NCBI GenBank assembly: GCA_018650645.1
Contig: JABIFP010000020.1
Coordinates: 82,529 to 146,528, forward strand
Origin: Candidatus Magasanikiibacteriota bacterium
GTDB lineage: Bacteria > Patescibacteriota > Patescibacteriia > Magasanikbacterales > UBA922
DNA: 64,000 bases
Direction of reading: 5' to 3'
Part shown: positions 1 through 64,000 of the stretch, in pieces
How the letters are laid out: the number at the start of each line of letters is the position of its first letter
How positions within the stretch are numbered: position 1 is the stretch's first letter
Made by a program: the position numbers and the translations under genes
The notes under the pieces: generated by a model
What the model saw: the letters and a program-made list of their open reading frames with translations, nothing else
What the model was told of the DNA's origin: nothing
The model's database searches: none

Positions 1-274
1 ACATGCCAGATGCACGCGATCCCCAATAGAGAGCTTCTGAATCTAACATGTCTTGATGCAGTGTATATACACTTGCCGCATGTGCATTGGCAACTCCTTC
101 AATCGTTGGCACGAGTGAAATTGATCGCCAAGATTCTGCTCCATCAGTTGAAACAAATACACCAGCTGGACCGCTGGTTTCTAATGAACTGTCTCCGGAA
201 AGAGAGACACACCCTTGCCCAACAAGCAAAAGGGCTGCACCACAAAGGAGTGCTTTGGTATACCGAATGTTCAT
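1..274 (-). CDS. Partial CDS: N-terminal part of a secreted/lipoprotein-like protein (MNIRYTKALLCGAALLLVGQGC...). The gene runs off the window start.
   Basis: Minus-strand frame open from the ATG at 274 to the window edge with no stop. Signal-peptide-like hydrophobic N-terminus with a Cys. The start is 3 nt after the holB stop. It is not in the supplied ORF track because it is incomplete. Confidence 0.45.
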   Translation of the reverse strand, partial: MNIRYTKALLCGAALLLVGQGCVSLSGDSSLETSGPAGVFVSTDGAESWRSISLVPTIEGVANAHAASVYTLHQDMLDSEALYWGSRASGM

Positions 275-276
275 AG

Positions 277-1203
277 CTATGGAAGTGCTAATAATACCTG
301 CTCCACAAGGAGACGAGGATGAATATTTTTTGTAAGTAAACGTTTTGCCTGAATAAGCGAATCAATTACGTGCACAGCCTGCGCAGGAGGAAGGTCACCC
401 TTTCCTTGCAGATCGTCTCTCAGTAGTTCCATCCACACGCTTAGCGTGTCAATCAGGTCTTCTCTTGTTGCGATGTGATCAGTTTTATCTCCGAATAGCG
501 GCTCTACCTGCTTAAACTTTTGGTAAAGTGGCTTACCTTTGAGCGCATGAAACCCTGCAATCAATGCTTTGAAGGATTCATAGGCCTCTGCATCATTAGC
601 ATAGGAATGTGCCAAACCGGCTCTTCCTTTTGCTAAAGCAGCAATATCTTCTTGCTCAGCCTGTGGCAATTTCGCTACTACTGGTAACAAAAGTATATCA
701 TTTTTTGGAACAAACCCAAAATGTATTTGCTGACAACGACTTAATATTGTTTTGGGGAGTGCAGCCTCATCATGCGTAACTAACATAATGCACGTTTGCT
801 TTCCTGGCTCCTCTAATGTTTTAAGCAAAGCATTCGCCGCTTGGGTGTTCATGAGATGTGCATTATCAATAATGGCAACTTTATACCCACCCATTGCAGA
901 AAATTGTGTTAATCGATGTTTCAGTTCTCTGAGTTGATCTACATCGATATGTTTTTTTGTCTTATTCGTTTTTTTATCTTTTTGTCTATGAACAAGCATG
1001 ACATCAGGATGTGTCATGAGCTGTTTTGGCGTGCAAGAAAGTAACTCAGCTGCAAATTGATATGCCACGTGCCTTTTTCCTACATGCTCTGGCCCAACAA
1101 AACAATAGGCATGAAACACAGTATTCTGCTCCTGCACAGTTTGAAAAAATTCTTGTTGCTTGTGATGTCCAACGATGTTCTTCATAGATGAGTAGTGTAA
1201 CAT
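277..1203 (-). CDS. holB: DNA polymerase III delta-prime subunit (clamp-loader AAA+)
   Basis: P-loop VGPEHVGKRH, and the SRC motif (TILSRCQ) characteristic of delta-prime/clamp-loader subunits; ~300 aa. Confidence 0.7.
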   Translation of the reverse strand: MLHYSSMKNIVGHHKQQEFFQTVQEQNTVFHAYCFVGPEHVGKRHVAYQFAAELLSCTPKQLMTHPDVMLVHRQKDKKTNKTKKHIDVDQLRELKHRLTQFSAMGGYKVAIIDNAHLMNTQAANALLKTLEEPGKQTCIMLVTHDEAALPKTILSRCQQIHFGFVPKNDILLLPVVAKLPQAEQEDIAALAKGRAGLAHSYANDAEAYESFKALIAGFHALKGKPLYQKFKQVEPLFGDKTDHIATREDLIDTLSVWMELLRDDLQGKGDLPPAQAVHVIDSLIQAKRLLTKNIHPRLLVEQVLLALP

Positions 1204-1436
1204 AGGTGTAATTTGTTGACAAAAGACCCCAAAAGAATTACATTGGCAGCAACATATGCGAGGGGCATGTGTTCATGAGGAGCCTTCACAATGATGACCC
1301 GATTCTCTTTCACTGAGCTTACTGATTCGAATACTCCGGTTTTTTGTACCGTGACAGTTGATGGAACCCATAAGAGGTTGCCTCGGATTCCAATCAGCTC
1401 GCCGTGCACGTGGCAGGTAAGCATCTTTTCAGACAT
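1182..1436 (-). pseudogene. Possible C-terminal remnant of a YfcE/MJ0936-type metallophosphoesterase (truncated)
   Basis: CHVHGE...NLLWVPST resembles the GHTH...NPGS C-terminal motifs of Calcineurin-like phosphoesterases. No N-terminal half exists upstream, where the G+C-rich island begins. It overlaps the holB start. Confidence 0.3.
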
Positions 1437-1652
1437 GGGTAGCTATAGGAATGCGGTACTCACGGAGCGCGCGGATGGAAGCCTCCAACTCGCTGCTGCT
1501 AATGACGCCAGCATATGTGTAGTGTTTCCAAGAGTCACTCGCGACTCTTGTTTAAGTCATCTGCCAATCACCGTCATCGAGGGCATACCGATCGATCCGG
1601 AGGCAGGAGGATTCTAACCACGCCGGCCTCAGCGCCGGCGTTCACTTTTTTT
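1437..1652 (+). ncRNA. G+C-rich ~200-nt non-coding island, a candidate small RNA of unknown family
   Basis: Abrupt rise in G+C against AT-rich flanks. No codon-position bias. Several hairpins (GAGTC-ACTCGC-GACTC; CGATCGATCCGG palindromes). It ends in an 8-bp GC stem followed by a T-run on the plus strand. Confidence 0.3.
1619..1652 (+). terminator. Intrinsic terminator (ACGCCGGC-CTCAGC-GCCGGCGT followed by TCACTTTTTTT)
   Basis: Perfect 8-bp GC-rich stem plus a T7 tract on the plus strand. The T-run overlaps the KK codons at the end of the minus-strand GT4 gene. Confidence 0.5.
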
Positions 1653-2715
1653 GAAAAATATTTGCATATTCCTTTGCCGCCTTCTTCCAACTGAAATCCT
1701 TCAACCGATCAGCCCCTTTTGTAGTAAGTGCTTCTCGTTCTTTCGAAACCTGCTCCATTGCTGCTGCTATTGCTGTAATATTAGTCGGATTAACAAGAAG
1801 GGCAGCATCTCCAGCAACTTCTGCTGTTGAGGTAGTACTACTCGTAATCACCGGCGTCTTGGCAGCAAACGCCTCTAAAATGGGCATACCAAAGCCTTCA
1901 TACAAACTTGGATATACAAATGCCTCAGCATGCTGCATAAGAGCATACGCTTTCTGCTGTGGAATGTACCCAAGCATATGAATACGTTTTTTTACGTCGC
2001 TTTTCGTTATTGCTTGCACGACCTCATCATATCCGTATCCGGGTTTTCCTGCCAAAACAAGACTCACATCGACATGATTCTTTGCGTACAATTCAAATGC
2101 CTTTACTATGCCAATGGTATTTTTTTTATGTTCAATTCTAGAAATCGATAAGAAATATGTTCCATAGCTTGAGGGTTTTGGTTTTTCTTTTGCATACCCC
2201 GTATCATACCCATGTCCAATGACATGCATTGCCGCGGCTCCTTCGCCAAATACATCAAGGATTTCCTGTTTAGTATATTCTGTTGGTACCACTACATCAC
2301 TCACCTTTCTCATTGCTCGTTTTGCAGAAAAAATGCTGTACCAGCGCTCAAATGCTGAATATACCTCGGGAAAACGAACCCCTGCAATATCATGAATAGT
2401 TACCACTGTTTTTTTGGGATGAATGCACGGTGCAACATGTGCAGGTATGAACAAAACGTCAGGCCTATCAACAAGCATCTGCATACTCAGCCGCAGCTGT
2501 GTCCACAACCGTTTTGGTGGCCAACGGAGCATTTTTACCTCCCAGTTTTTTGGAAGCTGCGCCAATGATCCTTGCAAGGGTGCATCTGTATACAAAATAA
2601 CGCGCACCGATGAATCGATGAGCGATTTTAACTGCTCTATAATGTGAAATGCATACCACTCCACGCCCGTCTTTTGTGCTTTGTTGGCGCGGGAAGCATC
2701 AATTGCGATAATCAT
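1642..2715 (-). CDS. Glycosyltransferase family 4 (GT-B, retaining)
   Basis: EGFGMPILEAFAAKTPVITS C-terminal GT1/GT4 signature; ~357 aa. Confidence 0.8.
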   Translation of the reverse strand: MIIAIDASRANKAQKTGVEWYAFHIIEQLKSLIDSSVRVILYTDAPLQGSLAQLPKNWEVKMLRWPPKRLWTQLRLSMQMLVDRPDVLFIPAHVAPCIHPKKTVVTIHDIAGVRFPEVYSAFERWYSIFSAKRAMRKVSDVVVPTEYTKQEILDVFGEGAAAMHVIGHGYDTGYAKEKPKPSSYGTYFLSISRIEHKKNTIGIVKAFELYAKNHVDVSLVLAGKPGYGYDEVVQAITKSDVKKRIHMLGYIPQQKAYALMQHAEAFVYPSLYEGFGMPILEAFAAKTPVITSSTTSTAEVAGDAALLVNPTNITAIAAAMEQVSKEREALTTKGADRLKDFSWKKAAKEYANIFQKK

Positions 2716-2716
2716 A

Positions 2717-3730
2717 TTACCGCTGTGAGCTCAAACTGCGCTTATAATTTTCCAAATTTTCTAAGGCGAGACCTGTTCCTTTTGCAACACAGAGCAGCGG
2801 TTCATCTGCAACATAGCAGGCTACCCCAGTCGCTTGAGAAATAAGTTCATCTAAATTTCTGAGCTGACTAGATCCCCCACTCATAATAATTCCTTTATCC
2901 ATGACGTCAGCAGAAAGTTCTGGCGGTGTGTCGTGGAGTACTTTCTTTACCGCATCAATAAGTCCTTCCAAATCGAGTTGCAAGGCTTCGGTAGTATCGT
3001 CACTGCTTACTTCAATAGTCCGCGGTAATCCAGATATCATATCGCGTCCTTTCACTTCCATTTTGAGCGGCTCTTGCATATACATGGCTGAACCTACCTG
3101 AATTTTCACTTCTTCCGCAGACCGGTCTCCAATAGCAAGACCATGTTTTCGTCTGATATGTTCTGCAATTGAGGCATCAAATCGCGTTCCTCCAATTCGG
3201 ACAGATCCACAAGAGACGATTCCACCCAAAGAGATAACCGCAATTTCGCTGGTTCCTCCACCAATATCAATAATCATGTGGCCAGAAGGGCTTCCAATAG
3301 GAATATCTGCTCCAATAGCTGCCACAATCGGTTCTTTAATAATGTATGCTTCGCGCGCACCAGCGGCAAGCGCCGCATCAATTACCGCACGACGTTCTGT
3401 TGAGGTAATTCCAGCAGGAACAGCAATCATCACTTCTGGACGGAACAATCTCACTCCCCCAATCGCTTTGTTGATAAAATAGCGAAGCATGGCTTCTGTT
3501 GTTCTGTAATTTGCTATCACTCCATCTTTCAGTGGCCGCTCGGCAACAATCGTATCTGGAGTCCGTCCAATCATTTCTTTGGCTTCAATACCAACGGCAA
3601 GCACTTTATTATCTGTTGTAGAAACAGCAACCACTGACGGCTCATTAATAACAATACCGCGCTTTGGTACATGTACCAGCACGTTTGTTGTTCCAAGATC
3701 AATTGCTACTTTTTTAATCCACATGCTCAT
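2717..3730 (-). CDS. mreB: Rod-shape-determining actin homolog MreB
   Basis: DLGTTNVLVHV phosphate-1 motif, IDIGGGTSEIAVISLGG, ~337 aa, typical MreB N-terminus MxxxxxxxIAIDLGT. Confidence 0.9.
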   Translation of the reverse strand: MSMWIKKVAIDLGTTNVLVHVPKRGIVINEPSVVAVSTTDNKVLAVGIEAKEMIGRTPDTIVAERPLKDGVIANYRTTEAMLRYFINKAIGGVRLFRPEVMIAVPAGITSTERRAVIDAALAAGAREAYIIKEPIVAAIGADIPIGSPSGHMIIDIGGGTSEIAVISLGGIVSCGSVRIGGTRFDASIAEHIRRKHGLAIGDRSAEEVKIQVGSAMYMQEPLKMEVKGRDMISGLPRTIEVSSDDTTEALQLDLEGLIDAVKKVLHDTPPELSADVMDKGIIMSGGSSQLRNLDELISQATGVACYVADEPLLCVAKGTGLALENLENYKRSLSSQR

Positions 3731-4083
3731 ACCCGCGGTGATTTGTCTTTTTTGAGCAGGCTATTAGTAAATGTTGCAACGATTGTCATGATGAGTGAGG
3801 CAAAAAGTGCTGGAACGAATCCATCAACCTCAAACCCTTTTACAATGGTAGAACCAAACCAAAAGAGCAGTGCATTCACCACAAAGGTAAATAATCCTAA
3901 AGTTAAAATAGTGATTGGCAACGTGAAAAATTTCACAATTGGCCCAATAATGGCATTAATAAGTGCAAGAATAGCTGCTGCTACTAATGCTGCATATGCA
4001 CCAGAAATAGAAACGCCACTTAACCACAATCCAATACCATATAATGTCAGAGCGCTGATGGCCCATTTGATGATCAATTTCAT
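3727..4083 (-). CDS. Small 4-TM membrane protein (DUF360 / phage-holin-4-like family)
   Basis: Four hydrophobic segments in 118 aa, ending KKDKSPRV; 4-bp overlap with mreB. Confidence 0.5.
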   Translation of the reverse strand: MKLIIKWAISALTLYGIGLWLSGVSISGAYAALVAAAILALINAIIGPIVKFFTLPITILTLGLFTFVVNALLFWFGSTIVKGFEVDGFVPALFASLIMTIVATFTNSLLKKDKSPRV

Positions 4084-4098
4084 ATATTTTTTGTTACT

Positions 4099-4956
4099 CT
4101 ATGGTAATACGATACTCCGTTTGGCTGTTTTAATCAACCCATCCTTCTCTAAGATGAGCAAGATCTTTACCACTCTAGCCTTTGGAATTTGGCTAAATCT
4201 AGTGATAATTGACTGCTTGCTCACTTTTTTTTGTTCACGAAGCATATCAATAATACGCCCTCTGAAATATCGGTCTGTCTGCTTGAATGGAATGGTCTTT
4301 TTTTTCTTCTTTATGGGAGGAATATAGGTCAAAATTGCTGGAGTTGCCCGGCAATAGCGCTTCAATGGACACGATTCGCATTTGGGATTTCTTGAGGTAC
4401 AAAACTGTGATCCAATATCCATGAGTGCCTGATTCCAGTTATACGCGCTACGCTTTGGGAACATTTCTTCTGCTTTCTTTAACAATACATCATCTTTTTG
4501 TGAATCAACACCAAAATATACTCTATTATATATGCGCCGATGATTTGTATCCATCATGGGCACTTGTTTTTTGAATGCAAAACTCATGACAGCACGCGCG
4601 GTGTAATCACCAATGCCAGGCAATGCTTTTAGCGATTCTAGATCTGAAGGGAATATTCCTCCATGCTGCTCTATCACTGCTTGCGCTGCTTTTTGTAAGA
4701 ATAAGGCTCGTCTGTTATACCCAAGCCCTTTCCACACAGTAATAACCGATGCCGTTGATGCATCAGCTAAATCCTGGACCGTAGGAAAAGCACGCAAAAA
4801 TTCGTGATACTTTTCTATCACGCGCGCTACCTGTGTTTGTTGCAGCATAACTTCGCTTACCAAAATATGGTATGGATCATGCGTATGCCGCCACGGTAAA
4901 TCTCGTTTATGTTTTTTGTACCATTGCAGTACAGCGCTTTGCACCTCTTCTTTCAT
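4099..4956 (-). CDS. HhH-GPD base-excision DNA glycosylase with a 4Fe-4S loop (MutY/Nth family, no NUDIX domain)
   Basis: HhH motif LPGIGDYTA with catalytic-region context. CxxxxxxCxxCxxxxxC cluster (CTSRNPKCESCPLKRYC). A C-terminal extension carries a KKKKK run. Confidence 0.7.
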   Translation of the reverse strand: MKEEVQSAVLQWYKKHKRDLPWRHTHDPYHILVSEVMLQQTQVARVIEKYHEFLRAFPTVQDLADASTASVITVWKGLGYNRRALFLQKAAQAVIEQHGGIFPSDLESLKALPGIGDYTARAVMSFAFKKQVPMMDTNHRRIYNRVYFGVDSQKDDVLLKKAEEMFPKRSAYNWNQALMDIGSQFCTSRNPKCESCPLKRYCRATPAILTYIPPIKKKKKTIPFKQTDRYFRGRIIDMLREQKKVSKQSIITRFSQIPKARVVKILLILEKDGLIKTAKRSIVLP

Positions 4957-4965
4957 ACCCCCTGC

Positions 4966-5751
4966 TTAAGACCCAACGACTCTATTTGCTGGCGTCTCTC
5001 CAATAATCTCTACCTCAAATCCAATACCCACATACGGATAAATAAGCGCCGCATCTTTGATTGAAAGATTTACACATCCATGCGAATGCGTTTGAATACC
5101 AAAATCGTTATGCCAATATGTTCCGTGAATATAATACATCCGTTTAAATTCCATATTCCACGGTACATTTTCTAAATCATAATCTACCCCTCGGTATCTT
5201 TTTGAAGCGAGCTTGCGCTCAATATTAAACGTACCGCTTGGTGTTTCTGTCCATGGATTCCCAGTTGAAGCAGCAAGATTCAAAACTTTTACTTCATCTA
5301 CATAAAAAAACAGCCGCTGATTTGTTTTATCTACCACCATTTTTCGCTCATATGCTAATTCTGGTGCGGCATCTGCAGGCGAATAGCCATGCATCACTTC
5401 ATCGAAATCTTCATACCCGTCACCATCAGAATCCGTTTCATTCATACTCGAACCGAACCACACTTCTAACCAATCGTTTAATCCATCACCATCAAGGTCG
5501 TGTTGATGCATTTGCAACTTTGGCGCAAGCGGAGAATACCCCATCTTTACTTCTCCTCCATCGGGAAACGAATCTCCATCCGTATCGCTTATGAGTGGAT
5601 CGGTAAAATATACAAACTCTTCTTGATAATCTGTAAGCCCGTCACTATCCGTATCGACATCACCTGCCAAGGCCGCAATCGGTACTAAAAACAAACACGC
5701 TGCACTCATAAATATGCAGCGCGCCAGGCGTGTAATCGTATAAGAACGCAT
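4966..5751 (-). CDS. Secreted L,D-transpeptidase (YkuD domain) with N-terminal thrombospondin-type-3 Ca-binding repeats
   Basis: Signal peptide. DTDSDGLTD / DTDGDSFPDGGE / DLDGDGLND / DSDGDGYED repeats. C-terminal catalytic HGxxxx...SHGCVNL motif. Confidence 0.7.
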   Translation of the reverse strand: MRSYTITRLARCIFMSAACLFLVPIAALAGDVDTDSDGLTDYQEEFVYFTDPLISDTDGDSFPDGGEVKMGYSPLAPKLQMHQHDLDGDGLNDWLEVWFGSSMNETDSDGDGYEDFDEVMHGYSPADAAPELAYERKMVVDKTNQRLFFYVDEVKVLNLAASTGNPWTETPSGTFNIERKLASKRYRGVDYDLENVPWNMEFKRMYYIHGTYWHNDFGIQTHSHGCVNLSIKDAALIYPYVGIGFEVEIIGETPANRVVGS

Positions 5752-5752
5752 A

Positions 5753-7213
5753 TTACATCTCTCGTTTCATTCTATAAAGTCCATAAAATATGAGGAACGT
5801 CACAAATGACCCAAGCGCTGCAAATTGCACGATACGCTTTGTAAGGTCTCCACCAACCGCAAGAGAAAACGATTTTTTGTTTGGCGTAAGCGGTTCATCA
5901 TCTTCTGCATCATTCACTCCATCGTTATCTGTATCTGCAGCGTTTGGATTTGTCCCGTCATCTCGCTCAGATTTGTCGTCCACTCCATCGTCATCAGTAT
6001 CAGCTTTTAATGGATCAGTTCCAATACTTCTTTCTTCTTCATCTAAAATTTCATCATTATCATCATCCGTATCAGCATTGTTTCCCTCCCCATCCAAATC
6101 AGTATCTATAGATTCATCCGGATCTAGCGGAAACGCATCAAGTAAATCATTTACCCCATCTCCATCGGTATCTTCTTTCAATGGATCTGTACCACTTTCA
6201 ATTTCAGCACCATCCATGATGCCGTCGCCATCGGTATCTCCCTTGAGTGGATTTGTCCCGTACTGCGCTTCTTCATTATCTAAAATACCATCGTCATCAG
6301 TATCTTTTTTTGCTGGATCAGTACCCGCTTCTACTTCTTTTGGGTCATCAATCCCATCTCCGTCGGTATCAACCTTGGTAGGATCAGATCCATGCATTTT
6401 TTCTTCATTATCGGTAAGTCCATCTCCATCGGTGTCTGGTTTTAGTGGATCTGAGCCGAGTGCTTTTTCTTCTTCATCACTTAATCCATCATTGTCGTCA
6501 TCTGTGTCGGAATTGTCACCAATACCATCGCCATCAACATCTGCCCATTCTCCACCATTTGTTGGGAACGCATCTTCTTTATCTTTTACCCCGTCTCCAT
6601 CACTATCTGCTCTAGCCGGATTTAAACCATTATCTACTTCATGTTTATCATTTAATCCATCGCCATCGGTATCACTATTCACAGGACTTGAACCTATTTC
6701 ATTCTCTTTTGTATCGCTCAGTCCATCATTATCGTCATCTGTGTCTTCCTTATTTCCAACATTATCGCCGTCTGTATCTAAATCAATATCGAGTTCTTGC
6801 GTAATATCAAATGCTGCGATTTGCTGCTCTGTAATATCAATCTGATTTCCATTGGTATCAAATGCAACAATATTGCTGAGTCCCATTTCAATTTGTTTTT
6901 TTCCTTCTCCTAACGTATACGGAACACCTACTTGCCGTGCTTCTTCAAATGCTAAATCAATAACTCGAGCAGAACCAAGTGTTTTACCATCAACAAAAAA
7001 ATCTACATCAGCGCTAAGGCGCGCAAAATTATTATTCACTACAACTGAATATAGCTTTACATCATCCCCTGCAAATCCATCTGGATCAGAAAGCCAGAAA
7101 CCACCATTTGCAACTAAGGTAAACGCCTCTGCAAGCACCATGGTTGGCACGAGTAATGCAACAAGCACCCCTAAAACAAGTTTGCTACGTCTATTGAATA
7201 TCATAAGAATCAA
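5753..7213 (-). CDS. Cell-surface thrombospondin type-3 repeat (DxDxDG) Ca-binding protein with N-terminal signal peptide and C-terminal TM anchor
   Basis: More than 12 tandem DTDGDG/DTDDDG repeats; signal peptide; C-terminal hydrophobic anchor followed by RMKREM. Confidence 0.7.
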   Translation of the reverse strand: MILMIFNRRSKLVLGVLVALLVPTMVLAEAFTLVANGGFWLSDPDGFAGDDVKLYSVVVNNNFARLSADVDFFVDGKTLGSARVIDLAFEEARQVGVPYTLGEGKKQIEMGLSNIVAFDTNGNQIDITEQQIAAFDITQELDIDLDTDGDNVGNKEDTDDDNDGLSDTKENEIGSSPVNSDTDGDGLNDKHEVDNGLNPARADSDGDGVKDKEDAFPTNGGEWADVDGDGIGDNSDTDDDNDGLSDEEEKALGSDPLKPDTDGDGLTDNEEKMHGSDPTKVDTDGDGIDDPKEVEAGTDPAKKDTDDDGILDNEEAQYGTNPLKGDTDGDGIMDGAEIESGTDPLKEDTDGDGVNDLLDAFPLDPDESIDTDLDGEGNNADTDDDNDEILDEEERSIGTDPLKADTDDDGVDDKSERDDGTNPNAADTDNDGVNDAEDDEPLTPNKKSFSLAVGGDLTKRIVQFAALGSFVTFLIFYGLYRMKREM

Positions 7214-8066
7214 TATCTATTGAGAGAAGTATATCACCCTTTTGTGCAGTCTGCCAAACTGAAGCGCCATTTTTTTTGAGCCTATCTGTTACTGACCTTG
7301 CTGGATGTCCGTACGAATTATCCTTACTTGCAGAAATGATCGCATGTTCCGGAGAGACTGCTTCAAGAAAAGAAGCACCCGATGAGGTCTTACTTCCGTG
7401 GTGTCCTACTTTTAAAATATCAACATCAAGCTTCTCAGCATACGTTTCAACTAAGTATGTTTCTAACGCTGATTCTGCATCACCGGTAAGCAAAACACTG
7501 GTATCACCAACATCTACTCGCATAACAATTGATGTATCGTTACTATCAAACGAAGTACTCCCTGGAACCAGCGGATCGTCTTGCATATTATGATCCGGAT
7601 ACAGTACCTGCAAGCGCGCTTCCCCAAGAATAAATTCTCTCGGCTCCATAATTACCATTTCTTCTGCATATTCCTTCTCAACATACCCTAAAAATGATGT
7701 ATATAGCGTGTTTTGCTTCCCTACTCCTGTGAGAATAATTTGTTCCACATCAAACCCCGCTAATACATCCATACAGCCAGCATAATGATCAGCATCAGGA
7801 TGGGTAATGACCATATACGTAATTGTTCTATCAAACGCTGGCATGACCCGCCCAAGGGCATCAAGCACCTGCGCGCCGCGTGAACAATCTATAAGCATAT
7901 CTTCCCCATTTGTAAACTGCAGGTAGGTTGCATCGCCTTGCCCGACGTCTAAAAATGCGATACGCGTGTTCGCAGAAGAGAATGATTGGAGCTCAGAAGA
8001 AAATATTCCAAGAAGTATAACTATTGCAGCAGTAAGAAGCTGCATGAGTGCATGATTTTTTTTCAT
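7191..8066 (-). CDS. Metallo-beta-lactamase-fold protein (ComEC C-terminal-domain-like) with its own signal/TM segment
   Basis: DVGQGDATYL...HPDADH and HHGSKTS MBL motifs; it sits immediately downstream of the ComEC membrane gene. Confidence 0.7.
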   Translation of the reverse strand: MKKNHALMQLLTAAIVILLGIFSSELQSFSSANTRIAFLDVGQGDATYLQFTNGEDMLIDCSRGAQVLDALGRVMPAFDRTITYMVITHPDADHYAGCMDVLAGFDVEQIILTGVGKQNTLYTSFLGYVEKEYAEEMVIMEPREFILGEARLQVLYPDHNMQDDPLVPGSTSFDSNDTSIVMRVDVGDTSVLLTGDAESALETYLVETYAEKLDVDILKVGHHGSKTSSGASFLEAVSPEHAIISASKDNSYGHPARSVTDRLKKNGASVWQTAQKGDILLSIDIDSYDIQ

Positions 8067-8069
8067 AAG

Positions 8070-9485
8070 TTATTTTAGTATATCACGGCGAATGAGCAAT
8101 CTATATGCATATGCAAGTATGGCGTACATAAGCAGCATTTGCCAAGCAGTAATAGAAACCAATATCTGCGCACCTGCAGCATGTGCAACATAAGTAATAA
8201 CAGCGAATATATATTTCATTAAAAGTAGAGCGAGTGAAGAAAAAAGACTCGCTACAATTCCAAGCGGAAGTAGCGAAATTACACCACACAGCATCACAAA
8301 CGGCACAGCCCAAAGAATAGCAACATTTGCAAAAATGCCAAGCAGCGATACACGCTCAAATGTAAACAGTACATAGGGTGCGGTAATAATTGATGCAGCG
8401 CAAGAAGCAGCTATTACCTGACGCAAGCCTTTTATAGGCAATATTCCTGACAGCTGCTTTTCAAGCGGCGTAGCCACATACACCAGTCCCATAGTTGCCA
8501 ATACTGAAAGAATAAATCCAGCATCATGGAGCAATATATATGGATTGTAGATGCACATGGCTGTAGCCGCATACAATAATATTCTCCCAGCAGACTGCCG
8601 CCTTCCCATAGAAAACGCGTACACTCCCAAAAGCCCCATAATTGCAGCTCTCACAACGCTGGCAGAAGCGCCAACAAATATTGTAAATAAAATAACAGCA
8701 ATGCTGCTCACCCAAATGGCATACTGCCTACGAATGTGCAAAAATGGCGCGATAGAAAAAAATCCCTGTACAATAAGCGTGATGTTATATCCAGATATGG
8801 CAATAATGTGAATCGTTCCAGTGATAATAAACAACTCTTCCGCAGGCCCTAATCCACCTCTATAACCATACAATACGCCAGCCACAAAACTTGCATAGGG
8901 TTCATGCCAGGTAGTCCTGATACGATTGGCAACATAGTACTTTCCCTTTAAAAGTAATCGCTGCCAGCCTGCATGTTCACCAACCTTGCGCATGTCATGC
9001 ACATAGCAACTCCCATGAATTCCCTTAACCAATGCGTATGTATCAAATGCAAAGGTCTCTGAGGCAGCAGGAGTTTTTGCATCACAGCGCAGCTGTATAT
9101 CGTCGCCAAGCATATATGCGGGATACCTCTCTGCATACACCCAAATGCGCTGTGCTGTGCCACTTGGCTGCACCATATACATTGCCCGCTTTCTACGGAT
9201 ATCAGGCTCAGCAATAATTTCTCCTTTCCACATGCCTTCTGGTAGCACCATACTGAGTTCTTGATAGCGCAGAACATATCCTTGAACATGGAAAAAACCA
9301 AGCAAGGCCAAACAAAAACACAGTATGGCCAGCTGTCTATATTTCAGCGCTATTACACCCACAATAGCAATCACCCAAATATACTCATAGATAACGATTC
9401 CGAGCAGAAAACAAAAACAAGCCACAACAACGGACTTGCTTTTTGTTATTACCTGCCGACTACTCCCCAGTAGCGGAAGAGGCAT
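8070..9485 (-). CDS. comEC: ComEC/Rec2-family competence membrane channel protein (DUF4131 + competence domain, no MBL domain)
   Basis: Polytopic membrane protein of 471 aa. The domain order and the adjacency to the separate MBL-domain ORF suggest a split ComEC. Confidence 0.6.
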   Translation of the reverse strand: MPLPLLGSSRQVITKSKSVVVACFCFLLGIVIYEYIWVIAIVGVIALKYRQLAILCFCLALLGFFHVQGYVLRYQELSMVLPEGMWKGEIIAEPDIRRKRAMYMVQPSGTAQRIWVYAERYPAYMLGDDIQLRCDAKTPAASETFAFDTYALVKGIHGSCYVHDMRKVGEHAGWQRLLLKGKYYVANRIRTTWHEPYASFVAGVLYGYRGGLGPAEELFIITGTIHIIAISGYNITLIVQGFFSIAPFLHIRRQYAIWVSSIAVILFTIFVGASASVVRAAIMGLLGVYAFSMGRRQSAGRILLYAATAMCIYNPYILLHDAGFILSVLATMGLVYVATPLEKQLSGILPIKGLRQVIAASCAASIITAPYVLFTFERVSLLGIFANVAILWAVPFVMLCGVISLLPLGIVASLFSSLALLLMKYIFAVITYVAHAAGAQILVSITAWQMLLMYAILAYAYRLLIRRDILK

Positions 9486-10576
9486 TACATTTCAATGACT
9501 GTTTTGTCTCCAATAATCATGCGATGTCCTTCCATCCCCTCGCCTGTTCTTTTTATCAACTGCGCATTTTTTCCAATCAAACTTTCACTAATCACAATTG
9601 GCGCATCAACTTTCGCATTTGCTAATACTATAGAATGTTTAATCGTTGCTCTATAAATTTCTGCACCGGCTCCAATAGTCACATCAGGGCCAATAACACA
9701 GCTTTTTAATACACAGTTTTCTCCAATAATCGCAGGACCGTGAATAATCACATCTGCGGCAATATCAGCTCCAACACCAATGTGTACTTTTCCATTTATT
9801 GTTGCTTCTTCATGAATTTCTCCCTGCTTTGGAAAATCTTTTTCATCCATATGCTTCATAAGAAGCGCATTGGCCAAAAGCAAATCTTTTGGTTTCCCCG
9901 TATCTTTCCACCAACCGGTAATTTCTTTGTAGCCAACTGATTTTCCGGTCTTCAAAAAGTTTGAGTGAATTGATGAAATTTCATATTCTCCTCTATGACT
10001 TTTTTCAATATTGTTATACGCTTCAAAAAACACCTTTGGTCCGTACAAGTATACTCCTGTGACAGCATAATTATTTGGTGGATTCTCTGGCTTTTCATGA
10101 ACATCCACAAGCACACCAGCATCGTCAAAAATCGGTACTCCAAACCGTTGTGGGTCTGGTACTTCTGAAAGCGCGAGCATGCAGTCATGCCCCTTATCAG
10201 AAAACTCTTGAACCATGTCTTTTAATGAACCGAGCAAAATATTGTCAGACAAATAAAACATGAACGGATCGTCTCCAATAAATTTTTCAGCTTCTTTTAC
10301 CACATGAGCAATTCCTTGCGGTCCGCCTGTTTGTTCAAAATATTTGATCGTAATACCCCAATGTCCACCATCGCCAATATGATCCTGCAGTGATGTTTCA
10401 CCCGGATTTGTGTTAATGAAGATTTCGGTTACACCCGCATCAATCGCTTTTTCAATGGCATGATAAATCATCGGCTTGTTTCCAAGCGGCAGTAAATGCT
10501 TATTAATGGTTGTGGTAATTGGATGTAATCGCGTTGCACGGCCCCCACCGGTCAAAATCGCTTTTCTGATTTTCAT
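9485..10576 (-). CDS. Sugar-1-phosphate nucleotidylyltransferase (RfbA/GlmU-like N-terminal domain + C-terminal left-handed beta-helix hexapeptide repeats)
   Basis: N-terminal AILTGGGRATRL nucleotidyltransferase motif; C-terminal [LIV]G-x4 hexapeptide repeats. Confidence 0.7.
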   Translation of the reverse strand: MKIRKAILTGGGRATRLHPITTTINKHLLPLGNKPMIYHAIEKAIDAGVTEIFINTNPGETSLQDHIGDGGHWGITIKYFEQTGGPQGIAHVVKEAEKFIGDDPFMFYLSDNILLGSLKDMVQEFSDKGHDCMLALSEVPDPQRFGVPIFDDAGVLVDVHEKPENPPNNYAVTGVYLYGPKVFFEAYNNIEKSHRGEYEISSIHSNFLKTGKSVGYKEITGWWKDTGKPKDLLLANALLMKHMDEKDFPKQGEIHEEATINGKVHIGVGADIAADVIIHGPAIIGENCVLKSCVIGPDVTIGAGAEIYRATIKHSIVLANAKVDAPIVISESLIGKNAQLIKRTGEGMEGHRMIIGDKTVIEM

Positions 10577-10588
10577 ATGAGGGAAATA

Positions 10589-11692
10589 TTACCACCAAAC
10601 AATGGCTTTTACAAGTATATGATAGGCTTTCATAAGCGGATTCCCAATATAGGTTAATATTGGGCTGTTTACTGCTTCATCTTGGAAATCAATAACTCCC
10701 ACACTTTTTTTTAACATTTGTCTATCACTAACTGTCCGGATCTGCTGAATGTTCTTTCTTTTCCTTAGCCAAATTCTCACGTTTTTAGGCTGTGCCCAGT
10801 ATGCATACACGTTTAATCGCTTTTTAAACCAACCACCCTTTATTGCAAAGAGAATCAGTCCGCACTCAAGCACTAACATCATAGGCAGTAGCACCAGTAA
10901 TGTGCGCCACTTAAAGTACATCAGCCACACCGCAAATCGATTTCTTTCCATCCAGAAAAATTTATCAATACTTCTCCCGAATTGATATTTATGATAAAAC
11001 ACCGAGTCGCGCACTAATACACTCTTATATCCAAGTGAGCGTAGACGGAAACACCATTCCATATCTTCATGATACATGAAAAAATCCGGATCCCATCCGC
11101 CATGCTTTTTAATTAAATCTGCCCGTACAAGAAGTGCCGCACCACTTGCATATCCAACTTCTTTTATTTTTGGTAAATCAAGTTCTTTTATTGGGGTACG
11201 ATTTTCATCAGTATACCCAAATCCTAAATAGTGAAACGCATTTCCAGCACTATTCACTAATTCTGTTTCTGGATGCAAAAGCATAAGCGATTGCGCAACG
11301 CCAATAGTTTCGTCGCTTTGGAGTGCTTCAACAAGGGGTTCAAACGCATGCCGCGCAAAAAAACCATCGTTATTGTGATAAAACACATAATCATATCCAT
11401 GCTCGAGTGCCCAGTCTCCACCAATATTATTTCCTCCTGCAAATCCAAGATTCTCGTCTTGTGGTAAATATACACACTCTGGCAATTCTTTTCCTGAGTA
11501 CGGCATGACAGCATCATGCACGTATCTGCTAAAGAGTCCTTTTTCAGGATGAGGATTATTTACAACGACAAACGCTAACCTATCTTTTGGATACGTCACT
11601 TTTTTGAGCGCTGAAACAGCATCATCAATATACGACTCGTTATGATAATAGAGCAAATAGACAATTGCAATTTTTGGGAGTTTCTTTTCCAT
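10589..11692 (-). CDS. Glycosyltransferase family 2 (WbbL/rhamnosyltransferase-like) with C-terminal TM helices
   Basis: YHEDMEWCFRL motif shared with the three downstream GT2 paralogs; hydrophobic C-terminus. Confidence 0.6.
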   Translation of the reverse strand: MEKKLPKIAIVYLLYYHNESYIDDAVSALKKVTYPKDRLAFVVVNNPHPEKGLFSRYVHDAVMPYSGKELPECVYLPQDENLGFAGGNNIGGDWALEHGYDYVFYHNNDGFFARHAFEPLVEALQSDETIGVAQSLMLLHPETELVNSAGNAFHYLGFGYTDENRTPIKELDLPKIKEVGYASGAALLVRADLIKKHGGWDPDFFMYHEDMEWCFRLRSLGYKSVLVRDSVFYHKYQFGRSIDKFFWMERNRFAVWLMYFKWRTLLVLLPMMLVLECGLILFAIKGGWFKKRLNVYAYWAQPKNVRIWLRKRKNIQQIRTVSDRQMLKKSVGVIDFQDEAVNSPILTYIGNPLMKAYHILVKAIVWW

Positions 11693-11693
11693 A

Positions 11694-12620
11694 CTAGAGT
11701 GAATAATAATGATGTTGGCCGCGCCATTTCCACAAATACTTGAACCAACTTTTTACATGAATACGTGCGAGTTTGTTTTTAAATAATGCTCTAAATACTC
11801 CTGGTACTTTCGCGGAACCTCTGCCATGAATATGTACCAGTGTCACTGTTGGCACATAATACACTGGCCACCCAGCATCCCACATCCTGCGGCACCAATC
11901 GATATCTTCATAATACATAAAGAACCGATCATCAAACATGCCCACCTGCTTCATAGCATCTGCGCGCACAAACATTGCAGACCCCATGAGGGCATCCACC
12001 GGCCGCACTTTGCTGTGGTCAATCTCTTTCATGTGATGAAACGCCACCCGCTGCTTTCCGTGATCAGTTTGACCAAGTCTTGTTCGCTGATATAACGGCT
12101 GCAATAGTGGTGGAAATCGCCAACAAGAAAATTGTAATCCACCATCCGGATACTGTAATCGTGGGCCAATCATACCAATGCGTGGATTCTCTTGCATAAA
12201 CTGGTACAGCCCCTCAATAACCGATTCACCTGTCAAAAATTCTGTGTCTGGATTCAGTGCAAAATAATATTGCGCCTCATGTGCGCTGAGACCCGCATTT
12301 TGTGCAAACCCGAATCCTTTATTCTCTGACAGCTCAATACAGTGCACATTGGGAAATCGTTTTTGCAAAAATGCTTTTATTCCATCACCCGAATTATTAT
12401 CAACCACGGTGATTTGCACAGAAAGACTGCTTTTTACTAATTCCGCGTATAGCGAAGAAAGACAGACTTCAATGTTGTCTTTCATTTTGTAGTTTACAAT
12501 GACAATTGAGACATCTTTCATATTACGTGTTCCAGTAAATACGCATCTGTTTCCATGAGAGTTGGCGTTTGGCAGTAATTTCTTTTCTTCTCTTACGAAT
12601 CGACCCATAGTTACGCACAC
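11694..12620 (-). CDS. Glycosyltransferase family 2 (rhamnosyltransferase-like)
   Basis: VSIVIVNYK...VVDNNSGDG GT-A N-terminus and YYEDIDWCRR motif. The true start is probably the internal MKDVSIV, which removes the overlap with the upstream gene. Confidence 0.7.
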   Translation of the reverse strand: MCVTMGRFVREEKKLLPNANSHGNRCVFTGTRNMKDVSIVIVNYKMKDNIEVCLSSLYAELVKSSLSVQITVVDNNSGDGIKAFLQKRFPNVHCIELSENKGFGFAQNAGLSAHEAQYYFALNPDTEFLTGESVIEGLYQFMQENPRIGMIGPRLQYPDGGLQFSCWRFPPLLQPLYQRTRLGQTDHGKQRVAFHHMKEIDHSKVRPVDALMGSAMFVRADAMKQVGMFDDRFFMYYEDIDWCRRMWDAGWPVYYVPTVTLVHIHGRGSAKVPGVFRALFKNKLARIHVKSWFKYLWKWRGQHHYYSL

Positions 12621-13623
12621 ATACCCCTAATCCTGATATTACTTTTGGATGAGTGAATAAAAGATACACGAACTTCTTTCCTTCATACCATATCACAGGC
12701 AATGCATCAAGCAATCCATTCTGCCAGTACTCGTTTTTATACAAGGTGATCAAATGGTTCTTATAGCTATGATATTGTACCCAGCTACTTTGACTGCGCT
12801 TATTCTTTGCCGCCGTAAAGTCATCTTTCTTTACCGGACCAGCCGCACTTCTATCATGATGAGCAACAGCTTTTAGTACAATAGCAGATTTTTTCCCCGC
12901 ACTCGCTAATCGATAGGCTAAATCTACATCTTCTTTATACGAAACGTACAACTCGTCAAACATGTTGCCATCACTGAAGGCAACATCATCAATTGCTTTT
13001 GTTCTATACATCGGCAAGGCTCCGGAAAGACCAAATACTGGTAATACTTCTGCTGGCATTTCCTTGTGTAACTCCTTCCAATCTTTGGTTGTATGCAAAT
13101 CAGTAACTCGTCTGTTTTTATATACCTGTAAACCAAGAGAGTCCACCTGACTGGTACATATTTTTTCAAAAGGAATATGGTCTTCTGCCATCAAACTAAA
13201 ATTCCACTTCATAAGCCGTGGTGAAACAGCATCATATTCTTTATGTGTATCGAGGAAAGTAACCAGCTGCTCAAACAAATTTGGATGCAAATGCATATCT
13301 TGATTAAGAAGCAGCATATATTCACCAGCACCTTTTTTATAAAGCGCATTGTGTCCACCAGCAAATCCAAGGTTTTTTTCATTTTTATACATGGTCATGG
13401 GGAGTGCCTCAGCATATGCTTCCATTTCCTTCACCATGCCATCTTCTGAGCCATTATCCCAAACATGCAGTTTCCAATCTTTATATGTCTGTCCTTTTAG
13501 CGATTCAAAAAGTGCAGGCACATATTTTGCCCCGTTCCAGCTTACTAATTGTACAGAAAGTTTTGCCATACTATTTTTTACGAGCGTGCAGCTTATCAGC
13601 AATCCAAGCGAGCGCAATTCCAA
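12523..13623 (-). CDS. Glycosyltransferase family 2 (rhamnosyltransferase-like)
   Basis: LSVQLVSWNG...WDNGSEDG and YKEDVDLAYRL motifs. Confidence 0.6.
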   Translation of the reverse strand: MELRSLGLLISCTLVKNSMAKLSVQLVSWNGAKYVPALFESLKGQTYKDWKLHVWDNGSEDGMVKEMEAYAEALPMTMYKNEKNLGFAGGHNALYKKGAGEYMLLLNQDMHLHPNLFEQLVTFLDTHKEYDAVSPRLMKWNFSLMAEDHIPFEKICTSQVDSLGLQVYKNRRVTDLHTTKDWKELHKEMPAEVLPVFGLSGALPMYRTKAIDDVAFSDGNMFDELYVSYKEDVDLAYRLASAGKKSAIVLKAVAHHDRSAAGPVKKDDFTAAKNKRSQSSWVQYHSYKNHLITLYKNEYWQNGLLDALPVIWYEGKKFVYLLFTHPKVISGLGVCVRNYGSIRKRRKEITAKRQLSWKQMRIYWNT

Positions 13624-14440
13624 TTGGCCTCGCTACAGCCAGCGGCATCCACTTATACCACGGTTCCCATTTTTTAAAGTAGGTCACCATACTTTTAGTA
13701 AATTGCTGTTGTTTCCACAGCGTTGTGCGCTGTTTAAAACTCTGCCCAACATAATCGATTGCTTCAATAATCGGCGTATACACCACATCATATCCAAGCC
13801 GCCGTGTTTCGCGGCAAATATCAACGTCTTCATACCAAATAAAATACCTTGGATCCCATGCCCAACCAAGTTCTTGTACTATTTCTTTTCGCATAAGCAT
13901 AAACGCCCCTCGCACAGAATCAACTGAATGCTCTAGGGTAAAATCAACGCCTTTCATATGATATTTATCCAAAAGCTTTGGGAACACATGATGCAGCTTC
14001 AGAATCATAGTCAGCTGTTCAAAAAACTGTGGAAACCGTCTTGGTGTTGCCGCTTCATTGAGGTTTCCGTGTTCATCAACTAATGTTGGGCTGGCAATAC
14101 CAACTTTTGGATGCTTAATCATCCAATCGAGTAGAATAGGCAGTGAACCTGGTTTCAGCTGCATGTCTGGATTCAAAAAAAGGAGCCAATCCCCTTTTGC
14201 ATGTTCAAGCGCCTGATTGTTTGCTGCTCCAAATCCGGCATTATAATTATTTGCCAAAACAAGTACCTCTGGATGTTTTCCAAGGATATGTGCTGGTGTG
14301 CCATCTGTTGAGGCATTATCTACAATAATTTGCTGAATATGAAGATCGCCTGCCGCAGCTAACACGCTTTGCAATTGCCGATCGATAAGCTCTTTACTGT
14401 TCCAAGTCACGGTAATTACCGTAATATCTGTGCGTGTCAT
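13571..14440 (-). CDS. Glycosyltransferase family 2 (rhamnosyltransferase-like)
   Basis: ITVITVTWNS...VDNASTDGT and WYEDVDICRE motifs. Confidence 0.7.
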   Translation of the reverse strand: MTRTDITVITVTWNSKELIDRQLQSVLAAAGDLHIQQIIVDNASTDGTPAHILGKHPEVLVLANNYNAGFGAANNQALEHAKGDWLLFLNPDMQLKPGSLPILLDWMIKHPKVGIASPTLVDEHGNLNEAATPRRFPQFFEQLTMILKLHHVFPKLLDKYHMKGVDFTLEHSVDSVRGAFMLMRKEIVQELGWAWDPRYFIWYEDVDICRETRRLGYDVVYTPIIEAIDYVGQSFKQRTTLWKQQQFTKSMVTYFKKWEPWYKWMPLAVARPIGIALAWIADKLHARKK

Positions 14441-14465
14441 ATAGGCCTAGTGTAGCGATATTTTA

Positions 14466-14502
14466 GGAAAAAAACAACCCCTACGTCGCACGGACGTAGG
14501 GG
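14466..14502 (-). terminator. Intrinsic terminator for the foreign gene: CCCCTACGTC-GCACG-GACGTAGGGG followed by a T-run on the minus strand
   Basis: Perfect 10-bp stem, 5-nt loop, and a T7 tract on the minus strand immediately downstream of the stop at 14538. Confidence 0.65.
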
Positions 14503-14537
14503 GTGGCCGAAGTGGCCAGGTCAGGTGCTGAGATGCC

Positions 14538-15074
14538 TCAGCCCGTGAAGGTGACCAGCCGCGCCGCGATGTCGGCAAGCTCGAGGATCTCCACGGACAT
14601 GTCCGTCAGACTGCCCACCGGCACCAGGACCGCATCGTAGCCGATGATCCGGTTCTGGTCCTTCTGGAGCAAGTGCGAAAGCGCCCACACCTCACCGTCG
14701 ACGACGAAGTTTCCGCTCTCATCGACCGTGAACTCCTTCTTCTGGAAGACGATCCAGTGGGTCAGGCCCGCGCGGTGGACAACCTTGCCATCCTTCACGC
14801 AGATGAAGCCAGCGATCGCTTCCGCAGGCATGGCCGACTCACCTTGCCCGTTGTAGTACGTGACCCCTTCCGGGCACACCAGGCGAAGGGTCGGCTCGGC
14901 GTCGATGATGGGCGCGCCGTACGCGCCGTTCTTCAACTGGTAGAAGAGGTTCTGACCATCTTTCCCCGGGTTGAAGAAGTTGTAGCTGTCCGCCTCGTAG
15001 GTCATGGTGGTCTTGCTGTCCCCCACGACTGCGAACTCAAACACCCACTGACCACAGGTGATTTTCACCTTCAT
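14538..15074 (-). CDS. Compositionally foreign (high-G+C) hypothetical protein of 178 aa (MKVKITCGQWVFEF...); function unknown
   Basis: Strong G/C bias at third codon positions, unlike the neighbours. Consensus SD AAGGAG 6 nt before the ATG at 15074. Own terminator. The supplied 206-aa ORF extends upstream of the SD-supported start. Confidence 0.6.
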   Translation of the reverse strand: MKVKITCGQWVFEFAVVGDSKTTMTYEADSYNFFNPGKDGQNLFYQLKNGAYGAPIIDAEPTLRLVCPEGVTYYNGQGESAMPAEAIAGFICVKDGKVVHRAGLTHWIVFQKKEFTVDESGNFVVDGEVWALSHLLQKDQNRIIGYDAVLVPVGSLTDMSVEILELADIAARLVTFTG

Positions 15075-15105
15075 CTCAAACTCCTTAAGTCGTGCTCTCC
15101 ACACC

Positions 15106-15135
15106 CAAAAAACAGGCGTAGATACACCTGTTTTA
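15106..15135 (-). terminator. Hairpin plus T-run on the minus strand, downstream of the 15162..15947 gene
   Basis: ACAGG-TGTATCTACG-CCTGT followed by TTTTTT on the minus strand. It lies between the stop at 15162 and the SD of the foreign gene. Confidence 0.4.
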
Positions 15136-15161
15136 TCAAAAAAATCCCTATTTGTCAACCC

Positions 15162-15947
15162 TTACACCTCACTTAATGCCCCATCCACAATCTGCTGCGC
15201 CATTCCTACGCGCTTTCGCCATTCATGCGCATCATTATTGATTTGGTCTCTCCAGTGATCAATACCCCCAGCAGCCTCAACTAATGCCAAAAACTGATGT
15301 GGTGTTTCCCACTCAAGGCCTTCAAATGTCATGTATGACCGCGGCAATGCAGCCTTATGCAGCGCACTCCACCACTGCCCCCAAATACCCACATCGTCTC
15401 TGCTTTGTAACCCTAAAATCACCGCAATGGCTTCGCTCGAATAATAAAAAGCCCCGCTCAAATAATCATGCACCTCGTCTTCACCAAGGGTATGCGCAAT
15501 AACTCTGTTTGCAATGCGCTCTGTTTCAATCAATGGCTCTTGATGCATTGCATACCCGCGTTTTGATCGCTCGCACACAATATAATCCGGTAAAGCTGGC
15601 CAATCAACCACAAAAAGTTCTTTTACAAAGGCTTCTAATTCTTTTTTATGTGATGCACACCAATGCAGTGCCCTATCTAAGTCAATATAGAGTAAACCGT
15701 CTTTTCCATACTTTGCTCCTTCTGCAATTGCACGGCGATAAATCTGCCCCACATTGTTTTCTTTTTGAATCACTACGTTCCACTTCGCTTTTTTTAGTGC
15801 CTCAATAACATTCTTTTTTGTAAGCGGTGTACAAACAACAACAGCACTGCCAAAAAATACTTTTAATCGACCTGCAAATTCTTCTATTCGCGCCAGAAGC
15901 GCTCCCTGAGGATCATGATATGTACACGCAAGAGTAATCTTCGCCAT
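15162..15947 (-). CDS. Hypothetical protein in the glycan cluster (possibly a sugar-nucleotide-dependent transferase); no recognisable motif
   Basis: 261-aa ORF with host-like composition, between rfbD and the GT2 block. Confidence 0.35.
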   Translation of the reverse strand: MAKITLACTYHDPQGALLARIEEFAGRLKVFFGSAVVVCTPLTKKNVIEALKKAKWNVVIQKENNVGQIYRRAIAEGAKYGKDGLLYIDLDRALHWCASHKKELEAFVKELFVVDWPALPDYIVCERSKRGYAMHQEPLIETERIANRVIAHTLGEDEVHDYLSGAFYYSSEAIAVILGLQSRDDVGIWGQWWSALHKAALPRSYMTFEGLEWETPHQFLALVEAAGGIDHWRDQINNDAHEWRKRVGMAQQIVDGALSEV

Positions 15948-15950
15948 AAG

Positions 15951-16793
15951 TTATGTAATATAGTCAGCTAAAGCATCTTGCCAGCTGCGCATGGGTAATC
16001 GTTTTGAATTATTGAGCGTTGTATAGGCAGGTCGTTTTGCTGCCCGCGGATACGCATCAGATCCGCATGGTGTTGTTTTTACATCTAGGGAAGCCAATGC
16101 AAATGCTTCATTTGCAAATGCAAACCAGCTGCATTCCCCACTATTTGCTCCGTGATAGATTCCCGATTCTGCCTTTTCTTCAATAAGCGATTTAGTAAAT
16201 GCTGCCAAATCAGGCGCATATGTTGGTGAACCAACTTCATCATCCACAATTGAAAGTTCTGTCTTTCCCACTTCTTTCACCAAGTAGAGCATGGTATCAA
16301 TAAAACTTCGTTTACTTACTTCACTCTGTCCTTCTTTTCCAAATAATCTTGAAAGTCGAATGATGTAGTACTGCCCACCAACTTCTTGCACTGCTTGCTC
16401 TCCTGCAAGTTTAGATTCCCCGTACACATTTACTGGGCCAGTCTTAGATGCTTCCGCATGTGGCTGTGAGCCATCACCAGCAAATACATAATCAGACGAG
16501 TAATGTACAAATGTGGCACCCATACTTTTGCAGAGTGTTGCTAACTGCTTTGGCACCTCGCTATTTAACCGGAATGCTATTTCTTTTTGCGCAGCGTCTT
16601 CTTCGCACTGATCCACTGCATTATACGCTGCCGCATTAATCACCAATTCCGGTTGTTCTTTTTCAAACAGTGCTTCAACCGCTCCTGTATCAAATAAATC
16701 GAGCTCTGCCCTATCTAACGCTAAAGCATTGGGAAATACTTCCTGCAACGCTCCTCCTAGCATTCCTTTTGCTCCTAAAATTATTGTTTTCAT
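15951..16793 (-). CDS. rfbD: dTDP-4-dehydrorhamnose reductase
   Basis: N-terminal ILGAKGMLGGAL Rossmann motif; YxxxK context; ~280 aa; neighbourhood with rfbB and a cupin epimerase. Confidence 0.75.
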   Translation of the reverse strand: MKTIILGAKGMLGGALQEVFPNALALDRAELDLFDTGAVEALFEKEQPELVINAAAYNAVDQCEEDAAQKEIAFRLNSEVPKQLATLCKSMGATFVHYSSDYVFAGDGSQPHAEASKTGPVNVYGESKLAGEQAVQEVGGQYYIIRLSRLFGKEGQSEVSKRSFIDTMLYLVKEVGKTELSIVDDEVGSPTYAPDLAAFTKSLIEEKAESGIYHGANSGECSWFAFANEAFALASLDVKTTPCGSDAYPRAAKRPAYTTLNNSKRLPMRSWQDALADYIT

Positions 16794-16819
16794 ATATTTG
16801 TGCCTGGATCCTTCGATGC

Positions 16820-16915
16820 CCGGCCTTCGGCCAGGTTACTCAGGATGACATTTCCTTCTTGCTACCGGCCTTTGGCCAGGTTGTTCAGGATGACATTGTT
16901 ATTACTGGTTGTTCA
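16820..16915. repeat. Intergenic tandem repeat, ~2.5 copies of a ~44-nt unit, each with a GGCC-loop-GGCC hairpin followed by AGGTT
   Basis: CCGGCCTTCGGCCAGGTTACTCAGGATGACATT and CCGGCCTTTGGCCAGGTTGTTCAGGATGACATT differ at 3 of 33 positions, then a partial third copy. Located between rfbD and the cupin gene. Confidence 0.6.
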
Positions 16916-16929
16916 GAATGAAACCATCA

Positions 16930-17355
16930 TTATGAAATACTCAACTTCTCGTCTCTCACCTTCAAATACTCATCGTAGTCTTCAATATAATCACTTCTAT
17001 TTGGATTATAGTTTGTTGAAGAAAGCGCCAAAAGTACCGCATCGTCAGAAAAATCTTTGAAATGATGCCACACGTAATTTTGTACATATAGCGCGCTACT
17101 TGGCGCTTGCATTGGCAATTCTTCCAAGCCATTTCCTCTATCAATCACCGCTGTGCAAGAACCAGAAACAAGAATAAAAAATTCTTCTTCCTTTTTATGA
17201 CAATGTGCACCTGTTGGCCCTTCTGGAGAAGTAATATAATACACGCGTTTTACCTCAAAATCAATATACTCATGAAGCTCCACAGGATTCATGGTAAATT
17301 TTCCTGCCACGTGAATTTTTTTTAGCTCAAACTGCTCAAACGCTTTTTTTGCCAT
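16930..17355 (-). CDS. Cupin-fold dTDP-sugar epimerase/3,4-ketoisomerase (RfbC / FdtA / WxcM-like)
   Basis: Single cupin of ~141 aa with conserved His; operon context with rfbB/rfbD. Confidence 0.55.
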   Translation of the reverse strand: MAKKAFEQFELKKIHVAGKFTMNPVELHEYIDFEVKRVYYITSPEGPTGAHCHKKEEEFFILVSGSCTAVIDRGNGLEELPMQAPSSALYVQNYVWHHFKDFSDDAVLLALSSTNYNPNRSDYIEDYDEYLKVRDEKLSIS

Positions 17356-17360
17356 ATCTC

Positions 17361-18413
17361 TTAGGTTACTGACTTCATTTTTTCTTTAGAACGTTCCAGA
17401 TCCTCCTGGAATTTATTCATATCATCCTTCTTTGCTCGGAGTGTTTCTACCCACGCAGTATTACTCTTGTACCATTCAATCGTTTCAAGAAGTCCTCTAT
17501 GAAATTCGTCTATTCCATATTCTGCAGACCACCCAAGCGCCTTCATTTTACTCGCATCAATTGAATACCGTCTGTCATGACCTGGTCTATCTGTAACAAA
17601 TTCGATTTTGTCTTCACCAAATCCCATTGCTTCCAAAATCATTTTTGTCAGTTCCAAATTATTTCTTTCGTTATCAGATCCAATATTATACACCTGCCCT
17701 GGTTCTCCTTTTTGTAGTAATAGGTCGAGTGCTTTTGCATGATCTTTCACATGAATCCAATCGCGAACATTTAGTCCATCTCCATATACTGAAACTGTTT
17801 TTCCTTCTAGCAGTCTGAATACAAAAAACGGAATTAACTTTTCTGGGAATTGATATGGGCCGTAGTTATTAGAACAATGGGTTACCACTACGGGCACACC
17901 ATGTGTTACGTAATACGCATTACACATTAAATCTCCACCTGCTTTTGCTGCCGCATAGGGCATGTTTGGCATAATTGGCGCATCTTCTTTCCAAGATCTT
18001 GGGTCTTCTAATTCAAGCGCACCATATACCTCGTCTGTAGAAACATTCACAAACTTTTTGATGTTGTGATTCTTTACAGCATCCAAAATCATTTGTGTAC
18101 CAAGTGTATTTGTCAGGACAAAATCTTTGCACCCTCCATGAATTGATCGATCTACATGTGTTTCTGCTGCAAAATTGATGACGTGATCAATACCATACTC
18201 ATCCATAACGGCATTTAAGGCATCTAAATCCGTAATGTCTCCCTTCACAAAGGTATACCGAGGATCATCCTGAATATGCTCATGGTTTTCTAGGTTCCCA
18301 GCGTATGTGAGCTTATCAAAATTGATGATCTGCACATCCCCATGCGCCTCAAGCATATGATGGATGAAGTTTGAGCCAATAAAGCCAGCTCCTCCGGTAA
18401 CAAGTAATTTCAT
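17361..18413 (-). CDS. rfbB: dTDP-glucose 4,6-dehydratase
   Basis: MKLLVTGGAGFIGSNF N-terminus, YAAAKAG (YxxxK), ~350 aa extended SDR. Confidence 0.9.
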   Translation of the reverse strand: MKLLVTGGAGFIGSNFIHHMLEAHGDVQIINFDKLTYAGNLENHEHIQDDPRYTFVKGDITDLDALNAVMDEYGIDHVINFAAETHVDRSIHGGCKDFVLTNTLGTQMILDAVKNHNIKKFVNVSTDEVYGALELEDPRSWKEDAPIMPNMPYAAAKAGGDLMCNAYYVTHGVPVVVTHCSNNYGPYQFPEKLIPFFVFRLLEGKTVSVYGDGLNVRDWIHVKDHAKALDLLLQKGEPGQVYNIGSDNERNNLELTKMILEAMGFGEDKIEFVTDRPGHDRRYSIDASKMKALGWSAEYGIDEFHRGLLETIEWYKSNTAWVETLRAKKDDMNKFQEDLERSKEKMKSVT

Positions 18414-18475
18414 AAAACAGTAATAAAGAGTATAGAAAGAGGCCTATATGACCCCTCTAGCCCCGCAATTATACA

Positions 18476-19264
18476 TTAATCGAGCGGATAATCAAATTCG
18501 TCTCCCGTATTTAATCTTCTTGAGCTAAACATGATGAGTGCTGAAGGGTCATCAAGCGGGTTGGTCATTCTTGCGCAAACCCCGGAAGGCATTTGAATTG
18601 CTCGAGTTGCGCTCGTAAGTGCCCCTACATAGCGCTCTTTTGTATCGATTTGTTCACAAATAACATCAACTTGCCCGTACGCAACGTAGAACATGAGGTC
18701 TGTTTGTTTATGATAGTAATCCCCAATAACCTTTTTGGGACTAAGCACGAGCCTCGAAATATATATAGACCCTACTTTGGCAGTTGCCAAAATTCTTCCT
18801 TGATTTGATTTATCTTGCTGAAAATTAAACATGTCGAGCTGATTTTCACAGCGCTCCCCTAAACAAGTACCTTCATCCATTTCTCTAAAAGAATCGCTTT
18901 TTGAACGCAGCTCTCTATTACTGAAAAATACTAAGATAGCATTTCCCTTCCCAACATTCTGCGTTGAAATTTTGTGGCACGGTGGAATTTGTACGATGTG
19001 CCTACCGGGATCTAAAATGAATTCCTTCCGTTTTTTTGTACACACTTGTTCAAATGATGCATGCACGCGGCCCTTTGCAACATAAAACACCACTTCCGTT
19101 TCTTTATGATAATACCCACCCGTAATTACACCTGGTTCAATTTCAACACGAGTCATAAAGACATCACCAATTTTTGCTGTTGAAACGCGCCTTCCCGGCT
19201 TGCTCAGATCATGCACAAAATCGCAGATCGTGATAAATTGTGGTGTTATCCCAGAATCAGTCAT
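18476..19264 (-). CDS. Bicupin protein (two WxcM/FdtA-like cupin domains), probable sugar isomerase
   Basis: Internal duplication: GGYYHKETEVVFYVAKGRVHASFEQ and GDYYHKQTDLMFYVAYGQVDVICEQ. Confidence 0.5.
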   Translation of the reverse strand: MTDSGITPQFITICDFVHDLSKPGRRVSTAKIGDVFMTRVEIEPGVITGGYYHKETEVVFYVAKGRVHASFEQVCTKKRKEFILDPGRHIVQIPPCHKISTQNVGKGNAILVFFSNRELRSKSDSFREMDEGTCLGERCENQLDMFNFQQDKSNQGRILATAKVGSIYISRLVLSPKKVIGDYYHKQTDLMFYVAYGQVDVICEQIDTKERYVGALTSATRAIQMPSGVCARMTNPLDDPSALIMFSSRRLNTGDEFDYPLD

Positions 19265-19282
19265 ACTCCCCTTTATTACCCT

Positions 19283-19813
19283 CTATACATGTTTTCTGAC
19301 AAGCGCCCATGCAGCAATACTCATTCCGTTCCAAATGTCTCCATGACTAATCATTTCGTCAATTTCTTCAGGCTTTCTGTACACAAGTTCTATTTCTTCA
19401 CTTGCATCCGGCGCTGCTTGTTGCTGATCGATTACATCACAGAGAAATACTTGCGCTTTATCCTTCACCATTCCTGGCGCCGGCTCAAACTCACCAAGCT
19501 TTGACCAGTTTTCGGCTATTAATCCTGTTTCTTCTAACAACTCCCGTTTTGCAGCAGAGAGCCCATCAATATCCTCACCGGCTCCTCCCCCAGGGATTTC
19601 TATACTTTGCTTATCATGGAGATACCGATACTGCAACACGAGTGCTATACGTCCATCAGCCAATCGCGGGATGATTAATACATTTCCAGGCGTCTCAAGA
19701 TAGTAATACTGTCCTGTTTTTCCATCCGGCAGCTCATACTCATCATGCTTATACTCGTACCATGGATTCTCGTGAATCACCTCTGTAGAAATTGTTTTTA
19801 ATCGCTTTGGCAT
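19283..19813 (-). CDS. NUDIX hydrolase (ADP-ribose pyrophosphatase-like)
   Basis: Nudix box GGGAGEDIDGLSAAKRELLEETG. Confidence 0.85.
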   Translation of the reverse strand: MPKRLKTISTEVIHENPWYEYKHDEYELPDGKTGQYYYLETPGNVLIIPRLADGRIALVLQYRYLHDKQSIEIPGGGAGEDIDGLSAAKRELLEETGLIAENWSKLGEFEPAPGMVKDKAQVFLCDVIDQQQAAPDASEEIELVYRKPEEIDEMISHGDIWNGMSIAAWALVRKHV

Positions 19814-19814
19814 A

Positions 19815-20252
19815 TTAAGTAAACAGTGCCGCTATCTCTTCAATCGATTCACTTGGAGGATTTTTTACAATCGAGTGCATGCTTCCGCCATTATCGTCCG
19901 CCCAGCGTGGAATAATGTGCACGTGAACATACGGTACTGATTGCCCAGCAACTTCGCCATGATTCACGCCAAAAGTAAATCCTTCTGGTGAGAGCACTTC
20001 CTTGATTTTTTTTGTTGCATGCTGCACTCCTTGCCACAATGACGAAATAGTTTCCGCAGAGAGATCCAGGAGTGTTTCTCCAAATACTTTTGGCACTACC
20101 AGCGTGTGCCCTTTTGCAAGCGGAAAGATATCTAAAAATGCGAGGACATGCTCATCCTCATATACTTTATGTGCCGGAATTTCACCCGCAAGAATCTTAT
20201 GAAAAATTGTTTCTTCCATAGGATTAGTGATTATCGATATGTTTGATGCCAA
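19815..20252 (-). CDS. HIT-family (histidine triad) nucleotide hydrolase
   Basis: HVHVHIIPR histidine-triad motif. Confidence 0.85.
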   Translation of the reverse strand: MASNISIITNPMEETIFHKILAGEIPAHKVYEDEHVLAFLDIFPLAKGHTLVVPKVFGETLLDLSAETISSLWQGVQHATKKIKEVLSPEGFTFGVNHGEVAGQSVPYVHVHIIPRWADDNGGSMHSIVKNPPSESIEEIAALFT

Positions 20253-20919
20253 GCTCAGGAATCAGAATTGGATAATCAAAGCTGAGCATAAATGCAGCAG
20301 CCTTTGCCGCAGCCTCTACAGGTAAGGCATTATCAAAAGAGACGTCTTTAATTCCAGCTCGCTCAAAAAGTGGCGTAGCAATTTTCCCCGGATAAAATCC
20401 CATAACACGAATTTTATCTGGCTCTAATTCTATGGCCAAACATTTCGTCATACCCGTAAGCGCCCATTTACTTGTGTTGTATGCACTTCTATTTACTTTA
20501 GCATGTATACCCGCCTGAGAAACAACATTTAATATCGTTCCCGATTGCTGTTTTTTCATGTATGGCACTGCAGCTCTTGTAAGTGCAAAGGTTCCATTTA
20601 CGTTTACATCCATGAGTTTTTTAAATGCGTCAGGATCAGTCTCTTCGATTTTTTGATGCAAGTAAATGCCTGCATTGTTTATGAGCACATCAATTTTTCC
20701 GTGTTCTTTTACAATTTCTTCTATAACGCGTTCACACCATGCAGGATCACAAATATCACATTCATGTGCGCTTACGCCAAGTTCCTTCGCCACTTCTTCA
20801 AGTGGCTGCTTCTCATTTGATAAAATCACCACGGTATGGTCTTTGTTTAATTCGGCTGCCAGTGCTTTTCCAAGCCCTGAACTTCCCCCCGAAATTACGA
20901 TCACCTGATTGTTTGTCAT
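20224..20919 (-). CDS. Short-chain dehydrogenase/reductase (SDR)
   Basis: ISGGSSGLGKA (TGxxxGxG) and YNTSK (YxxxK) motifs. Confidence 0.85.
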   Translation of the reverse strand: MTNNQVIVISGGSSGLGKALAAELNKDHTVVILSNEKQPLEEVAKELGVSAHECDICDPAWCERVIEEIVKEHGKIDVLINNAGIYLHQKIEETDPDAFKKLMDVNVNGTFALTRAAVPYMKKQQSGTILNVVSQAGIHAKVNRSAYNTSKWALTGMTKCLAIELEPDKIRVMGFYPGKIATPLFERAGIKDVSFDNALPVEAAAKAAAFMLSFDYPILIPELGIKHIDNH

Positions 20920-23228
20920 ATTGACGTATTAGTTTCTGATTCAATCATACCCGAATCATTGCCTCCCGGCAACCGCCGGTCATATTCCCATAGATAATAG
21001 GCCCCAGACTCAGTAGAACTACTCATAAATACTGATGAAATAAGTGGCAATTGCTGCGTGTCTACACGCTGCTTTTGTAGCGCAACTAAGCAAAATTCTC
21101 CTTCAGGAATGTATAATTCTGCCATTCCCTTGGTGTTCTGTGATACCGCCAAATAAAGCTCTTCCAGCAGTGCTTCCCGTTCTGGCTGCTGATGTTGGCT
21201 TCCAATTGGAAAATTTCCACCAATATAGCGCCCACCTGAAGTCGCTTCAAGCCCAAGCAGCGGCCACGTGTCTGCCAAAATACACGAATATACGGGTTTT
21301 TCTGCAATATGCACAGCAAGTGCATATTCCGTTTCGTTCATCGTTCGTAAATCTGGCCCAGAAGCAAGCGAGGAAACTGTTACACCAGAAAGAAATAACA
21401 CCAAGATTGCAAACACCCCTTTTGCAGCCCGCTTAGAAACGCGCACTTTCCATGTAGAAAAAAATCTCGCTACTCCATAGAGTATAAAAAGCATGGCAAA
21501 TAGTGTAACCATTGGATCAAGTCTACGCACAAACGAATGATCACCACCCATACCAAACCATCCAATTCCATATCCGCCAGCTACTGCCGCGCCAACAAGT
21601 GCTAATAGCCACCAGCTTCTTTCCTGCTCTTTTATATACAATCGATACACTCCATACAGTGCTAGCAGTATTGCCATAATTGCCGCGACCATAACATGCC
21701 ACCGCACAGAGGTAAATGGAGACGCTGCGAATGCATAGTCTGGCGTATGATTGAAAAGTAAATTAAAAGGCAATATATCATGTGAGCGAATCATAGACGC
21801 GTAAAACCATCCAGAACTCATACCAACAGCTTGTTTTACAGCATGTAGTGCCTTTCCACCAGAGAATCCAAAAGAAGAAATCCCCGCCAACCACTCGAGT
21901 ACAGGAATCACACCCATCGCTAACAGTGACAGTACAGCAAACCATACTCGTTTTAAGGCACCAAGTGCACCTTTCATTGACCCAAGAACAATAATACCGA
22001 CTAATGCAATGAGCACCACCACAATATATACAGGATGAGCAAAAAAGAGCCAAACACTTTGCAGGGCAAACAGTATCCAATGACGCATTTGCTTTCCCTG
22101 CAAAGCAAGCAAAAGGAGGAGTATTGACCAGACAAAGGCAAGAAAACCAATGCTAATTGCCAAAGACAGCCCGCCAAGTGCCTGAAGAGAAAACGGTACA
22201 ACGCTGAGCGCGGCTAGCCACACACCGTACCGTGGTGAGGTAAATAGTAATCTTCCTAATCGATATAGCAAAAGCGGCAAAAAAAGCGCCCACAGCAGCA
22301 CAATGAGCCACCTGTTGGCTGTGTGCATAGAAACACCAAACACTTCTTGTGCACTAATCTCATATGCCCAGAGCTGCGCATACACATACTTATGTGGCTG
22401 CACAAATACTTTTGGCAGCTTAAGCCAAGATAATTGTACCATCTGTGGATTTGGGAAAAGTACCGGCTCAATATATTCCCCAGCAATGAGCTGTTCCTGC
22501 GCCCCCATCATTCTATATACATCACCGCCAACTGGTAAAGTGTGGCTTAATGGAATAGCCGCATGAATAAGAAAACTATGTAAAATAATAAAGACCAAAA
22601 TGACCTTTGTTTTAAATCGTGAAAATATCATGACGCCAAGCATGATGCTAAGGGCAAATATTACCCAAAGCGTCATAGCATCAAATGTTTGCCAAGGAGA
22701 AAATAGTGCGGCTCCTGACTGCAAAGAATGCATGTGTGCAACTACCCCAACAAGCCCAGCCATATATGCAAGTGCAAGCAATCGCGGTGGTGCAAAAAAC
22801 GTGCCTCGAGCAATATGAATATGCGGCTTTATCTGAATTTTATCTATATGCCCCTTACCGCCCTGAAGCGTAAACTGACGAAACAGGCCCGTTGCTGCCG
22901 CTGTTAATACAAATGACCCAAGTAGTGCCACCACGGAATACGTATTCCACACAAGCATTACGGCAAGCATCCCGCACAGCAGCGTGAGCATTGCCCAAGA
23001 ACCAAGCAGTGTTGTCACAGCATCTGTTTTTTTCCATCTATACAACCGATTTAATATCTGCTGCCACCAAGACACAACAACTCGCGTATACAAAACGAAT
23101 CCAATCGTACTTAGTAATGGAATACCCTTTATGAGTCCTCCTGCCAAAAAGCTAAGCCCCAAAAGAAGCAGTATTGCATTAATAGGCGCAGAAAGTGGCG
23201 TAAAAATTCTTGGAAATCTATGCATCAT
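20916..23228 (-). CDS. Large polytopic membrane protein (770 aa), possibly a GT-C/YfhO-like glycosyltransferase or polymerase; no diagnostic motif
   Basis: More than 15 predicted TM helices plus a soluble C-terminal domain. Confidence 0.35.
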   Translation of the reverse strand: MMHRFPRIFTPLSAPINAILLLLGLSFLAGGLIKGIPLLSTIGFVLYTRVVVSWWQQILNRLYRWKKTDAVTTLLGSWAMLTLLCGMLAVMLVWNTYSVVALLGSFVLTAAATGLFRQFTLQGGKGHIDKIQIKPHIHIARGTFFAPPRLLALAYMAGLVGVVAHMHSLQSGAALFSPWQTFDAMTLWVIFALSIMLGVMIFSRFKTKVILVFIILHSFLIHAAIPLSHTLPVGGDVYRMMGAQEQLIAGEYIEPVLFPNPQMVQLSWLKLPKVFVQPHKYVYAQLWAYEISAQEVFGVSMHTANRWLIVLLWALFLPLLLYRLGRLLFTSPRYGVWLAALSVVPFSLQALGGLSLAISIGFLAFVWSILLLLLALQGKQMRHWILFALQSVWLFFAHPVYIVVVLIALVGIIVLGSMKGALGALKRVWFAVLSLLAMGVIPVLEWLAGISSFGFSGGKALHAVKQAVGMSSGWFYASMIRSHDILPFNLLFNHTPDYAFAASPFTSVRWHVMVAAIMAILLALYGVYRLYIKEQERSWWLLALVGAAVAGGYGIGWFGMGGDHSFVRRLDPMVTLFAMLFILYGVARFFSTWKVRVSKRAAKGVFAILVLFLSGVTVSSLASGPDLRTMNETEYALAVHIAEKPVYSCILADTWPLLGLEATSGGRYIGGNFPIGSQHQQPEREALLEELYLAVSQNTKGMAELYIPEGEFCLVALQKQRVDTQQLPLISSVFMSSSTESGAYYLWEYDRRLPGGNDSGMIESETNTSI

Positions 23229-23229
23229 A

Positions 23230-23865
23230 TTACATTCCTTGCGTAAACAAACTCACAACAGCAAATCCAATTGCTAGTCCAAACACCCAAGAAGCGATGG
23301 ACAATAAATATGGAACATTAAACACAAGTGCCATAAGCGTTACAGAAACAGCTATTACCTGTGAAATCATCTTAATCTTTCCCCAACGATTAGCTGCACG
23401 GACTTCATGAAATCGTAATTTGGCTACAGCCGCAAGTATCAAAAACAATACTTCAATTCCCAAAATTGTCATGCCAATCCAAAGCGGAAAATGCGTTAGT
23501 ACAACAAGCAAAATCATTGATCCCACAAGCAGCTTATCTGCAAGTGGATCAAACATCATTCCCCACTGCGTTACCATGTTCCTCGTTCTGGCCAGTGATC
23601 CATCAATCGCATCAGTAAACGCGAGGAGCAAGAATAAACCAGCGCCCCAGTCGTAAATACCAATTGAAATAATGTATACAGCAAGCGGCGTAAACAAAAT
23701 CCTAAAAGCCGTCACCTGATTTGGGGTAATGCGCTGAGGAATAAGTTTTAGTACTGTTTTTGCCATGAGCGAGTCATGGACAAATATGTGGTCAGCTTTT
23801 TGAAATCGAAACATTGCTGGATGCGAGGATGTAAAGCGTTTGACCAACCGAAACGTACCGATCAT
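23230..23865 (-). CDS. CDP-alcohol phosphatidyltransferase (PgsA/PssA family)
   Basis: DAIDGSLARTRNMVTQWGMMFDPLADK matches D-G-x2-A-R-x8-G-x3-D-x3-D. Confidence 0.85.
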   Translation of the reverse strand: MIGTFRLVKRFTSSHPAMFRFQKADHIFVHDSLMAKTVLKLIPQRITPNQVTAFRILFTPLAVYIISIGIYDWGAGLFLLLAFTDAIDGSLARTRNMVTQWGMMFDPLADKLLVGSMILLVVLTHFPLWIGMTILGIEVLFLILAAVAKLRFHEVRAANRWGKIKMISQVIAVSVTLMALVFNVPYLLSIASWVFGLAIGFAVVSLFTQGM

Positions 23866-23884
23866 ATATGCGGATTATGCCCGT

Positions 23885-23913
23885 ATTATACGCAATATCC
23901 GTTAATTTAGCAA
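23885..23913 (-). promoter_or_regulatory. Sigma70-like promoter (TTGCTA, 17-nt spacer, TATAAT) for the phosphatidyltransferase gene; very short leader
   Basis: Minus-strand TTGCTA...17 nt...TATAAT, about 20 nt upstream of the ATG. Confidence 0.4.
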
Positions 23914-23943
23914 AAAAAAGAACCCCAAACGGGATTCTTTTTG
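23912..23943 (-). terminator. Bidirectional intrinsic terminator closing the ribosomal-protein operon (AGAACCC-CAAAC-GGGATTCT flanked by A/T runs)
   Basis: Stem-loop with an A8 run on one side and a T5 run on the other, just after the rpsI stop. Confidence 0.55.
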
Positions 23944-23949
23944 ATGTTG

Positions 23950-24342
23950 TTAACGTTTTCTCCACTGGTGTCCACGACGAGCGCCATGTCGACCCGGTTT
24001 CTTTCTTTCTTTTGCACGAGAATCTCTAGTAGTAAATCCTTGTGCTTTAAGGAGTGGTTTCAATCCCTCATCAAAGATGAGAAGTGCACGTGTGATACCG
24101 TGTCGTACGGCTTCTGCTTGTGCATTTACTCCACTTCCTGAAACTTTTACAGAAATATCGAAATCCTTTTGTTTTCCAACAACTTCTAGAGGTGCTACCA
24201 CCTTTTGTTGCCAAAATACGATTGGGAAATATTCAGTATAGTCTTTTCCGTTTACAGTGATCTTTCCTGATCCTTTTGCAAGGCGTACTCGAGCTGAAGC
24301 GGTTTTTCGGCGACCAAGGCCGCGAATGAATTCTAATGCCAT
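23950..24342 (-). CDS. rpsI: 30S ribosomal protein S9
   Basis: MALEFIRGLGRRKTASARVRL N-terminus; basic C-terminus ending WRKR. Confidence 0.9.
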   Translation of the reverse strand: MALEFIRGLGRRKTASARVRLAKGSGKITVNGKDYTEYFPIVFWQQKVVAPLEVVGKQKDFDISVKVSGSGVNAQAEAVRHGITRALLIFDEGLKPLLKAQGFTTRDSRAKERKKPGRHGARRGHQWRKR

Positions 24343-24347
24343 AGGAT

Positions 24348-24707
24348 TTATGCCTCAATAGTTAAACGCTTCATCATTTCGTTTCGTAGTCTATTTTTTG
24401 GAAGCATTTTCACTACCGCTCTACGCATAACTTCCGTTGGATCGTTATCGAATACCTTTTTCATTGGTGTTCGTCTGAGTCCACCTGGATGTTGTGTGTG
24501 GTGGTAGTAATCTTTTTGAACAAGTTTACGTCCTGTAAACTTCACTTTTGATGCATTTTTTACAACAACAATGTCTCCGCAATCTAGGTTTGGAGCAAAG
24601 GTTGGTTTGTTCTTACCGCGAAGTGCCATTGCAATTTGTGTCGCAACTCTTCCCACAGCTTGATCCGTAGCATCAATTTCAGTTGTTTGTCTTGTTTGGG
24701 TAGTCAT
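24348..24707 (-). CDS. rplM: 50S ribosomal protein L13
   Basis: Size, basic composition, and operon position upstream of rpsI. Confidence 0.85.
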   Translation of the reverse strand: MTTQTRQTTEIDATDQAVGRVATQIAMALRGKNKPTFAPNLDCGDIVVVKNASKVKFTGRKLVQKDYYHHTQHPGGLRRTPMKKVFDNDPTEVMRRAVVKMLPKNRLRNEMMKRLTIEA

Positions 24708-24715
24708 AAACTTTG

Positions 24716-25066
24716 TTATACAAGCTCAATGCGAACCATTTCAGCAGCATCGTTTTTTCGGTGACCGAGTTTAACGATTCGAGTGTATCCACCTTGACGT
24801 TCTTTATAATGAGGACCAATTTCAGTCATCATTTTTTGGATAGAACTTTTAGTGAAGAGCACTTTATTGACTGCCTTTCGGTCAGCCAAAGACCCACGTC
24901 CCGCTTTTGTAATGACTGGTTCAATTACCGTGCGAAGCGCTTTTGCCTTTGCTTTAGTTGTTCTAATTCCACCGTGGATAACAAGTGATTCAGCCAAGTT
25001 ACGCATAAGCGCCTTTCGCTGCTCTTTCTTTCTCCCGAGGGTGAATTTTTTTGAATTATGTCTCAT
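24716..25066 (-). CDS. rplQ: 50S ribosomal protein L17
   Basis: MRHNSKKFTLGRKKEQRKALMRNLA N-terminus; downstream of rpoA. Confidence 0.9.
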   Translation of the reverse strand: MRHNSKKFTLGRKKEQRKALMRNLAESLVIHGGIRTTKAKAKALRTVIEPVITKAGRGSLADRKAVNKVLFTKSSIQKMMTEIGPHYKERQGGYTRIVKLGHRKNDAAEMVRIELV

Positions 25067-25075
25067 AAATTTCTA

Positions 25076-25813
25076 TTACTCAGAATCCTCTGCTGAAGCG
25101 ACTGCGGAAGTACCGGTTCCACGTTCGGCTTCTGCCAAAATGACTGCAAAGTGATCCATTAGGATCTTAGTTCCCTGTTTTACTGCTTCTTTTACTGCTA
25201 ATGTTCCATTCGTTTCAATCGTCATGGTAAGTTTTTCAAAATCTGTCACATCTCCTACACGAGTATTTTCTACCGCATATCCCAAATCTCTGATTGGTGT
25301 GTAGAGAGAATCGATCAAAATTGTTCCAAGATCAACATTCTTTGCTTCCTTTTCTTTCACTGGAACGTATCCCAAACCTTTTCCGATAATAACTTCCATT
25401 TCAAGTGCTTTCCCGTCATCAGTAAGTGTAAGCAAATGTAAATCTTTGTTTACAAGTTCGATGTCTGCGTTATCTTTGAAATCTGCAGCAGTTACAGGAC
25501 CAAGTCCTTTTTTGCTGAGTTTTAGTAGTACAGGTTCTTCAGCATGTGAAATCACTGCAAGTTGTTTGAGGTTCAAGATAACTTCAACCATGTCTTCTTG
25601 CACGCCATCAATAGCGCCGAATTCATGTTGAACTCCATCGATTCGTACAGATTCAACAGCAGCACCCGGAAGTGATGCAAGGAGTACACGACGAAGTGCA
25701 TTTCCTAATGTTGTTCCGTATCCTTTTTCACAAGGAGAAACGATCAATTGACTCACGTTTTTTTGATCAGTTTCTTGAAACTCGATAGTTGTTGGAAGAA
25801 GAATGTGTTCCAT
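25076..25813 (-). CDS. rpoA: DNA-directed RNA polymerase alpha subunit, N-terminal domain only (245 aa)
   Basis: Alpha-NTD dimerisation region; position between rpsD and rplQ. It stops about 85 aa short of a canonical alpha, so it has no alpha-CTD. Confidence 0.8.
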   Translation of the reverse strand: MEHILLPTTIEFQETDQKNVSQLIVSPCEKGYGTTLGNALRRVLLASLPGAAVESVRIDGVQHEFGAIDGVQEDMVEVILNLKQLAVISHAEEPVLLKLSKKGLGPVTAADFKDNADIELVNKDLHLLTLTDDGKALEMEVIIGKGLGYVPVKEKEAKNVDLGTILIDSLYTPIRDLGYAVENTRVGDVTDFEKLTMTIETNGTLAVKEAVKQGTKILMDHFAVILAEAERGTGTSAVASAEDSE

Positions 25814-25849
25814 AGACGTTGGCTATTTACGTGCCATGACAGGCATGGA

Positions 25850-26470
25850 TTAACGAGATGAGTAATACTCAATAATAAGTTTTACATCAAAGACTTTGTC
25901 GTAATCTGCTTCAAGTGGCATTGAAACCACTTTTCCTTCCTGTTTGCTTGGGTCAATTGTGATCCAAGATGGAAGTGCAGCACTTGCAAGTCTTTCCTCA
26001 ATATTATCAAAGATTTTCTTCTTTGTCTTTGTTGCTTTCACAGCAATCACATCACCAACTTCCACCAAGTATGATGGAATATTCATTTTCTTTCCGTTTA
26101 CAGTGAACATGTTGTGTCCTACCATTTGTCTTGCTTGTGCACGAGTCACAGCAAAACCGAGTCGATAAATTACATTATCAAATCGTCTTTCAAGTAGTCC
26201 TTGCAAGTTTACTCCAGAGTCTCCTTGCATTCGTCCAGCTTCTTTCACGTATTTTGAAAATTGTCGTTCACGAAGTCCGTACATGAACTTTGCTTTTTGC
26301 TTTTCATCAAGTTGCTTTCCGTATGTTGAAGAACCACGACGACGTGCTTGTCCATGCATACCTGGGCGTTGAGAAAGGCGTTTTGCAACCTTTGCTGCAT
26401 TTGTTTTGAGTCCAAGATTCACACCAAATCGACGTGCAATCTTGTTTTTAGGTCCAATATATCTTCCCAT
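25850..26470 (-). CDS. rpsD: 30S ribosomal protein S4
   Basis: MGRYIGPKNKIARRFG N-terminus. Confidence 0.9.
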   Translation of the reverse strand: MGRYIGPKNKIARRFGVNLGLKTNAAKVAKRLSQRPGMHGQARRRGSSTYGKQLDEKQKAKFMYGLRERQFSKYVKEAGRMQGDSGVNLQGLLERRFDNVIYRLGFAVTRAQARQMVGHNMFTVNGKKMNIPSYLVEVGDVIAVKATKTKKKIFDNIEERLASAALPSWITIDPSKQEGKVVSMPLEADYDKVFDVKLIIEYYSSR

Positions 26471-26479
26471 AGTAGTCTA

Positions 26480-26875
26480 TTAAACGCGTCGTCTTTTAGG
26501 AGGTCGGCACCCGTTATGTGGGAGTGGTGTCACGTCTTTCACAGAAAGAACGTTTAACCCTTGACCATTCAGTCCTCGGATTGCTCCTTCACGACCGCCA
26601 CCGATTCCTTTTACGAATACATTTACTTCTTTTAATCCGAATGCTTTTGCAGCTTCTACAGCTCGCTTTACAACTTGCTGAGCAGCATATGGAGTTGCTT
26701 TCTTTGGACCTTTGAATCCAACCATTCCAGCACTTGCCCAAGTAAGGACATCTCCGTTCAAATCAGTAAGGGTAACAATAGTATTGTTGAAAGTTGCTTG
26801 GATGTATGCACGCCCAGAACTTACCTGCTTATTGATTTTTTTCTTTTTCGCTTTTGTTGCGGGTTTTTTAGCCAT
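26480..26875 (-). CDS. rpsK: 30S ribosomal protein S11
   Basis: C-terminus [11 protein letters not shown]...[13 protein letters not shown]. Confidence 0.9.
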
Positions 26876-26904
26876 AACACGAATGTTGATTTGCGCTCAC
26901 AAAC

Positions 26905-27291
26905 CTAGGTTTTTTGAGCAGCTTTCTTCTTACCACTAGACGCCATCACTCTCTTGTTCCCGCGTCTTGTGCGTGAGTTAGTCTTTGTTCGTTGTCCACG
27001 AACTGGTAGGCTCTTCTTGTGTCGAATACCTCTATAACATTTAATGTCTTTCAGACGTTTAATGTTCGCAGTAACTTCACGACGAAGGTCACCTTCAGTT
27101 TTAAATTCTTTTTCAACAATTGCACGAATTGCATCTTCTTGATCACGAGTAAGATCTTTTACTCTTACATCTTCGTCAATGTTTGCTTTTTTCAAAATCT
27201 TTTGTGATGAGACAAGTCCTACACCAAAAATGTAAGTAAGTGAAATCACCACGCGTTTTTGTTTTGGAATGCTTACACCAGATACACGCAT
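26905..27291 (-). CDS. rpsM: 30S ribosomal protein S13
   Basis: [26 protein letters not shown]-terminus. Confidence 0.9.
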
Positions 27292-27308
27292 ATCTATTAA
27301 TTACTTGT

Positions 27309-27446
27309 TTAGGCAGCTTTTGTACGCTGCTTTGAACCTTGGGCAGAATTGTGGCGACGAATTTCACATCGCACTTCTAGACGCCCTTGTCTTCGAAGAA
27401 CTTTGCACTTAGGGCATCGTTTCTTTGCTGAACTCTTTTTCTTCAT
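27309..27446 (-). CDS. rpmJ: 50S ribosomal protein L36 (extended C-terminus, 45 aa)
   Basis: My own translation of an ORF not in the supplied track: MKKKSSAKKRCPKCKVLRRQGRLEVRCEIRRH..., with the C-x2-C...C...H zinc ribbon of L36; between infA and rpsM. Confidence 0.7.
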   Translation of the reverse strand: MKKKSSAKKRCPKCKVLRRQGRLEVRCEIRRHNSAQGSKQRTKAA

Positions 27447-27468
27447 ATCAGCCTGACAATTTATACAG

Positions 27469-27545
27469 GAATAAAAAAGATATCAACCACTGCCGCGATA
27501 TCGACGCTCGTCTCGACTGACAAGCTACACCGCACCGGTTGATAT
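27469..27545 (-). terminator. Long inverted repeat (9-bp perfect arms GATATCAACC/GGTTGATAT enclosing ~50 nt) followed by a T-run on the minus strand, between infA and rpmJ
   Basis: Structure seen directly; CTTTTTTATT follows on the transcribed strand. It could act as a terminator or attenuator after infA. Confidence 0.45.
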
Positions 27546-27554
27546 TTTGCTCTA

Positions 27555-27785
27555 TTAGAGTCGGTATGTAATACGCCCTTTAGTGAGGTCATATGGAGTC
27601 ATCTCCACTTTGACGCGGTCACCAATTCCTAATCGGATTCGGAACTTTCTCATCTTCCCTCCGAGGTAGGCTACAATCTCGTGATCGTTCTCTAACTTTA
27701 CACGAAATTTAGCTCCCGGAAGTACCTCATCGATCACTCCGTGAAGGACCAGGGCATCGTTATTTTTTGCCATTTCTGGATTCAA
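27555..27785 (-). CDS. infA: Translation initiation factor IF-1
   Basis: 72-76 aa S1-like OB fold, ...[34 protein letters not shown]. Confidence 0.9.
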
Positions 27786-27799
27786 TTTAACTGCGCAGT

Positions 27800-27828
27800 A
27801 TGATAATGCATTTTGTCCCTAATGTCAA
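27800..27828 (-). promoter_or_regulatory. Sigma70-type promoter for infA (TTGACA, 17-nt spacer, TATCAT)
   Basis: Minus-strand TTGACA ttagggacaaaatgcat TATCAT, about 15 nt upstream of the infA start. Confidence 0.55.
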
Positions 27829-28012
27829 GAAAAAGGAACTTGCGCGTGTGAATAACTTGGATGAAATCAGATTCTGCCAATTCAGGCGGAATCTATATCC
27901 CCCATAGCATAGCTTGTATTGACAAATTATGCAAGATAGGGTACCTCTACATTAAACAATTTGTTTAAAAAACATCGATTTAACCAAGTTTTATTGGCAT
28001 TCCGCCTCTATT

Positions 28013-28029
28013 CTGTCTAAATAAGACAG
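28013..28029. promoter_or_regulatory. Perfect palindrome CTGTCT-AAATA-AGACAG, 13 nt upstream of the wHTH gene start; candidate auto-operator
   Basis: Seen directly. It overlaps the expected RBS region of the 28043 gene, which begins with a winged-helix-like domain. Confidence 0.35.
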
Positions 28030-28042
28030 TAATCATTAGCAC

Positions 28043-28885
28043 ATGTTTGGAGGGATTTCACCTAAAATTGAGGATCTTGTTGTGCAATCGCTCGCTTCTA
28101 AAGGAAGAATGAGTGCTGGCGACATATCTCATCAGCTTACCATCGATGGGTACTCTTGGAGTCCCCAGGCAATCTATAGGGTACTCAGAAAATTAACGGA
28201 AGAAGGAGTCCTTACCAAAGAGCGACGCACCTTTAGTGTCTCAATGACCTGGCTTATGCGCCTTCGGAGTATTACACAGACCTTGGAATCGACGTATTTT
28301 ACTGATGAATACCTCCAAGACTTGTTACCACCACCTGGCAGCAAGCATACCTGGCATTTTCCAGACATTCACCGATTACAAAGTTTTCGGTCGCAAATTC
28401 TACTGGCTTTGGCGCAAATGTCTACATCCTCAACCTGTTTGAGTTTTCAGCCCCATCAATGGGATCTTATCCTCCATCAGGAGCACTTATTTGCCTTTCT
28501 GCAGGCCTTTTACGCAAAAGACCGTACTCATTACGTTTTGACTGGAAATAGAACCTATTTAGACAAATACGCGCAGGCTATTTTACAAGGAGAATACCCA
28601 AACAACTCGTATTACTTGGCTTCAGAAGAAGAATGCATTGATACAAAAGGAAGAGAAGTGCATGTTATTGGCAATTATATTGTAACCATAAAGCTCGATC
28701 AGCGGTTACGAGATCATATTGACACCCTCTATACAAGTACACTTCCACTGCAAGATGTCGATTCGCTCAATATTTTGCCTATCATGAACGCTCGTGGTAG
28801 ACAGACTATTCGAATTGAATATAACGAAAAAAAAGCAGCGCAAATTGCGCGCCGCTTTTATTTACTGTTTGGTCCTCTTAAATAG
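28043..28885 (+). CDS. Hypothetical protein with an N-terminal winged-helix-like DNA-binding region
   Basis: N-terminal ~70 aa resemble PadR/MarR-type wHTH (..AGDISHQLTIDGYSWSPQAIYRVLRKLTEEGVL..); the rest is unrecognised. Confidence 0.35.
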   Translation: MFGGISPKIEDLVVQSLASKGRMSAGDISHQLTIDGYSWSPQAIYRVLRKLTEEGVLTKERRTFSVSMTWLMRLRSITQTLESTYFTDEYLQDLLPPPGSKHTWHFPDIHRLQSFRSQILLALAQMSTSSTCLSFQPHQWDLILHQEHLFAFLQAFYAKDRTHYVLTGNRTYLDKYAQAILQGEYPNNSYYLASEEECIDTKGREVHVIGNYIVTIKLDQRLRDHIDTLYTSTLPLQDVDSLNILPIMNARGRQTIRIEYNEKKAAQIARRFYLLFGPLK

Positions 28886-28887
28886 TG

Positions 28888-30810
28888 TTATAGCAAGATT
28901 GCCTTAATCCTTCTAATCCCTGCACTACTCGCTTCTTCTTTTTTTATTCTGAATGTTCCCATGTCACCAGTTCGAGTTACATGCGGACCACCACAAATTT
29001 CTCTACTAAATGTTGGCTCCTCCGGATTTGCATTTCCAGCATGCGCAGGATCCCCAATGGTATACACTTTTACCACATCATCATACTTATCGGTAAATAA
29101 TCCAATAACCCCATTATCTAACGCCTCTTTGAGTGGCATTTCTTGAAAATCGATTGGATAATCTTTTGCAATTGCGGCATTTACAAGCACTTCTACTTCG
29201 GCCTTTTGCTCTGGTGTCATTTTTTCCGGATGAGAAAAATCGAATCGTAATCTGTCAGGAGTAATATTACTTCCCTTTTGCTCAACATGATCACCCAGTA
29301 CTTTTTTGAGCGCGATATGAAGCAGATGCGTTGCCGTATGATATTTCACACTCATTTCTGATGTGTCTGCCATACCACCCTTAAATTTTTTCTGTGATGC
29401 TTCGCGAGAAAGGTCTTTGTGTTTTTTCACAAGCGCAGCAAACGCCTCCATATCAACAACAATTCCCTTTTCTCTTGCGAGCTCTTCAGTGATTTCAATT
29501 GGGAATCCATAACTTTGATACAGATCAAACGCATCTTCTGTGGTAAGCGCACCGTCAGCAATCATTTCTTCAAACTTTTTGAGTCCTTGCTGTAATGTCT
29601 TTCTAAACTTTTCTTCTTCGGCTGAAGCAACCTTCATCACATGATCTTTTTGCGCGGCAAGATCTGGGTATGCATCAGTATAGGCATCAATGACGCTTCC
29701 TACAACTGTTCCAACAAAGGCTTCTGTCACCCCAAGATCTTGAGCAAATCGTACTGCTCGTCTAAGTAGCCGTCGAGTAAAGTATCCCTGATCTTTATTA
29801 CTTGGTACAGCATTATCACCAATTAAAAATGCTGCAGCGCGCACATGATCCATAACCACACGGAACGCATACGTTTCTTTTTCATTAGCACCGTATGTTT
29901 TTCCACTTACTTGTTCAATGTGATTACGAACGCCATCGAACTGATCAATCATGAAAATATCTGGATTATTGATTGCTGCCGCAGCAATGCGCTCAAGTCC
30001 TCCACCAAAATCAATATTTTTCTTTTCGAGTTCAACAAATCCATCCTCTGTTTTTCTATACGCCATGAACACGTTATTCCCAATTTCCATAAATCGGCCG
30101 CAATCGCAGTTTACATGACACGGTGTATCCTTCCAAACAGACGCTGCATGAATTCCATCACCATCACCAAAATCCCAAAACATTTCTGCATCAGGCCCTC
30201 CGGGTTCTCCTACCGGCATGTTTTGTGGTACGCCAGCTCTACTCCACCAGTTTTTCTTTTCATTGTAGTAAAAAATGCGAGCGCCCTGCATGCCTTTTTC
30301 TTCTGGATTGTCTGCAATCGACGCATCAATTCCCTTTTCTTTAAATAATTTCTGCCACTTTTCTGCTGCTTCCGTATCTTTTGGAATACCAATCTCTTCA
30401 TTTCCAGAAAAACACGTAATATAGAGTTTACTTGGATCAAGACCAATGTCATTCATCAAAAAATCAAATGCCCATTCAATCTGCTGCGCTTTAAAATAAT
30501 CTCCCAAACTCCAGTTTCCTAGCATTTCAAAAAATGTAGTATGTCTGTTGTCTCCCACTTCATCAATATCGCTCCCGCGGAAACATTTCTGACTATCGGT
30601 AATCCGCGTTCCCTGTGGATGCGACTGCCCCAATAAATACGGCACCATTGGCTGCATGCCAGAACCCGTAAACAGTGTTGTTGGGTCATTCTCTGGTAAC
30701 AGTGAAGCAGAATCAATAACTGCATGCGTCTTATTTGCAAAATATGCCAAATAGGCTGTTCGAATATCGTTTGTTTTCATAATTCTCAAATTATACAATG
30801 ACTCCACCAC
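28888..30810 (-). CDS. alaS: Alanine--tRNA ligase, short form (640 aa; catalytic, tRNA-recognition and editing core, no C-terminal C-Ala domain)
   Basis: FTGSGMQPM class-II-region motif near the N-terminus and the editing-site HTATHLLHIALKKVLG. Confidence 0.8.
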   Translation of the reverse strand: MVESLYNLRIMKTNDIRTAYLAYFANKTHAVIDSASLLPENDPTTLFTGSGMQPMVPYLLGQSHPQGTRITDSQKCFRGSDIDEVGDNRHTTFFEMLGNWSLGDYFKAQQIEWAFDFLMNDIGLDPSKLYITCFSGNEEIGIPKDTEAAEKWQKLFKEKGIDASIADNPEEKGMQGARIFYYNEKKNWWSRAGVPQNMPVGEPGGPDAEMFWDFGDGDGIHAASVWKDTPCHVNCDCGRFMEIGNNVFMAYRKTEDGFVELEKKNIDFGGGLERIAAAAINNPDIFMIDQFDGVRNHIEQVSGKTYGANEKETYAFRVVMDHVRAAAFLIGDNAVPSNKDQGYFTRRLLRRAVRFAQDLGVTEAFVGTVVGSVIDAYTDAYPDLAAQKDHVMKVASAEEEKFRKTLQQGLKKFEEMIADGALTTEDAFDLYQSYGFPIEITEELAREKGIVVDMEAFAALVKKHKDLSREASQKKFKGGMADTSEMSVKYHTATHLLHIALKKVLGDHVEQKGSNITPDRLRFDFSHPEKMTPEQKAEVEVLVNAAIAKDYPIDFQEMPLKEALDNGVIGLFTDKYDDVVKVYTIGDPAHAGNANPEEPTFSREICGGPHVTRTGDMGTFRIKKEEASSAGIRRIKAILL

Positions 30811-31879
30811 CTAAACAGATGGCATCTTGGTAGATAACCGCAAACTGTCCGGGGGCAAGTGCACGTTGCTTCTGAGTAGTGGTTATAGAGTACTCTCCAG
30901 AGCTATCTTGGTCAAGAATCGCTTCTTGCAGTTCTTGGCGATGGCGGAATCTGACCATGCATGATAGTGGCATAGCTGGCAGCTGGCCTGAAATGCTATG
31001 CAAAGAATCAATCCGAACTGTCGTTGTATAAAGCAATGGATCTTCACCAAACCCAACAACAAGCTCATTGGTATCAAATCGTTTTTGTAGTACGTAGAGC
31101 GGTTTATTTTCTCCTTTTGGCATACCAGGAAGCCCTCCGCTCGGCACACCAACATTGCGCTGCCCAATCGTATAAAATGCGAGTCCTTCATGAGCGCCAA
31201 GCACTGTTCCATCTGAAAAAACAATATTCCCAGGTGTTTTATCTATTTCTTTTTGCAAAAAATCTTTCATTGGTACTTCTCCTACAAAACAGATGCCCAT
31301 ACTTTCTGGACGCTGCGCCGTTGGCAGAGCAAACTTTTCTGCAAGCGCCCGTACTTCGGGTTTCGTATATTCCCCTAGTGGAAATAACGTGTAATCAAGT
31401 TCTTTTGAAGTCACCTGATGTAAAAAATATGTTTGATCTTTATTATCATCTTTTGCTCTTTGCAGTAGCGCCACTCCAGAAGAACGATCAATAGAAGCAT
31501 AATGCCCTGTGGCCATGCCCTCAAATCCAAGTTCCTTCGCTTTATTAATCCATGCACCAAATTTAATAAATTTGTTACACATCACATCTGGATTCGGCGT
31601 TCTTCCGGCACCGTACTCTTTATATAGGTAACTCATCACCCATTCCTTATACTCTTTTTCAAAGTCGAGTGTCAGGCATTCAATACCTAAATGCGCCGCT
31701 GTTCTAATCGCATCTCTTCTATCTTCTCTCCAAGTACATTGCCCGCTGTCGTTTACACTATCGCTCCACTGTTTCATGTATGCGCCTGTTACATCATACC
31801 CTTGCTCAATTAAAAGCGCAGCGGCAACCGAAGAATCGACGCCGCCAGAAAGACACATTAATATCTTCCCTTTGCTCAT
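30791..31879 (-). CDS. mnmA: tRNA-specific 2-thiouridylase
   Basis: PP-loop CLSGGVDSSVAAALL; ~360 aa. Confidence 0.9.
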   Translation of the reverse strand: MSKGKILMCLSGGVDSSVAAALLIEQGYDVTGAYMKQWSDSVNDSGQCTWREDRRDAIRTAAHLGIECLTLDFEKEYKEWVMSYLYKEYGAGRTPNPDVMCNKFIKFGAWINKAKELGFEGMATGHYASIDRSSGVALLQRAKDDNKDQTYFLHQVTSKELDYTLFPLGEYTKPEVRALAEKFALPTAQRPESMGICFVGEVPMKDFLQKEIDKTPGNIVFSDGTVLGAHEGLAFYTIGQRNVGVPSGGLPGMPKGENKPLYVLQKRFDTNELVVGFGEDPLLYTTTVRIDSLHSISGQLPAMPLSCMVRFRHRQELQEAILDQDSSGEYSITTTQKQRALAPGQFAVIYQDAICLGGGVIV

Positions 31880-32586
31880 GGTAATAGTGTTACAGGAGTT
31901 ATTTGCTTTTCAAGCTCCTCTTTATAATACGCGGTAATTGGTTCAATCAATTTTTCATCATCAAATATTGCTCTGGCACTTTTACTTCTTAGCCAGTACG
32001 CAAATTGATACAGGTATCGAATATTTGTTGTCATAGACATACCCGTTTCCTGACAAAAATAGAGTCCTCTTGCAAGACCGATTTGTCCAAAGGCATCCAA
32101 TTTATCTGCATCGCGAAGTGTAATCGCACTATAATGCGCATCGGCAAAATCATTATAATGATATTTCAGCCCATAGAGTAATTCGAGTTTTTGATCGGTG
32201 TTCAGTGATCCCGCTAATACCGTATCTTCCTGAAACCATTCCTGAAGCATTTCATAAGAAAGTGCGTGATGCCGTTTTTTTTCTGGATTTTTTCCATTAA
32301 ATTCGCGTGCTCGTCCAATATCATGCAAGAGTCCACAAAGAACCGGTAAAAATGGATGTGCTCCATCACCCGTTGAAATTCTGTATGCATTGTTTGCCAC
32401 TCGCGTTGCATGTCCCTGACCATGAGATGGTGCTGGGAACTCCGTAAATAGCATTTCAATACGCTGTTGTACATGTGCCACTACCTCCTGCTCCGAAGCA
32501 GAAAGATCAGGCATCTTTAGAATAGGTGCCGTCGAATTCAAATCCAGCATATACACAAAGTAAAAGTATCCAAGCAACACTAGCAT
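31876..32586 (-). CDS. HD-domain phosphohydrolase
   Basis: H...HD motif (LLHDIGR); 236 aa. Confidence 0.55.
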   Translation of the reverse strand: MLVLLGYFYFVYMLDLNSTAPILKMPDLSASEQEVVAHVQQRIEMLFTEFPAPSHGQGHATRVANNAYRISTGDGAHPFLPVLCGLLHDIGRAREFNGKNPEKKRHHALSYEMLQEWFQEDTVLAGSLNTDQKLELLYGLKYHYNDFADAHYSAITLRDADKLDAFGQIGLARGLYFCQETGMSMTTNIRYLYQFAYWLRSKSARAIFDDEKLIEPITAYYKEELEKQITPVTLLP

Positions 32587-32905
32587 ATCCTATCCAACTT
32601 GAAAAGAGTGTTTGTGTCATGTCTGCAGGAACCATTCCTGTCATTTCAAGTACCCAAGCACCTAATACAGATACAATGAGTATATCGAGTGCTAACCCTA
32701 ATCCTCGGAGCGTTGTTGGTTTTACTGCCTTAAAATACCATTTTGCCAAAATCATGGTAATTGGAATAAGCAGTAGTGCGTTTACAATAAAACCAGCTGT
32801 GGTGAGTGCAAATCCGGCAGAAATTGCATGCTCAATGGCAACAATAACCGCAGCTTTTACAAATACGAGTAGTCCAAATATTAATCCTCTGAGTGTAGTA
32901 TTCAT
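32507..32905 (-). CDS. Small integral membrane protein (4 TM), unknown function
   Basis: Hydrophobic segments only. Confidence 0.4.
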   Translation of the reverse strand: MNTTLRGLIFGLLVFVKAAVIVAIEHAISAGFALTTAGFIVNALLLIPITMILAKWYFKAVKPTTLRGLGLALDILIVSVLGAWVLEMTGMVPADMTQTLFSSWIGYASVAWILLLCVYAGFEFDGTYSKDA

Positions 32906-32908
32906 AGG

Positions 32909-33238
32909 TTACATGCTAAAAACTAATCCAAAAATGAAAATGAGCATAAAGATAAAGAGCCATCCTAACGTTGAAAGCAGCATCACGGTTGCCGCCTTAA
33001 ATTGATGATGAAACAACCTTTTCAGTGGTTCGTAAAAGAGAAGCCAGCCACATACCCCAACAGAAAGTACCCCAAGAAAAATACCAAACGTATAGCGGAT
33101 TAGTACTTCAATCTCGTTGTTATATAGAAATTCTAACTGCCGAGCAAATACTGCCAAAAAAAGTACATACAAAATGATCAGCATCGCATGGAAAAATCCG
33201 TGCCAAAATGGTTGTCTGTAATTCTTTGAAAATAACAT
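32909..33238 (-). CDS. Small integral membrane protein (3-4 TM), unknown function
   Basis: Hydrophobic segments only. Confidence 0.4.
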   Translation of the reverse strand: MLFSKNYRQPFWHGFFHAMLIILYVLFLAVFARQLEFLYNNEIEVLIRYTFGIFLGVLSVGVCGWLLFYEPLKRLFHHQFKAATVMLLSTLGWLFIFMLIFIFGLVFSM

Positions 33239-33243
33239 ATCTT

Positions 33244-35526
33244 TTATTTAAGTGATTGAATTTTTTTCTTAATGTCTTCGTTCTCTGGATTTAATTGTAA
33301 TACTTTTGTATAAAATTCGATTGCCTTTGGCTTATTCCCTATACGTTCCGCAGCAATTCCTAAACTAAACAGTCCGTTTGAATGGTCTGGATGCGTATCC
33401 ACAAGTGCAAGCCACATTTCTATCGCTTTCTGCATTTGATCGCGCTCTCCTGTATTATACAACACTCTGGCATATTGGTATGTAATATCAACATTCCCTG
33501 GCACAAGTGAAGAGGCTTTTTCATATTGTTTTACCGCCAACTGAAACTGCTCTAGCCGTTCATAAATATCTCCGAGTGCCGCGTACGCCGAAACAAATTG
33601 TGGATGCAATTGAATAGCCTTTTCTAGCGTGGCCTTTGCTTCAGCATCTTGTTGCGAATCAATATGAATAAGGGCTTTTCGCCAATAGAGCTGTGCATTT
33701 GTTGGGGCAAGGGCAATGGCGCTATCAAGTTGCTGCAAGGTATGTTCATCAGCACCCGTCGTAAATAATCGAGCATTGCTATACATCGTAGCGAGTGTAT
33801 CCCAAGAAGTATATGAAAGCGGATCAAGTGTTGTTGCACGCTTTGCTTGATCAACAGCATTTGCCATAGCAAACGTAAACTCGTCTGTAATAGTATCTTC
33901 TTTTGAAAGTGCCCTTGCGTATTGCAAATAGGCATCAGCAAGCGACGCTCTATACGGTCCATATGCAGGACGCAGCTGTGTTGCTTTATTCATATGCTCA
34001 ATCATTTGCGGTGCAGACGCAGCATGAAGTCCTGCTGTTGCTTGTGATTCAGCAATAATATGCCGAATACCAAATGCAGCAGAAATTCCAAGCGCAGTAA
34101 CAATAGAAACAAACAAGAAACTGACTAAAAATGAATCCTTCAGCTCAGCCGATACAGAAATTTCTTTTACTTGGTCGAGTCTTTTTGTGTGCATGGCAAA
34201 GGCAACGCACATCATAAACAGAAGCCACCACCAGAGCATCCAAAGTGCAGCTCCCAAAAAGGAAACAAACATACCAATAGTAAGGACAAGCCAAGCAGCT
34301 CCAAGCGCAACAGCATGTAATTGTTCTGGGTGAATCTTGCGCGCGGTTTTAGTAATAACACGCCCTTTCCGTGCATTTATGTCACTAATTCCAGTTACCA
34401 AAACTCCGCTCCCTAAAAGCACCACAAATAATAAGGATAGCGCTCCCACAAAACCAAGTTCAACAAATAGTGCATGCACTGTGCTATATGGCTGCCAAAA
34501 TATTCTATCTGCAAACGCTTCTAATCCATTAAACGCATGTGGTCTATATAATGAAAATGCATATCCAAACGATGCAGGCCCATTTCCAATGAAAAATGTA
34601 GAAACGTCCTTGAGCAGTACTTGCTGCGTAATTTGTGTAGAAACGCCGTTTCCAAGTGTTAGCTCTGCAGGCAAGTCGCCTTTCAACATATTGGGCGTTC
34701 CTGCTACAGCAAAAGCAATAGAAGAAGCAATAAGTAGTACACCAATAGCTCGCACCCACTGCACGACATCGTCATGCTGCCAAGCAGAAAGCACCACAAT
34801 CGATACAGCAAACGCTACGAGTATATATAAGTACGGAAGTGCAATACTCACAACCGCAAGACAGTGCAGGATAAGTGCTACTACAGCAAACATGCGTGCC
34901 CACCAAGAAAGCGTCCTGTGCATGGCAAAGGCAAGTGTAATTGGTATAACAGCAACAATCCATAGTCCGAGTACAGACGCAAACTGTGTCAGTACATTTA
35001 CCGCGCCACTGTGCGCCCAAGGAATATGTGTTGGTGCATACAAAGAAATAACAAAAAATGCACTTACAATACCCGAAATCCCAACCAGAAGTGCAATAAA
35101 CCTATGCAGTACATGGCCGCGCGCGGCATGCTGAGCGCTCATATATCCAAAAGCAATCGCCCCAAAGATACTCGCAAGAGATAATCCAAATACTTCGGGT
35201 TGCCCAAGTATACCGTGAGACAAATTACCTGAAAGCACCCATGCAAGAAGAGCAACTACCAAAAAAATAAGTGCAGCCGCATCAACGGGTGTTCTGCGTA
35301 ATTGAATTTTTTTTACAACTAATACGCGAGCGCCAAATATGAGCGCAGCAAGCATGGCACAAAATACGACAAGCAATACTTTTGGCAACGTATGTGGATC
35401 TCTTAGCCCAGGAATATGAAGTAATATTCCACCAATTAACCCAACACCAAGAATAGCAATAGCACCCGAGCTAAGGGCGCTACTGATTGCTGTTCGTTTT
35501 GGACGAAATAATGATGTGCGCTTCAT
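33244..35526 (-). CDS. Polytopic membrane protein with C-terminal TPR repeats (O-antigen-ligase/Wzy-like architecture possible)
   Basis: About 450 aa of TM helices followed by TPR-like repeats (AYAALGDIY..., ...AIEFYTKVLQLNPEN). Confidence 0.45.
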   Translation of the reverse strand: MKRTSLFRPKRTAISSALSSGAIAILGVGLIGGILLHIPGLRDPHTLPKVLLVVFCAMLAALIFGARVLVVKKIQLRRTPVDAAALIFLVVALLAWVLSGNLSHGILGQPEVFGLSLASIFGAIAFGYMSAQHAARGHVLHRFIALLVGISGIVSAFFVISLYAPTHIPWAHSGAVNVLTQFASVLGLWIVAVIPITLAFAMHRTLSWWARMFAVVALILHCLAVVSIALPYLYILVAFAVSIVVLSAWQHDDVVQWVRAIGVLLIASSIAFAVAGTPNMLKGDLPAELTLGNGVSTQITQQVLLKDVSTFFIGNGPASFGYAFSLYRPHAFNGLEAFADRIFWQPYSTVHALFVELGFVGALSLLFVVLLGSGVLVTGISDINARKGRVITKTARKIHPEQLHAVALGAAWLVLTIGMFVSFLGAALWMLWWWLLFMMCVAFAMHTKRLDQVKEISVSAELKDSFLVSFLFVSIVTALGISAAFGIRHIIAESQATAGLHAASAPQMIEHMNKATQLRPAYGPYRASLADAYLQYARALSKEDTITDEFTFAMANAVDQAKRATTLDPLSYTSWDTLATMYSNARLFTTGADEHTLQQLDSAIALAPTNAQLYWRKALIHIDSQQDAEAKATLEKAIQLHPQFVSAYAALGDIYERLEQFQLAVKQYEKASSLVPGNVDITYQYARVLYNTGERDQMQKAIEMWLALVDTHPDHSNGLFSLGIAAERIGNKPKAIEFYTKVLQLNPENEDIKKKIQSLK

Positions 35527-35535
35527 ATAAGCAAA

Positions 35536-37767
35536 CTACGAATCAAACCGAATCACATTATTTGGAGAAAGTTGTGTTGGACCGTCAGATGTTTTTTCTG
35601 GCGCTACAGCTGGCTGCGCTGCAGGTGTTGCCGCTTGCTCTACCTGTGGAGAGGGCTGTGACATATCACCACTTCCTTCTCCTGTTTTCTTTTTTCTTCT
35701 TCTGCGACGTTTTCTTTTTTTCTTTGGTGGATTGTTTTCATCAATAAAAGGAGAGCTAGCAGAAGGAACAGATGCTTCGGCGGGTGCATGTGCTACTTCC
35801 GCAGTTTCTTGTAAGATTTCTGGCACTACGGGTTTTGCTGCAGGAATTTCTGGTGTAGGTGATTCTTTAGGTACCTCTATTTTTTCTTTAACATCCGCTG
35901 CCGTCGATATTGCAGGCTCATCTTTTACTACCAGTTTTTCCTGGACGACTGGCACTTCCTTCACAACTGGCGGTACCGGCATTTCTTTTACCACAGGTAC
36001 TATAGGTTCTTCTTCCCAAAGTAATGGCTCAGTTGCCTCAAGAACCTCTGGTTTTATCACCACGTGAGCTTCTGGAGCAGGAGTGATTTTCCCGACGTCT
36101 AGTGCACTCGGTTGCTCAGCAGCATCGAAAACCTCTTCTTTAGCGGGAGTAGGTGCTGGTGCTGGTGTAGCAACGGCAGCAATTGGTTCAGGTTTCTTTT
36201 CTGCCACTGGTTTATTTTCAACAGTCGATTTTTTCTCGGTTCTTGGTGTCTCTTCTCTTCTCGGTTTATTTTCTGAAGGTCTATCTGATCGTCTATTATC
36301 AGATGGCTTATCTGATCGTCGTTTTTCTGAAGGTCTATCTGATTGTTTAGTATCAGACGATCTATCTGATCGCTTATTGTCTGACGATCTTTTTCTATCA
36401 TCTTTTTTCTTTTTGTCGATGGGCGGCAATACATCCTCATCTTTTTCATCGCCAAAACCACTCCAACGCATAATTTTCTCTTCGATTTCGGCTCGTTTTC
36501 TTCCGTATCTTTCTCTTGAAACACGAATTACCTTTTCTGCTGAACCTGTTGGAGAACCAATTGGTGGCAATGTCAGTGCACTAAATGGCTGAGAAGCAAC
36601 CCCATCAATCATAAGTTTGAGTAAAATTTGGTATTTTGCCAAATTTACAATATCTTCTTCCATAAAAATAGGCGCATACTCTTTTGCCAACGATTCAGCA
36701 TCTGATGCCCCCACACGGAAAGATATAATAGTTCCAACATTACCAAATACAGCATCAGCAACCACTTCGTCTAACTGCGCAACATATTGATGCGCCATAA
36801 TAAGACCCAAATGATATTTACGCGCCTCAGAAAGAATATTGGCAAATGACGGTGTCGCAAAGTTTTGGAATTCATCTACATACAAGAAAAAATCTCGTCT
36901 ATCTTTTTCTAGCATATCAACACGCTCCATGGCAGAAAGCTGCAACTTGGTAATGAGCATTCCACCCAAAAGCCGCGAGTTATCTTCCCCCATTCGCCCT
37001 TTAGAGAGATTCATGATCAAAATTTTCCCGTCATCCATTGCCTTTCTTACATCAAACGTTGATTTTGGCTGCGCAACCATGTTTCTAATCAGTGATGCAG
37101 ATAAAAATTGCCCAATCTTATTTTGAATAGGAGCAACCGCTTCTGTCGCATATTTTTCTGAATATCCAGCAAACTCAATCTGCCAAAAACTCTTTACAAC
37201 CGGATCATTCGTTCCTTTAATCAATTTTCTTCTATATTTTTTATCTGACAACAATCGATTAATTCCAAGGAGTGTTGTTCCTGGGTTATCTAATAATACT
37301 AGCAGCGTATTATTTAAAATGTATTCCATTCTAGAAGACCATACGTCTGGCCAAATCTTTTTAAATGTTCCCATCATTCCTGCCGCAACAAGATGTTTCT
37401 GCTCTTCATTATATACTTCCAAAATATTAAACCCGATTGGATTTGATAAATCAGCTGGATTCACATAAATCACATCATTCATGCGCCAACTTGGAATGTA
37501 ATCAATAATTTTTTCTGCAAAATCTCCGTGAGGATCAATAAGTCCTACACCATGTCCATTATAAATATCAGAAAGCATCATGTTTTCCATCATGGTACTT
37601 TTTCCCATTCCTGTTTTTCCAATAATGTAACTGTGTCTGCGCCTGTCATCGATTTTAATACCAAACCGTCTCATCTGGTTTCTATAATTGGTTTGCGCAA
37701 ACAAACAGATCTCATTAGGATCTGGTGCAGGGGCTTCGTCTTGCTTCAGTAAATATGGAGCTGGCAT
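35536..37767 (-). CDS. P-loop ATPase of the TraG/VirD4/HerA (DUF87-like) type with a long disordered, repeat-rich, charged/Pro-rich C-terminal tail ending in a poly-basic stretch
   Basis: Walker A IIGKTGMGKST; Walker-B-like FFLYVDEFQ; no TM segment. The tail has RSD/KPSD and PVV/KEV repeats and KKKRKRRRRRKKK. Confidence 0.5.
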   Translation of the reverse strand: MPAPYLLKQDEAPAPDPNEICLFAQTNYRNQMRRFGIKIDDRRRHSYIIGKTGMGKSTMMENMMLSDIYNGHGVGLIDPHGDFAEKIIDYIPSWRMNDVIYVNPADLSNPIGFNILEVYNEEQKHLVAAGMMGTFKKIWPDVWSSRMEYILNNTLLVLLDNPGTTLLGINRLLSDKKYRRKLIKGTNDPVVKSFWQIEFAGYSEKYATEAVAPIQNKIGQFLSASLIRNMVAQPKSTFDVRKAMDDGKILIMNLSKGRMGEDNSRLLGGMLITKLQLSAMERVDMLEKDRRDFFLYVDEFQNFATPSFANILSEARKYHLGLIMAHQYVAQLDEVVADAVFGNVGTIISFRVGASDAESLAKEYAPIFMEEDIVNLAKYQILLKLMIDGVASQPFSALTLPPIGSPTGSAEKVIRVSRERYGRKRAEIEEKIMRWSGFGDEKDEDVLPPIDKKKKDDRKRSSDNKRSDRSSDTKQSDRPSEKRRSDKPSDNRRSDRPSENKPRREETPRTEKKSTVENKPVAEKKPEPIAAVATPAPAPTPAKEEVFDAAEQPSALDVGKITPAPEAHVVIKPEVLEATEPLLWEEEPIVPVVKEMPVPPVVKEVPVVQEKLVVKDEPAISTAADVKEKIEVPKESPTPEIPAAKPVVPEILQETAEVAHAPAEASVPSASSPFIDENNPPKKKRKRRRRRKKKTGEGSGDMSQPSPQVEQAATPAAQPAVAPEKTSDGPTQLSPNNVIRFDS
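36240..36400. repeat. In-frame ~27-nt tandem repeats (GGTCTATCTGATCG...-like units) encoding the R/S/D/K-rich tail repeats of the ATPase
   Basis: At least four consecutive units visible: tctatctgatcgtctattatcagat / ggcttatctgatcgtcgtttttctgaa / ggtctatctgattgtttagtatcagac / gatctatctgatcgcttattgtctgac. Confidence 0.6.
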
Positions 37768-37807
37768 AATTTATTTTTGCTAGTATAGCATACCTAAGTA
37801 TGATCCC

Positions 37808-38884
37808 CTACTTTTTTATTGCTTTGCTCACAAGCTTTCGCACCGCTGCAGGAGAAGCGATTGGAATAGCTTTTGAGAGCCCATCAGTAAGCTTCTTAGC
37901 CTGCGGAGCACTCCAATGCAGTACATCGAGCAATTGATTTGTAACTGTTTCTTGTGGCGCTTCTTCATCGAGCACAATTGCGCCACCAAATGTATCAATA
38001 TGTGCAGCATTCTTTTGCTGATGTCCTGCTTTTGGAATGAGGAGCGTTAATTTTTTTAGCGCAGAAAGTTCTGTTAATGTACCAAACCCGGCCCTTGAAA
38101 CAACAATATCTGCAGCAGCTAATATATCTGGCAATTCTTCTGAAACAAATGGAATATGATGATACCAATCACAGGCAGCTTCAAGTGCAGCGAGCTCTTT
38201 ATGTGCACGTTTTTGCCCAGAAAGATGGATGATTTGCGCTTCGCCTTTTAACACCGGAACCGCTTCTTTTATAAACGTATTTATTTTTTCTGCACCCGTT
38301 CCACCGCCCAAAGCAAGGACCACCTTTTCTTTTGAAACAATACCGGCAAAATCTTTTCCCTTCTTAGCACTTCCCTTTTGGATCGCTACTCGTACGGGGT
38401 TTCCCAGCACTACTGGTGAATAGGCTTCAAATGCTACAGCAGACGCAGCTGTTGCCGCACTTACAACCGTTGCCCACCGTGCCATGATGGTATTTGCAAG
38501 CCCCGCTTCAATATCTTGCTGATGTACTATTGTTGAAATTTTCAGCAGTTTTGCAGCCACATGCACCGGAACAGATACAAATCCCCCAGTTGTAATACAT
38601 AGTGCGGGTTTATGTTTTTTCAATAATCGAATCGATTGAAGCACACCAATACCAAACCGAATAGCATCAGTAAACGTACGAAGTGACACGTATCTTCGGA
38701 GCTTCCCTGCTTGAATAGACGCAAATGGTATTCTGGCTTCTTTTACTAGCTGACACTCTGGTCCAGATCTTGTGCCAATCCAAAAAAAATCGTATTGATC
38801 TTTTGGTAGCGCCTCTGCCATAGCTAAAAGTGGCGTCACTGGCCCAAGCGTATATCCCCCAGAAAATAAAATCGTTTGTTTCAT
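37808..38884 (-). CDS. murG: Undecaprenyldiphospho-muramoylpentapeptide beta-N-acetylglucosaminyltransferase
   Basis: ILFSGGYTLGPVTPLLAMAEAL N-terminal G-loop; GT28 architecture; ~358 aa; adjacent to ftsW. Confidence 0.85.
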   Translation of the reverse strand: MKQTILFSGGYTLGPVTPLLAMAEALPKDQYDFFWIGTRSGPECQLVKEARIPFASIQAGKLRRYVSLRTFTDAIRFGIGVLQSIRLLKKHKPALCITTGGFVSVPVHVAAKLLKISTIVHQQDIEAGLANTIMARWATVVSAATAASAVAFEAYSPVVLGNPVRVAIQKGSAKKGKDFAGIVSKEKVVLALGGGTGAEKINTFIKEAVPVLKGEAQIIHLSGQKRAHKELAALEAACDWYHHIPFVSEELPDILAAADIVVSRAGFGTLTELSALKKLTLLIPKAGHQQKNAAHIDTFGGAIVLDEEAPQETVTNQLLDVLHWSAPQAKKLTDGLSKAIPIASPAAVRKLVSKAIKK

Positions 38885-38885
38885 A

Positions 38886-39980
38886 TTATGTTTGCTTACT
38901 CACATTAACTACAAGCCCAGCTGCTAATAAAGCAACCATCAGCGCCGTTCCTCCGTGCGAAACAAATGGTAGTGGGACTCCGGTCATTGGCATAATGCCA
39001 AGCATGGAACCGATGTTGAAAAAGGATTGAGAAATAAACCAAATGATAACCCCAAGCACCAGAATGCGCCCAAAATCATCAGCATGTTTTGCAATACATA
39101 TTGCTCGCCTTGCTATGATGAGTAAAAACACAATCATGAGCGAAGAAATAATAACACCCATTTCTTCTGCAATGATAGCAAAAATACTATCTGCGTGCAC
39201 CTCTGGTAAATACGCATGCTTTTGCCTTGAGTGCCCCAAACCGCGGCCCATCCATCCTCCAGAACCAACCGCTACTTGCGCCTGCAAAATATGATACCCA
39301 GAAGTATCTAAATGCTCATTTGGATTTAAAAAGGTTGTTAACCGCTCGGCTCTATATGGTGCAATGATAATAAGCACCGCCAGTGCGGCTATGGCTAACC
39401 CAAATAGTGCCGAAAGATGACTCATTTTTGATCCTGCTACAAACAGTACACCAAAACAAATCGCAAACATAATTGCCGCAGAACCCAAATCTGGCTGGAG
39501 GAGAATAAGCCCCACAGGAAGTAATCCTAAAAGCAATATCGGTAAAAATCCATGTTTAAAATCCTTTATTTTTGGACCGATTTTTGCGCCATACCATGCA
39601 AGCGCAAGAATCATGCCAACCTTTGCAAGCTCAGCAGGCTGAAAAGAAAATCCAAATAATGAAATCCAGCTTTGCGCTCTAGTACCATAATCTGCTCCAA
39701 TTCCTGGGATGAGGACGAGTGCCAGCAATAAAAACGAAAGCCCCGCAAACACCGGCGCGTACTTCTGTAATTTTTTATACGGAAATTTAGAGGCAATCAC
39801 AAACAGTACTACCCCCGGAATAGCACCAAATAGTATCTGCCGCGTAATGAAGAAAAACGGATTATCAAATCGATTTACAGAACTCGCTGACGTAAGCATG
39901 ACAAGCCCAAACAACAGAAACAAAAAAATATACGATAAAAACGTATAATCAGTTCCTTTTGATTGCGCTCTTTGAGTCAT
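38886..39980 (-). CDS. ftsW: SEDS-family peptidoglycan glycosyltransferase FtsW/RodA
   Basis: 10-TM protein with the conserved C-terminal PFVSHGGTALM motif. Confidence 0.85.
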   Translation of the reverse strand: MTQRAQSKGTDYTFLSYIFLFLLFGLVMLTSASSVNRFDNPFFFITRQILFGAIPGVVLFVIASKFPYKKLQKYAPVFAGLSFLLLALVLIPGIGADYGTRAQSWISLFGFSFQPAELAKVGMILALAWYGAKIGPKIKDFKHGFLPILLLGLLPVGLILLQPDLGSAAIMFAICFGVLFVAGSKMSHLSALFGLAIAALAVLIIIAPYRAERLTTFLNPNEHLDTSGYHILQAQVAVGSGGWMGRGLGHSRQKHAYLPEVHADSIFAIIAEEMGVIISSLMIVFLLIIARRAICIAKHADDFGRILVLGVIIWFISQSFFNIGSMLGIMPMTGVPLPFVSHGGTALMVALLAAGLVVNVSKQT

Positions 39981-39981
39981 A

Positions 39982-40338
39982 TTATACGTTCAAAAAGACC
40001 AGAAGCAATGAAATAATGAGAACGAACAGTTGGCACAGTGCTGCCCCAAAAAGGAGGACATATGAGGCAAATCGATCCTTTTGAAATAATTCTGCTGCAA
40101 AATAGGTGTTAAGCCCGATTATGAGTATCCCCACCGCGGGAAGTACAAATACGGTATGCCAGGCACCTGTAAGATCTACCCCAAATAGGACGGTATAGTG
40201 TAAAAATAAGGCCTCTTCTGTTGGGCGAATATGCCAAAGCAGCCATCCCCAGGCAAAAAGGTTGCAAAGCGATGCGATTCCAACTAAAATAATCACCTGT
40301 GGCCGCCGAAAAAAGAGTTTCACGTTAGAAAGTTGCAT
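39982..40338 (-). CDS. Small membrane protein (3 TM), unknown function
   Basis: Hydrophobic segments; 1-nt gap to ftsW. Confidence 0.4.
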   Translation of the reverse strand: MQLSNVKLFFRRPQVIILVGIASLCNLFAWGWLLWHIRPTEEALFLHYTVLFGVDLTGAWHTVFVLPAVGILIIGLNTYFAAELFQKDRFASYVLLFGAALCQLFVLIISLLLVFLNV

Positions 40339-40401
40339 GAGTGTACAAAATTAGCCAATTCTTGCTAAATATCCCTGTTATTATACTCCACAGCGCTCTT
40401 C

Positions 40402-40430
40402 TTGACAACATCGGCTCTAGAGCGTATAAT
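40402..40430 (+). promoter_or_regulatory. Consensus sigma70 promoter TTGACA, 17-nt spacer, TATAAT upstream of rpmA
   Basis: Exact -35 and -10 hexamers with a 17-nt spacer, about 70 nt upstream of the rpmA ATG. Confidence 0.6.
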
Positions 40431-40499
40431 GGCCCCACTATCGCAGGCTTACCTTAATCTGGTTTGCTCCTGTGCACCATTTCTATTAATTGAGAAGAT

Positions 40500-40775
40500 A
40501 TGGCTCATAAAAAAGCCGGTGGTTCAGCGAAGAGCTTACGCGACTCGAATCCACAGTACCTTGGTACCAAAGTTGGTGACGGACAAACTGTTCGCGCTGG
40601 AATGGTGCTTGTACGACAACGTGGTACAAAAATCCGCCCGGGACAAAATGTAAAAAAAGGAAAAGACGATACCCTTTATGCTGGAACAGCTGGAGTGGTA
40701 AAGTTCAGCAGTAAAAAGATGCGTCGATTTGACGGACGCCTCAAAATGGCAACATTTGCAAACATCGAAGCGTAA
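40500..40775 (+). CDS. rpmA: 50S ribosomal protein L27 (stand-alone, no adjacent rplU)
   Basis: [30 protein letters not shown]-terminus. Confidence 0.9.
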
Positions 40776-40784
40776 GCTTTGTAG

Positions 40785-40816
40785 AAAAACTACTCGTATG
40801 AGTGGTTTTTTTGTTG
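40785..40816 (+). terminator. Intrinsic terminator after rpmA (A-run, ACTACTC-GTAT-GAGTGGT, T7), copy 1 of a 32-bp direct repeat
   Basis: Hairpin plus TTTTTTT. The identical 32-mer recurs at 41809..41840. Confidence 0.6.
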
Positions 40817-40870
40817 TGCTTGTAAAAAATCTTTGATATGATATGGGTATTATTTCACTAATGCATCTTT

Positions 40871-41794
40871 ATGGAAGGAATTGTTCGCGAACAGCCCAAG
40901 GCACCACTTAGCCTGGAACAGCTTCAAGGAAAGACAGGATATGAGTTAAAGGGCCTTGCTACTGAGCACAAAGAAAATCCTGCGAATCTCTTCTGGCAAT
41001 TAGTTGCAGCCTCAGATGAATCTTCACTACACCGCAGATTTCCTCTTTCACTAATGGAACACGCAACACATTTGCTTCCCGACGGAAAAAAAGTTTCTGG
41101 GTTTGGAAATAATGACAGCGCAAGAAGAGCCTATTCTGAATTGCTTGATCGGGCCATGCCTGGTTCTGGTCACGATACAAAAAGTATTAGAGCTGAGGAT
41201 CCAAATCATTTTCCAGGTGATCAAAAATACTTGCCCCGATTAGGTAAATATACAAGAACTGAGCAGTTATTTGCAGGAAATCTAGTGTGGACTAGCAAAG
41301 CCCAAGATTTACGTGCGAGAGCCAATATTAAGCGAGGTACTGATACTGCCTCTGCTGCGGAAAAACTGGCAGCACAAGCTGAAAGCAATATACAAGAAAT
41401 AGATGAAACTCTTGGTACAGATGCAGGATCCTCCATTACGCAAGCCCTTGCAAAAGCTACTGAGCTTGCAGTATCACCGCGCAGTGAGCGAGACGTGATA
41501 CAGGCAAGCAGAATATTTGAGCATATTTCTCATACACTGACAGGGGCAATCAATTCTGACTTTGATTACGATGCTGCCCCGGGAACAACTCTCAAAAAGC
41601 ACCCTAAAGATCAGCTGAAAGACGCACTGTCAAAAGAGTGGCTTACTCAAGCCTCTGCTGGAACTACACAGACTGAACAATTACATTCAGCGGCTGAGAT
41701 AAGAGATGCACTGTTTGTCCTTGCAAAAGCACTTGACCAAAGAAGCCTTCAAGGACGAGATGGATTAACAGCTGAAATTGAACAAGCTACATAG
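40871..41794 (+). CDS. Hypothetical soluble protein (307 aa, hydrophilic, no TM or signal peptide), bracketed by the duplicated terminator
   Basis: Complete ORF. Composition slightly more G+C-rich than the host by eye. No recognisable motif. Confidence 0.5.
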   Translation: MEGIVREQPKAPLSLEQLQGKTGYELKGLATEHKENPANLFWQLVAASDESSLHRRFPLSLMEHATHLLPDGKKVSGFGNNDSARRAYSELLDRAMPGSGHDTKSIRAEDPNHFPGDQKYLPRLGKYTRTEQLFAGNLVWTSKAQDLRARANIKRGTDTASAAEKLAAQAESNIQEIDETLGTDAGSSITQALAKATELAVSPRSERDVIQASRIFEHISHTLTGAINSDFDYDAAPGTTLKKHPKDQLKDALSKEWLTQASAGTTQTEQLHSAAEIRDALFVLAKALDQRSLQGRDGLTAEIEQAT

Positions 41795-41808
41795 TCTTCA
41801 CAGATTCA

Positions 41809-41840
41809 AAAAACTACTCGTATGAGTGGTTTTTTTGTTG
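41809..41840 (+). terminator. Second copy of the 32-bp rpmA terminator (direct repeat) after the 307-aa gene
   Basis: AAAAACTACTCGTATGAGTGGTTTTTTTGTTG identical to 40785..40816. Confidence 0.6.
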
Positions 41841-41869
41841 ACAGAAACAGTAAATAGCCGTAGAGTCTA

Positions 41870-42295
41870 GTGAAACACGAACTCTTGAGGGATTCCATGC
41901 GAAATGTGCTATGGACGGCTCTCTTGATTGCCGTCTTTCGATTTGTGACGTATTCACAAGACCTACCTGAGGTACTGTTCTTTGCGGCTTCCTTTGTGGT
42001 CGTCATGCAGAGGATCCTCTATGAGGTGCAGCGCTCGGCAGAGTCGAAGAAGTATCAACGGTGGGCCATCATTGGTAGCTGGTATGTTCAAAACATCAGC
42101 GCCATGGCGGTGATCCTGGCGGCGATCGCCGGGCTCGGACACTGGGTGAACTTTGTGGACGGCCGATCGAACAGTGAACCCGACCCCGTGCCGCTCGCGC
42201 TGCTACTCCTGCTGTGCGTCGTCGGCCTGGCAGGCTTTCTGTCACTCGACCCAACCAACCCAACCAGCCACCTCGGTGGCAAGGAGGACAACTAG
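41870..42295 (+). CDS. Compositionally foreign (high-G+C) small 4-TM membrane protein; start is GTG 41870 or ATG 41897
   Basis: G+C-rich codons; four hydrophobic helices. GAGGGA precedes ATG 41897 by 4 nt. Own terminator directly after the stop. Confidence 0.5.
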   Translation: MKHELLRDSMRNVLWTALLIAVFRFVTYSQDLPEVLFFAASFVVVMQRILYEVQRSAESKKYQRWAIIGSWYVQNISAMAVILAAIAGLGHWVNFVDGRSNSEPDPVPLALLLLLCVVGLAGFLSLDPTNPTSHLGGKEDN

Positions 42296-42296
42296 T

Positions 42297-42324
42297 GGGC
42301 CGCGCATGCGGTCCTTTTGCTTTT
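42297..42324 (+). terminator. Intrinsic terminator GGGCCGC-GCAT-GCGGTCC followed by TTTTGCTTTT
   Basis: 7-bp stem with one G-U pair, tetraloop, and a T-rich tract immediately after the stop at 42295. Confidence 0.55.
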
Positions 42325-42342
42325 ACGCTATACTATAGTCCT

Positions 42343-42798
42343 ATGAAATATTATATCCTTCTTTTAGCCATTTTCTTTACCTTTGGGTTTGGCTGTACAA
42401 AAACAGTAGCACCAACATATACACCTCCTGAGGGACAGGTGCACATTGATCCGCAAGAACAGGTAACGCTGGAAGGTTACCTTTCAGCATCCAACCAAGC
42501 AGCAGGAAAAACGCTCACTATTGATGAAGTACAAGTATCAAAGCATGCGTGGATTGCTATTTATGCTTCTGATAAAAACAGACCCGGCAAAATATTGGTA
42601 GCGACAGCCGTGTCCCCTGCTGACCGTGGTCCCGTTGCTATTGCATTACCAAACTCTTCAACCGTTGGCGAAATGTACTATATTCTCTTGCATGAAAGCG
42701 GCAGTGAACCAGGATTCAACTTTATGGAAGACGATTTTCCGAGTGATGCGACGAAAGCTACCAGTGTAGAGATTGTTGACAAGAATACACAAATATGA
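42343..42798 (+). CDS. Lipoprotein (signal peptide with lipobox ...FGFGC), unknown function
   Basis: MKYYILLLAIFFTFGFGCTK N-terminus. The supplied ORF 42214..42798 starts upstream inside the foreign gene; the ATG at 42343 gives a canonical lipoprotein signal. Confidence 0.55.
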   Translation: MKYYILLLAIFFTFGFGCTKTVAPTYTPPEGQVHIDPQEQVTLEGYLSASNQAAGKTLTIDEVQVSKHAWIAIYASDKNRPGKILVATAVSPADRGPVAIALPNSSTVGEMYYILLHESGSEPGFNFMEDDFPSDATKATSVEIVDKNTQI

Positions 42799-43107
42799 GA
42801 ACCTGTTCAGCAGGTGGGACCATTAACTCACACAGGGAGAGTAATTCAAGGAAACGCCTGCGGGAGAATTTCGCTTTTTAGAAACCCAAGGGTGACTAAA
42901 GCCTGTAAAGGTATAGCGAGAGAGCCTGGAGATTGGCGTCTAGCTCTAGAAAAGAGCATGCAGGTGAAAACCTGTAAGGTCGATGCGGTGAAATACCTCT
43001 CGGCGCATAAGATCTCCTTGCTTTAATCCTTCGAATAGGCCGGTTCGATGCCGGATGGTCCCCAATTCCCTTCCCCAGGTAGCTTGTGCTACCTGGGGAA
43101 TTTTTAT
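42799..43107 (+). ncRNA. Structured, probably non-coding ~300-nt region between the lipoprotein stop and a double terminator; candidate sRNA or structured 3'UTR of unknown family
   Basis: Multiple clean hairpins (CAGG-TGAAAA-CCTG; ATGCG...CGCAT; CCGG-TTCGATG-CCGG; 11-bp CCCCAGGTAGC-TTGT-GCTACCTGGGG). G+C above the flanks. The only ORF here (70 aa) shows no coding signal. Motifs GGAAACGCCTGCGGG and AGGTGAAAACCTGTAAGG faintly recall RNase-P-type elements, but no P4 strand is present. Confidence 0.3.
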
Positions 43108-43113
43108 ACCTCA

Positions 43114-43148
43114 TAAAAAACATCCGGTTTATCCGGATGCTTTTTATT
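43114..43148. terminator. Bidirectional intrinsic terminator (CATCCGG-TTTA-TCCGGATG flanked by A6 and T-run), preceded by a second plus-strand terminator hairpin at 43073..43107
   Basis: Perfect 7-bp stem; CTTTTTATT follows on the plus strand and a T-run follows on the minus strand. It serves the plus-strand RNA and the convergent minus-strand gene. Confidence 0.6.
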
Positions 43149-43166
43149 CCACTTTTTTTATGGTTT

Positions 43167-43541
43167 TTATTTTCTTTTAGAAGTCGACTTCTTTTGTGTT
43201 GTTTTTTTTGCCGAAGAATTTTTTTTCCGGCTTATTGTATTTTTTACTTTTTTTTCTAATTTACTGGCCAGTTTTCCAACAATAAACTTCTCAACCAGCC
43301 CGGTCATCATGGAGCTCATAACGCCCATGTTTTTGGAAACACCATCTACCTTTCCTCTCATATACTGAACGGCTTCATTGATGAGTTCAAGTTTGTGCGT
43401 GAGTGATTCTACAATGCGATTCGCGTTCTTCAAAATTCTTGCGGCTTCAAATAAAAGCCAGCAGAGAAATACTGTGAAAAATAGCACACACAGTGCAAGA
43501 GCAACGTACAACACGTCTTGACTCGAACTTACAATGTCCAT
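43167..43541 (-). CDS. Small protein with N-terminal TM helix, coiled-coil middle and Lys-rich C-terminal tail; unknown
   Basis: 124 aa; VLYVALALCVLFFTVFLCWLLF TM; C-terminus KKNSSAKKTTQKKSTSKRK. Confidence 0.4.
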   Translation of the reverse strand: MDIVSSSQDVLYVALALCVLFFTVFLCWLLFEAARILKNANRIVESLTHKLELINEAVQYMRGKVDGVSKNMGVMSSMMTGLVEKFIVGKLASKLEKKVKNTISRKKNSSAKKTTQKKSTSKRK

Positions 43542-43659
43542 AGGTCTCCTTTATAATAACAAGCGCTGTGAGTATATCATAGTTGTATACATCTGTGAAA
43601 TCTATAGACAGACCCATCTCTGCTTGCTACCATGAATATACTATTCTTATATATTCGAT

Positions 43660-44355
43660 ATGAAACATATTGTACTCCTTCTTGCTCTTGTCCTTATGGG
43701 GATGGGATGCCTATCTTCCGCAGAAACGCCCGCATCAGACACCATTAACAGCGCAACACTTCCTGTTAATGCTCAGCCGATGGCTTCTTCTACAGAAACA
43801 CCCCGACCAATAGAAGAACCAATTCCATCTGAACCCCCAACTTCTCCTCCACAAGACTTACCCGCAACACCAGTAGCTCCACCGCAAACAGGCTGCACAG
43901 AAGAAGCAAAAATGTGTGAAGATGGTACAGTGGTTGTCAGAACTGGACCAAATTGTGAATTTGAAGCCTGCCAAGATACACCTATACGTGCTTGCACTGA
44001 CGACCAACAATTCTGCGCTGATGATTCAGTACGCCCAAGAAACTTTGAAACCTGCGAATGGCTCGATTGCCCAGAAGAAGTTACGGTATCTATTTCTGTC
44101 ACAGCAAAAAATTGGGAATTTGTACCCGCACAAATCGAGGTTGAAAAAGGAAACACGGTAGAACTAAGCATCACCAGTATTGACGTTGATCACAGCTTTG
44201 CTCTTCCAGCGTTTGGTATTAATACAAAGCTCAGTCCAAACCAAACGTCAGTAGTCACCTTTACTGCTGATAAAACCGGCTCATTTCCATTTTCTTGCAA
44301 AGTCTTTTGCGGAGAAGGACATAAAGGAATGAATGGTGTGCTGATTGTAAAATAG
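43660..44355 (+). CDS. Secreted cupredoxin-domain protein with CuA-type ligand pattern (H...C-x3-C-G-x2-H-x2-M) and a Cys-rich N-terminal region
   Basis: Signal peptide. C-terminal HSFALP...FSCKVFCGEGHKGM matches the CuA site pattern of COX-II/NosZ-type cupredoxins. Eight Cys lie in the preceding ~70 aa. Confidence 0.55.
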   Translation: MKHIVLLLALVLMGMGCLSSAETPASDTINSATLPVNAQPMASSTETPRPIEEPIPSEPPTSPPQDLPATPVAPPQTGCTEEAKMCEDGTVVVRTGPNCEFEACQDTPIRACTDDQQFCADDSVRPRNFETCEWLDCPEEVTVSISVTAKNWEFVPAQIEVEKGNTVELSITSIDVDHSFALPAFGINTKLSPNQTSVVTFTADKTGSFPFSCKVFCGEGHKGMNGVLIVK

Positions 44356-44362
44356 CGCATAT

Positions 44363-44397
44363 AAAAAAAGAGACCCACAACAAAGGTCTCTTTTTAT
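44363..44397. terminator. Bidirectional intrinsic terminator between the cupredoxin gene and pheT
   Basis: AAAAAAAGAGACC-CACAACAAA-GGTCTCTTTTTATT. Confidence 0.6.
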
Positions 44398-44409
44398 TAC
44401 GTTCATTCT

Positions 44410-46815
44410 TTACCTCACCACTGCCCCAAATTTCTTTTCAACTGCAGCAACCACATGCGCGTGTTCACCATCCACTTCTTCTCCGGTAAGCGTTTTATTA
44501 TCATCCCTATACGTTACTCTGTATGCCATGCTCTTTTTACCATCAGCAATATGTTCACCTTGGTATACATCAAAAAGTTGTACATCTGTAATCATTGGTG
44601 AAACTGCAGCAATTGCTTTACGTACATCAGTATCAGCTGTGATACTCTTAACTTCAAACGCTAAATCGCGTTGCACCACTGGAAATGCCGGTAATGGTGT
44701 ATACGCAATGCGTTCATTTACAAGCGGCGCAAGTCGACTCAAGTTCAACTGCACAACCGCAGTTCTATGTGGCACACCAATCGTATCCTGCACCACAGGG
44801 TGAATCTCTGCAATTGATCCCAAATACGTATCCCCTACTTTTACAAATGCGTGACGACCACCGTGCAAATATTCTGGTGATTCATCTGCTTTTTCAAAGG
44901 TAATGGCAAGTCCCAATCGATCTGCTACATTATGCAAAACACCAGAAAGTTCAAAGAACGGTGTTTCAACGCCTTTTTCTGCATATACCAAGCCTAAATA
45001 CTCGTCTTGCCCTGGTAGCATTTCTTTTTTATCTGGATGCGCAAGTGGCCCGTCCTCTTCCGGTCGGTATCCGCGCCCCGTTTCAAACAGTCTCACTGCA
45101 TCAAATCGATGAAGATTACTTTCTACATTCACCATCATGTTTGGAATCAGTCCACGCCGTACAAACGGTCGGTCTTTTGCCAAAGGATGCGCGAGTTCAA
45201 TATAATTTTCTGTAGTAATACCAAATTTTGCAAGCCACTCCGGAGAAACAAATGAGTAGTTATACACTTCTGTGTACCCAGCTTCATATGCTAAAAGTTC
45301 TTTTACACGCTTTTTCATGTCACGCAGTGGACTTGGCGGTGTTGGACTAATGGGAAACGCTGGGAATGTTGTCGGAATATTTTTATACCCGTAACTACGC
45401 GCAACTTCTTCTGTAATATCTTCCGGAATACCAATATCTCCAGTCGCTCTCCACGTTGGAATGGTCACATATAACGTATCCTCTTTTTGCTCTACCCCAA
45501 ATCCTAAACGTGTAAGCAGCTCGCTCATGTCTTTATCTGAAATATCTACTCCAATCCGAGAACGAATTCTGTCTGCAGAAATTTCAAGCGGCCCTAAATC
45601 TTGCTCAAAAGAATGAATATCTGTGAGATTACTCACCACTTTTGCGTTAGGACATAGTTCAAGTGTCAATTCAACCGCTCGCTTCATGGCAAGTTCTGGA
45701 AGATTCGGATCAAGTCCTTTTTCAAATCGAGTTGATGCGTCAGTTCTTACCCCTAACGCAGTAGAGGTTCTTCGGACACTAAGCGCCTCAAAATTAGCCG
45801 CCTCGTACATGATACTGGTGCTTTGATCTGTTACCCCACTATCGTCTCCTCCTTTTACACCCGCAACAGCAATCGCCCGTTTCTTTTCTGTAATAAGCAG
45901 CATACTTGGTTCTAGTTCATATTCTTCCCCACCAAGTAAGACAATCTTTTCTCCTTTTTTTGCTTTTCTTACCACAACAGATGCCACATCAATAGTATCA
46001 GCATCAAACGCATGCATTGGCTGACCCAATTCAAACATCACATAGCTAGTAATGTCTACAATATTATTAATTGGACGAACCCCCACAGCAAGCAATCGTT
46101 TTTGCATCCATGTTGGAGAAGGCTCAACAGTAATACCAGAAAGCTGCACGCCCATATATCGCGGACACAGTTTCTGATCCTTCACTTTTACTTTTACCGC
46201 AGCTTCTGTTCCTTCTACAACCTCTGCCGGTGCATACGCTTTTAGTTCTGTTTTGTACATGGCAGCAAATTCACGAGCCATGCCGTAATGTCCCCACAAA
46301 TCAGGACGGTTTGTCATTGATTTGTTATCTATATCAAAAATTGTATCGTCTAATTTGAGCGCCTTGATTATTTTTGTTCCGTTTTTCACTTTGGCATCAA
46401 ACATTTGAATGCTCAATCCTTCATCTACCAAGCCTAATTCCTGATCTAAACAAAGCATCCCTTCTGATGTTTCACCACGCATTTTTGATTTGTTGATAGC
46501 AAATCCTCCAGGAAGCACAGTTGGTGCTAAAGCAACCGGTACTTTTGCCCCAACATGCATTTCAAGCTTGTTTCCAAATACAATCTGACGAGGAGATTTT
46601 TCCCCTACCTCAACCTGCGCAATATTTAGCTTCTCTGCATTTTCATGTTTTTCAATCGATAAAATTTCTCCAACAACAACTCCATCAAGAAATGCTGTTT
46701 GCTCAACAACTTCTTCAACTTCAACAGTTTGCACAGTAAGTTCCTCTAACATTTCTTCTCCTGATTTTTTTGGAAGAGTAACAAAGTCCTCAATCCATTG
46801 TTTTGAAATTCTCAT
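44410..46815 (-). CDS. pheT: Phenylalanine--tRNA ligase beta subunit
   Basis: 801 aa; N-terminal tRNA-binding region, B3/B4 and B5 domains; immediately downstream of pheS. Confidence 0.9.
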   Translation of the reverse strand: MRISKQWIEDFVTLPKKSGEEMLEELTVQTVEVEEVVEQTAFLDGVVVGEILSIEKHENAEKLNIAQVEVGEKSPRQIVFGNKLEMHVGAKVPVALAPTVLPGGFAINKSKMRGETSEGMLCLDQELGLVDEGLSIQMFDAKVKNGTKIIKALKLDDTIFDIDNKSMTNRPDLWGHYGMAREFAAMYKTELKAYAPAEVVEGTEAAVKVKVKDQKLCPRYMGVQLSGITVEPSPTWMQKRLLAVGVRPINNIVDITSYVMFELGQPMHAFDADTIDVASVVVRKAKKGEKIVLLGGEEYELEPSMLLITEKKRAIAVAGVKGGDDSGVTDQSTSIMYEAANFEALSVRRTSTALGVRTDASTRFEKGLDPNLPELAMKRAVELTLELCPNAKVVSNLTDIHSFEQDLGPLEISADRIRSRIGVDISDKDMSELLTRLGFGVEQKEDTLYVTIPTWRATGDIGIPEDITEEVARSYGYKNIPTTFPAFPISPTPPSPLRDMKKRVKELLAYEAGYTEVYNYSFVSPEWLAKFGITTENYIELAHPLAKDRPFVRRGLIPNMMVNVESNLHRFDAVRLFETGRGYRPEEDGPLAHPDKKEMLPGQDEYLGLVYAEKGVETPFFELSGVLHNVADRLGLAITFEKADESPEYLHGGRHAFVKVGDTYLGSIAEIHPVVQDTIGVPHRTAVVQLNLSRLAPLVNERIAYTPLPAFPVVQRDLAFEVKSITADTDVRKAIAAVSPMITDVQLFDVYQGEHIADGKKSMAYRVTYRDDNKTLTGEEVDGEHAHVVAAVEKKFGAVVR

Positions 46816-46818
46816 AGG

Positions 46819-47844
46819 CTAAAATTGTGTCAAAAATCTCAAATCCCCACCGTGTATGTGACGAATGTCTTCAATACCATATTTTGACATAGCGATTCTG
46901 TCTATGCCGTAATCAAATGCATAGCCATTATACTCTTCCGGATCAATTCCACCTTCTCTTAATACATTCGGATGAATCATTCCACATCCAACAATTTCCA
47001 TCCATTTTGTTTTGATCTTATCTCCGGCTTTATAGGTTATTTGCATGTCAATTTCGAATCCAGGTTCCACAAAAGGAAAATGCCCGGGTCGAATGCGCAA
47101 CTTTACATCTTTTTTATACAGCCCCTTAAACATGGCCATAATGGTTCCAATCAAATCGCCAACTGAAAGATCTTTATCAATAACCAGTGCATCAAACTGA
47201 TAAAACGTATGCCCATGTGTAGCATCAATCGTTTCATTTCTAAAGACACGCCCAGGATGCGCTGCTCGAAGTGGTGCCCCATATTTTCTCATGAGCCGCA
47301 CCTGCATGTTTGAAATATGCGCACGCATGAGTTGATTTGGTTTATCTTTTACATAAAAACTATCCATCGATTCTCTTGCCGGATGATCTTCAGGAAAATT
47401 GAGTGAACCAAAGTTATAATAATCACTTTCTAGTTCAGGCCCATCTTCAATCAAAAATCCCATGTTGCGAGCAATTTCTTCGAGTTCCCAGCGCGCTTGT
47501 GTAATTGGGTGAATATGCCCTTTTGCCGCCTGCCCTTTTTGCACCTGCTGCGATACATCAATCGCTTCCTCTGTGGCAAGATTAGCCAATCGCTCTTTAT
47601 CAAGCTCTTCACGCTTGCTACCAAGCATGTCTTGCAGCTCAGTCTTTACAATATTGGCAAGTTGCCCTACTTCTTTTTTTGCATCTCCAGACAAATCCTT
47701 CAGTCCTTTCATGACATCTGTGAGTTTTCCATTTTTTCTCGCAAAAAATCGCTGTTCAATTTCTTCTAGCATTAAAAAATCACGTACATCATCAATCGCC
47801 GATTCAAATTCTTTTTTTATTTGTTCGATCTGATCTTTAATCAT
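46819..47844 (-). CDS. pheS: Phenylalanine--tRNA ligase alpha subunit
   Basis: Class-II catalytic core, ~341 aa, upstream of pheT. Confidence 0.9.
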   Translation of the reverse strand: MIKDQIEQIKKEFESAIDDVRDFLMLEEIEQRFFARKNGKLTDVMKGLKDLSGDAKKEVGQLANIVKTELQDMLGSKREELDKERLANLATEEAIDVSQQVQKGQAAKGHIHPITQARWELEEIARNMGFLIEDGPELESDYYNFGSLNFPEDHPARESMDSFYVKDKPNQLMRAHISNMQVRLMRKYGAPLRAAHPGRVFRNETIDATHGHTFYQFDALVIDKDLSVGDLIGTIMAMFKGLYKKDVKLRIRPGHFPFVEPGFEIDMQITYKAGDKIKTKWMEIVGCGMIHPNVLREGGIDPEEYNGYAFDYGIDRIAMSKYGIEDIRHIHGGDLRFLTQF

Positions 47845-47853
47845 ATGCAGAAA

Positions 47854-48324
47854 TTATTCATCTAAATTTCTTTTTGAGTCTAATGTTGTGGTTTGATCCA
47901 AACTTGCCTTCACTCCTGACATATGCACACTTTTATTGTATTGCGTTTCTATCTGTTTCAAAAAGGCTGTTGCAAATGGCGGTAATCCCGCTTCTATTGC
48001 GAAGGCTGAATCAATAATTCTTTTTGCTGCAGTAAACAGCTCTGTATTTTCATGGGATATTTTCTCTTTCCCTGGTGTAAGAAATCGTTCTTGTTCAAAA
48101 AGCTTTGCAATTTCTGTTAACTGATTCTGCAATTTTGTTACAACATTTGCATTCATATCCTTGTTCTCTCTTTTCCAAACATTAAATGCATCCTCAACCA
48201 CAATTTTTATCCGTGCCACATCTTTGAATTGCAAAAGCTCTGCAGGCGAAATGTTCTCATCAGGTCTTTTAAATGTAAGTACATTTTCTGGTGTTGGTCT
48301 TTCCATACTAAAATAGTTTAGCAA
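47854..48324 (-). CDS. Hypothetical protein (156 aa)
   Basis: ORF with host composition, tightly packed between rseP and pheS. Confidence 0.4.
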   Translation of the reverse strand: MLNYFSMERPTPENVLTFKRPDENISPAELLQFKDVARIKIVVEDAFNVWKRENKDMNANVVTKLQNQLTEIAKLFEQERFLTPGKEKISHENTELFTAAKRIIDSAFAIEAGLPPFATAFLKQIETQYNKSVHMSGVKASLDQTTTLDSKRNLDE

Positions 48325-49477
48325 TATCTCTAAACGTCACTACAACAATGAGTATAAGCAGCAGCACAAATCCTACGGTATGCGCCTTTTGTTCATATTT
48401 CATTGGTACTTTTTTTCCGGTAATCCCTTCTATCCAGACAAATACTAATCGCCCACCGTCTAATGCTGGAATTGGTAAAATATTTAATGCCGCAAGACTT
48501 AATGAAATCATTGCTGTCACATTAATTAAGTATACTACGCCAAGTTTTACACTCTCTCCAATAATCGATGCGATGCCTACTGGGCCAGATACTTCAAATG
48601 CAGCACCCTGCCCAAGTATTAATCCTTTTACTAAAATGTATAACGATATAAAAATTGCTAATAGACTTGACCATGCTGCCTGCATACCTTTTACAAGGGC
48701 TAAGTACCATGGATATTTGAGCACAGCTCCGTCTGCAAGTGCAACACCAAGTTTATATCCTTTCCCCTCAGTAAGTACTTCCGGTACAACATCTACAGTT
48801 ACTTCTTCTCCGGAACGTTGCAACGTTACACTCACCATGTCGCCTTCACTTTTTTCTATCAGCGCTTGCGCATGTGAAGCATTAATAACATGTTGCCCAG
48901 ACACCGCAATAATAGAATCAGCACCCTTAATCCCTGCTTTTTCTGCTGGGGAATCCGTGAGTACCTGCTGCACCATTGTTACAGGAGGCGAAACGACCGT
49001 TGCATCTTCTGGAATACCATTTGTTACATCCGTAGGGAGCCCAACAGAAAATCCTATACCGAGCAATACTGCTGCAAGTACAAAGTTCATGGTTACTCCT
49101 GCTACAAGCACAATCGATTTTTTCCACGTACTTTTATGTCCAAAACTATCTTTTTGCGCAGCTTCTTCTCCGTTTTCTCCTTTAATTCTACAAAATCCAC
49201 CAAGCGGTAAAAGGTTCAAAGAGTAGAGTGTAGCTGGATATTCTTCTCCTGCTGCAGATACACCCGCTTCAATCGCATTTCGTTTTGCTTTTCTTGGAGA
49301 AACCCACACTAATTTTTTGGTAACAGGATCTTTATACACACCAATTGCAAGCGGTGGAAACCCGAGCGCAAACTCATGTACTTTCATTCCAGAGAGTCTG
49401 GCAGCTATAAAATGGCCAAACTCATGTACAAAAACAAGCAGGCCAAGGATGAGAATAAAGAGAAGTACAGTTGTCAT
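48308..49477 (-). CDS. rseP: RIP zinc metalloprotease RseP (site-2 protease, M50 with PDZ)
   Basis: HEFGHFIAARL HExxH in TM1, PDZ region, and the C-terminal LDGG motif (PALDGG). Confidence 0.85.
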   Translation of the reverse strand: MTTVLLFILILGLLVFVHEFGHFIAARLSGMKVHEFALGFPPLAIGVYKDPVTKKLVWVSPRKAKRNAIEAGVSAAGEEYPATLYSLNLLPLGGFCRIKGENGEEAAQKDSFGHKSTWKKSIVLVAGVTMNFVLAAVLLGIGFSVGLPTDVTNGIPEDATVVSPPVTMVQQVLTDSPAEKAGIKGADSIIAVSGQHVINASHAQALIEKSEGDMVSVTLQRSGEEVTVDVVPEVLTEGKGYKLGVALADGAVLKYPWYLALVKGMQAAWSSLLAIFISLYILVKGLILGQGAAFEVSGPVGIASIIGESVKLGVVYLINVTAMISLSLAALNILPIPALDGGRLVFVWIEGITGKKVPMKYEQKAHTVGFVLLLILIVVVTFRDIAKLF

Positions 49478-49516
49478 ATTTCTTGCAGTTTATGCGATCA
49501 TTGTGCCATAGAGAGC

Positions 49517-49546
49517 AAAAAAAAACAACCGCTATGCGGTGTTTTT
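49517..49546 (-). terminator. Bidirectional intrinsic terminator (A9, ACCGC-TAT-GCGGT, T5) ending the CheY-like module transcript
   Basis: Hairpin flanked by AAAAAAAAA and TTTTT; downstream (minus strand) of the G+C-rich module. Confidence 0.5.
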
Positions 49547-49562
49547 GAAGTGATTAAGTAGA

Positions 49563-49574
49563 ATCCCCCGACGG
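49563..49574. repeat. Left arm of a 12-bp perfect inverted repeat, ATCCCCCGACGG; its partner CCGTCGGGGGAT is at 50124..50135
   Basis: Exact reverse-complement 12-mers that bracket the G+C-rich CheY-like module. Confidence 0.6.
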
Positions 49575-49708
49575 ATTCCACCCGCAATGCACCTGGCAAC
49601 TACCTTGCCTTCACAAGCCCTAGGGTCTCCAGCCCCAAAGCTCAGCGCAGCAGCTGCTGTGTATCGTGTTGCTCGTGTTGTCGTTGTCGCCGAAGCGACG
49701 TCGTAGCG

Positions 49709-50086
49709 TTAGTTCGCCAGCCGAAGGCTAGCGATCCGCAGCATAGTACCAGCAGTCGTGTAGAGCTCCCCAAGGCGCAACTTCGAAAAGTCGACCCCAG
49801 GACGCATCGAACCACTCATAACGAGGACCGGAACAGACGAGAACCTCTCGGTAATAGCCTGTTTAAGCCAGAACCCGTTATGACGGTGCTGCATGTCGAC
49901 GTCCGTAATGACTAGATCGACACGCGTGGTCTCCATCAGCTCGAGAGCCTCTGGAGGGTTATTGGCGAAGACGATGTCAACGTCCATCACGTGCACCCTG
50001 GCCATGTAGCGCAACAAGTTGCGCCGGACCAAGATCTGGATGTTCGTTTCGTCGTCGACGACCAAAACAGTGGGCTTGTTACCCAT
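49709..50086 (-). CDS. Compositionally foreign (high-G+C) single-domain response regulator (CheY-like receiver, 125 aa)
   Basis: LVVDDE acidic pocket, the LVITDVDM phospho-acceptor Asp, and the VLVMSGS Thr/Ser position. SD AGGAG 5 nt before the ATG at 50086. The supplied ORF, extended to 50152, is not supported by the SD. Confidence 0.65.
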   Translation of the reverse strand: MGNKPTVLVVDDETNIQILVRRNLLRYMARVHVMDVDIVFANNPPEALELMETTRVDLVITDVDMQHRHNGFWLKQAITERFSSVPVLVMSGSMRPGVDFSKLRLGELYTTAGTMLRIASLRLAN

Positions 50087-50123
50087 GGTTGCTCCTCTCG
50101 TTGAGGTGCACCACGGGCTTTCA

Positions 50124-50135
50124 CCGTCGGGGGAT
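50124..50135. repeat. Right arm of the 12-bp inverted repeat, CCGTCGGGGGAT
   Basis: See 49563..49574. Confidence 0.6.
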
Positions 50136-50151
50136 AGCCCCAAGTAAACCA

Positions 50152-50415
50152 TTATTTTGACGTTTTGTCAATCCCTAAGCGCGTAATAAGTTGTTGTTTT
50201 TGTTCTTTTGAAAATTGTTTAATCTGCCACTCACGCTTAAGCGCCGCAGATCTATCCGTACATTTCTCACTATACACAAGTGTTATGGGGAGCCGCGCAC
50301 GCACATATTTGGCTCCTTTGCCTGATCTGTGCACCGCTAGCCGTGATTCTAGATCTTTTGCTATTCCTGTATATAAGCTACCGTCTGTGCATGACAAAAT
50401 ATAAACTGTGTACAT
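50152..50415 (-). CDS. GIY-YIG nuclease-family small protein (YhbQ/UPF0213-like)
   Basis: YTVYILSCTDGSLYTGIAKDLESRLAVH GIY-YIG motif; 87 aa; host-like composition. Confidence 0.75.
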   Translation of the reverse strand: MYTVYILSCTDGSLYTGIAKDLESRLAVHRSGKGAKYVRARLPITLVYSEKCTDRSAALKREWQIKQFSKEQKQQLITRLGIDKTSK

Positions 50416-50421
50416 ATTTGA

Positions 50422-50457
50422 TAAAAAAAATTGGCCGGCAGCTGGAGACTGACGGCC
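50422..50457 (-). terminator. Intrinsic terminator (GGCCG-16-nt loop-CGGCC followed by T9) ending the 50573..50995 module, 6 nt upstream of the GIY-YIG start codon
   Basis: Stem GGCCG/CGGCC followed by AATTTTTTTTT on the minus strand. Confidence 0.5.
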
Positions 50458-50572
50458 TAATTCGCTCCCGAAGGAGCATCTGGGTCTTTACGAGAGGAGC
50501 ACTCACGTTCTGACCACACTCTGACTATGCCCTATTTGCCCGGAGTTGTCAAGTGAATAACTCGATGCGCTC

Positions 50573-50995
50573 CTACTGGGAAAACCTGTTCGGCGGAGGC
50601 GCCTGGGGCCTTGCCTCTTGGAGCAGATGATCGCGGAGTGCGGTAGCGGCGGCTTGCGCAGCACCGTCGATGCTCGCGGCGTCGAGCGGCCCGAGAGCTT
50701 CGGCAGCATTCTGCGCTACAAATACGCGATACGCGCCAGTGAGCGCCTCGATCTGCTCGCCGTTGAGCGGGAACTGCGCAGCGTCAAGCTCAACCTCTCT
50801 GAGCGCTTGCGTATATATATATGTTAGGAAATCCCCAACATTCCCCTCCTGCGCTGACGCCAGCTTGATCTCAGCCGAAAAGGCCTTGACCAACTCACCC
50901 TCGCAAGTGAGAACACTCCCAATTCGTTCCTCGCTGCGCTCTTCTTCAATATTACGAGCGGCCCAGACTTCTGGTACCATGTTTTCCATACCCAT
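50573..50995 (-). CDS. Compositionally foreign (high-G+C) acidic hypothetical protein (140 aa, Ala/Glu-rich, Pro-rich C-terminus)
   Basis: G+C-rich codon usage. AGGGG SD 6 nt before the ATG. A structured ~120-nt 3'UTR with a GCTCC-UUCG-GGAGC hairpin. Confidence 0.55.
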   Translation of the reverse strand: MGMENMVPEVWAARNIEEERSEERIGSVLTCEGELVKAFSAEIKLASAQEGNVGDFLTYIYTQALREVELDAAQFPLNGEQIEALTGAYRVFVAQNAAEALGPLDAASIDGAAQAAATALRDHLLQEARPQAPPPNRFSQ

Positions 50996-51085
50996 CGATT
51001 TCCCCTTTACAAATTAGCGATTCCTGCCGTATACTACTCGCGTAGTTCACAGCTAGGTGGACGAAGACATTATAACATAGACTTT

Positions 51086-51649
51086 ATGAACCCACTATAT
51101 ATCATTTTAGCAGTTGTGGCGGTACTCCTCTTTTGGGTTATTGCCCTTTACAACGGCTTGGTAAAAATGAACAACCGAACAAAAGAAGCCTGGAGTGATA
51201 TTGACGTACAACTCAAACGTCGTCATGACCTTATCCCAAACCTTATTGCAAGTGTAAAGGGATACATGAAACACGAAAAAGAACTCCTTGAAAATATTAC
51301 AAAAGCACGTTCTCAGGCAATGAGTGCGCAAGAATCAGGAGATACAGCGGCACTTGCGTCAGCTGAAGGGATGCTTGGAGGAATGCTTGGAAAATTGCAA
51401 ATTGCAGTTGAAGCGTATCCTGACCTCAAGGCAAACCAAAACGTTGCGCAACTCATGGACGAACTTTCTGACACTGAAAATAAAATTCAGGCGTCAAGAA
51501 GATTCTACAACGGTATGGTTCGCGACTTCAACACAAAAATGGAATCATTCCCAAACAATGTATTTGCAGGAATGCTCAACTTCACAAAGTATGAATTCTT
51601 TGAAGTTGAAGATGCTGCTGAAAGAAAGAATGTAAAAGTAGAACTCTAA
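51086..51649 (+). CDS. lemA: LemA-family protein
   Basis: N-terminal TM plus NGLVKMNNRTKEAWSDIDVQLKRRHDLIPNL. Confidence 0.85.
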   Translation: MNPLYIILAVVAVLLFWVIALYNGLVKMNNRTKEAWSDIDVQLKRRHDLIPNLIASVKGYMKHEKELLENITKARSQAMSAQESGDTAALASAEGMLGGMLGKLQIAVEAYPDLKANQNVAQLMDELSDTENKIQASRRFYNGMVRDFNTKMESFPNNVFAGMLNFTKYEFFEVEDAAERKNVKVEL

Positions 51650-51673
51650 ATCGATTGTTATGAGAGCAGCCTT

Positions 51674-52225
51674 GTGCTGCTTTTGTATTTGTCGAATATA
51701 TATCTTTCCTCTATGGATATAACATTATTACAGCTAGACGCATTCCGAGCCAAAGGCATGCGTCCGCAAGCACTTTGCTGCATTGTAAAACATAAGCGAG
51801 TACTTTTTGTGTATGAAAGAGAATACGACCTGTGGCAGTTTCCACAAGGAGGTGTTGATAATGGTGAATCAGTGCAGCAAGCGGCAATGAGAGAAATGAA
51901 CGAAGAATTAGGTGAAGAATTTGCCGCGTCGCTTATCTATAAAGATATCATTGCAGAAAACACTATCAAATTTTTGAAAGAGAAGCATGGCGCCCGTCCA
52001 TTGCATACTGATGCAGGAAAGGCTATCATAATGAAAGGAAAGCATTACTTTTTTACCGTACTTGAAACAGATACTCGCGTTGCTGCAAGTGACACCCAAT
52101 TTGCAAAAGCCACCTGGCTCACGTATGAAGATGCAGTAAAACGAGCCACAACGCTGTATCAAAAAGGAAAAAAACGTGTCACGCTTGCAGCACTAGAAGC
52201 ACTTAAAGAACATAAGTACATCTAA
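51674..52225 (+). CDS. NUDIX hydrolase
   Basis: Nudix box QGGVDNGESVQQAAMREMNEELGEEF. The true start may be the internal ATG at codon 14 (MDITLLQ). Confidence 0.7.
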   Translation: MLLLYLSNIYLSSMDITLLQLDAFRAKGMRPQALCCIVKHKRVLFVYEREYDLWQFPQGGVDNGESVQQAAMREMNEELGEEFAASLIYKDIIAENTIKFLKEKHGARPLHTDAGKAIIMKGKHYFFTVLETDTRVAASDTQFAKATWLTYEDAVKRATTLYQKGKKRVTLAALEALKEHKYI

Positions 52226-52226
52226 T

Positions 52227-53096
52227 ATGTATAATCAAATCGATTCGAATAAGCGCAAAACCATTATTTTGATCACTATTTTCCTTGCGGTCATCATGAC
52301 TGTTGGATTTGTGTTTTCTGAAGTACTTGGCTATGGCCCAGGCGTACTTGTGATTGCACTTGTGTTTTCATTAGTGACATCAGTATTTAGCTATTACCAT
52401 TCAGATAAAATTGCGCTACGCTCTACGGGCGCAAAGCAAATTACCGGCACAGACAATCCATATGTATACCGCATGGTAGAGAATCTCTGTATTACTGCAG
52501 GTATGCCAATGCCCAAAGTACATATTATTGACTCCCCTGCTTTGAATGCATTTGCAACTGGACGAGATCCGGAACATGCATCAATAGCGCTCACATCTGG
52601 AATTGTTGCCGCATTAGAAAATGAAGAACTGGAGGGAGTAATTGCACATGAATTAAGTCATATTAAAAATTATGACATCCGCGTTATGACCATTGTGGTG
52701 GTACTTGTTGGAATGGTTGCCATTTTGGGAGATTTATTTTTCCGCGGACATTTGTTTGGTGGAAAATCTGACAGCAAAGGAAGTGGCCCACTTATGATTT
52801 TTGCCATTGTGCTCGTTGTTCTTTCTCCTATTATTGCTGAGCTGATTAAACTCGCAGTGTCTAGAAAAAGAGAATACTTAGCCGACGCATCAGGTTCACT
52901 AATGACAAGATATCCTGAAGGATTAGCTAGAGCACTTGAAAAAATTTCTGCTGATCCTGCAAAATTGAAAAAAGTAAGTTCTGCTACAGCACATTTATTT
53001 ATTGCAAATCCATTTGGTAAATCAAAACTGAAAAGCATGTTTAGTACGCATCCACCGATTCAGGATAGGATAGCGAAGCTTAGGAACATGGCGTAA
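52227..53096 (+). CDS. htpX: Protease HtpX (M48 zinc metalloprotease)
   Basis: HELSHIKNYD HExxH; 4 TM segments; classic lemA-htpX pairing. Confidence 0.85.
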   Translation: MYNQIDSNKRKTIILITIFLAVIMTVGFVFSEVLGYGPGVLVIALVFSLVTSVFSYYHSDKIALRSTGAKQITGTDNPYVYRMVENLCITAGMPMPKVHIIDSPALNAFATGRDPEHASIALTSGIVAALENEELEGVIAHELSHIKNYDIRVMTIVVVLVGMVAILGDLFFRGHLFGGKSDSKGSGPLMIFAIVLVVLSPIIAELIKLAVSRKREYLADASGSLMTRYPEGLARALEKISADPAKLKKVSSATAHLFIANPFGKSKLKSMFSTHPPIQDRIAKLRNMA

Positions 53097-53133
53097 ATAA
53101 AAAAAACAGCCCTCATTGAGTGCTGTTTTTTTA
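53097..53133. terminator. Bidirectional terminator between htpX and the convergent 53131..53607 gene
   Basis: A8, AACAGC-loop-GCTGTT, T7. Confidence 0.5.
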
Positions 53134-53607
53134 TTCCGGGTGATGCTGCGTTACTTTTTTTTCAACTCGTTCTACCCTACTCCCCATCATGACAATTTCC
53201 TGCTCATTTGTCACTGACTTTTGCATGTAGCCCTCTATGAGGTCTATGACATTGCGGATGTCGTCTTTTGTGGCCATAGATTCCTTTAACTCATCCACCT
53301 TATCTTTCGTATGAACTAATCCAATACTCAACTTGTGGAGCTGAAGTTCATGTTTATCTATTTCCGCTTTGTACGTAGTCATTTCCATCATAAACGATCT
53401 TAACAGCTCGTGATGCTCCTCTGAAAAAAAATCAATGTCTCCATATTTTTTGTAAAAAGAAAGCCACATCTGTGAGTACTCTGAAAATTTCTTTGGATCC
53501 TTGCACAATTGATGATAAAAAATCTCAAATCTAGGATGAAAACTGCTTAGTTTTTCACACAATCGATGAATATCCTTCTCAAATGTCTTTTGAGATCCAT
53601 TTTTCAT
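53131..53607 (-). CDS. Hypothetical coiled-coil protein (158 aa)
   Basis: Heptad-rich sequence; no motif. Confidence 0.4.
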   Translation of the reverse strand: MKNGSQKTFEKDIHRLCEKLSSFHPRFEIFYHQLCKDPKKFSEYSQMWLSFYKKYGDIDFFSEEHHELLRSFMMEMTTYKAEIDKHELQLHKLSIGLVHTKDKVDELKESMATKDDIRNVIDLIEGYMQKSVTNEQEIVMMGSRVERVEKKVTQHHPE

Positions 53608-53749
53608 ATGAATATTAATGATGCCTTCATTGATTACGACCCTATTATAACACCCACATTCTTCCCGTCAAAAAGGCTCCCAAAAACACCCCGTTTTTAA
53701 ACAAATCGGTTAATATGATATGATAGCGAAGCCTTGCGGAGGCAGAGAT

Positions 53750-56707
53750 ATGACAACAAGAACACCTGAAGAAATATTAGACCAACCCAAGGTCTCTTTA
53801 GTAGAGGTCTATTTGCAGTTGCAACAGCATTACGAAGGGGTGTTTGGTGAAAATGCTATCATTATTATGGAAGTTGGTTCATTTTACGAAGTGTATGGTG
53901 TGGATAATGCAGAGATGAAGATTGGGAAACCAAAAGAGATTGCAGAAGTACTTAACATTCAACTTACAAGACGAAATAAACGAGATCTGCAAAATAGTAT
54001 GAAGAATCCCCTCCTTGCGGGATTCCCTACTGCTACATTTGATAGATACATTGGCAGACTCACCGCAGAAAATCGCTATACCATTATTATTGTAAGGCAA
54101 AAAGGAGCACCACCAAATGTAGAGAGATATATTGACCGCGTGTTGTCTCCTGGGGTGAACTTTGATTACCGACCAGGCCACGATGAACAAACCATGGCGA
54201 GTGTGCTTGTTGAAATGTCTGGCAACATGTATAACGCGGCGTATTCAGCAATAGATGTTGCTACCGGCAAGTCCTACGTTTTTGAAGCGCACAGCACAGG
54301 GGAAGATCATACCGCTGCGCTTGATGCTATCTTTCATCTGCTCCAATCGCGTGGTACAGGAGAAGTGGTGCTCACGTGTAGCCCTGACATTGCCCCTTTT
54401 GTAACAGACTATTTGGAACTCCAAAATATTGGCAGCCTAACAACGCAAGAAAAACGACTTGATGTAGCGTTTCAAAATACGCTGCTCGGCTCAACATATA
54501 ATATTGAATCATACCTTTCTGCGGTTGAAACACTCGATTTAGAAAAGACACCACTTGCTTCTGAAGCGCTGGCGCTTGTCATCGATTGGATTATTCAGCA
54601 TGAACGGCCTTTGGCAGAACGACTGCATCGACCAATGCTTTTGCGCAATAATGCCTTTTTATATTTAGGAAACGATCCACTCCATCAGCTTGCAATGCTG
54701 TCTCATGATCCGCATGAGCAGACTATTCTCAAACTCATGAACCATACGCGCACCAGCATTGGTCGCAGGCTTTTGAAAGACCGACTCCTCCACCCTATTA
54801 CCAATCCAGAAGAAATGACGGCGCGATATGATTTAGCAGATGCCGTGGCGCCACTGATTACGGAAATTGAAATTCATTTGCGTGAAGTGTATGACATAGA
54901 ACGCCTTGCCCGCAGATTACGGCTTGGTCGGCTGCATCCGTTTGAAGTAAACTTTTTGTTCGACTCTCTTGAAGCAGCCATTAATATTATTACCACGCTT
55001 GAGTCTCAAGATCTTCCTGCAATAAAACAGCTGCAGGATCATAAAGAAACCATTCAAACCTGTATTAAAGAAGTGAAAGCACATTTTTCACTTTCAGAAA
55101 CTGGGCAAGTGACCAATCAAGCTATTTCAAGGTCTTTGTTTAAACAAGGATTTGATAAAGAACTCGATGCCATGCTTGCGCAAAAAGAAGCTGAAGAAGC
55201 AAAGCTTGAGCTGATTAAAGAAAAAATGGTTGAGCTGCTCCTTGATGCAACGGGAAAAGACGAGAGCAACTTTGTGGTAATAAAACAAATGGATAAAGAT
55301 GGTCACTACATTTCTTTGACCAAAAGCCGGTATGCACAAATTCAAGAAGCGCTTAGTGACACGTACGTGTCGATTGATGAAACCGTGTATGCATTTTCTG
55401 ATTTCAGATTTAAAGTGCAAGTTGGCAATGTAAAAATCACCGCAGGAATTATTGATGACGTCTCTGGTAGTATTGTTTCTTTACAAACAAAAATAATTGG
55501 TCGAGTACGTGAACTATTTGCACAAGAGCTTGTAAGTTTGGACACAACCTTTGGCGATACTATTCATATGGTAAGTGGATTACTTGCCGCGATTGATGTA
55601 GCTGTTTCTACCGCTAAGGCGGCACAAACGTTGCGGCTCGTAAGGCCAGAACTTACCGCATCAAAAAATCATGAAAACTATTTAGAGATTGCAGATTTAC
55701 GCCACCCTCTTGTAGAGGCGCGTGAGGAAAATGGAATTTATATAACAAATAATGTACTGCTCGGTTCTGCTGAGTATACTAATGACAATACACTACCAAT
55801 GCTGCCTGAAGCTGATGATGTGCGCGGCCTTTTGCTATACGGCATCAATGCAAGTGGAAAGTCGTCCTTTATGAAAGCTATAGGGATTGCTGTAATGCTT
55901 GCTCAAGCTGGGTTTTTTGTTCCAGCAACCAGGATGCGATTTAGTCCATTTGAAGAACTCTTTACGCGAATATTAGCAAAAGATAATGTAGAGCGCGGTC
56001 TTTCTTCCTTTGCAGTAGAAATGATGGAACTTAAAAATATTTTTACGCGCTGCTCCCCAAAAAGTTTGATTCTAGGCGATGAGATTTGCCGTGGAACAGA
56101 AACACTTTCTGCTATTGCTATTGTAAGCGCCGCAGTAAAGCGCCTCAGTGAAAAAGGAAGTCTCTTTTTGTTCACCACCCATCTGCATCAGCTAGCAAAC
56201 CTAGATGTGTTCTCTTCCCTACCGCATGTGGTCTGTGGCCACCTTGCCGTTCGGTATGATGAAGCGCAGGATTTGCTTATCTTTGACAGAACTCTGCAAC
56301 AAGGAAGTGGAAGTAGCATTTACGGACTCGAGTTTGCGCAGTCTCTTCACATGGATGAAACCTTCCTCAAAGATGCCATGAATATCCGGAAACATTTGGC
56401 CGATGATTTTGATGAACTGGAACTACTCACAAAAAAAGTAAAAAGTGCATATAATAAAGACCTGTTCTTATCTTCGTGCAGCTTGTGTCATAATAAAGCA
56501 GAAGAAACACATCATATTTCTCCGCAAGAGATTGCAGATAAGCACGGAAACATTGGTCACTTTCATAAAAATCATAAAGCCAACCTTATTACCCTTTGCG
56601 ATGATTGTCATGACAATATCCATCACGGGAAAATAAAAGTGAAAGGATATGTGATGACGAGTAAAGGGTTGCAGCTGGATGTTGAGGAGATGGAACAAGA
56701 ATCATAA
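53750..56707 (+). CDS. MutS-family protein with C-terminal HNH endonuclease domain (MutS-HNH fusion)
   Basis: MutS domain I (GSFYEVYGVDNAE), Walker A GINASGKSSFMKAIG, and a C-terminal HNH motif (C..CH...HHI.P...HGNIGHFH.NH..NLITLCDDCHDNIHHG). SD GGAGG precedes the ATG at 53750; the supplied ORF starts at 53720. Confidence 0.75.
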   Translation: MTTRTPEEILDQPKVSLVEVYLQLQQHYEGVFGENAIIIMEVGSFYEVYGVDNAEMKIGKPKEIAEVLNIQLTRRNKRDLQNSMKNPLLAGFPTATFDRYIGRLTAENRYTIIIVRQKGAPPNVERYIDRVLSPGVNFDYRPGHDEQTMASVLVEMSGNMYNAAYSAIDVATGKSYVFEAHSTGEDHTAALDAIFHLLQSRGTGEVVLTCSPDIAPFVTDYLELQNIGSLTTQEKRLDVAFQNTLLGSTYNIESYLSAVETLDLEKTPLASEALALVIDWIIQHERPLAERLHRPMLLRNNAFLYLGNDPLHQLAMLSHDPHEQTILKLMNHTRTSIGRRLLKDRLLHPITNPEEMTARYDLADAVAPLITEIEIHLREVYDIERLARRLRLGRLHPFEVNFLFDSLEAAINIITTLESQDLPAIKQLQDHKETIQTCIKEVKAHFSLSETGQVTNQAISRSLFKQGFDKELDAMLAQKEAEEAKLELIKEKMVELLLDATGKDESNFVVIKQMDKDGHYISLTKSRYAQIQEALSDTYVSIDETVYAFSDFRFKVQVGNVKITAGIIDDVSGSIVSLQTKIIGRVRELFAQELVSLDTTFGDTIHMVSGLLAAIDVAVSTAKAAQTLRLVRPELTASKNHENYLEIADLRHPLVEAREENGIYITNNVLLGSAEYTNDNTLPMLPEADDVRGLLLYGINASGKSSFMKAIGIAVMLAQAGFFVPATRMRFSPFEELFTRILAKDNVERGLSSFAVEMMELKNIFTRCSPKSLILGDEICRGTETLSAIAIVSAAVKRLSEKGSLFLFTTHLHQLANLDVFSSLPHVVCGHLAVRYDEAQDLLIFDRTLQQGSGSSIYGLEFAQSLHMDETFLKDAMNIRKHLADDFDELELLTKKVKSAYNKDLFLSSCSLCHNKAEETHHISPQEIADKHGNIGHFHKNHKANLITLCDDCHDNIHHGKIKVKGYVMTSKGLQLDVEEMEQES

Positions 56708-56731
56708 AACGCCCAAAAGGGCGTTTTTGCT
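56706..56731 (+). terminator. Intrinsic terminator after the MutS-HNH gene (AAAACGCCC-AAAA-GGGCGTTTT)
   Basis: Perfect 9-bp stem followed by TTTTTGCTT. Confidence 0.6.
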
Positions 56732-56732
56732 T

Positions 56733-56775
56733 ATAAAAAAAGAACCGGCCCCACAACGTGTGTGTGAGCCGGCAT
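56733..56775 (-). terminator. Intrinsic terminator for the foreign 226-aa gene (GCCGGC, long loop, GGCCGG, then T-run on the minus strand)
   Basis: The hairpin is followed by CTTTTTTTAT on the minus strand, downstream of the stop at 56819. Confidence 0.4.
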
Positions 56776-56818
56776 TGTCACCGCGACGATAGTGCCGTGG
56801 TGGCGATAGGCGCAAGGC

Positions 56819-57499
56819 CTAGAGCCTGCAGCCGTTGCGAGCCACCGAGATAGCGTTCGCGAGCTTGCTTTCGACGGTCATCCTCGTCCTCTCCTCGAGG
56901 GGATAACCACCATAGTGAGCCACCTTCACGGGAGATTCATCGTGAAGGTCTACCACGATGGGAACATTCCGTGACTTGTCACCGGACGCGAGAGAAACCG
57001 CAATGATCTTTCCCTCACGGATCGTGATCTCCGGACGCTGCTGCCCCCCAGCCGAAGTCCTCAGAAGAGACATCACGTCCCGGAGAAGATCATCGCTGAT
57101 CACGATTTCCAGCTCACCGAAGGCTCCGCGGAGTTTCGCCATCACATCCAGATAGAACTCCGCTTCACGATGTAGCTGACGCAATTGCCTAAGCTCCACG
57201 TGCAGACCCGAGATGGCCTTGTGCATCGGGAGGGCATCCTCACCCCTCCGACAATGCAGCACCAGGATGCGTCCCGAGAAAGGCCCCGCGGCAATCACTT
57301 TCGGATCGCTCTGAGGGAGCATTTTCACACGCGCGCACCGCTTCCAGCTGAGAACCGTGGGTACTGGACCCACGCCAGGATACTGCACCCAGTGCTCCAC
57401 CAGCTCTTCCAGCTGATTCTCCGTGAGTTTGATCCGCTGATCCACTAGCACGTGCTGGATCGTCGCCTTCAGGGCCGCATAGAATGCCGCACTGATCAT
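56819..57499 (-). CDS. Compositionally foreign (high-G+C) hypothetical protein (226 aa); no recognisable domain
   Basis: Strong G/C bias at third positions in an AT-rich context; own terminator; AT-rich upstream region. Confidence 0.5.
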   Translation of the reverse strand: MISAAFYAALKATIQHVLVDQRIKLTENQLEELVEHWVQYPGVGPVPTVLSWKRCARVKMLPQSDPKVIAAGPFSGRILVLHCRRGEDALPMHKAISGLHVELRQLRQLHREAEFYLDVMAKLRGAFGELEIVISDDLLRDVMSLLRTSAGGQQRPEITIREGKIIAVSLASGDKSRNVPIVVDLHDESPVKVAHYGGYPLEERTRMTVESKLANAISVARNGCRL

Positions 57500-57673
57500 C
57501 TCTCTTGTCCTAACACCCCTCCCTGGGGATTATGGCGCATTGCGCCGTTTTAGTTCGAGTAGAGCTAACCAGAAAACAGCCATTTTGTCAATGGTAGTGC
57601 TTCCCCACTCGTGCACAGAAAGACTCTATGGTATACTTTATTCATCATTGTATTTATTTTTTTCTCACACTCT

Positions 57674-57892
57674 ATGAAGGGAAACATGGGAGGACTCACC
57701 AAGCTTTGCTGGGTTCTATTAATCGTTGGAGGACTCAATTGGGGACTCGTTGGAGCATTTGAATGGAATTTAGTCACTGCACTTTTTGGAAGTGTTGAAT
57801 GGCTCGAACGACTTGTATATATCCTCGTTGGGCTTTCAGCTCTCTGCGGACTCGCAACCCTGAAAAAAGGATGTTGCAGCAAAAAAGCATAA
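57674..57892 (+). CDS. DUF378-family small membrane protein
   Basis: LLIVGGLNWGLVGAFEWNLV is the DUF378 signature. The supplied ORF starts at 57611; the ATG at 57674 fits the usual family length. Confidence 0.6.
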   Translation: MKGNMGGLTKLCWVLLIVGGLNWGLVGAFEWNLVTALFGSVEWLERLVYILVGLSALCGLATLKKGCCSKKA

Positions 57893-57906
57893 GAACGCAA
57901 AAAAAG

Positions 57907-57934
57907 TCCGAAAGGGCTTTTTTTGTTATGTCTA
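57907..57934 (+). terminator. Intrinsic terminator after the DUF378 gene (A7, GTCC-GAAA-GGGC, T7)
   Basis: GNRA-tetraloop hairpin flanked by A and T runs. Confidence 0.5.
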
Positions 57935-57992
57935 TTCCTCCATATCCATCCACACCTTCCCAAACCCCCAAATACCGCTATACTGACTGCAT

Positions 57993-60350
57993 ATGTTTAT
58001 CAAAAAATACTTCAACTGGCTCCAGAAGGATAATCCCGTTGGAGACGTCGTCTTGTATCCAGAGCTCTCTACGGATAGAGAGACTTCGCTTAAGGGTGTC
58101 TATATTGCCGGAGACCTCACTGGAATTCCTCTTTTAAAGATGGCCACAAACGGTGCTGCAAATATCGTCAAAAAGCTGCAATTTGATCAATGGAAGAAAA
58201 CCAAACGGATGATGGATGCCATTGAAGCCGATAAAAAGCTAAAGAACACAGATTCTACTCAATCACATAGACCCAACAGTTTTGATATTGTCATTGTTGG
58301 CGCAGGCCCAGCTGGAATCTCTGCAGCGCTTGAGGCAAAGCGCAGAGGCTACTCGTATGTAGTATTAGAAGCATCGGACAGACTCTTCAATACCATAGAA
58401 AACTTTCCCAAAGGAAAGCCGATGTTTTATGAACCAAAAGCATTGAAAGAAGAAACAGCAATGACCATGGTTGGAAAAACAAAGGAAGAACTCCTTGGGC
58501 ACTTAAAAAATATTGTAGACAAGCATGAACCAAACATAGTATTTGGTCAGAAAGTCGATTTGATTGAAGTGGAAAGTGATGGTACCCACAAAATTTCAAC
58601 AAAAGCAGACACATACCATGCAAAGAAAACTATTTTAGCATCTGGCAAAAGTGGCCATAGTAGAAAGCTCGGTATTCCCGGGGAGCATCTTTCTCATGTC
58701 ACAAACTGTTTATACGATCCGCAAGAATATTCAGGCAAGCAAGTATTAGTTATTGGTGGTGGTGACAGTGCGCTTGAAAGTGCTGCGCTACTAGAAAAGG
58801 CTGGTGCAAAAGTAACAGTTTGTTATAGAAAAAAAGAATTCGTGCGGCCAAAGCCAGATAATATTCAAACAGCACTTACTCTGCAAGAGTATGGCAAGCT
58901 CACTCTTTTATTTGAATCAAGTCCAAAAGAAATTAGAGAAAAAGAAGTCGATATTGATGTTGCAGGAGAGCGCAAAACCTTTTCTTTTGATCATGTCTTC
59001 ACCCTGATTGGTACACAACTCCCTTACGAATTTTTTGATAAGTGCGGCATCAAAATTGAAAATGCAAAAACAAAAACCACCTATTGGTGGATGGCATTTT
59101 CTGTTGCCTTTATGAATGTTGTGTATTTTGGAAAAGCCTCAAACGGTATTACCGGCCATGCTGGAGCAGCGGAATTTACCAATATAGTTGCGGGTAATCC
59201 TACAGAAATCATCTTTAAAACAATTGCTTGGCTAAGCGCAATTGCAATGATTGTAACGGGCGTGGTTGTACTAAAAGACTTAATTAAAAACTGGAAGAAA
59301 TATTTCACGAATAAATGGGATTATATCCGCAACGGATACTTCTTTGCAGCCATGGTACTCTTTATCTTTTCTTTTTTTGGTAACAAATATTTCAACTTCA
59401 ATTTAGGAAATCAGGATCCATACTTTTGGTACAGCTTCCTCTATACCACAACTATTGGGCTATTTGGCCTGCGGCGCATTGTAGTAACCAAAAAAACGTA
59501 CGTCACCAAACAAACGATTCTCCTCTTTTTGATCCAAGCACTTCCCCTCTTCTTTATTCCAAACTTTGTATTGCCCTGGATGGATGCACATGGATTAATC
59601 TCTGAATGGGTACGCCAAACAGTGTTCCTTGGTGGCGAATGGTGGCGATTCGTTGGATTTATTCTTGCCTGGCCGCTGTTTATCTGGAATGTGTTTACCG
59701 ATCAGCCAAGTATCTTCTGGCTTGTTACCAGTTTGATTCAAACCTTTGTAATTATTCCATTTTTGGTTATCAAATATGGAAAAGGAGCCTACTGCGGTTG
59801 GATTTGTAGCTGCGGCGCAATGGCAGAAACACTCGGTGACGAATACAGAAAGCTTGCGCCACATGGAGCAAAAGCAAAAAAATGGGATAATGCCGGACAA
59901 GTGATATTGTTTATCATAATGGCCATTACTATTCTGAGACTCCTCGGATATGTCCCGAGTCTTTCTGGAGCACTTGCTGGCATAAACTCCGTACTCCTCG
60001 ATGGATATAAAATTATCGTTGATACCTTTTTAGCTGGAACTGTTGGTGTAGCACTATACTTCTTTATGGGTGGCCGTGTGTGGTGCAGATTCTTCTGCCC
60101 GCTGGCTGCACTTATGCACATCTACAACAAATTCTCTACCTGGCGCATTTTGTCTGACAAAAAGAAATGTATTTCTTGCGGTCTTTGTACTAAATCGTGC
60201 CACATGGGAATCGATGTGATGGGATACGCACAGACAGGAAGAGTATTAGACGATGTGGAGTGTGTAAATTGTAGCGCTTGTGTGAATGTGTGTCCTACTG
60301 GAGTGTTGAGTTTTGGAAGATATGGGAAGGTTTGGAATAAGAAAATATGA
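57993..60350 (+). CDS. Fusion protein: FAD/NAD(P)-binding pyridine-nucleotide-disulfide oxidoreductase domain + polytopic membrane region + NapH/MauN/NosR-like polyferredoxin (CxWxCxxG and two 4Fe-4S CxxCxxCxxxCP motifs)
   Basis: DIVIVGAGPAGISAALEA (FAD GxGxxG), VLVIGGGDSALESAALL (NAD GxGxxA), more than 8 TM helices, CGWICSCGA, CISCGLCTKSCHMG, CVNCSACVNVCPTG. The GD motif (VYIAGDLTG) lies N-terminal to the first GxGxxG. Confidence 0.6.
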   Translation: MFIKKYFNWLQKDNPVGDVVLYPELSTDRETSLKGVYIAGDLTGIPLLKMATNGAANIVKKLQFDQWKKTKRMMDAIEADKKLKNTDSTQSHRPNSFDIVIVGAGPAGISAALEAKRRGYSYVVLEASDRLFNTIENFPKGKPMFYEPKALKEETAMTMVGKTKEELLGHLKNIVDKHEPNIVFGQKVDLIEVESDGTHKISTKADTYHAKKTILASGKSGHSRKLGIPGEHLSHVTNCLYDPQEYSGKQVLVIGGGDSALESAALLEKAGAKVTVCYRKKEFVRPKPDNIQTALTLQEYGKLTLLFESSPKEIREKEVDIDVAGERKTFSFDHVFTLIGTQLPYEFFDKCGIKIENAKTKTTYWWMAFSVAFMNVVYFGKASNGITGHAGAAEFTNIVAGNPTEIIFKTIAWLSAIAMIVTGVVVLKDLIKNWKKYFTNKWDYIRNGYFFAAMVLFIFSFFGNKYFNFNLGNQDPYFWYSFLYTTTIGLFGLRRIVVTKKTYVTKQTILLFLIQALPLFFIPNFVLPWMDAHGLISEWVRQTVFLGGEWWRFVGFILAWPLFIWNVFTDQPSIFWLVTSLIQTFVIIPFLVIKYGKGAYCGWICSCGAMAETLGDEYRKLAPHGAKAKKWDNAGQVILFIIMAITILRLLGYVPSLSGALAGINSVLLDGYKIIVDTFLAGTVGVALYFFMGGRVWCRFFCPLAALMHIYNKFSTWRILSDKKKCISCGLCTKSCHMGIDVMGYAQTGRVLDDVECVNCSACVNVCPTGVLSFGRYGKVWNKKI

Positions 60351-60390
60351 TGCCTAATAACTTCATACCGAAATTTTTGTAAATTCAAAT

Positions 60391-61386
60391 ATGCTAACCA
60401 GTACCATTACTTCTAGTACCGAATCAGTAAATATAGCTAAATTAATTATAAAAAACATTGATCTCATAACTTTGTTTTCTACAATTTCTATAGCTCTCTT
60501 AGGCTGGCTTATATCAATTTTAATCCAAGGCAAAATCGTAAAAAAACAGCACAGGATAGCGATAGGGTATGCTATATACAAAGAATTTGTAAAACTTCAC
60601 ATGGAAGTACAAAACACCCTAAGTACATTAAACGCAAGCTCTAGACCGCCCTTTATAATAATGGAAACTATTATGATTGTTCGGCCTCAGACTAGTATTG
60701 AAATAACCCATGTAATTGAAGCAGGCAAAGAGTGGGAAAAATTCATTAATAAATTAAACACTTTATATTTTGACTTTACTGATAAATACCTTGAAATTCT
60801 TTATCTCTTTTCTGACTGGGAAGCAGCGTTTAAATCACTAGCATTCACTAAAAATTGCTTGTCTGAGGAAATCAACTCTCTAAAATCAAAAATATATTCT
60901 GATATATCAATATTGCAAATGTACACAGTAGATCACGGATACGATTGGAGAAAATGGGATAGAAAGGAGATTGAGATAATCATTAATAGGATCGCTGAAA
61001 ATATACTTGATATTACCAGCTATCTTGGAGATTTTATGATTCTTCTCCACAATGAAACCTTATCCAATTATTTCAAGCAAAAACGTGAAATACGAATGAC
61101 AACAGATCCCAGATATAGAGTTTTAACAAAAAAAGGTATAGTAGAGAATCTAGATGTTAACCTGATCGAAAAAATGAAAAAACACAAAAGTATACATGAT
61201 GAAACAATAGAAAAAGAACTACTCGTTACTACTCCCTCTGATAAAAAGAATCTAAACTTGCGAAAAGCAGGAATCTGTCCAGACTGTAACACAGATATTG
61301 AAGTAAAAGATACTATAGTGGAGACAGAAAAAACGTTTTTTTCTTATACCTGTGGTCATGGATGGAATGTATTCTCACAAAAATGA
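60391..61386 (+). CDS. Compositionally foreign (very AT-rich) hypothetical protein: N-terminal TM helix, long alpha-helical middle, C-terminal zinc-ribbon-like CPDC...CGHG
   Basis: AT-rich codon usage clearly below the neighbours. A hydrophobic segment at residues ~25-45. C-x2-C...(24)...C-x-H at the C-terminus. Confidence 0.5.
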   Translation: MLTSTITSSTESVNIAKLIIKNIDLITLFSTISIALLGWLISILIQGKIVKKQHRIAIGYAIYKEFVKLHMEVQNTLSTLNASSRPPFIIMETIMIVRPQTSIEITHVIEAGKEWEKFINKLNTLYFDFTDKYLEILYLFSDWEAAFKSLAFTKNCLSEEINSLKSKIYSDISILQMYTVDHGYDWRKWDRKEIEIIINRIAENILDITSYLGDFMILLHNETLSNYFKQKREIRMTTDPRYRVLTKKGIVENLDVNLIEKMKKHKSIHDETIEKELLVTTPSDKKNLNLRKAGICPDCNTDIEVKDTIVETEKTFFSYTCGHGWNVFSQK

Positions 61387-62729
61387 ATCTAGATACCAAA
61401 ATATTGAGAAAAAAAATATTTAGTTGGTCGCTCTCCATTTTATCTATTTCTGGAGCTTCTCTTTTCATATCCCAATTTTCCCAACCCCTCCTCCACCCAA
61501 CAAAACTCACCACCACCCTAGCAGTCATGTTCCTCGGCTACCTCGGTATTCTTTATCTGAAACCTAAAAACCTCTGGCTTATTTTGGGAACCAGCATCAC
61601 GGCCCAACTCATCTTCCTTTTCATGCCGGCATTCTTCAATGACTTCTACCGCTACCTGTGGGATGGAAATATGCTCCTGCAAGGAATCAGTCCATATGCA
61701 CTTACTCCATGGGATGTCTTTGATACCCCAGCCCTCCAATCACTCACAGATGTGTGGTACTGGGATTCCTTGTACTTTAAATGGAGCAACACCATTTATC
61801 CACCAACTCTCCAGCTGGTCTTTGCCTTTGCAAATGCCATCAAGCTGAACAGTACGCTCGTATTAAAATCAATCTTCTTTCTATTTAACCTAGGAACCTT
61901 TGGCATTGCTATCAAACTCCTAGACCACCTCAAACAACCGCGCTACCTGATTGCACTTATCGCCCTCAATCCCCTTTTTCTTTTTGAAACGATGGCCGCC
62001 GGGCATTTTGAACCGATTCTCCTATTCTTCCTTTTGCTTACATTGTATTTACTCGTCAGAAACAAACACATATTAGCGGGCCTAAGTTTTGGCGCACTGA
62101 TTCTTACCAAATATTTTCCAATTTTACTCGCGCCACTATTTATCTTGAAAAAAAGATACAAATGGTGGATCTCTGCGCTCATAACAATTGTAACAATGAG
62201 TCTGCTGTATCTTCCGTTTGTACTCCTCACACCTGACACTTTTCAGCTGTTTGAATCTCTGAAAACGTTTCATGCCGATTGGGTAATGAGCCCAGGGATT
62301 TTTGCACTGCTGCAGATTGCTTTTGGATATGGCACGGCAAAAATCCTAAGCATGCTACTGACCATTGGTGCCACACTCCTTGCCTATAGATCTTTTTCCA
62401 AACACCAAAACATTTTTGAAGCTACCTGGCAAATCCTTTTTGCGCTCATTATATTCTCTTCCGTTGTATTCTCTTGGTATGTATTATGGCTTGTGGTGCT
62501 CCTTCCATTTGTAAAATACCGACTGTCCACTATTGCATTATCAGGAGTAGTCCTGCTACAGTACCTAGTACTCTACTACAGTAGCGCCGAGCAAACATTC
62601 CTATACCGCCAAAACGGGCAGGTCTGGTGGCTACAGCTACTGATTTGGGTGCCTCCACTTTTTGCATTTGCATATGAAGCCTACAAACACAAACGCACTC
62701 TTCTTTTACGCTCGTCCAAAAACGAGTAA
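61362..62729 (+). CDS. Polytopic membrane protein (GT-C/DUF2029-like glycosyltransferase candidate); the true start is possibly the ATG at 61527, where composition returns to host-like
   Basis: More than 10 TM helices; no soluble domain. The 5' ~165 nt of the supplied ORF lies inside the AT-rich island. Confidence 0.4.
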   Translation: MECILTKMNLDTKILRKKIFSWSLSILSISGASLFISQFSQPLLHPTKLTTTLAVMFLGYLGILYLKPKNLWLILGTSITAQLIFLFMPAFFNDFYRYLWDGNMLLQGISPYALTPWDVFDTPALQSLTDVWYWDSLYFKWSNTIYPPTLQLVFAFANAIKLNSTLVLKSIFFLFNLGTFGIAIKLLDHLKQPRYLIALIALNPLFLFETMAAGHFEPILLFFLLLTLYLLVRNKHILAGLSFGALILTKYFPILLAPLFILKKRYKWWISALITIVTMSLLYLPFVLLTPDTFQLFESLKTFHADWVMSPGIFALLQIAFGYGTAKILSMLLTIGATLLAYRSFSKHQNIFEATWQILFALIIFSSVVFSWYVLWLVVLLPFVKYRLSTIALSGVVLLQYLVLYYSSAEQTFLYRQNGQVWWLQLLIWVPPLFAFAYEAYKHKRTLLLRSSKNE

Positions 62730-63972
62730 CTTTTCTGGTAAAACAAGAATTGGCAGCGCGATTGGTAATCAGCCATGGGCAAATGATTTGGCAAAGGCAC
62801 TCATTACCGATATGCATACTGAATATGCACAGTTCGGGTCTTCTTATGATTTGTATACACCTGAAGATTTTCCGCACTTAGATTTTGAGCAAGTCGATAC
62901 TGGCATGCATAAAATGTTTCAGACACTTTTGCAAACATATGAGCGAGTTATTATTGTGGGGTCCGACATACCATGGGTTACACAACAAATTATTGAAGCG
63001 AGTTTTTCACTACTCGATACACACGACGCGACAATAATCCCAACCATTGATAAGGGGTATGGCCTAATTGGCATGCGTACGTACGTAGATCTGTTTACAG
63101 ATATTTCACAGTGGAAAAGCCGCGCTAGCGATTATAATTTAGCTACAGAAACTATTGCACTCGCTGAAAAAAAGGGCAAATCTTTGCGCGTGCAAGAAGA
63201 AGTATTTGATATAGATGAAGTGGAAGACATTTCGCTTCTGGCAGAACACATTGATGAATATCCTCACATGAGAAATGTAGATGCCTTTTTAGAAAAACAA
63301 CCAATTCCGTTTAAGGTAAGTATTGTTATCCCTACATACAATGAAGAAGCGAACATTGCACAAGTGGTTTCAGCGCATACGCATGCGGGCATAGAAATCA
63401 TTGTTGCAGACGGCGGCAGTACTGATGCAACGGTTTCTTTAGCCACAAATGCAGGAGCTACCATAATCACTAGTGATGGAGGCCGAGGTGGCTCACTACG
63501 AGCAGGAGCAAAGGCTGCATCCAATGACCTACTCCTCTTTTTACACGCAGATACTGTGCTACCAAAAGGCTGGCTTAAAGCTATCCAGCATGCTATTACA
63601 GAAGGAGCTGTTGGTGGCGCCTTTAAACTCTCTTTCAATAATAGCCATTGGTTTTATACCGGTGGTGCGGCTTACGCAAATATGCGCGCACGCGTCTGCA
63701 GTGCCTATCACGGAGATCAAGCTATGTTTATTCTCCGCAGTGTATATGAATCAATTGGCGGATTTCCTGACGTTCCTATTATGGAAGATGTCATGCTCTC
63801 AAAAAAAATGAAAAAGGCTGGAAAAACAAATCAAGTTCCACTTTCTGTTATTTCTTCCGATAGGCGTATCAAAAATTATGGCAGAATAAAAAGCACCTTT
63901 CGGTACTTCTTAATGAAATCACTTTTTTACTTCGGTGCTTCTCCTTCACTGCTTACAAAAATTTATCGCTAA
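62662..63972 (+). CDS. Two-domain protein: DUF2064-like (nucleotidyltransferase-fold) N-terminal domain + family-2 glycosyltransferase C-terminal domain
   Basis: C-terminal VSIVIPTYNEEANIAQVV...ADGGSTDAT GT-A motif. The N-terminal region resembles the DUF2064/TIGR04282 partners usually encoded next to TIGR04283 GT2 genes. Confidence 0.5.
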   Translation: MHLHMKPTNTNALFFYARPKTSNFSGKTRIGSAIGNQPWANDLAKALITDMHTEYAQFGSSYDLYTPEDFPHLDFEQVDTGMHKMFQTLLQTYERVIIVGSDIPWVTQQIIEASFSLLDTHDATIIPTIDKGYGLIGMRTYVDLFTDISQWKSRASDYNLATETIALAEKKGKSLRVQEEVFDIDEVEDISLLAEHIDEYPHMRNVDAFLEKQPIPFKVSIVIPTYNEEANIAQVVSAHTHAGIEIIVADGGSTDATVSLATNAGATIITSDGGRGGSLRAGAKAASNDLLLFLHADTVLPKGWLKAIQHAITEGAVGGAFKLSFNNSHWFYTGGAAYANMRARVCSAYHGDQAMFILRSVYESIGGFPDVPIMEDVMLSKKMKKAGKTNQVPLSVISSDRRIKNYGRIKSTFRYFLMKSLFYFGASPSLLTKIYR

Positions 63973-64000
63973 ACGTTTTCGTCTACTCGCGGTACCAGTA

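Follow-up and report, generated by a model that had tools for sequence, protein, structure and literature searches.

A GC-rich orphan gene, probably a recently acquired foreign cassette, between the MutS-HNH and DUF378 genes of a Magasanikbacteria chromosome

The window, by which we mean the whole 64-kb stretch of DNA analysed here, belongs to the core chromosome. Among its genes are those for ribosomal proteins, RpoA, AlaRS, PheST, MurG, FtsW, MreB, ComEC, glycosyltransferases and ClpB, and neither integrases, transposases and phage genes nor tRNAs were found anywhere in the 64 kb. The gene of interest (g5 in Table 1) is an orphan located between the genes for MutS-HNH and DUF378, just where an earlier, sequence-only reading of the window had put it; the position, strand and length given in that reading, as well as the protein sequence it quoted, match ours exactly. 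Native genes continue on either side, and the neighbourhood also includes genes for an Fe-S oxidoreductase and an M48 peptidase.

The left neighbour of the orphan gene has the Pfam domains MutS_I, MutS_III and MutS_V and an HNH-like C-terminus. Its relatives are 48-55% identical in Patescibacteria and 41-46% identical in Campylobacterota, the latter being the best matches outside Patescibacteria. This affinity with Campylobacterota fits the MutS7 lineage described in PMC3166940. A literature search on Magasanikbacteria and Saanich Inlet found nothing.

Table 1. Positions in the window of the orphan gene, its signals and neighbours, and the other four GC-rich genes
Feature	Position	Strand	Details
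GC-rich gene g1	14538-15158	-	GC 0.58, GC3 0.79; own terminator at 14478-14502; no Pfam match
GC-rich gene g2	41870-42295	+	Membrane protein; GC3 0.71; publicly called as 132 aa from 41897; terminator at 42297-42314
GC-rich gene g3	49709-50152	-	Stand-alone receiver (REC) domain; GC3 0.71; Pfam Response_reg, E=5e-11
GC-rich gene g4	50573-50995	-	140 aa; GC 0.58; no family match
MutS-HNH gene, left neighbour	53720-56707	+	985-995 aa; GC3 0.36, native composition; convergent with the orphan gene
MutS-HNH terminator hairpin	56706-56727	.	Bidirectional; marks the native boundary 3' of the cassette
Intrinsic terminator of the cassette	56728-56773	-	30-nt GC-rich hairpin CCGGCUCACACACACGUUGUGGGGCCGG (56744-56773), then U-run UUCUUUUUUU (56743-56728)
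GC-rich island	56745-57547	-	803 bp; about 58% GC vs 42% background; leader, ORF, 3' UTR and terminator stem
Two extra small GC-rich hairpins	56779-56825	-	From the last two sense codons and stop into the 3' UTR; same fold as the terminator
Orphan ORF (g5)	56819-57499	-	226 aa; ATG start; intact; NCBI hypothetical protein HOE53_03015 / MBT4153597.1 of a Candidatus Magasanikbacteria MAG
Possible RBS, AGGAC	57507-57511	-	7 nt before the ATG; inferred by reading the sequence
5'-leader hairpin GGCGCAAUGCGCC	57534-57546	-	At the upstream island edge; resembles a weak terminator on the + strand
TTGACA hexamer	57586-57591	-	Possible -35 element, in DNA of native composition just outside the island
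DUF378 gene, right neighbour	57674-57892	+	Small membrane protein of 72 aa; composition native; divergent from the orphan gene

Base composition sets the orphan ORF apart from most of the window. Its GC content is 0.583 (0.656, 0.401 and 0.692 at the first, second and third codon positions, respectively), compared with 0.424 for the 64 kb as a whole. When GC3 was surveyed in the 63 non-overlapping ORFs of at least 100 aa in the window, the median was 0.34, the standard deviation about 0.043 and the native maximum 0.47. The orphan ORF, at 0.69, lies about 8 standard deviations from the native median, which bears out the strong GC3 bias that the sequence-only reading had ascribed to it. Five ORFs in the window, the orphan among them, have GC3 values of 0.62-0.79, and the gap between these and the native ORFs is empty. 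Codon usage in the orphan gene is correlated with that of the other four GC-rich genes (r=0.59) and anticorrelated with that of native genes (r=-0.29), and the shift goes beyond silent sites to include GC1 and the amino-acid content.

The ORF is a genuine, intact protein-coding gene. GC content varies by codon position (chi-square 47, p=6e-11), and the values, 0.66/0.40/0.69, are those usual for a real gene whose genome has about 58% GC. Of 5000 shuffles of the island, only 26 (0.5%) gave an open frame of 226 codons or more, and the remaining five frames have 7-13 stops each. We nevertheless considered whether this might not be a protein gene at all, but a chance or antisense frame in a GC-rich non-coding element, an RNA with structure, or a pseudogene of the opposite strand. 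Long spurious ORFs are frequent in GC-rich DNA, the public gene caller picked an antisense ORF at g1, and the codon-aligned antisense frame of g5 has the same GC1 and GC3 pattern as the ORF. The antisense frames, however, contain 7-12 stops and match no family, and a six-frame scan for a pseudogene gave no Pfam match in the other reading frames. A structured non-coding RNA was likewise rejected: although one mRNA fold run with 20 shuffles returned z=-3.5, a separate run with 40 dinucleotide shuffles gave an unremarkable z=-1.5, the island has no Rfam match, and three-base periodicity is strong. Furthermore, the RBS-like motif and the terminator bracket exactly this ORF frame. A non-coding origin is thus, in our judgment, highly improbable. 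The six-frame scan also turned up a match to Ldr_toxin (E=0.0056), which was under its cutoff and only 15 residues long and was discarded.

The GC-rich DNA is not confined to the ORF. Log-likelihood segmentation and the composition profile delimit an island with sharp edges, one of which is the final base of the terminator stem; besides the ORF, the island holds a leader of about 48 nt and a trailer of about 74 nt. Because this non-coding leader and trailer are included, the GC-richness is not a matter of codon bias alone. The sequence-only reading had described a hairpin-plus-T-run terminator after the ORF, adjoining the terminator of the MutS-HNH gene, and both the structure and its placement were recovered (Table 1). 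The RNA fold of 56700-56825 on the minus strand has a minimum free energy of -53 kcal/mol (z=-5.9), with 0 of 200 shuffles equally stable. At the other end of the cassette, the fold of the whole leader is ordinary (z=-1.1).

Upstream of the ORF, the same reading had pointed to TTGACA-like and CATAAT elements as a promoter. Both are present (57591-57586 and 57534-57529, respectively), but they are 47 nt apart and do not constitute one sigma-70 promoter. The sole -10 candidate at 17 nt from the TTGACA is a weak TTAGCT (57568-57563), and a consensus promoter scan of the minus strand at the cassette gave no promoter-like site. The TTGACA sits in native DNA outside the island; thus, if it is used, the promoter would be supplied by the host.

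Signs of a dedicated insertion mechanism were also sought. The direct repeats that flank the island are only short, chance-level ones, and none of the five GC-rich ORFs has an attC core (RYYYAAC/GTTRRRY) downstream within 220 nt of its stop codon. That the insertion has no direct repeats, att or attC site, tRNA or integrase to explain it was counted against reading the cassette as a recent acquisition; the canonical promoter that was not found and the AlphaFold2 prediction without a confident fold, described below, were counted in the same way.

In JGI, ENA and Logan assemblies, at least 20 contigs encode exactly this protein, and its surroundings do not vary among them. Where DNA was available, at seven loci, it matches the window at 99.98-100% identity, and the identity over all contigs together is 99.93-100%. 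An abrupt switch in composition is what one would see if DNA of a GC-rich organism had been joined to a Magasanikbacteria contig in assembly or binning. The island is not such a chimera, since the same junctions, 100% identical, recur on at least 20 independently assembled contigs from independent pipelines and up to 407 kb long, with native genes resuming on either side; this explanation is effectively refuted.

Variation among the contigs is slight. The 90% cluster of the protein includes three singleton amino-acid variants, A70D, E203G and R205M, and the contigs that bear them carry 1-2 SNPs per 3-8 kb relative to the window. The sampled population is essentially clonal, and its polymorphism therefore gives no measure of purifying selection. 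The gene is fixed in every contig recovered, across many samples.

The protein has a mass of 25.2 kDa, a pI of 9.0, 8.4% Arg and a GRAVY score of -0.08, and no membrane-span-length hydrophobic segment or signal peptide is evident in its 226 residues. From these properties, it is predicted to be a soluble, basic protein of 25 kDa. The description of it as Arg-rich in the sequence-only reading is apt only to a modest degree. The profile and structure searches proposed in that reading were run, and gave no significant match and no confident fold. In Pfam, the best match was to AAA_lid_8 (E=0.11, 12.8 bits compared with a cutoff of 22.8); NCBIfam, PHROGs and PADLOC profile searches gave 0 matches each; and the best match among PDB sequences had E=1.1. 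These results agree with the earlier remark that the protein carries no recognisable motif. HEPN (Rx4-6H) and nucleotidyltransferase (hG[GS]...DhD) motifs were checked by eye and are not convincingly present. As to toxin-antitoxin or anti-phage defence systems, there were no PADLOC matches, and the gene is monocistronic, without a partner.

Sequence searches on a much larger scale were no more productive. The protein itself was the only match in a word-indexed search of 5.8 billion clusters and in an exhaustive phmmer (HMMER) search of 1.84 billion representatives, which stand for about 15 billion proteins; tblastn found nothing significant in GenBank phages, PLSDB plasmids or IMG/VR. Outside the protein's own 90% cluster, no homologue was found among the sequenced proteins searched. 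No donor was found among the approximately 15 billion proteins either, though these include metagenomes that contain the organism itself. If the transfer was recent, the absence of a donor is awkward; an unsampled source, be it a phage, a plasmid or a rare taxon, would account for it.

AlphaFold2 was run without an alignment and returned a pLDDT of 39.9 over the full length and 54.0 over residues 99-226, values that are weak evidence given the single-sequence input. The low-confidence secondary structure mixes helices and strands; it is compatible with the alpha/beta fold suggested by the sequence-only reading but does not establish it, and we would describe the product as probably mixed alpha/beta. 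Any specific molecular function assigned to it would carry very little confidence.

Like the orphan gene, the other four GC-rich genes in the window (g1 to g4 in Table 1) are each monocistronic and have an intact ORF; together the five account for about 5% of the 64 kb. Extending outwards from the window in search of additional cassettes gave hardly any new DNA. Both g1 and g2 have clear intrinsic terminators, whereas the evidence is weaker for g3 and g4: the hairpin of g3 is about 170 nt past the stop, and the stem of g4 was identified by eye and was not called by the scan. A promoter-like TTGACA-17-TAGAGT sequence is associated with g2 (41838-41866). Two of the cassettes, g4 and g3, flank a gene for an 87-aa GIY-YIG protein. 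The sequence-only reading had grouped the orphan with four other foreign proteins and proposed to examine their co-occurrence. Those four are real and have the same compositional signature, but the sequences are unrelated, with no motifs or similarity shared among the five cassettes, and they co-occur only by virtue of being in the same clonal genome. Since g3 contains a REC domain, it was tried as a lead to the donor; its best non-self match is 45% identical (E=8e-4), and no donor signal was obtained.

Relatives of the locus were sought by way of the MutS-HNH neighbour in 185,579 species genomes and in JGI metagenomes. The nearest relatives of MutS-HNH are only 54-55% identical, the MutS-DUF378 synteny is not conserved there, and no counterpart of the orphan gene was found in these nearest sampled genomes. 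According to the sequence-only reading, a housekeeping homologue with native synteny in related genomes would speak against a foreign origin; the relatives yielded no such gene, nor a homologue of any kind. One locus (L014) has a 226-aa ORF beside MutS, which was considered as a counterpart; it is unrelated, and the same length is coincidental.

Several of these distant relatives among the Magasanikbacteria do have GC-rich islands directly beside MutS-HNH, with GC contents of 0.57-0.68 compared with backgrounds of 0.38-0.48. The islands are 3' of the gene at loci L008/L088, L010, L011 and L089, and on both sides of it at L011 and L016. None of the ORFs in these islands is similar to g5. The ORFs of L010, L011 and L089, which belong to one clade, encode secreted, Cys-rich proteins that have only a C-terminal PPDPT motif in common; further products have a SET domain (L008) or Dicty_CTDC repeats (L016). 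In a neighbour-joining tree of MutS, the island-bearing genomes fall in three separate lineages. About 140 Campylobacterota loci with the homologous gene were free of adjoining GC-rich islands.

Islands beside MutS-HNH in three separate lineages are one argument for a different history, in which the orphan gene would be an old, lineage-specific and fast-evolving gene with its GC content kept up by selection or by a local process, for example GC-biased repair near the nuclease gene. ORFs that have kept nothing but PPDPT in common would also fit a fast-diverging positional orthologue; g5, however, has nothing in common with them. Such a history is also difficult to reconcile with the sharp edges of the island, which take in the UTRs, with the native composition of the adjoining MutS-HNH gene, and with a single foreign codon usage common to five unrelated genes. 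A further point against it is that GC1 and amino-acid content are shifted along with the silent sites. We consider it very unlikely that the gene is old in this sense.

The explanation we favour, and consider likely, is that the orphan gene is a real, recently acquired foreign coding cassette. That it is a foreign, GC-rich and real coding gene had already been proposed and is supported here, with the evidence for 'foreign' being that of composition. A foreign segment of approximately 800 bp would have been inserted between the MutS-HNH terminator and the DUF378 gene, in the core chromosome of a single, clonal population of Magasanikbacteria. The insertion would be recent because the composition is wholly unameliorated. 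The cassette is a self-contained, monocistronic unit consisting of a short GC-rich leader with a hairpin, the 226-codon ORF and its own intrinsic terminator. Transcription would probably begin at the 5' junction, in AT-rich DNA of native composition, and end at the cassette's own hairpin. Because of the codon usage, the GC-rich UTRs and the presence of a bacterial-type terminator inside the GC-rich segment, the donor is more readily pictured as bacterial or phage, and may be an unsampled bacterium or phage of about 55-60% GC. The role of the gene may be accessory and strain-specific, for example in host, phage or cell-cell interaction, rather than housekeeping.

It is also conceivable that the segment is no more than passenger DNA, that is, a captured foreign fragment whose ORF is intact only because of its recency and whose protein is useless to the host. 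Examples of a capture route are break repair and natural transformation, and the genome encodes ComEC, within the window itself. The unameliorated composition would again imply a very recent insertion. Other points in keeping with a useless fragment are that the gene has no homologue in any of the searches and no operon partner, that the scan found no canonical promoter, and that the population variants consist solely of three singleton changes, all non-synonymous. On the other hand, all five cassettes are intact, with clear terminators for g1 and g2 besides g5, a plausible RBS and -35 element are found beside the gene, and the gene is fixed in all of the recovered contigs from many samples. 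Genomes of streamlined Patescibacteria, moreover, are expected to lose useless DNA quickly. On balance, we regard passenger DNA as unlikely, though worth keeping in mind, and return to the recently acquired coding cassette in comparing the locus with known systems.

The prophage morons described by Hendrix and colleagues are solitary additional genes that bring their own promoter and terminator, deviate in composition and lie between two resident genes. The cassette resembles a moron in that it is a single ORF with its own terminator and an abrupt change in composition relative to its neighbours, and in that it is intergenic, leaves the flanking genes undisturbed and may have an accessory function. 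It differs in being in the core chromosome, with no prophage or phage genes in the 64-kb window; and where a moron has its own promoter, here there are only the two widely spaced hexamers and no consensus promoter called on the minus strand.

Classic bacterial ORFans are usually more AT-rich than the host genome, whereas the orphan gene is 16 percentage points more GC-rich than its host. In other respects the gene resembles ORFans, or taxonomically restricted genes (for example, Daubin and Ochman, 2004): it is short and lineage-restricted, no homologue was found, and it possibly comes from phage or an unsampled pool.

Integron cassettes are also compact, single-ORF units of foreign composition, several unrelated ones of which can be found per genome. 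The cassettes in the window, however, have no attC and no integrase in the window, are scattered rather than arrayed, and are each credited here with a terminator of their own (on weaker evidence for g3 and g4). The orphan cassette is also unlike a classical genomic island, in having no tRNA or att target, no flanking repeats and no integrase or transposase in the window.

Single genes and islands of horizontal origin are numerous in Patescibacteria and reach as much as 13% of the genome length, and most of the transfers are between Patescibacteria, with identifiable donors (PMC12455944). The share of the window taken up by the five cassettes is in line with single-gene transfers of this kind. 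The difference is that the composition of the cassette is far from Patescibacteria-like, and that no donor or homologue was found in the databases searched. Judging from its sequence, the cassette would be best filed as a horizontally acquired orphan gene, which is a well-known kind.

Orphan genes of deviant composition are commonplace in bacteria, and this one is a clean, intact and unameliorated example in a streamlined, symbiont-type genome. Should it be expressed, its product would stand for a family of proteins, and possibly for a fold, so far unsampled. Five cassettes in 64 kb, together with the islands in relatives, are suggestive of an unsampled, GC-rich pool of genes, perhaps that of hosts or of host-associated mobile elements, from which marine Magasanikbacteria would draw. 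Such a pool could help to identify the hosts and could point to effector-like functions in the Candidate Phyla Radiation. What lifts the case above the routine is the missing donor and a possible hot spot beside nuclease genes.

The hot spot was noticed after the fact. It may be that GC-rich orphan cassettes accumulate at the flanks of HNH and GIY-YIG nuclease genes rather than at random, although we hold this idea, which comes from a post hoc pattern, to be doubtful. If it were true, nuclease-induced breaks, or repair beside nuclease genes, would capture foreign DNA, and the 3' flank of MutS-HNH would be a recurrent 'gene nursery'. In the window, three of the five cassettes touch the four junctions next to the MutS-HNH or GIY-YIG gene, out of about 70 junctions; by our own arithmetic, done post hoc, the hypergeometric p is about 7e-4. 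In the relatives, four of seven phylogenetically independent islands abut MutS-HNH, compared with about 15% expected, for a binomial p of about 0.01 that is likewise our own post hoc calculation.

Nuclease-gene junctions are touched by three of the five GC-rich cassettes in the window (post-hoc p about 7e-4), because g4 and g3 flank a GIY-YIG gene, one on each side, and the orphan ORF g5 abuts the MutS-HNH gene. The four sister cassettes (g1-g4) share their codon usage with g5 and have GC3 values of 0.62-0.79; no sequence relationship was found when they were compared with one another. The coordinates of these and the other features are collected in the table.

GC-rich cassettes, islands and associated features in the window and in loci around the MutS-HNH gene of distant relatives (L numbers, own coordinates)
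Location	Feature	Coordinates	Strand	Remarks
Window	g1	14538-15158	-	GC-rich, monocistronic
Window	g2	41870-42295	+	GC-rich, monocistronic
Window	g3	49709-50152	-	GC-rich, monocistronic; stand-alone receiver domain
Window	g4	50573-50995	-	GC-rich, monocistronic
Window	GIY-YIG gene	50152-50415	-	87 aa, native composition
Window	MutS-HNH gene	53720-56707	+	
Window	Short ORF/segment	10-276	+	Intermediate GC
Window	Short ORF/segment	1291-1617	+	Intermediate GC
Window	Short ORF/segment	11826-12095	+	Intermediate GC
L008	Island	9101-9625		
L010	Island	8901-9225		
L011	Islands	4076-5825, 8901-9675		
L016	Islands	4251-5275, 9126-10875		
L089	Island	8001-8825		
L008	SET-domain protein	72-611	+	E=1e-13
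L016	Dicty_CTDC Cys-rich repeat protein	9146-10882	-	578 aa; E=2e-23
L008	Conserved element	about 9005-9110		
L089	Conserved element	about 7965-8070		
L090	Conserved element	about 7960-8065		

In distant Magasanikbacteria, too, sharply GC-rich islands directly adjoin the MutS-HNH gene. Their ORFs are unrelated, and those of L010, L011 and L089 have a C-terminal PPDPT motif in common. Outside Patescibacteria, the nearest relatives of the window's MutS-HNH protein are from Campylobacterota (Sulfurovum, Hydrogenimonas; 41-46% identity), which agrees with the distribution that PMC3166940 reports for the MutS7 lineage. Nothing comparable to the islands was found at about 140 loci of Campylobacterota MutS-HNH homologues.

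GC-rich islands of two relatives encode a SET-domain protein and a protein of Dicty_CTDC repeats, respectively. Both types are often associated with eukaryote-like or myxobacterial proteins, and therefore may hint at a donor or an effector role.

One clade has, between the terminator of the MutS-HNH gene and the GC-rich island, a stretch of about 110 nt that is conserved and has native composition (columns 59-165 in the alignment of L008, L089 and L090). This element has no match in Rfam and is absent from the window; a small RNA and a short ORF are both possible identities. In the window, the terminators of the MutS-HNH gene (56703-56734) and the DUF378 gene (57898-57929) share 78% identity over 32 nt in direct-repeat orientation and bracket g5 plus DUF378; their likeness probably reflects a convergent terminator shape, with a true repeat as the less likely reading.

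The best non-self match of the g3 receiver-domain protein is just 45% identical. The g3 coding region folds much more stably than its dinucleotide shuffles (z=-6.75, 40 shuffles), which sets it apart from the remaining cassettes and the native genes. Strand assignment is ambiguous in these islands, since in g1 the public gene caller annotated an antisense 167-aa ORF (14673-15176, plus strand) and passed over the 206-aa minus-strand ORF. The three intermediate segments are slightly over the native range (GC 0.47-0.51, GC3 0.52-0.59).

Follow-up and report, generated by a model that had tools for sequence, protein, structure and literature searches.

The prrC and rlo genes sit in Type I hsd operons, a position that matches that of one hsdS-coupled clade of the protein family described here. 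A second point of reference is provided by T4 Imm, Sie2009 and the Csx28-type transmembrane (TM) effectors, none of which, as far as we know, has a counterpart to the large cytoplasmic helical domain or the zinc ribbon of this family. The setting in which the family is found also bears on its interest, as CPR/Patescibacteria, with their tiny genomes, account for much of bacterial diversity. To our knowledge, CRISPR is absent from most of these bacteria, which probably depend chiefly on restriction-modification (R-M).

Here we describe a gene in a 64,000-nucleotide stretch of a Candidatus Magasanikbacteria chromosome (the window). The gene occupies positions 60391-61386 of the forward strand, stop codon included, and encodes a 331-aa member of an unnamed, CPR-restricted family; its sequence matches, at 100% identity, a protein annotated as 'hypothetical protein' in a Candidatus Magasanikbacteria MAG. 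We give about an even chance to the reading that this accessory single-pass protein works at the membrane, on its cytoplasmic side, as a factor for phage defence or exclusion that needs only one gene.

The family and the architecture of its members

The family of the 331-aa protein is unnamed and almost confined to CPR/Patescibacteria. A word-indexed homology search gave only one homologue, and it was an exhaustive HMMER search of 1.84 billion proteins that exposed the family, with 75 cluster representatives at E<=1e-3 and 44 at E<=1e-10. Its spread across CPR classes is patchy and no homologue reaches 50% identity to the window protein. The family has no match in Pfam, NCBIfam, PADLOC, PHROGs or the PDB, the family profile matched no PDB sequence, and the window protein itself has no match in PADLOC-DB v2 at E<=1. 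Among 40 members there is no Pfam family in common and no homology to the abortive-infection (Abi) or defence families of PADLOC, Pfam and PHROGs, PADLOC returning just three single-member matches with E about 0.003. Neither an effector domain nor an enzymatic motif was recognised in the 331-aa protein, and HEPN identity was rejected because the alignment lacks the conserved R-x4-6-H motif. A fold search gave generic helical-bundle matches only, and neither in sequence nor in fold is there similarity to a known defence, Abi or toxin family.

The protein was modelled with AF2 from a 40-sequence alignment (pLDDT 92.5, pTM 0.83), which was used instead of a single-sequence model with a pLDDT of 43. 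Hydrophobicity, charge bias and invariant columns place a single TM helix at residues ~25/26-47 (60466-60531). The most hydrophobic 19-mer of the protein has a mean Kyte-Doolittle value of 2.16, against 1.18 for the runner-up window, and within the helix W39 is conserved in 100% and G38 in 95% of the family alignment. K+R is 0.72 ahead of the helix versus 3.75 beyond it, with an N-out/C-in orientation in 40/40 members. The 331-aa protein is a stand-alone single-pass membrane protein with a short tail outside the cell and the remainder in the cytoplasm.

Residues 48-228 (60532-61074) form an elongated cytoplasmic helical bundle, defined by the AF2 helices (25-82, 104-142, 144-176 and 191-223) and by conservation, which includes Y63, M91, W143, the DWRKWD loop (185-190) and D214-x5-H220-N221-E. 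The family core is closed by R235 and a YRVLTKKG beta-hairpin (residues 229-255; 61075-61155), with modelled strands at 244-246 and 249-251 and with R235, L245, T246 and G249 each at least 93% conserved across the family alignment; D214, H220, N221 and R235 make up the conserved polar set of the cytoplasmic part. Two linker helices follow (AF2 helices 256-279 and 282-292, within residues 256-292; 61156-61266), which occur only in zinc-ribbon forms and are missing from the short forms of ~250-310 aa. The C-terminus (61267-61383) is a predicted CCCH zinc ribbon with the motif C296-x2-C299, 21 residues, C321-x-H323. In the model this region has the two knuckles, four putative ligands and small beta-sheet of a zinc ribbon, with strands at 305-311, 314-319 and 324-328 and pLDDT >90 up to residue 320. 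The pattern CPxC...CG(H/D)xW is kept in members P0003-P0008, in which the three Cys are conserved and the last ligand is H in all but two, which have D. The zinc-bearing forms make up one large clade, and comparison of the sequences suggests that the ribbon is a derived addition inside the family.

Much of this plan had been anticipated by an earlier note made from the DNA alone. Its single N-terminal TM helix and its long helical region are confirmed, the middle part of the model being all-helical, and the treble-clef-like CPDC...CGHG motif that it described is zinc-ribbon-like with a three-stranded sheet, albeit with a spacer of 21 residues and not 24. With a confident model and a clear domain plan of TM helix, bundle, hairpin and optional zinc ribbon, the family is directly open to test by heterologous expression.

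Genomic neighbourhoods and candidate function

In approximately 18 of 25 non-redundant loci, Type I R-M, known defence or prophage/integrase genes lie no more than four genes from the family gene. This tally was made by hand over ~25 loci with our own ORF calls and is a raw count, not set against a background rate, and several of the loci are phylogenetically linked. Recurrent defence neighbours, the basis of guilt by association, are thus observed at the level of the family. In three Type I R-M operons (L001, L019 and L021) the family gene lies directly upstream of hsdS with an overlap of 11-14 nt; these members form one clade of short forms, and the family proteins of the three operons have diverged. 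L013 and L049 are also Type I R-M loci, and in L049 the family gene follows HsdS-HsdR-YgjP-HEPN_AbiV. In two independent loci, L017 and L036, the family gene has as a neighbour DUF4238, a single gene with validated defence activity against T7 (Rousset et al., 2022; PMC9122126). Other neighbours are GmrSD (L042), PLD-SNF2 (L039), AAA_13 (L013), AAA_15/21 (L016), PIN_12 (L019) and AAA_15/21 with RloB (L011), while L047 combines AAA_15/21, UvrD, MazG, an SLFN helicase and a Zeta toxin.

The mobile-element neighbours include a ParB-methylase and a terminase-large-like gene, and a serine recombinase lies near the family gene in at least six loci. Long forms stand directly beside the serine recombinase that ends prophage-like regions in L016, L018, L030 and L050, and these regions also carry ParB-methylase, HTH and terminase-like genes; Bro-N and AbiEii are further neighbours in L050. 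Prophage-like contexts were seen only in CPR genome bins: tblastn against INPHARED phages and PLSDB plasmids found no homologue, and IMG/VR likewise held none. The commonest neighbours by count are HsdS (five), N6_N4 methylase (five), ResIII (four) and Resolvase (four). In total, 160 neighbours fell into 124 clusters, and the gene therefore has no fixed partner and is a single-gene module. A system of two genes that always pairs the family gene with an ABC-type ATPase upstream was rejected, as the ATPases of L013, L016, L047 and L011 are not orthologous. Carried as single-gene cargo, the family turns up within Type I R-M operons, next to other defence genes and at that end of prophage-like elements which bears the integrase.

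Since its relatives occur in R-M operons, defence islands and prophages, the 331-aa gene is a reasonable candidate for phage defence. We propose that the cytoplasmic domain, through the hairpin, the zinc ribbon or both, would sense a product of the phage or the disturbance of a host complex, and that the TM helix may then self-associate and either perturb the membrane or block DNA entry. The earlier note had suggested an abortive-infection or defence gene taken from a phage or plasmid. The gene is indeed accessory and its relatives do lie beside R-M, defence and prophage genes, but the search by sequence and by fold for Abi and defence families that the earlier note had suggested found no match, and there is neither a recognisable effector domain nor a phage, plasmid or IMG/VR homologue. 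A CPR-confined family that matches no catalogued defence family, yet keeps appearing within R-M operons, next to defence genes of proven function and in the prophages of CPR, is a concrete candidate for an unrecognised part of the phage resistance of these bacteria.

The same neighbourhoods might be read as non-suicidal superinfection exclusion, also a form of defence but with another mechanism, in which, as for T4 Imm or lactococcal Sie2009, a membrane protein blocks the entry of phage DNA and the cell is not killed. The long forms next to a serine recombinase at the ends of prophage-like regions fit such a role, as does a single-pass membrane protein with no recognised enzymatic motif. However, the bulk of the protein, including the zinc ribbon, is cytoplasmic, which speaks for sensing inside the cell over a block at the surface, and neither the clade coupled to hsdS nor the orphan copies on chromosomes are prophage genes. 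We consider this reading unlikely.

A more ambitious form of the defence proposal, which we consider decidedly unlikely, is that the family is a CPR-specific and previously unrecognised class of single-gene abortive-infection effectors. Its ancestor would have been coupled to hsdS and would have guarded Type I R-M in the manner of PrrC, acting by a membrane helix in place of an anticodon nuclease; the zinc-ribbon sensor would have come later, with the gene spreading as free-standing cargo of prophages and hot spots, the slot in the window included.

The translational coupling of the short-form clade to hsdS, together with L013 and L049, could instead mean that the protein serves Type I R-M as a subunit with an accessory or regulatory role, for example as a membrane tether or an Hsd guard, the window copy being an orphan that has no R-M partner. 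A truncated YgjP-like gene ~3 kb downstream of the window copy may be added in favour, YgjP being the usual companion of hsdR in L019, L021 and L049. Given that Type I R-M genes are missing from the neighbourhood in ~20 of 25 loci, that no hsd gene was found in the region of the window that we examined, and that defence cargo of unrelated kinds is known to gather at Type I R-M loci, we believe a subunit role to be very unlikely.

The window locus

The window copy is not in a defence island, as no defence or mobile gene lies beside it. It is found inside a housekeeping-looking, co-directional string of genes, with MutS and DUF378 upstream and an oxidoreductase-polyferredoxin, GT87 and DUF2064-GT2 as its neighbours. 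On the left (57993-60350, forward strand) is a 785-aa pyridine-nucleotide-disulphide oxidoreductase fused to a NapH-like polyferredoxin membrane protein (Pfam Pyr_redox_3 at 1e-40, Fer4_5 and Fer4_9; NCBIfam NapH/MauN), the stop codon of which is separated from the ATG of the 331-aa gene by an AT-rich spacer of 40 nt (60351-60390). On the right (61383-62729, forward strand) is a 448-aa GT87/MptB-like polyprenol-dependent glycosyltransferase (Pfam GT87 at 1e-10), the ATG of which overlaps the stop of the 331-aa gene at 61383 (ATGA). The earlier note had placed the real start of this next ORF at 61527, which proves wrong: gene callers assign the gene 448 aa, and nine GT87 homologues share the conserved residues QPLxxPxKL, which lie upstream of 61527, so the start is 61383. 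No terminator-like site was found between the oxidoreductase, the 331-aa gene and GT87. Few genes of this genome (8 of 49) have an SD-like motif, and the lack of one before the 331-aa gene is therefore uninformative. Judging from this arrangement, the gene appears to be co-transcribed with the envelope and redox genes. The truncated YgjP-like gene mentioned above lies outside the window.

Three relatives (L025, L026 and L027) keep the left flank at 86, 73 and 60% identity, respectively, and retain the oxidoreductase ... GT87-DUF2064-GT2 backbone, but the genes in between are unrelated, and no family homologue came up in any of the three in an HMM search at E<=10. The gene is therefore accessory cargo in a variable slot, absent, like a genomic islet, from the syntenic position in close relatives, and is not the conserved core gene that would have spoken against the earlier note. 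The flanking att-like repeats that it had suggested looking for are absent, as only chance-level repeats of 11-14 nt surround the gene, no tRNA lies in the window and no integrase or recombinase adjoins the gene. Within the population, the gene is present on 23/23 contigs read, at 99.97-100% identity, with no presence/absence polymorphism. For the window, the practical gain is a corrected start for a neighbouring gene and the recognition that the slot beside it takes variable cargo.

The composition of the slot is unusual. In 996-bp windows, the ORF has a GC content of 0.317 against a mean of 0.424 (z = -3.2), and only 0.3% of windows are as low. The maximum-likelihood AT-rich segment, the strongest across the 64 kb, spans 60336-61425 (GC 0.307; LLR 31.6 nats). 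The 331-aa ORF in an AT-rich island of the earlier note is thus borne out, and the island is the lowest-GC segment of the window, but it ends at ~61425 and not at 61526. Among 49 ORFs the gene is low in total GC (z = -2.6), with GC1 at z = -3.5 and GC2 at z = -1.6, whereas GC3 is no outlier (0.281, z = -0.8) and lies inside the host range. Since the z score of GC3 is only -0.8, the compositional signal at synonymous sites is weak; the AT-richness stems mostly from amino-acid content, the GC deficit being chiefly at codon positions 1 and 2. Across the family, GC3 of the family gene is below that of its neighbours in 18 of 20 loci, the family gene being the AT-richer.

An ordinary GC3, the tight packing between its neighbours (a 40-nt gap, an ATGA overlap and no terminator), the presence of the gene throughout the population contigs and a member in L045 that likewise sits among housekeeping genes could all suggest a lineage-specific housekeeping membrane protein that works with the redox and GT87/GT2 envelope glycosylation neighbours, its AT-richness being that of an Ile/Lys/Asn/Thr-rich helical protein. 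Against this, three relatives that keep both neighbours lack the gene in the slot, at no other family locus is an oxidoreductase/polyferredoxin or GT87 gene among the neighbours, and the distribution across CPR is patchy with homologues all below 50% identity to the window protein, and we regard a housekeeping role as highly improbable. ORF 60391-61386 is a genuine gene on the Candidatus Magasanikbacteria chromosome, and the chance that it is a random ORF in AT-rich spacer DNA is negligible, for only its unusual composition favours that idea, which is refuted by 75 homologous clusters that share conserved motifs, a fold predicted by AF2 with high confidence and conservation that spans CPR classes.

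Comparison with known systems

Tar/Tsr four-helix-bundle sensors and ClyA-type alpha-pore-forming toxins also place a long antiparallel bundle on a membrane helix and are among the Foldseek matches, but with E >=0.5 and TM-scores of 0.13-0.31 this is generic helical similarity only. Foldseek probabilities were ~0.3-0.75 for Tar/Tsr and <=0.12 for the ClyA type, to which there is no significant fold match; moreover, the Tar/Tsr bundle is periplasmic whereas that of the family is cytoplasmic. TackOD1 (PF18551) and DUF7837 (PF25207) match weakly over the C-terminal region including the zinc ribbon, at 15 bits against gathering thresholds of 32 and 27.8. The TackOD1 match of the window protein has an E of 0.018 and none of the 40 members matches either family at E<=0.01; both identities were rejected as sub-threshold and not common to the members.

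T4 Imm, Sie2009 and the Csx28-type TM effectors resemble the family as small stand-alone membrane-anchored proteins in prophage-like elements or defence islands, but have no sequence or fold match to it; tm_HEPN of PADLOC is matched at chance level in 1 of 40 members (E 0.003). PrrC and RloC, suicidal effectors encoded within Type I R-M operons, differ in their domains, as the family has a TM helix and a helical bundle and no AAA_13/ABC-ATPase or anticodon-nuclease domain, and the AAA_13 (RloC-type) protein of L013 is a separate neighbouring gene. The likeness to PrrC and RloC is one of setting: one clade of the family lies inside Type I hsd operons and is coupled to hsdS, and the family gene occurs singly with no fixed partner. 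Embedding in an hsd operon does not hold for the window copy but does for L001/L019/L021, L013 and L049. Finally, DUF4238 is an unrelated protein and the family has no match to it, yet the two are alike in being single-gene cargo of variable hot spots.

An unnamed family of single-pass membrane proteins

The gene at 60391-61386 (+) encodes a 331-aa protein, as the earlier note had read it, and is a real gene of an unnamed family almost confined to the CPR. A Candidatus Magasanikbacteria MAG has a 'hypothetical protein' of identical sequence (100%), and the longest carrier contig measures 407 kb, which indicates a chromosomal location. One homologue was returned by word-indexed search, whereas exhaustive HMMER against 1.84 billion representatives returned 75 at E<=1e-3 and 44 at E<=1e-10; a profile search matched only unnamed proteins without Pfam domains. 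The family is found in 12 species-representative genomes, 11 of them CPR (Buchananbacteria, Paceibacteria, Saccharibacteria, Falkowbacteria, Minisyncoccia).

In an alignment-based AlphaFold model (pLDDT 92.5, pTM 0.83), the only TM segment lies in a helix (residues 25-82) that runs on as a stalk, and is followed by long helices at residues 104-142, 144-176 and 191-223, a hairpin at 244-251, helices at 256-292 and a three-stranded zinc ribbon, bearing out the earlier reading of one N-terminal TM helix and a long helical region. Mean K+R is 0.72 in the 15 residues before the TM helix vs 3.75 after it, and the same asymmetry is found in 40/40 aligned members, placing the bundle and the ribbon in the cytoplasm. 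The protein thus crosses the membrane once, N-out/C-in, with the zinc ribbon an optional part of its cytoplasmic region.

The family core spans residues ~25-255. Within it, G38 (95%) and the invariant W39 of the TM helix, Y63, M91 and W143, a DWRKWD loop (residues 185-190), D214-x5-H220-N221-E, and R235 with a VLTKxG hairpin are conserved. Two extra helices and the CPxC...CG(H/D)xW ribbon occur only in the subclade that includes the window protein, many members of which carry a further ~90-aa extension. The window protein reads C296-P-D-C299, 21 residues, C321-G-H323, so that the CPDC...CGHG motif reported earlier is present with a spacer shorter than the 24 residues given for it. A neighbour-joining tree unites the zinc-ribbon forms in one large, derived clade and the short forms coupled to hsdS in a clade of their own, and the window protein clusters with the copies at loci L011 and L012.

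Neither sequence nor structure comparison linked the protein to an Abi or other defence family. The window protein matched nothing above threshold in Pfam, NCBIfam or PADLOC, the 40 members share no match in Pfam, PADLOC or PHROGs, and a profile search of PDB sequences gave none. Foldseek found nothing at E<=1e-3 in PDB and BFVD; its matches were generic helical bundles, namely designed bundles, Tar/Tsr and, at low probability, ClyA-type toxins. We regard the family as a candidate defence family that has no entry in Pfam, PADLOC, PHROGs or PDB.

Composition and accessory status of the window gene

The sharp drop in composition holds when computed: the ORF has a GC of 0.317 (z = -3.2) vs a window mean of 0.424, the minimum among 996-bp windows, of which 0.3% are equally low. 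By likelihood scan, the strongest AT-rich segment of the 64 kb is 60336-61425 (GC 0.307, LLR 31.6 nats), comprising the ORF, a 40-nt spacer upstream and ~40 nt of the GT87 gene; it stops short of 61526, where the island had been thought to end. Among 49 ORFs, z is -3.5 for GC1 (0.369), -1.6 for GC2 (0.302) and -0.8 for GC3 (0.281), the last inside the host range, and the protein is high in Ile (13%), Lys, Leu and Thr and low in Gly, Ala and Pro. The AT-richness is real and largely amino-acid driven, and is therefore weak evidence for a recent foreign origin. Across the family, GC2 is below that of the neighbours in 19/20 loci and GC3 in 18/20. As for the proposed acquisition from phage or plasmid, INPHARED phages, PLSDB plasmids and IMG/VR contain no family homologue.

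The synonymous-site outliers of the window are two GC-rich ORFs. ORF 14538-15158 (-; 206 aa, GC 0.576, GC3 0.79, z = +4.8) overlaps 14476-15075 (GC 0.61), where the composition of the window deviates most. ORF 56819-57499 (-; 226 aa, GC 0.583, GC3 0.69, z = +3.7, in a 42% GC genome) has no match in Pfam, NCBIfam or PADLOC, is preceded by a strong SD-like AGGGAGGGG, such motifs standing upstream of only 8/49 ORFs, and is carried by all population contigs; the case for a foreign origin is stronger here than for the AT-rich gene. A GC-rich patch at 49600-51000 (up to 0.66) holds small minus-strand ORFs. From their translations only, the 147-aa ORF (49709-50152, -) looks like a response-regulator receiver and the 87-aa ORF (50152-50415) like a GIY-YIG nuclease; the 147-aa ORF and a 140-aa ORF (50573-50995, -) lie on either side of the 87-aa one. 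Window 1-64000 contains no tRNA genes and no Rfam families at gathering threshold.

The gene lies between an oxidoreductase-polyferredoxin fusion (57993..60350, +) and a GT87 gene (61383..62729, +). The latter had been thought to start at 61527; its start is 61383, since conserved residues precede the 61527 Met in nine aligned GT87 homologues (P42 and L43, inside a QPLxxPxKL motif, are invariant) and the closest homologue (72% identity) likewise opens MNI..KKILSF, as MNLDTKILRKKIFSW in the window. Several gene calls agree on this start; its ATG shares bases with the stop codon (TGA) of the 331-aa gene, giving ATGA.

Three relatives keep the backbone oxidoreductase-polyferredoxin ... GT87 - DUF2064 - GT2, with oxidoreductase and GT87 identities of 86% and 73% (L025), 73% and 52% (L026) and 60% and 49% (L027). 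Across such Magasanikbacteria-like relatives, the interval corresponding to 60351-61382 holds one to seven unrelated small genes: an OmdA-like gene and a 213-aa gene in L025, seven small genes including NUDIX and glyoxalase/bleomycin-resistance in L026, and three genes in L027. The family HMM finds no match in these three loci even at E<=10. The interval is therefore a variable cargo slot, in which the gene is an accessory, not a conserved core gene. Within the species population, the gene is present, at 99.97-100% identity, on 23/23 contigs that have the identical oxidoreductase. No att-like repeats, tRNA or recombinase flank it, and there is no terminator between it and its neighbours.

Seven population contigs from independent assemblies end at or near 60882-60888 and 61403-61467, and one more at 61247; one has a strain SNP at 60882 (A>G), and three of those that end at 61440-61467 share a linked SNP at 56892 (T>C). 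These ends and SNPs suggest a mixture of strains whose sequences diverge where the gene ends (3') and GT87 begins (5').

Genomic neighbourhoods of the family

ORFs were called in ~35 loci and their neighbours annotated with Pfam, PADLOC and the precomputed Pfam labels of the contigs. By manual tally, R-M, defence or mobile-element genes lie within four genes in ~18/25 non-redundant loci, and the family turns up repeatedly in R-M operons, defence islands and prophage-like elements. It sits directly 5' of hsdS, with an 11-14-nt overlap, in L001, L019 (HsdM - RhuM - x - PIN_12 - family - HsdS - HsdR - YgjP) and L021; L013 has Type I R-M genes, then an AAA_13 gene just upstream, and L049 reads HsdS - HsdR - YgjP - HEPN_AbiV - family. 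The immediate neighbour is DUF4238, a validated anti-T7 defence (PMC9122126), in L017 and L036, GmrSD in L042, PLD-SNF2 in L039 and AAA_15/21 in L016. AAA_15/21 also neighbours the gene in L047, with UvrD, MazG, a SLFN helicase and Zeta toxin nearby, and in L011, with RloB and GIY-YIG. A Trypsin-like peptidase is the neighbour in L001, L016 and L018, and Trypco2 in L021. Prophage or integrative elements show as a serine recombinase in at least six loci; a ParB-methylase, a terminase-large-like gene and an HTH gene also occur as neighbours, and L050 has Bro-N and AbiEii.

A fixed ABC-type ATPase partner was ruled out, the adjacent ATPases not being orthologous. With 160 neighbours falling into 124 clusters besides, the family has no fixed partner and behaves as a single-gene module.

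In L017, positions 7974-11225 form a three-gene AT-rich islet (GC 0.38-0.39 vs ~0.50 in the flanks) of the family gene, the DUF4238 gene and an APH-type phosphotransferase, clearly a compact foreign island in a Patescibacteria genome. In one long-form subclade, Peptidase_S51 precedes the family gene (L022, L038, L050) and a conserved 124-aa gene without known domain follows it (L020, L038, L050, L051); the three may be a small conserved cassette in prophage-like elements.

Possible functions and known systems

We put the chances of a defence or conflict role for the family as a whole at about even, and those of any single mechanism far lower. The earlier proposal of an abortive-infection or defence gene is supported in part by the family's R-M, defence and prophage contexts, but not by any match to a known family, nor by the window copy itself, which stands as an orphan among housekeeping genes. 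At the level of the family the pattern is suggestive and can be tested. The product would work alone, on the inner side of the membrane, as a phage-defence or exclusion factor. The G-W pair, nearly invariant, suggests that the TM helix does more than anchor, for example self-associate, and D214, H220, N221 and R235 could form a binding or catalytic site with the hairpin; no known motif fits these residues.

A rival to abortive infection is a non-suicidal block to entry, which would equally act at the membrane. Another is a Type I R-M accessory or guard, orphaned in the window's genome; the hsdS-coupled loci favour it, and the many loci with other neighbours do not. A short 175-aa YgjP-like metallopeptidase gene (11782-12309 of L002, the locus of the window copy) lies ~3 kb beyond the gene, outside the window, and may be what is left of a Type I R-M locus since lost, or may be there by coincidence; full-length YgjP-like genes come after hsdR in L019, L021 and L049. 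A lineage-specific envelope protein working with its operon neighbours would suit the housekeeping-only context seen for the window copy and L045, but no other family locus pairs the gene with polyferredoxin or GT87 genes.

Compared with known systems, the hsdS-coupled clade resembles PrrC/RloC in position; however, the domains that define PrrC/RloC are absent from the family, which is therefore not a member of that group. To single-gene membrane Abi or Sie proteins the family is alike in outline only.
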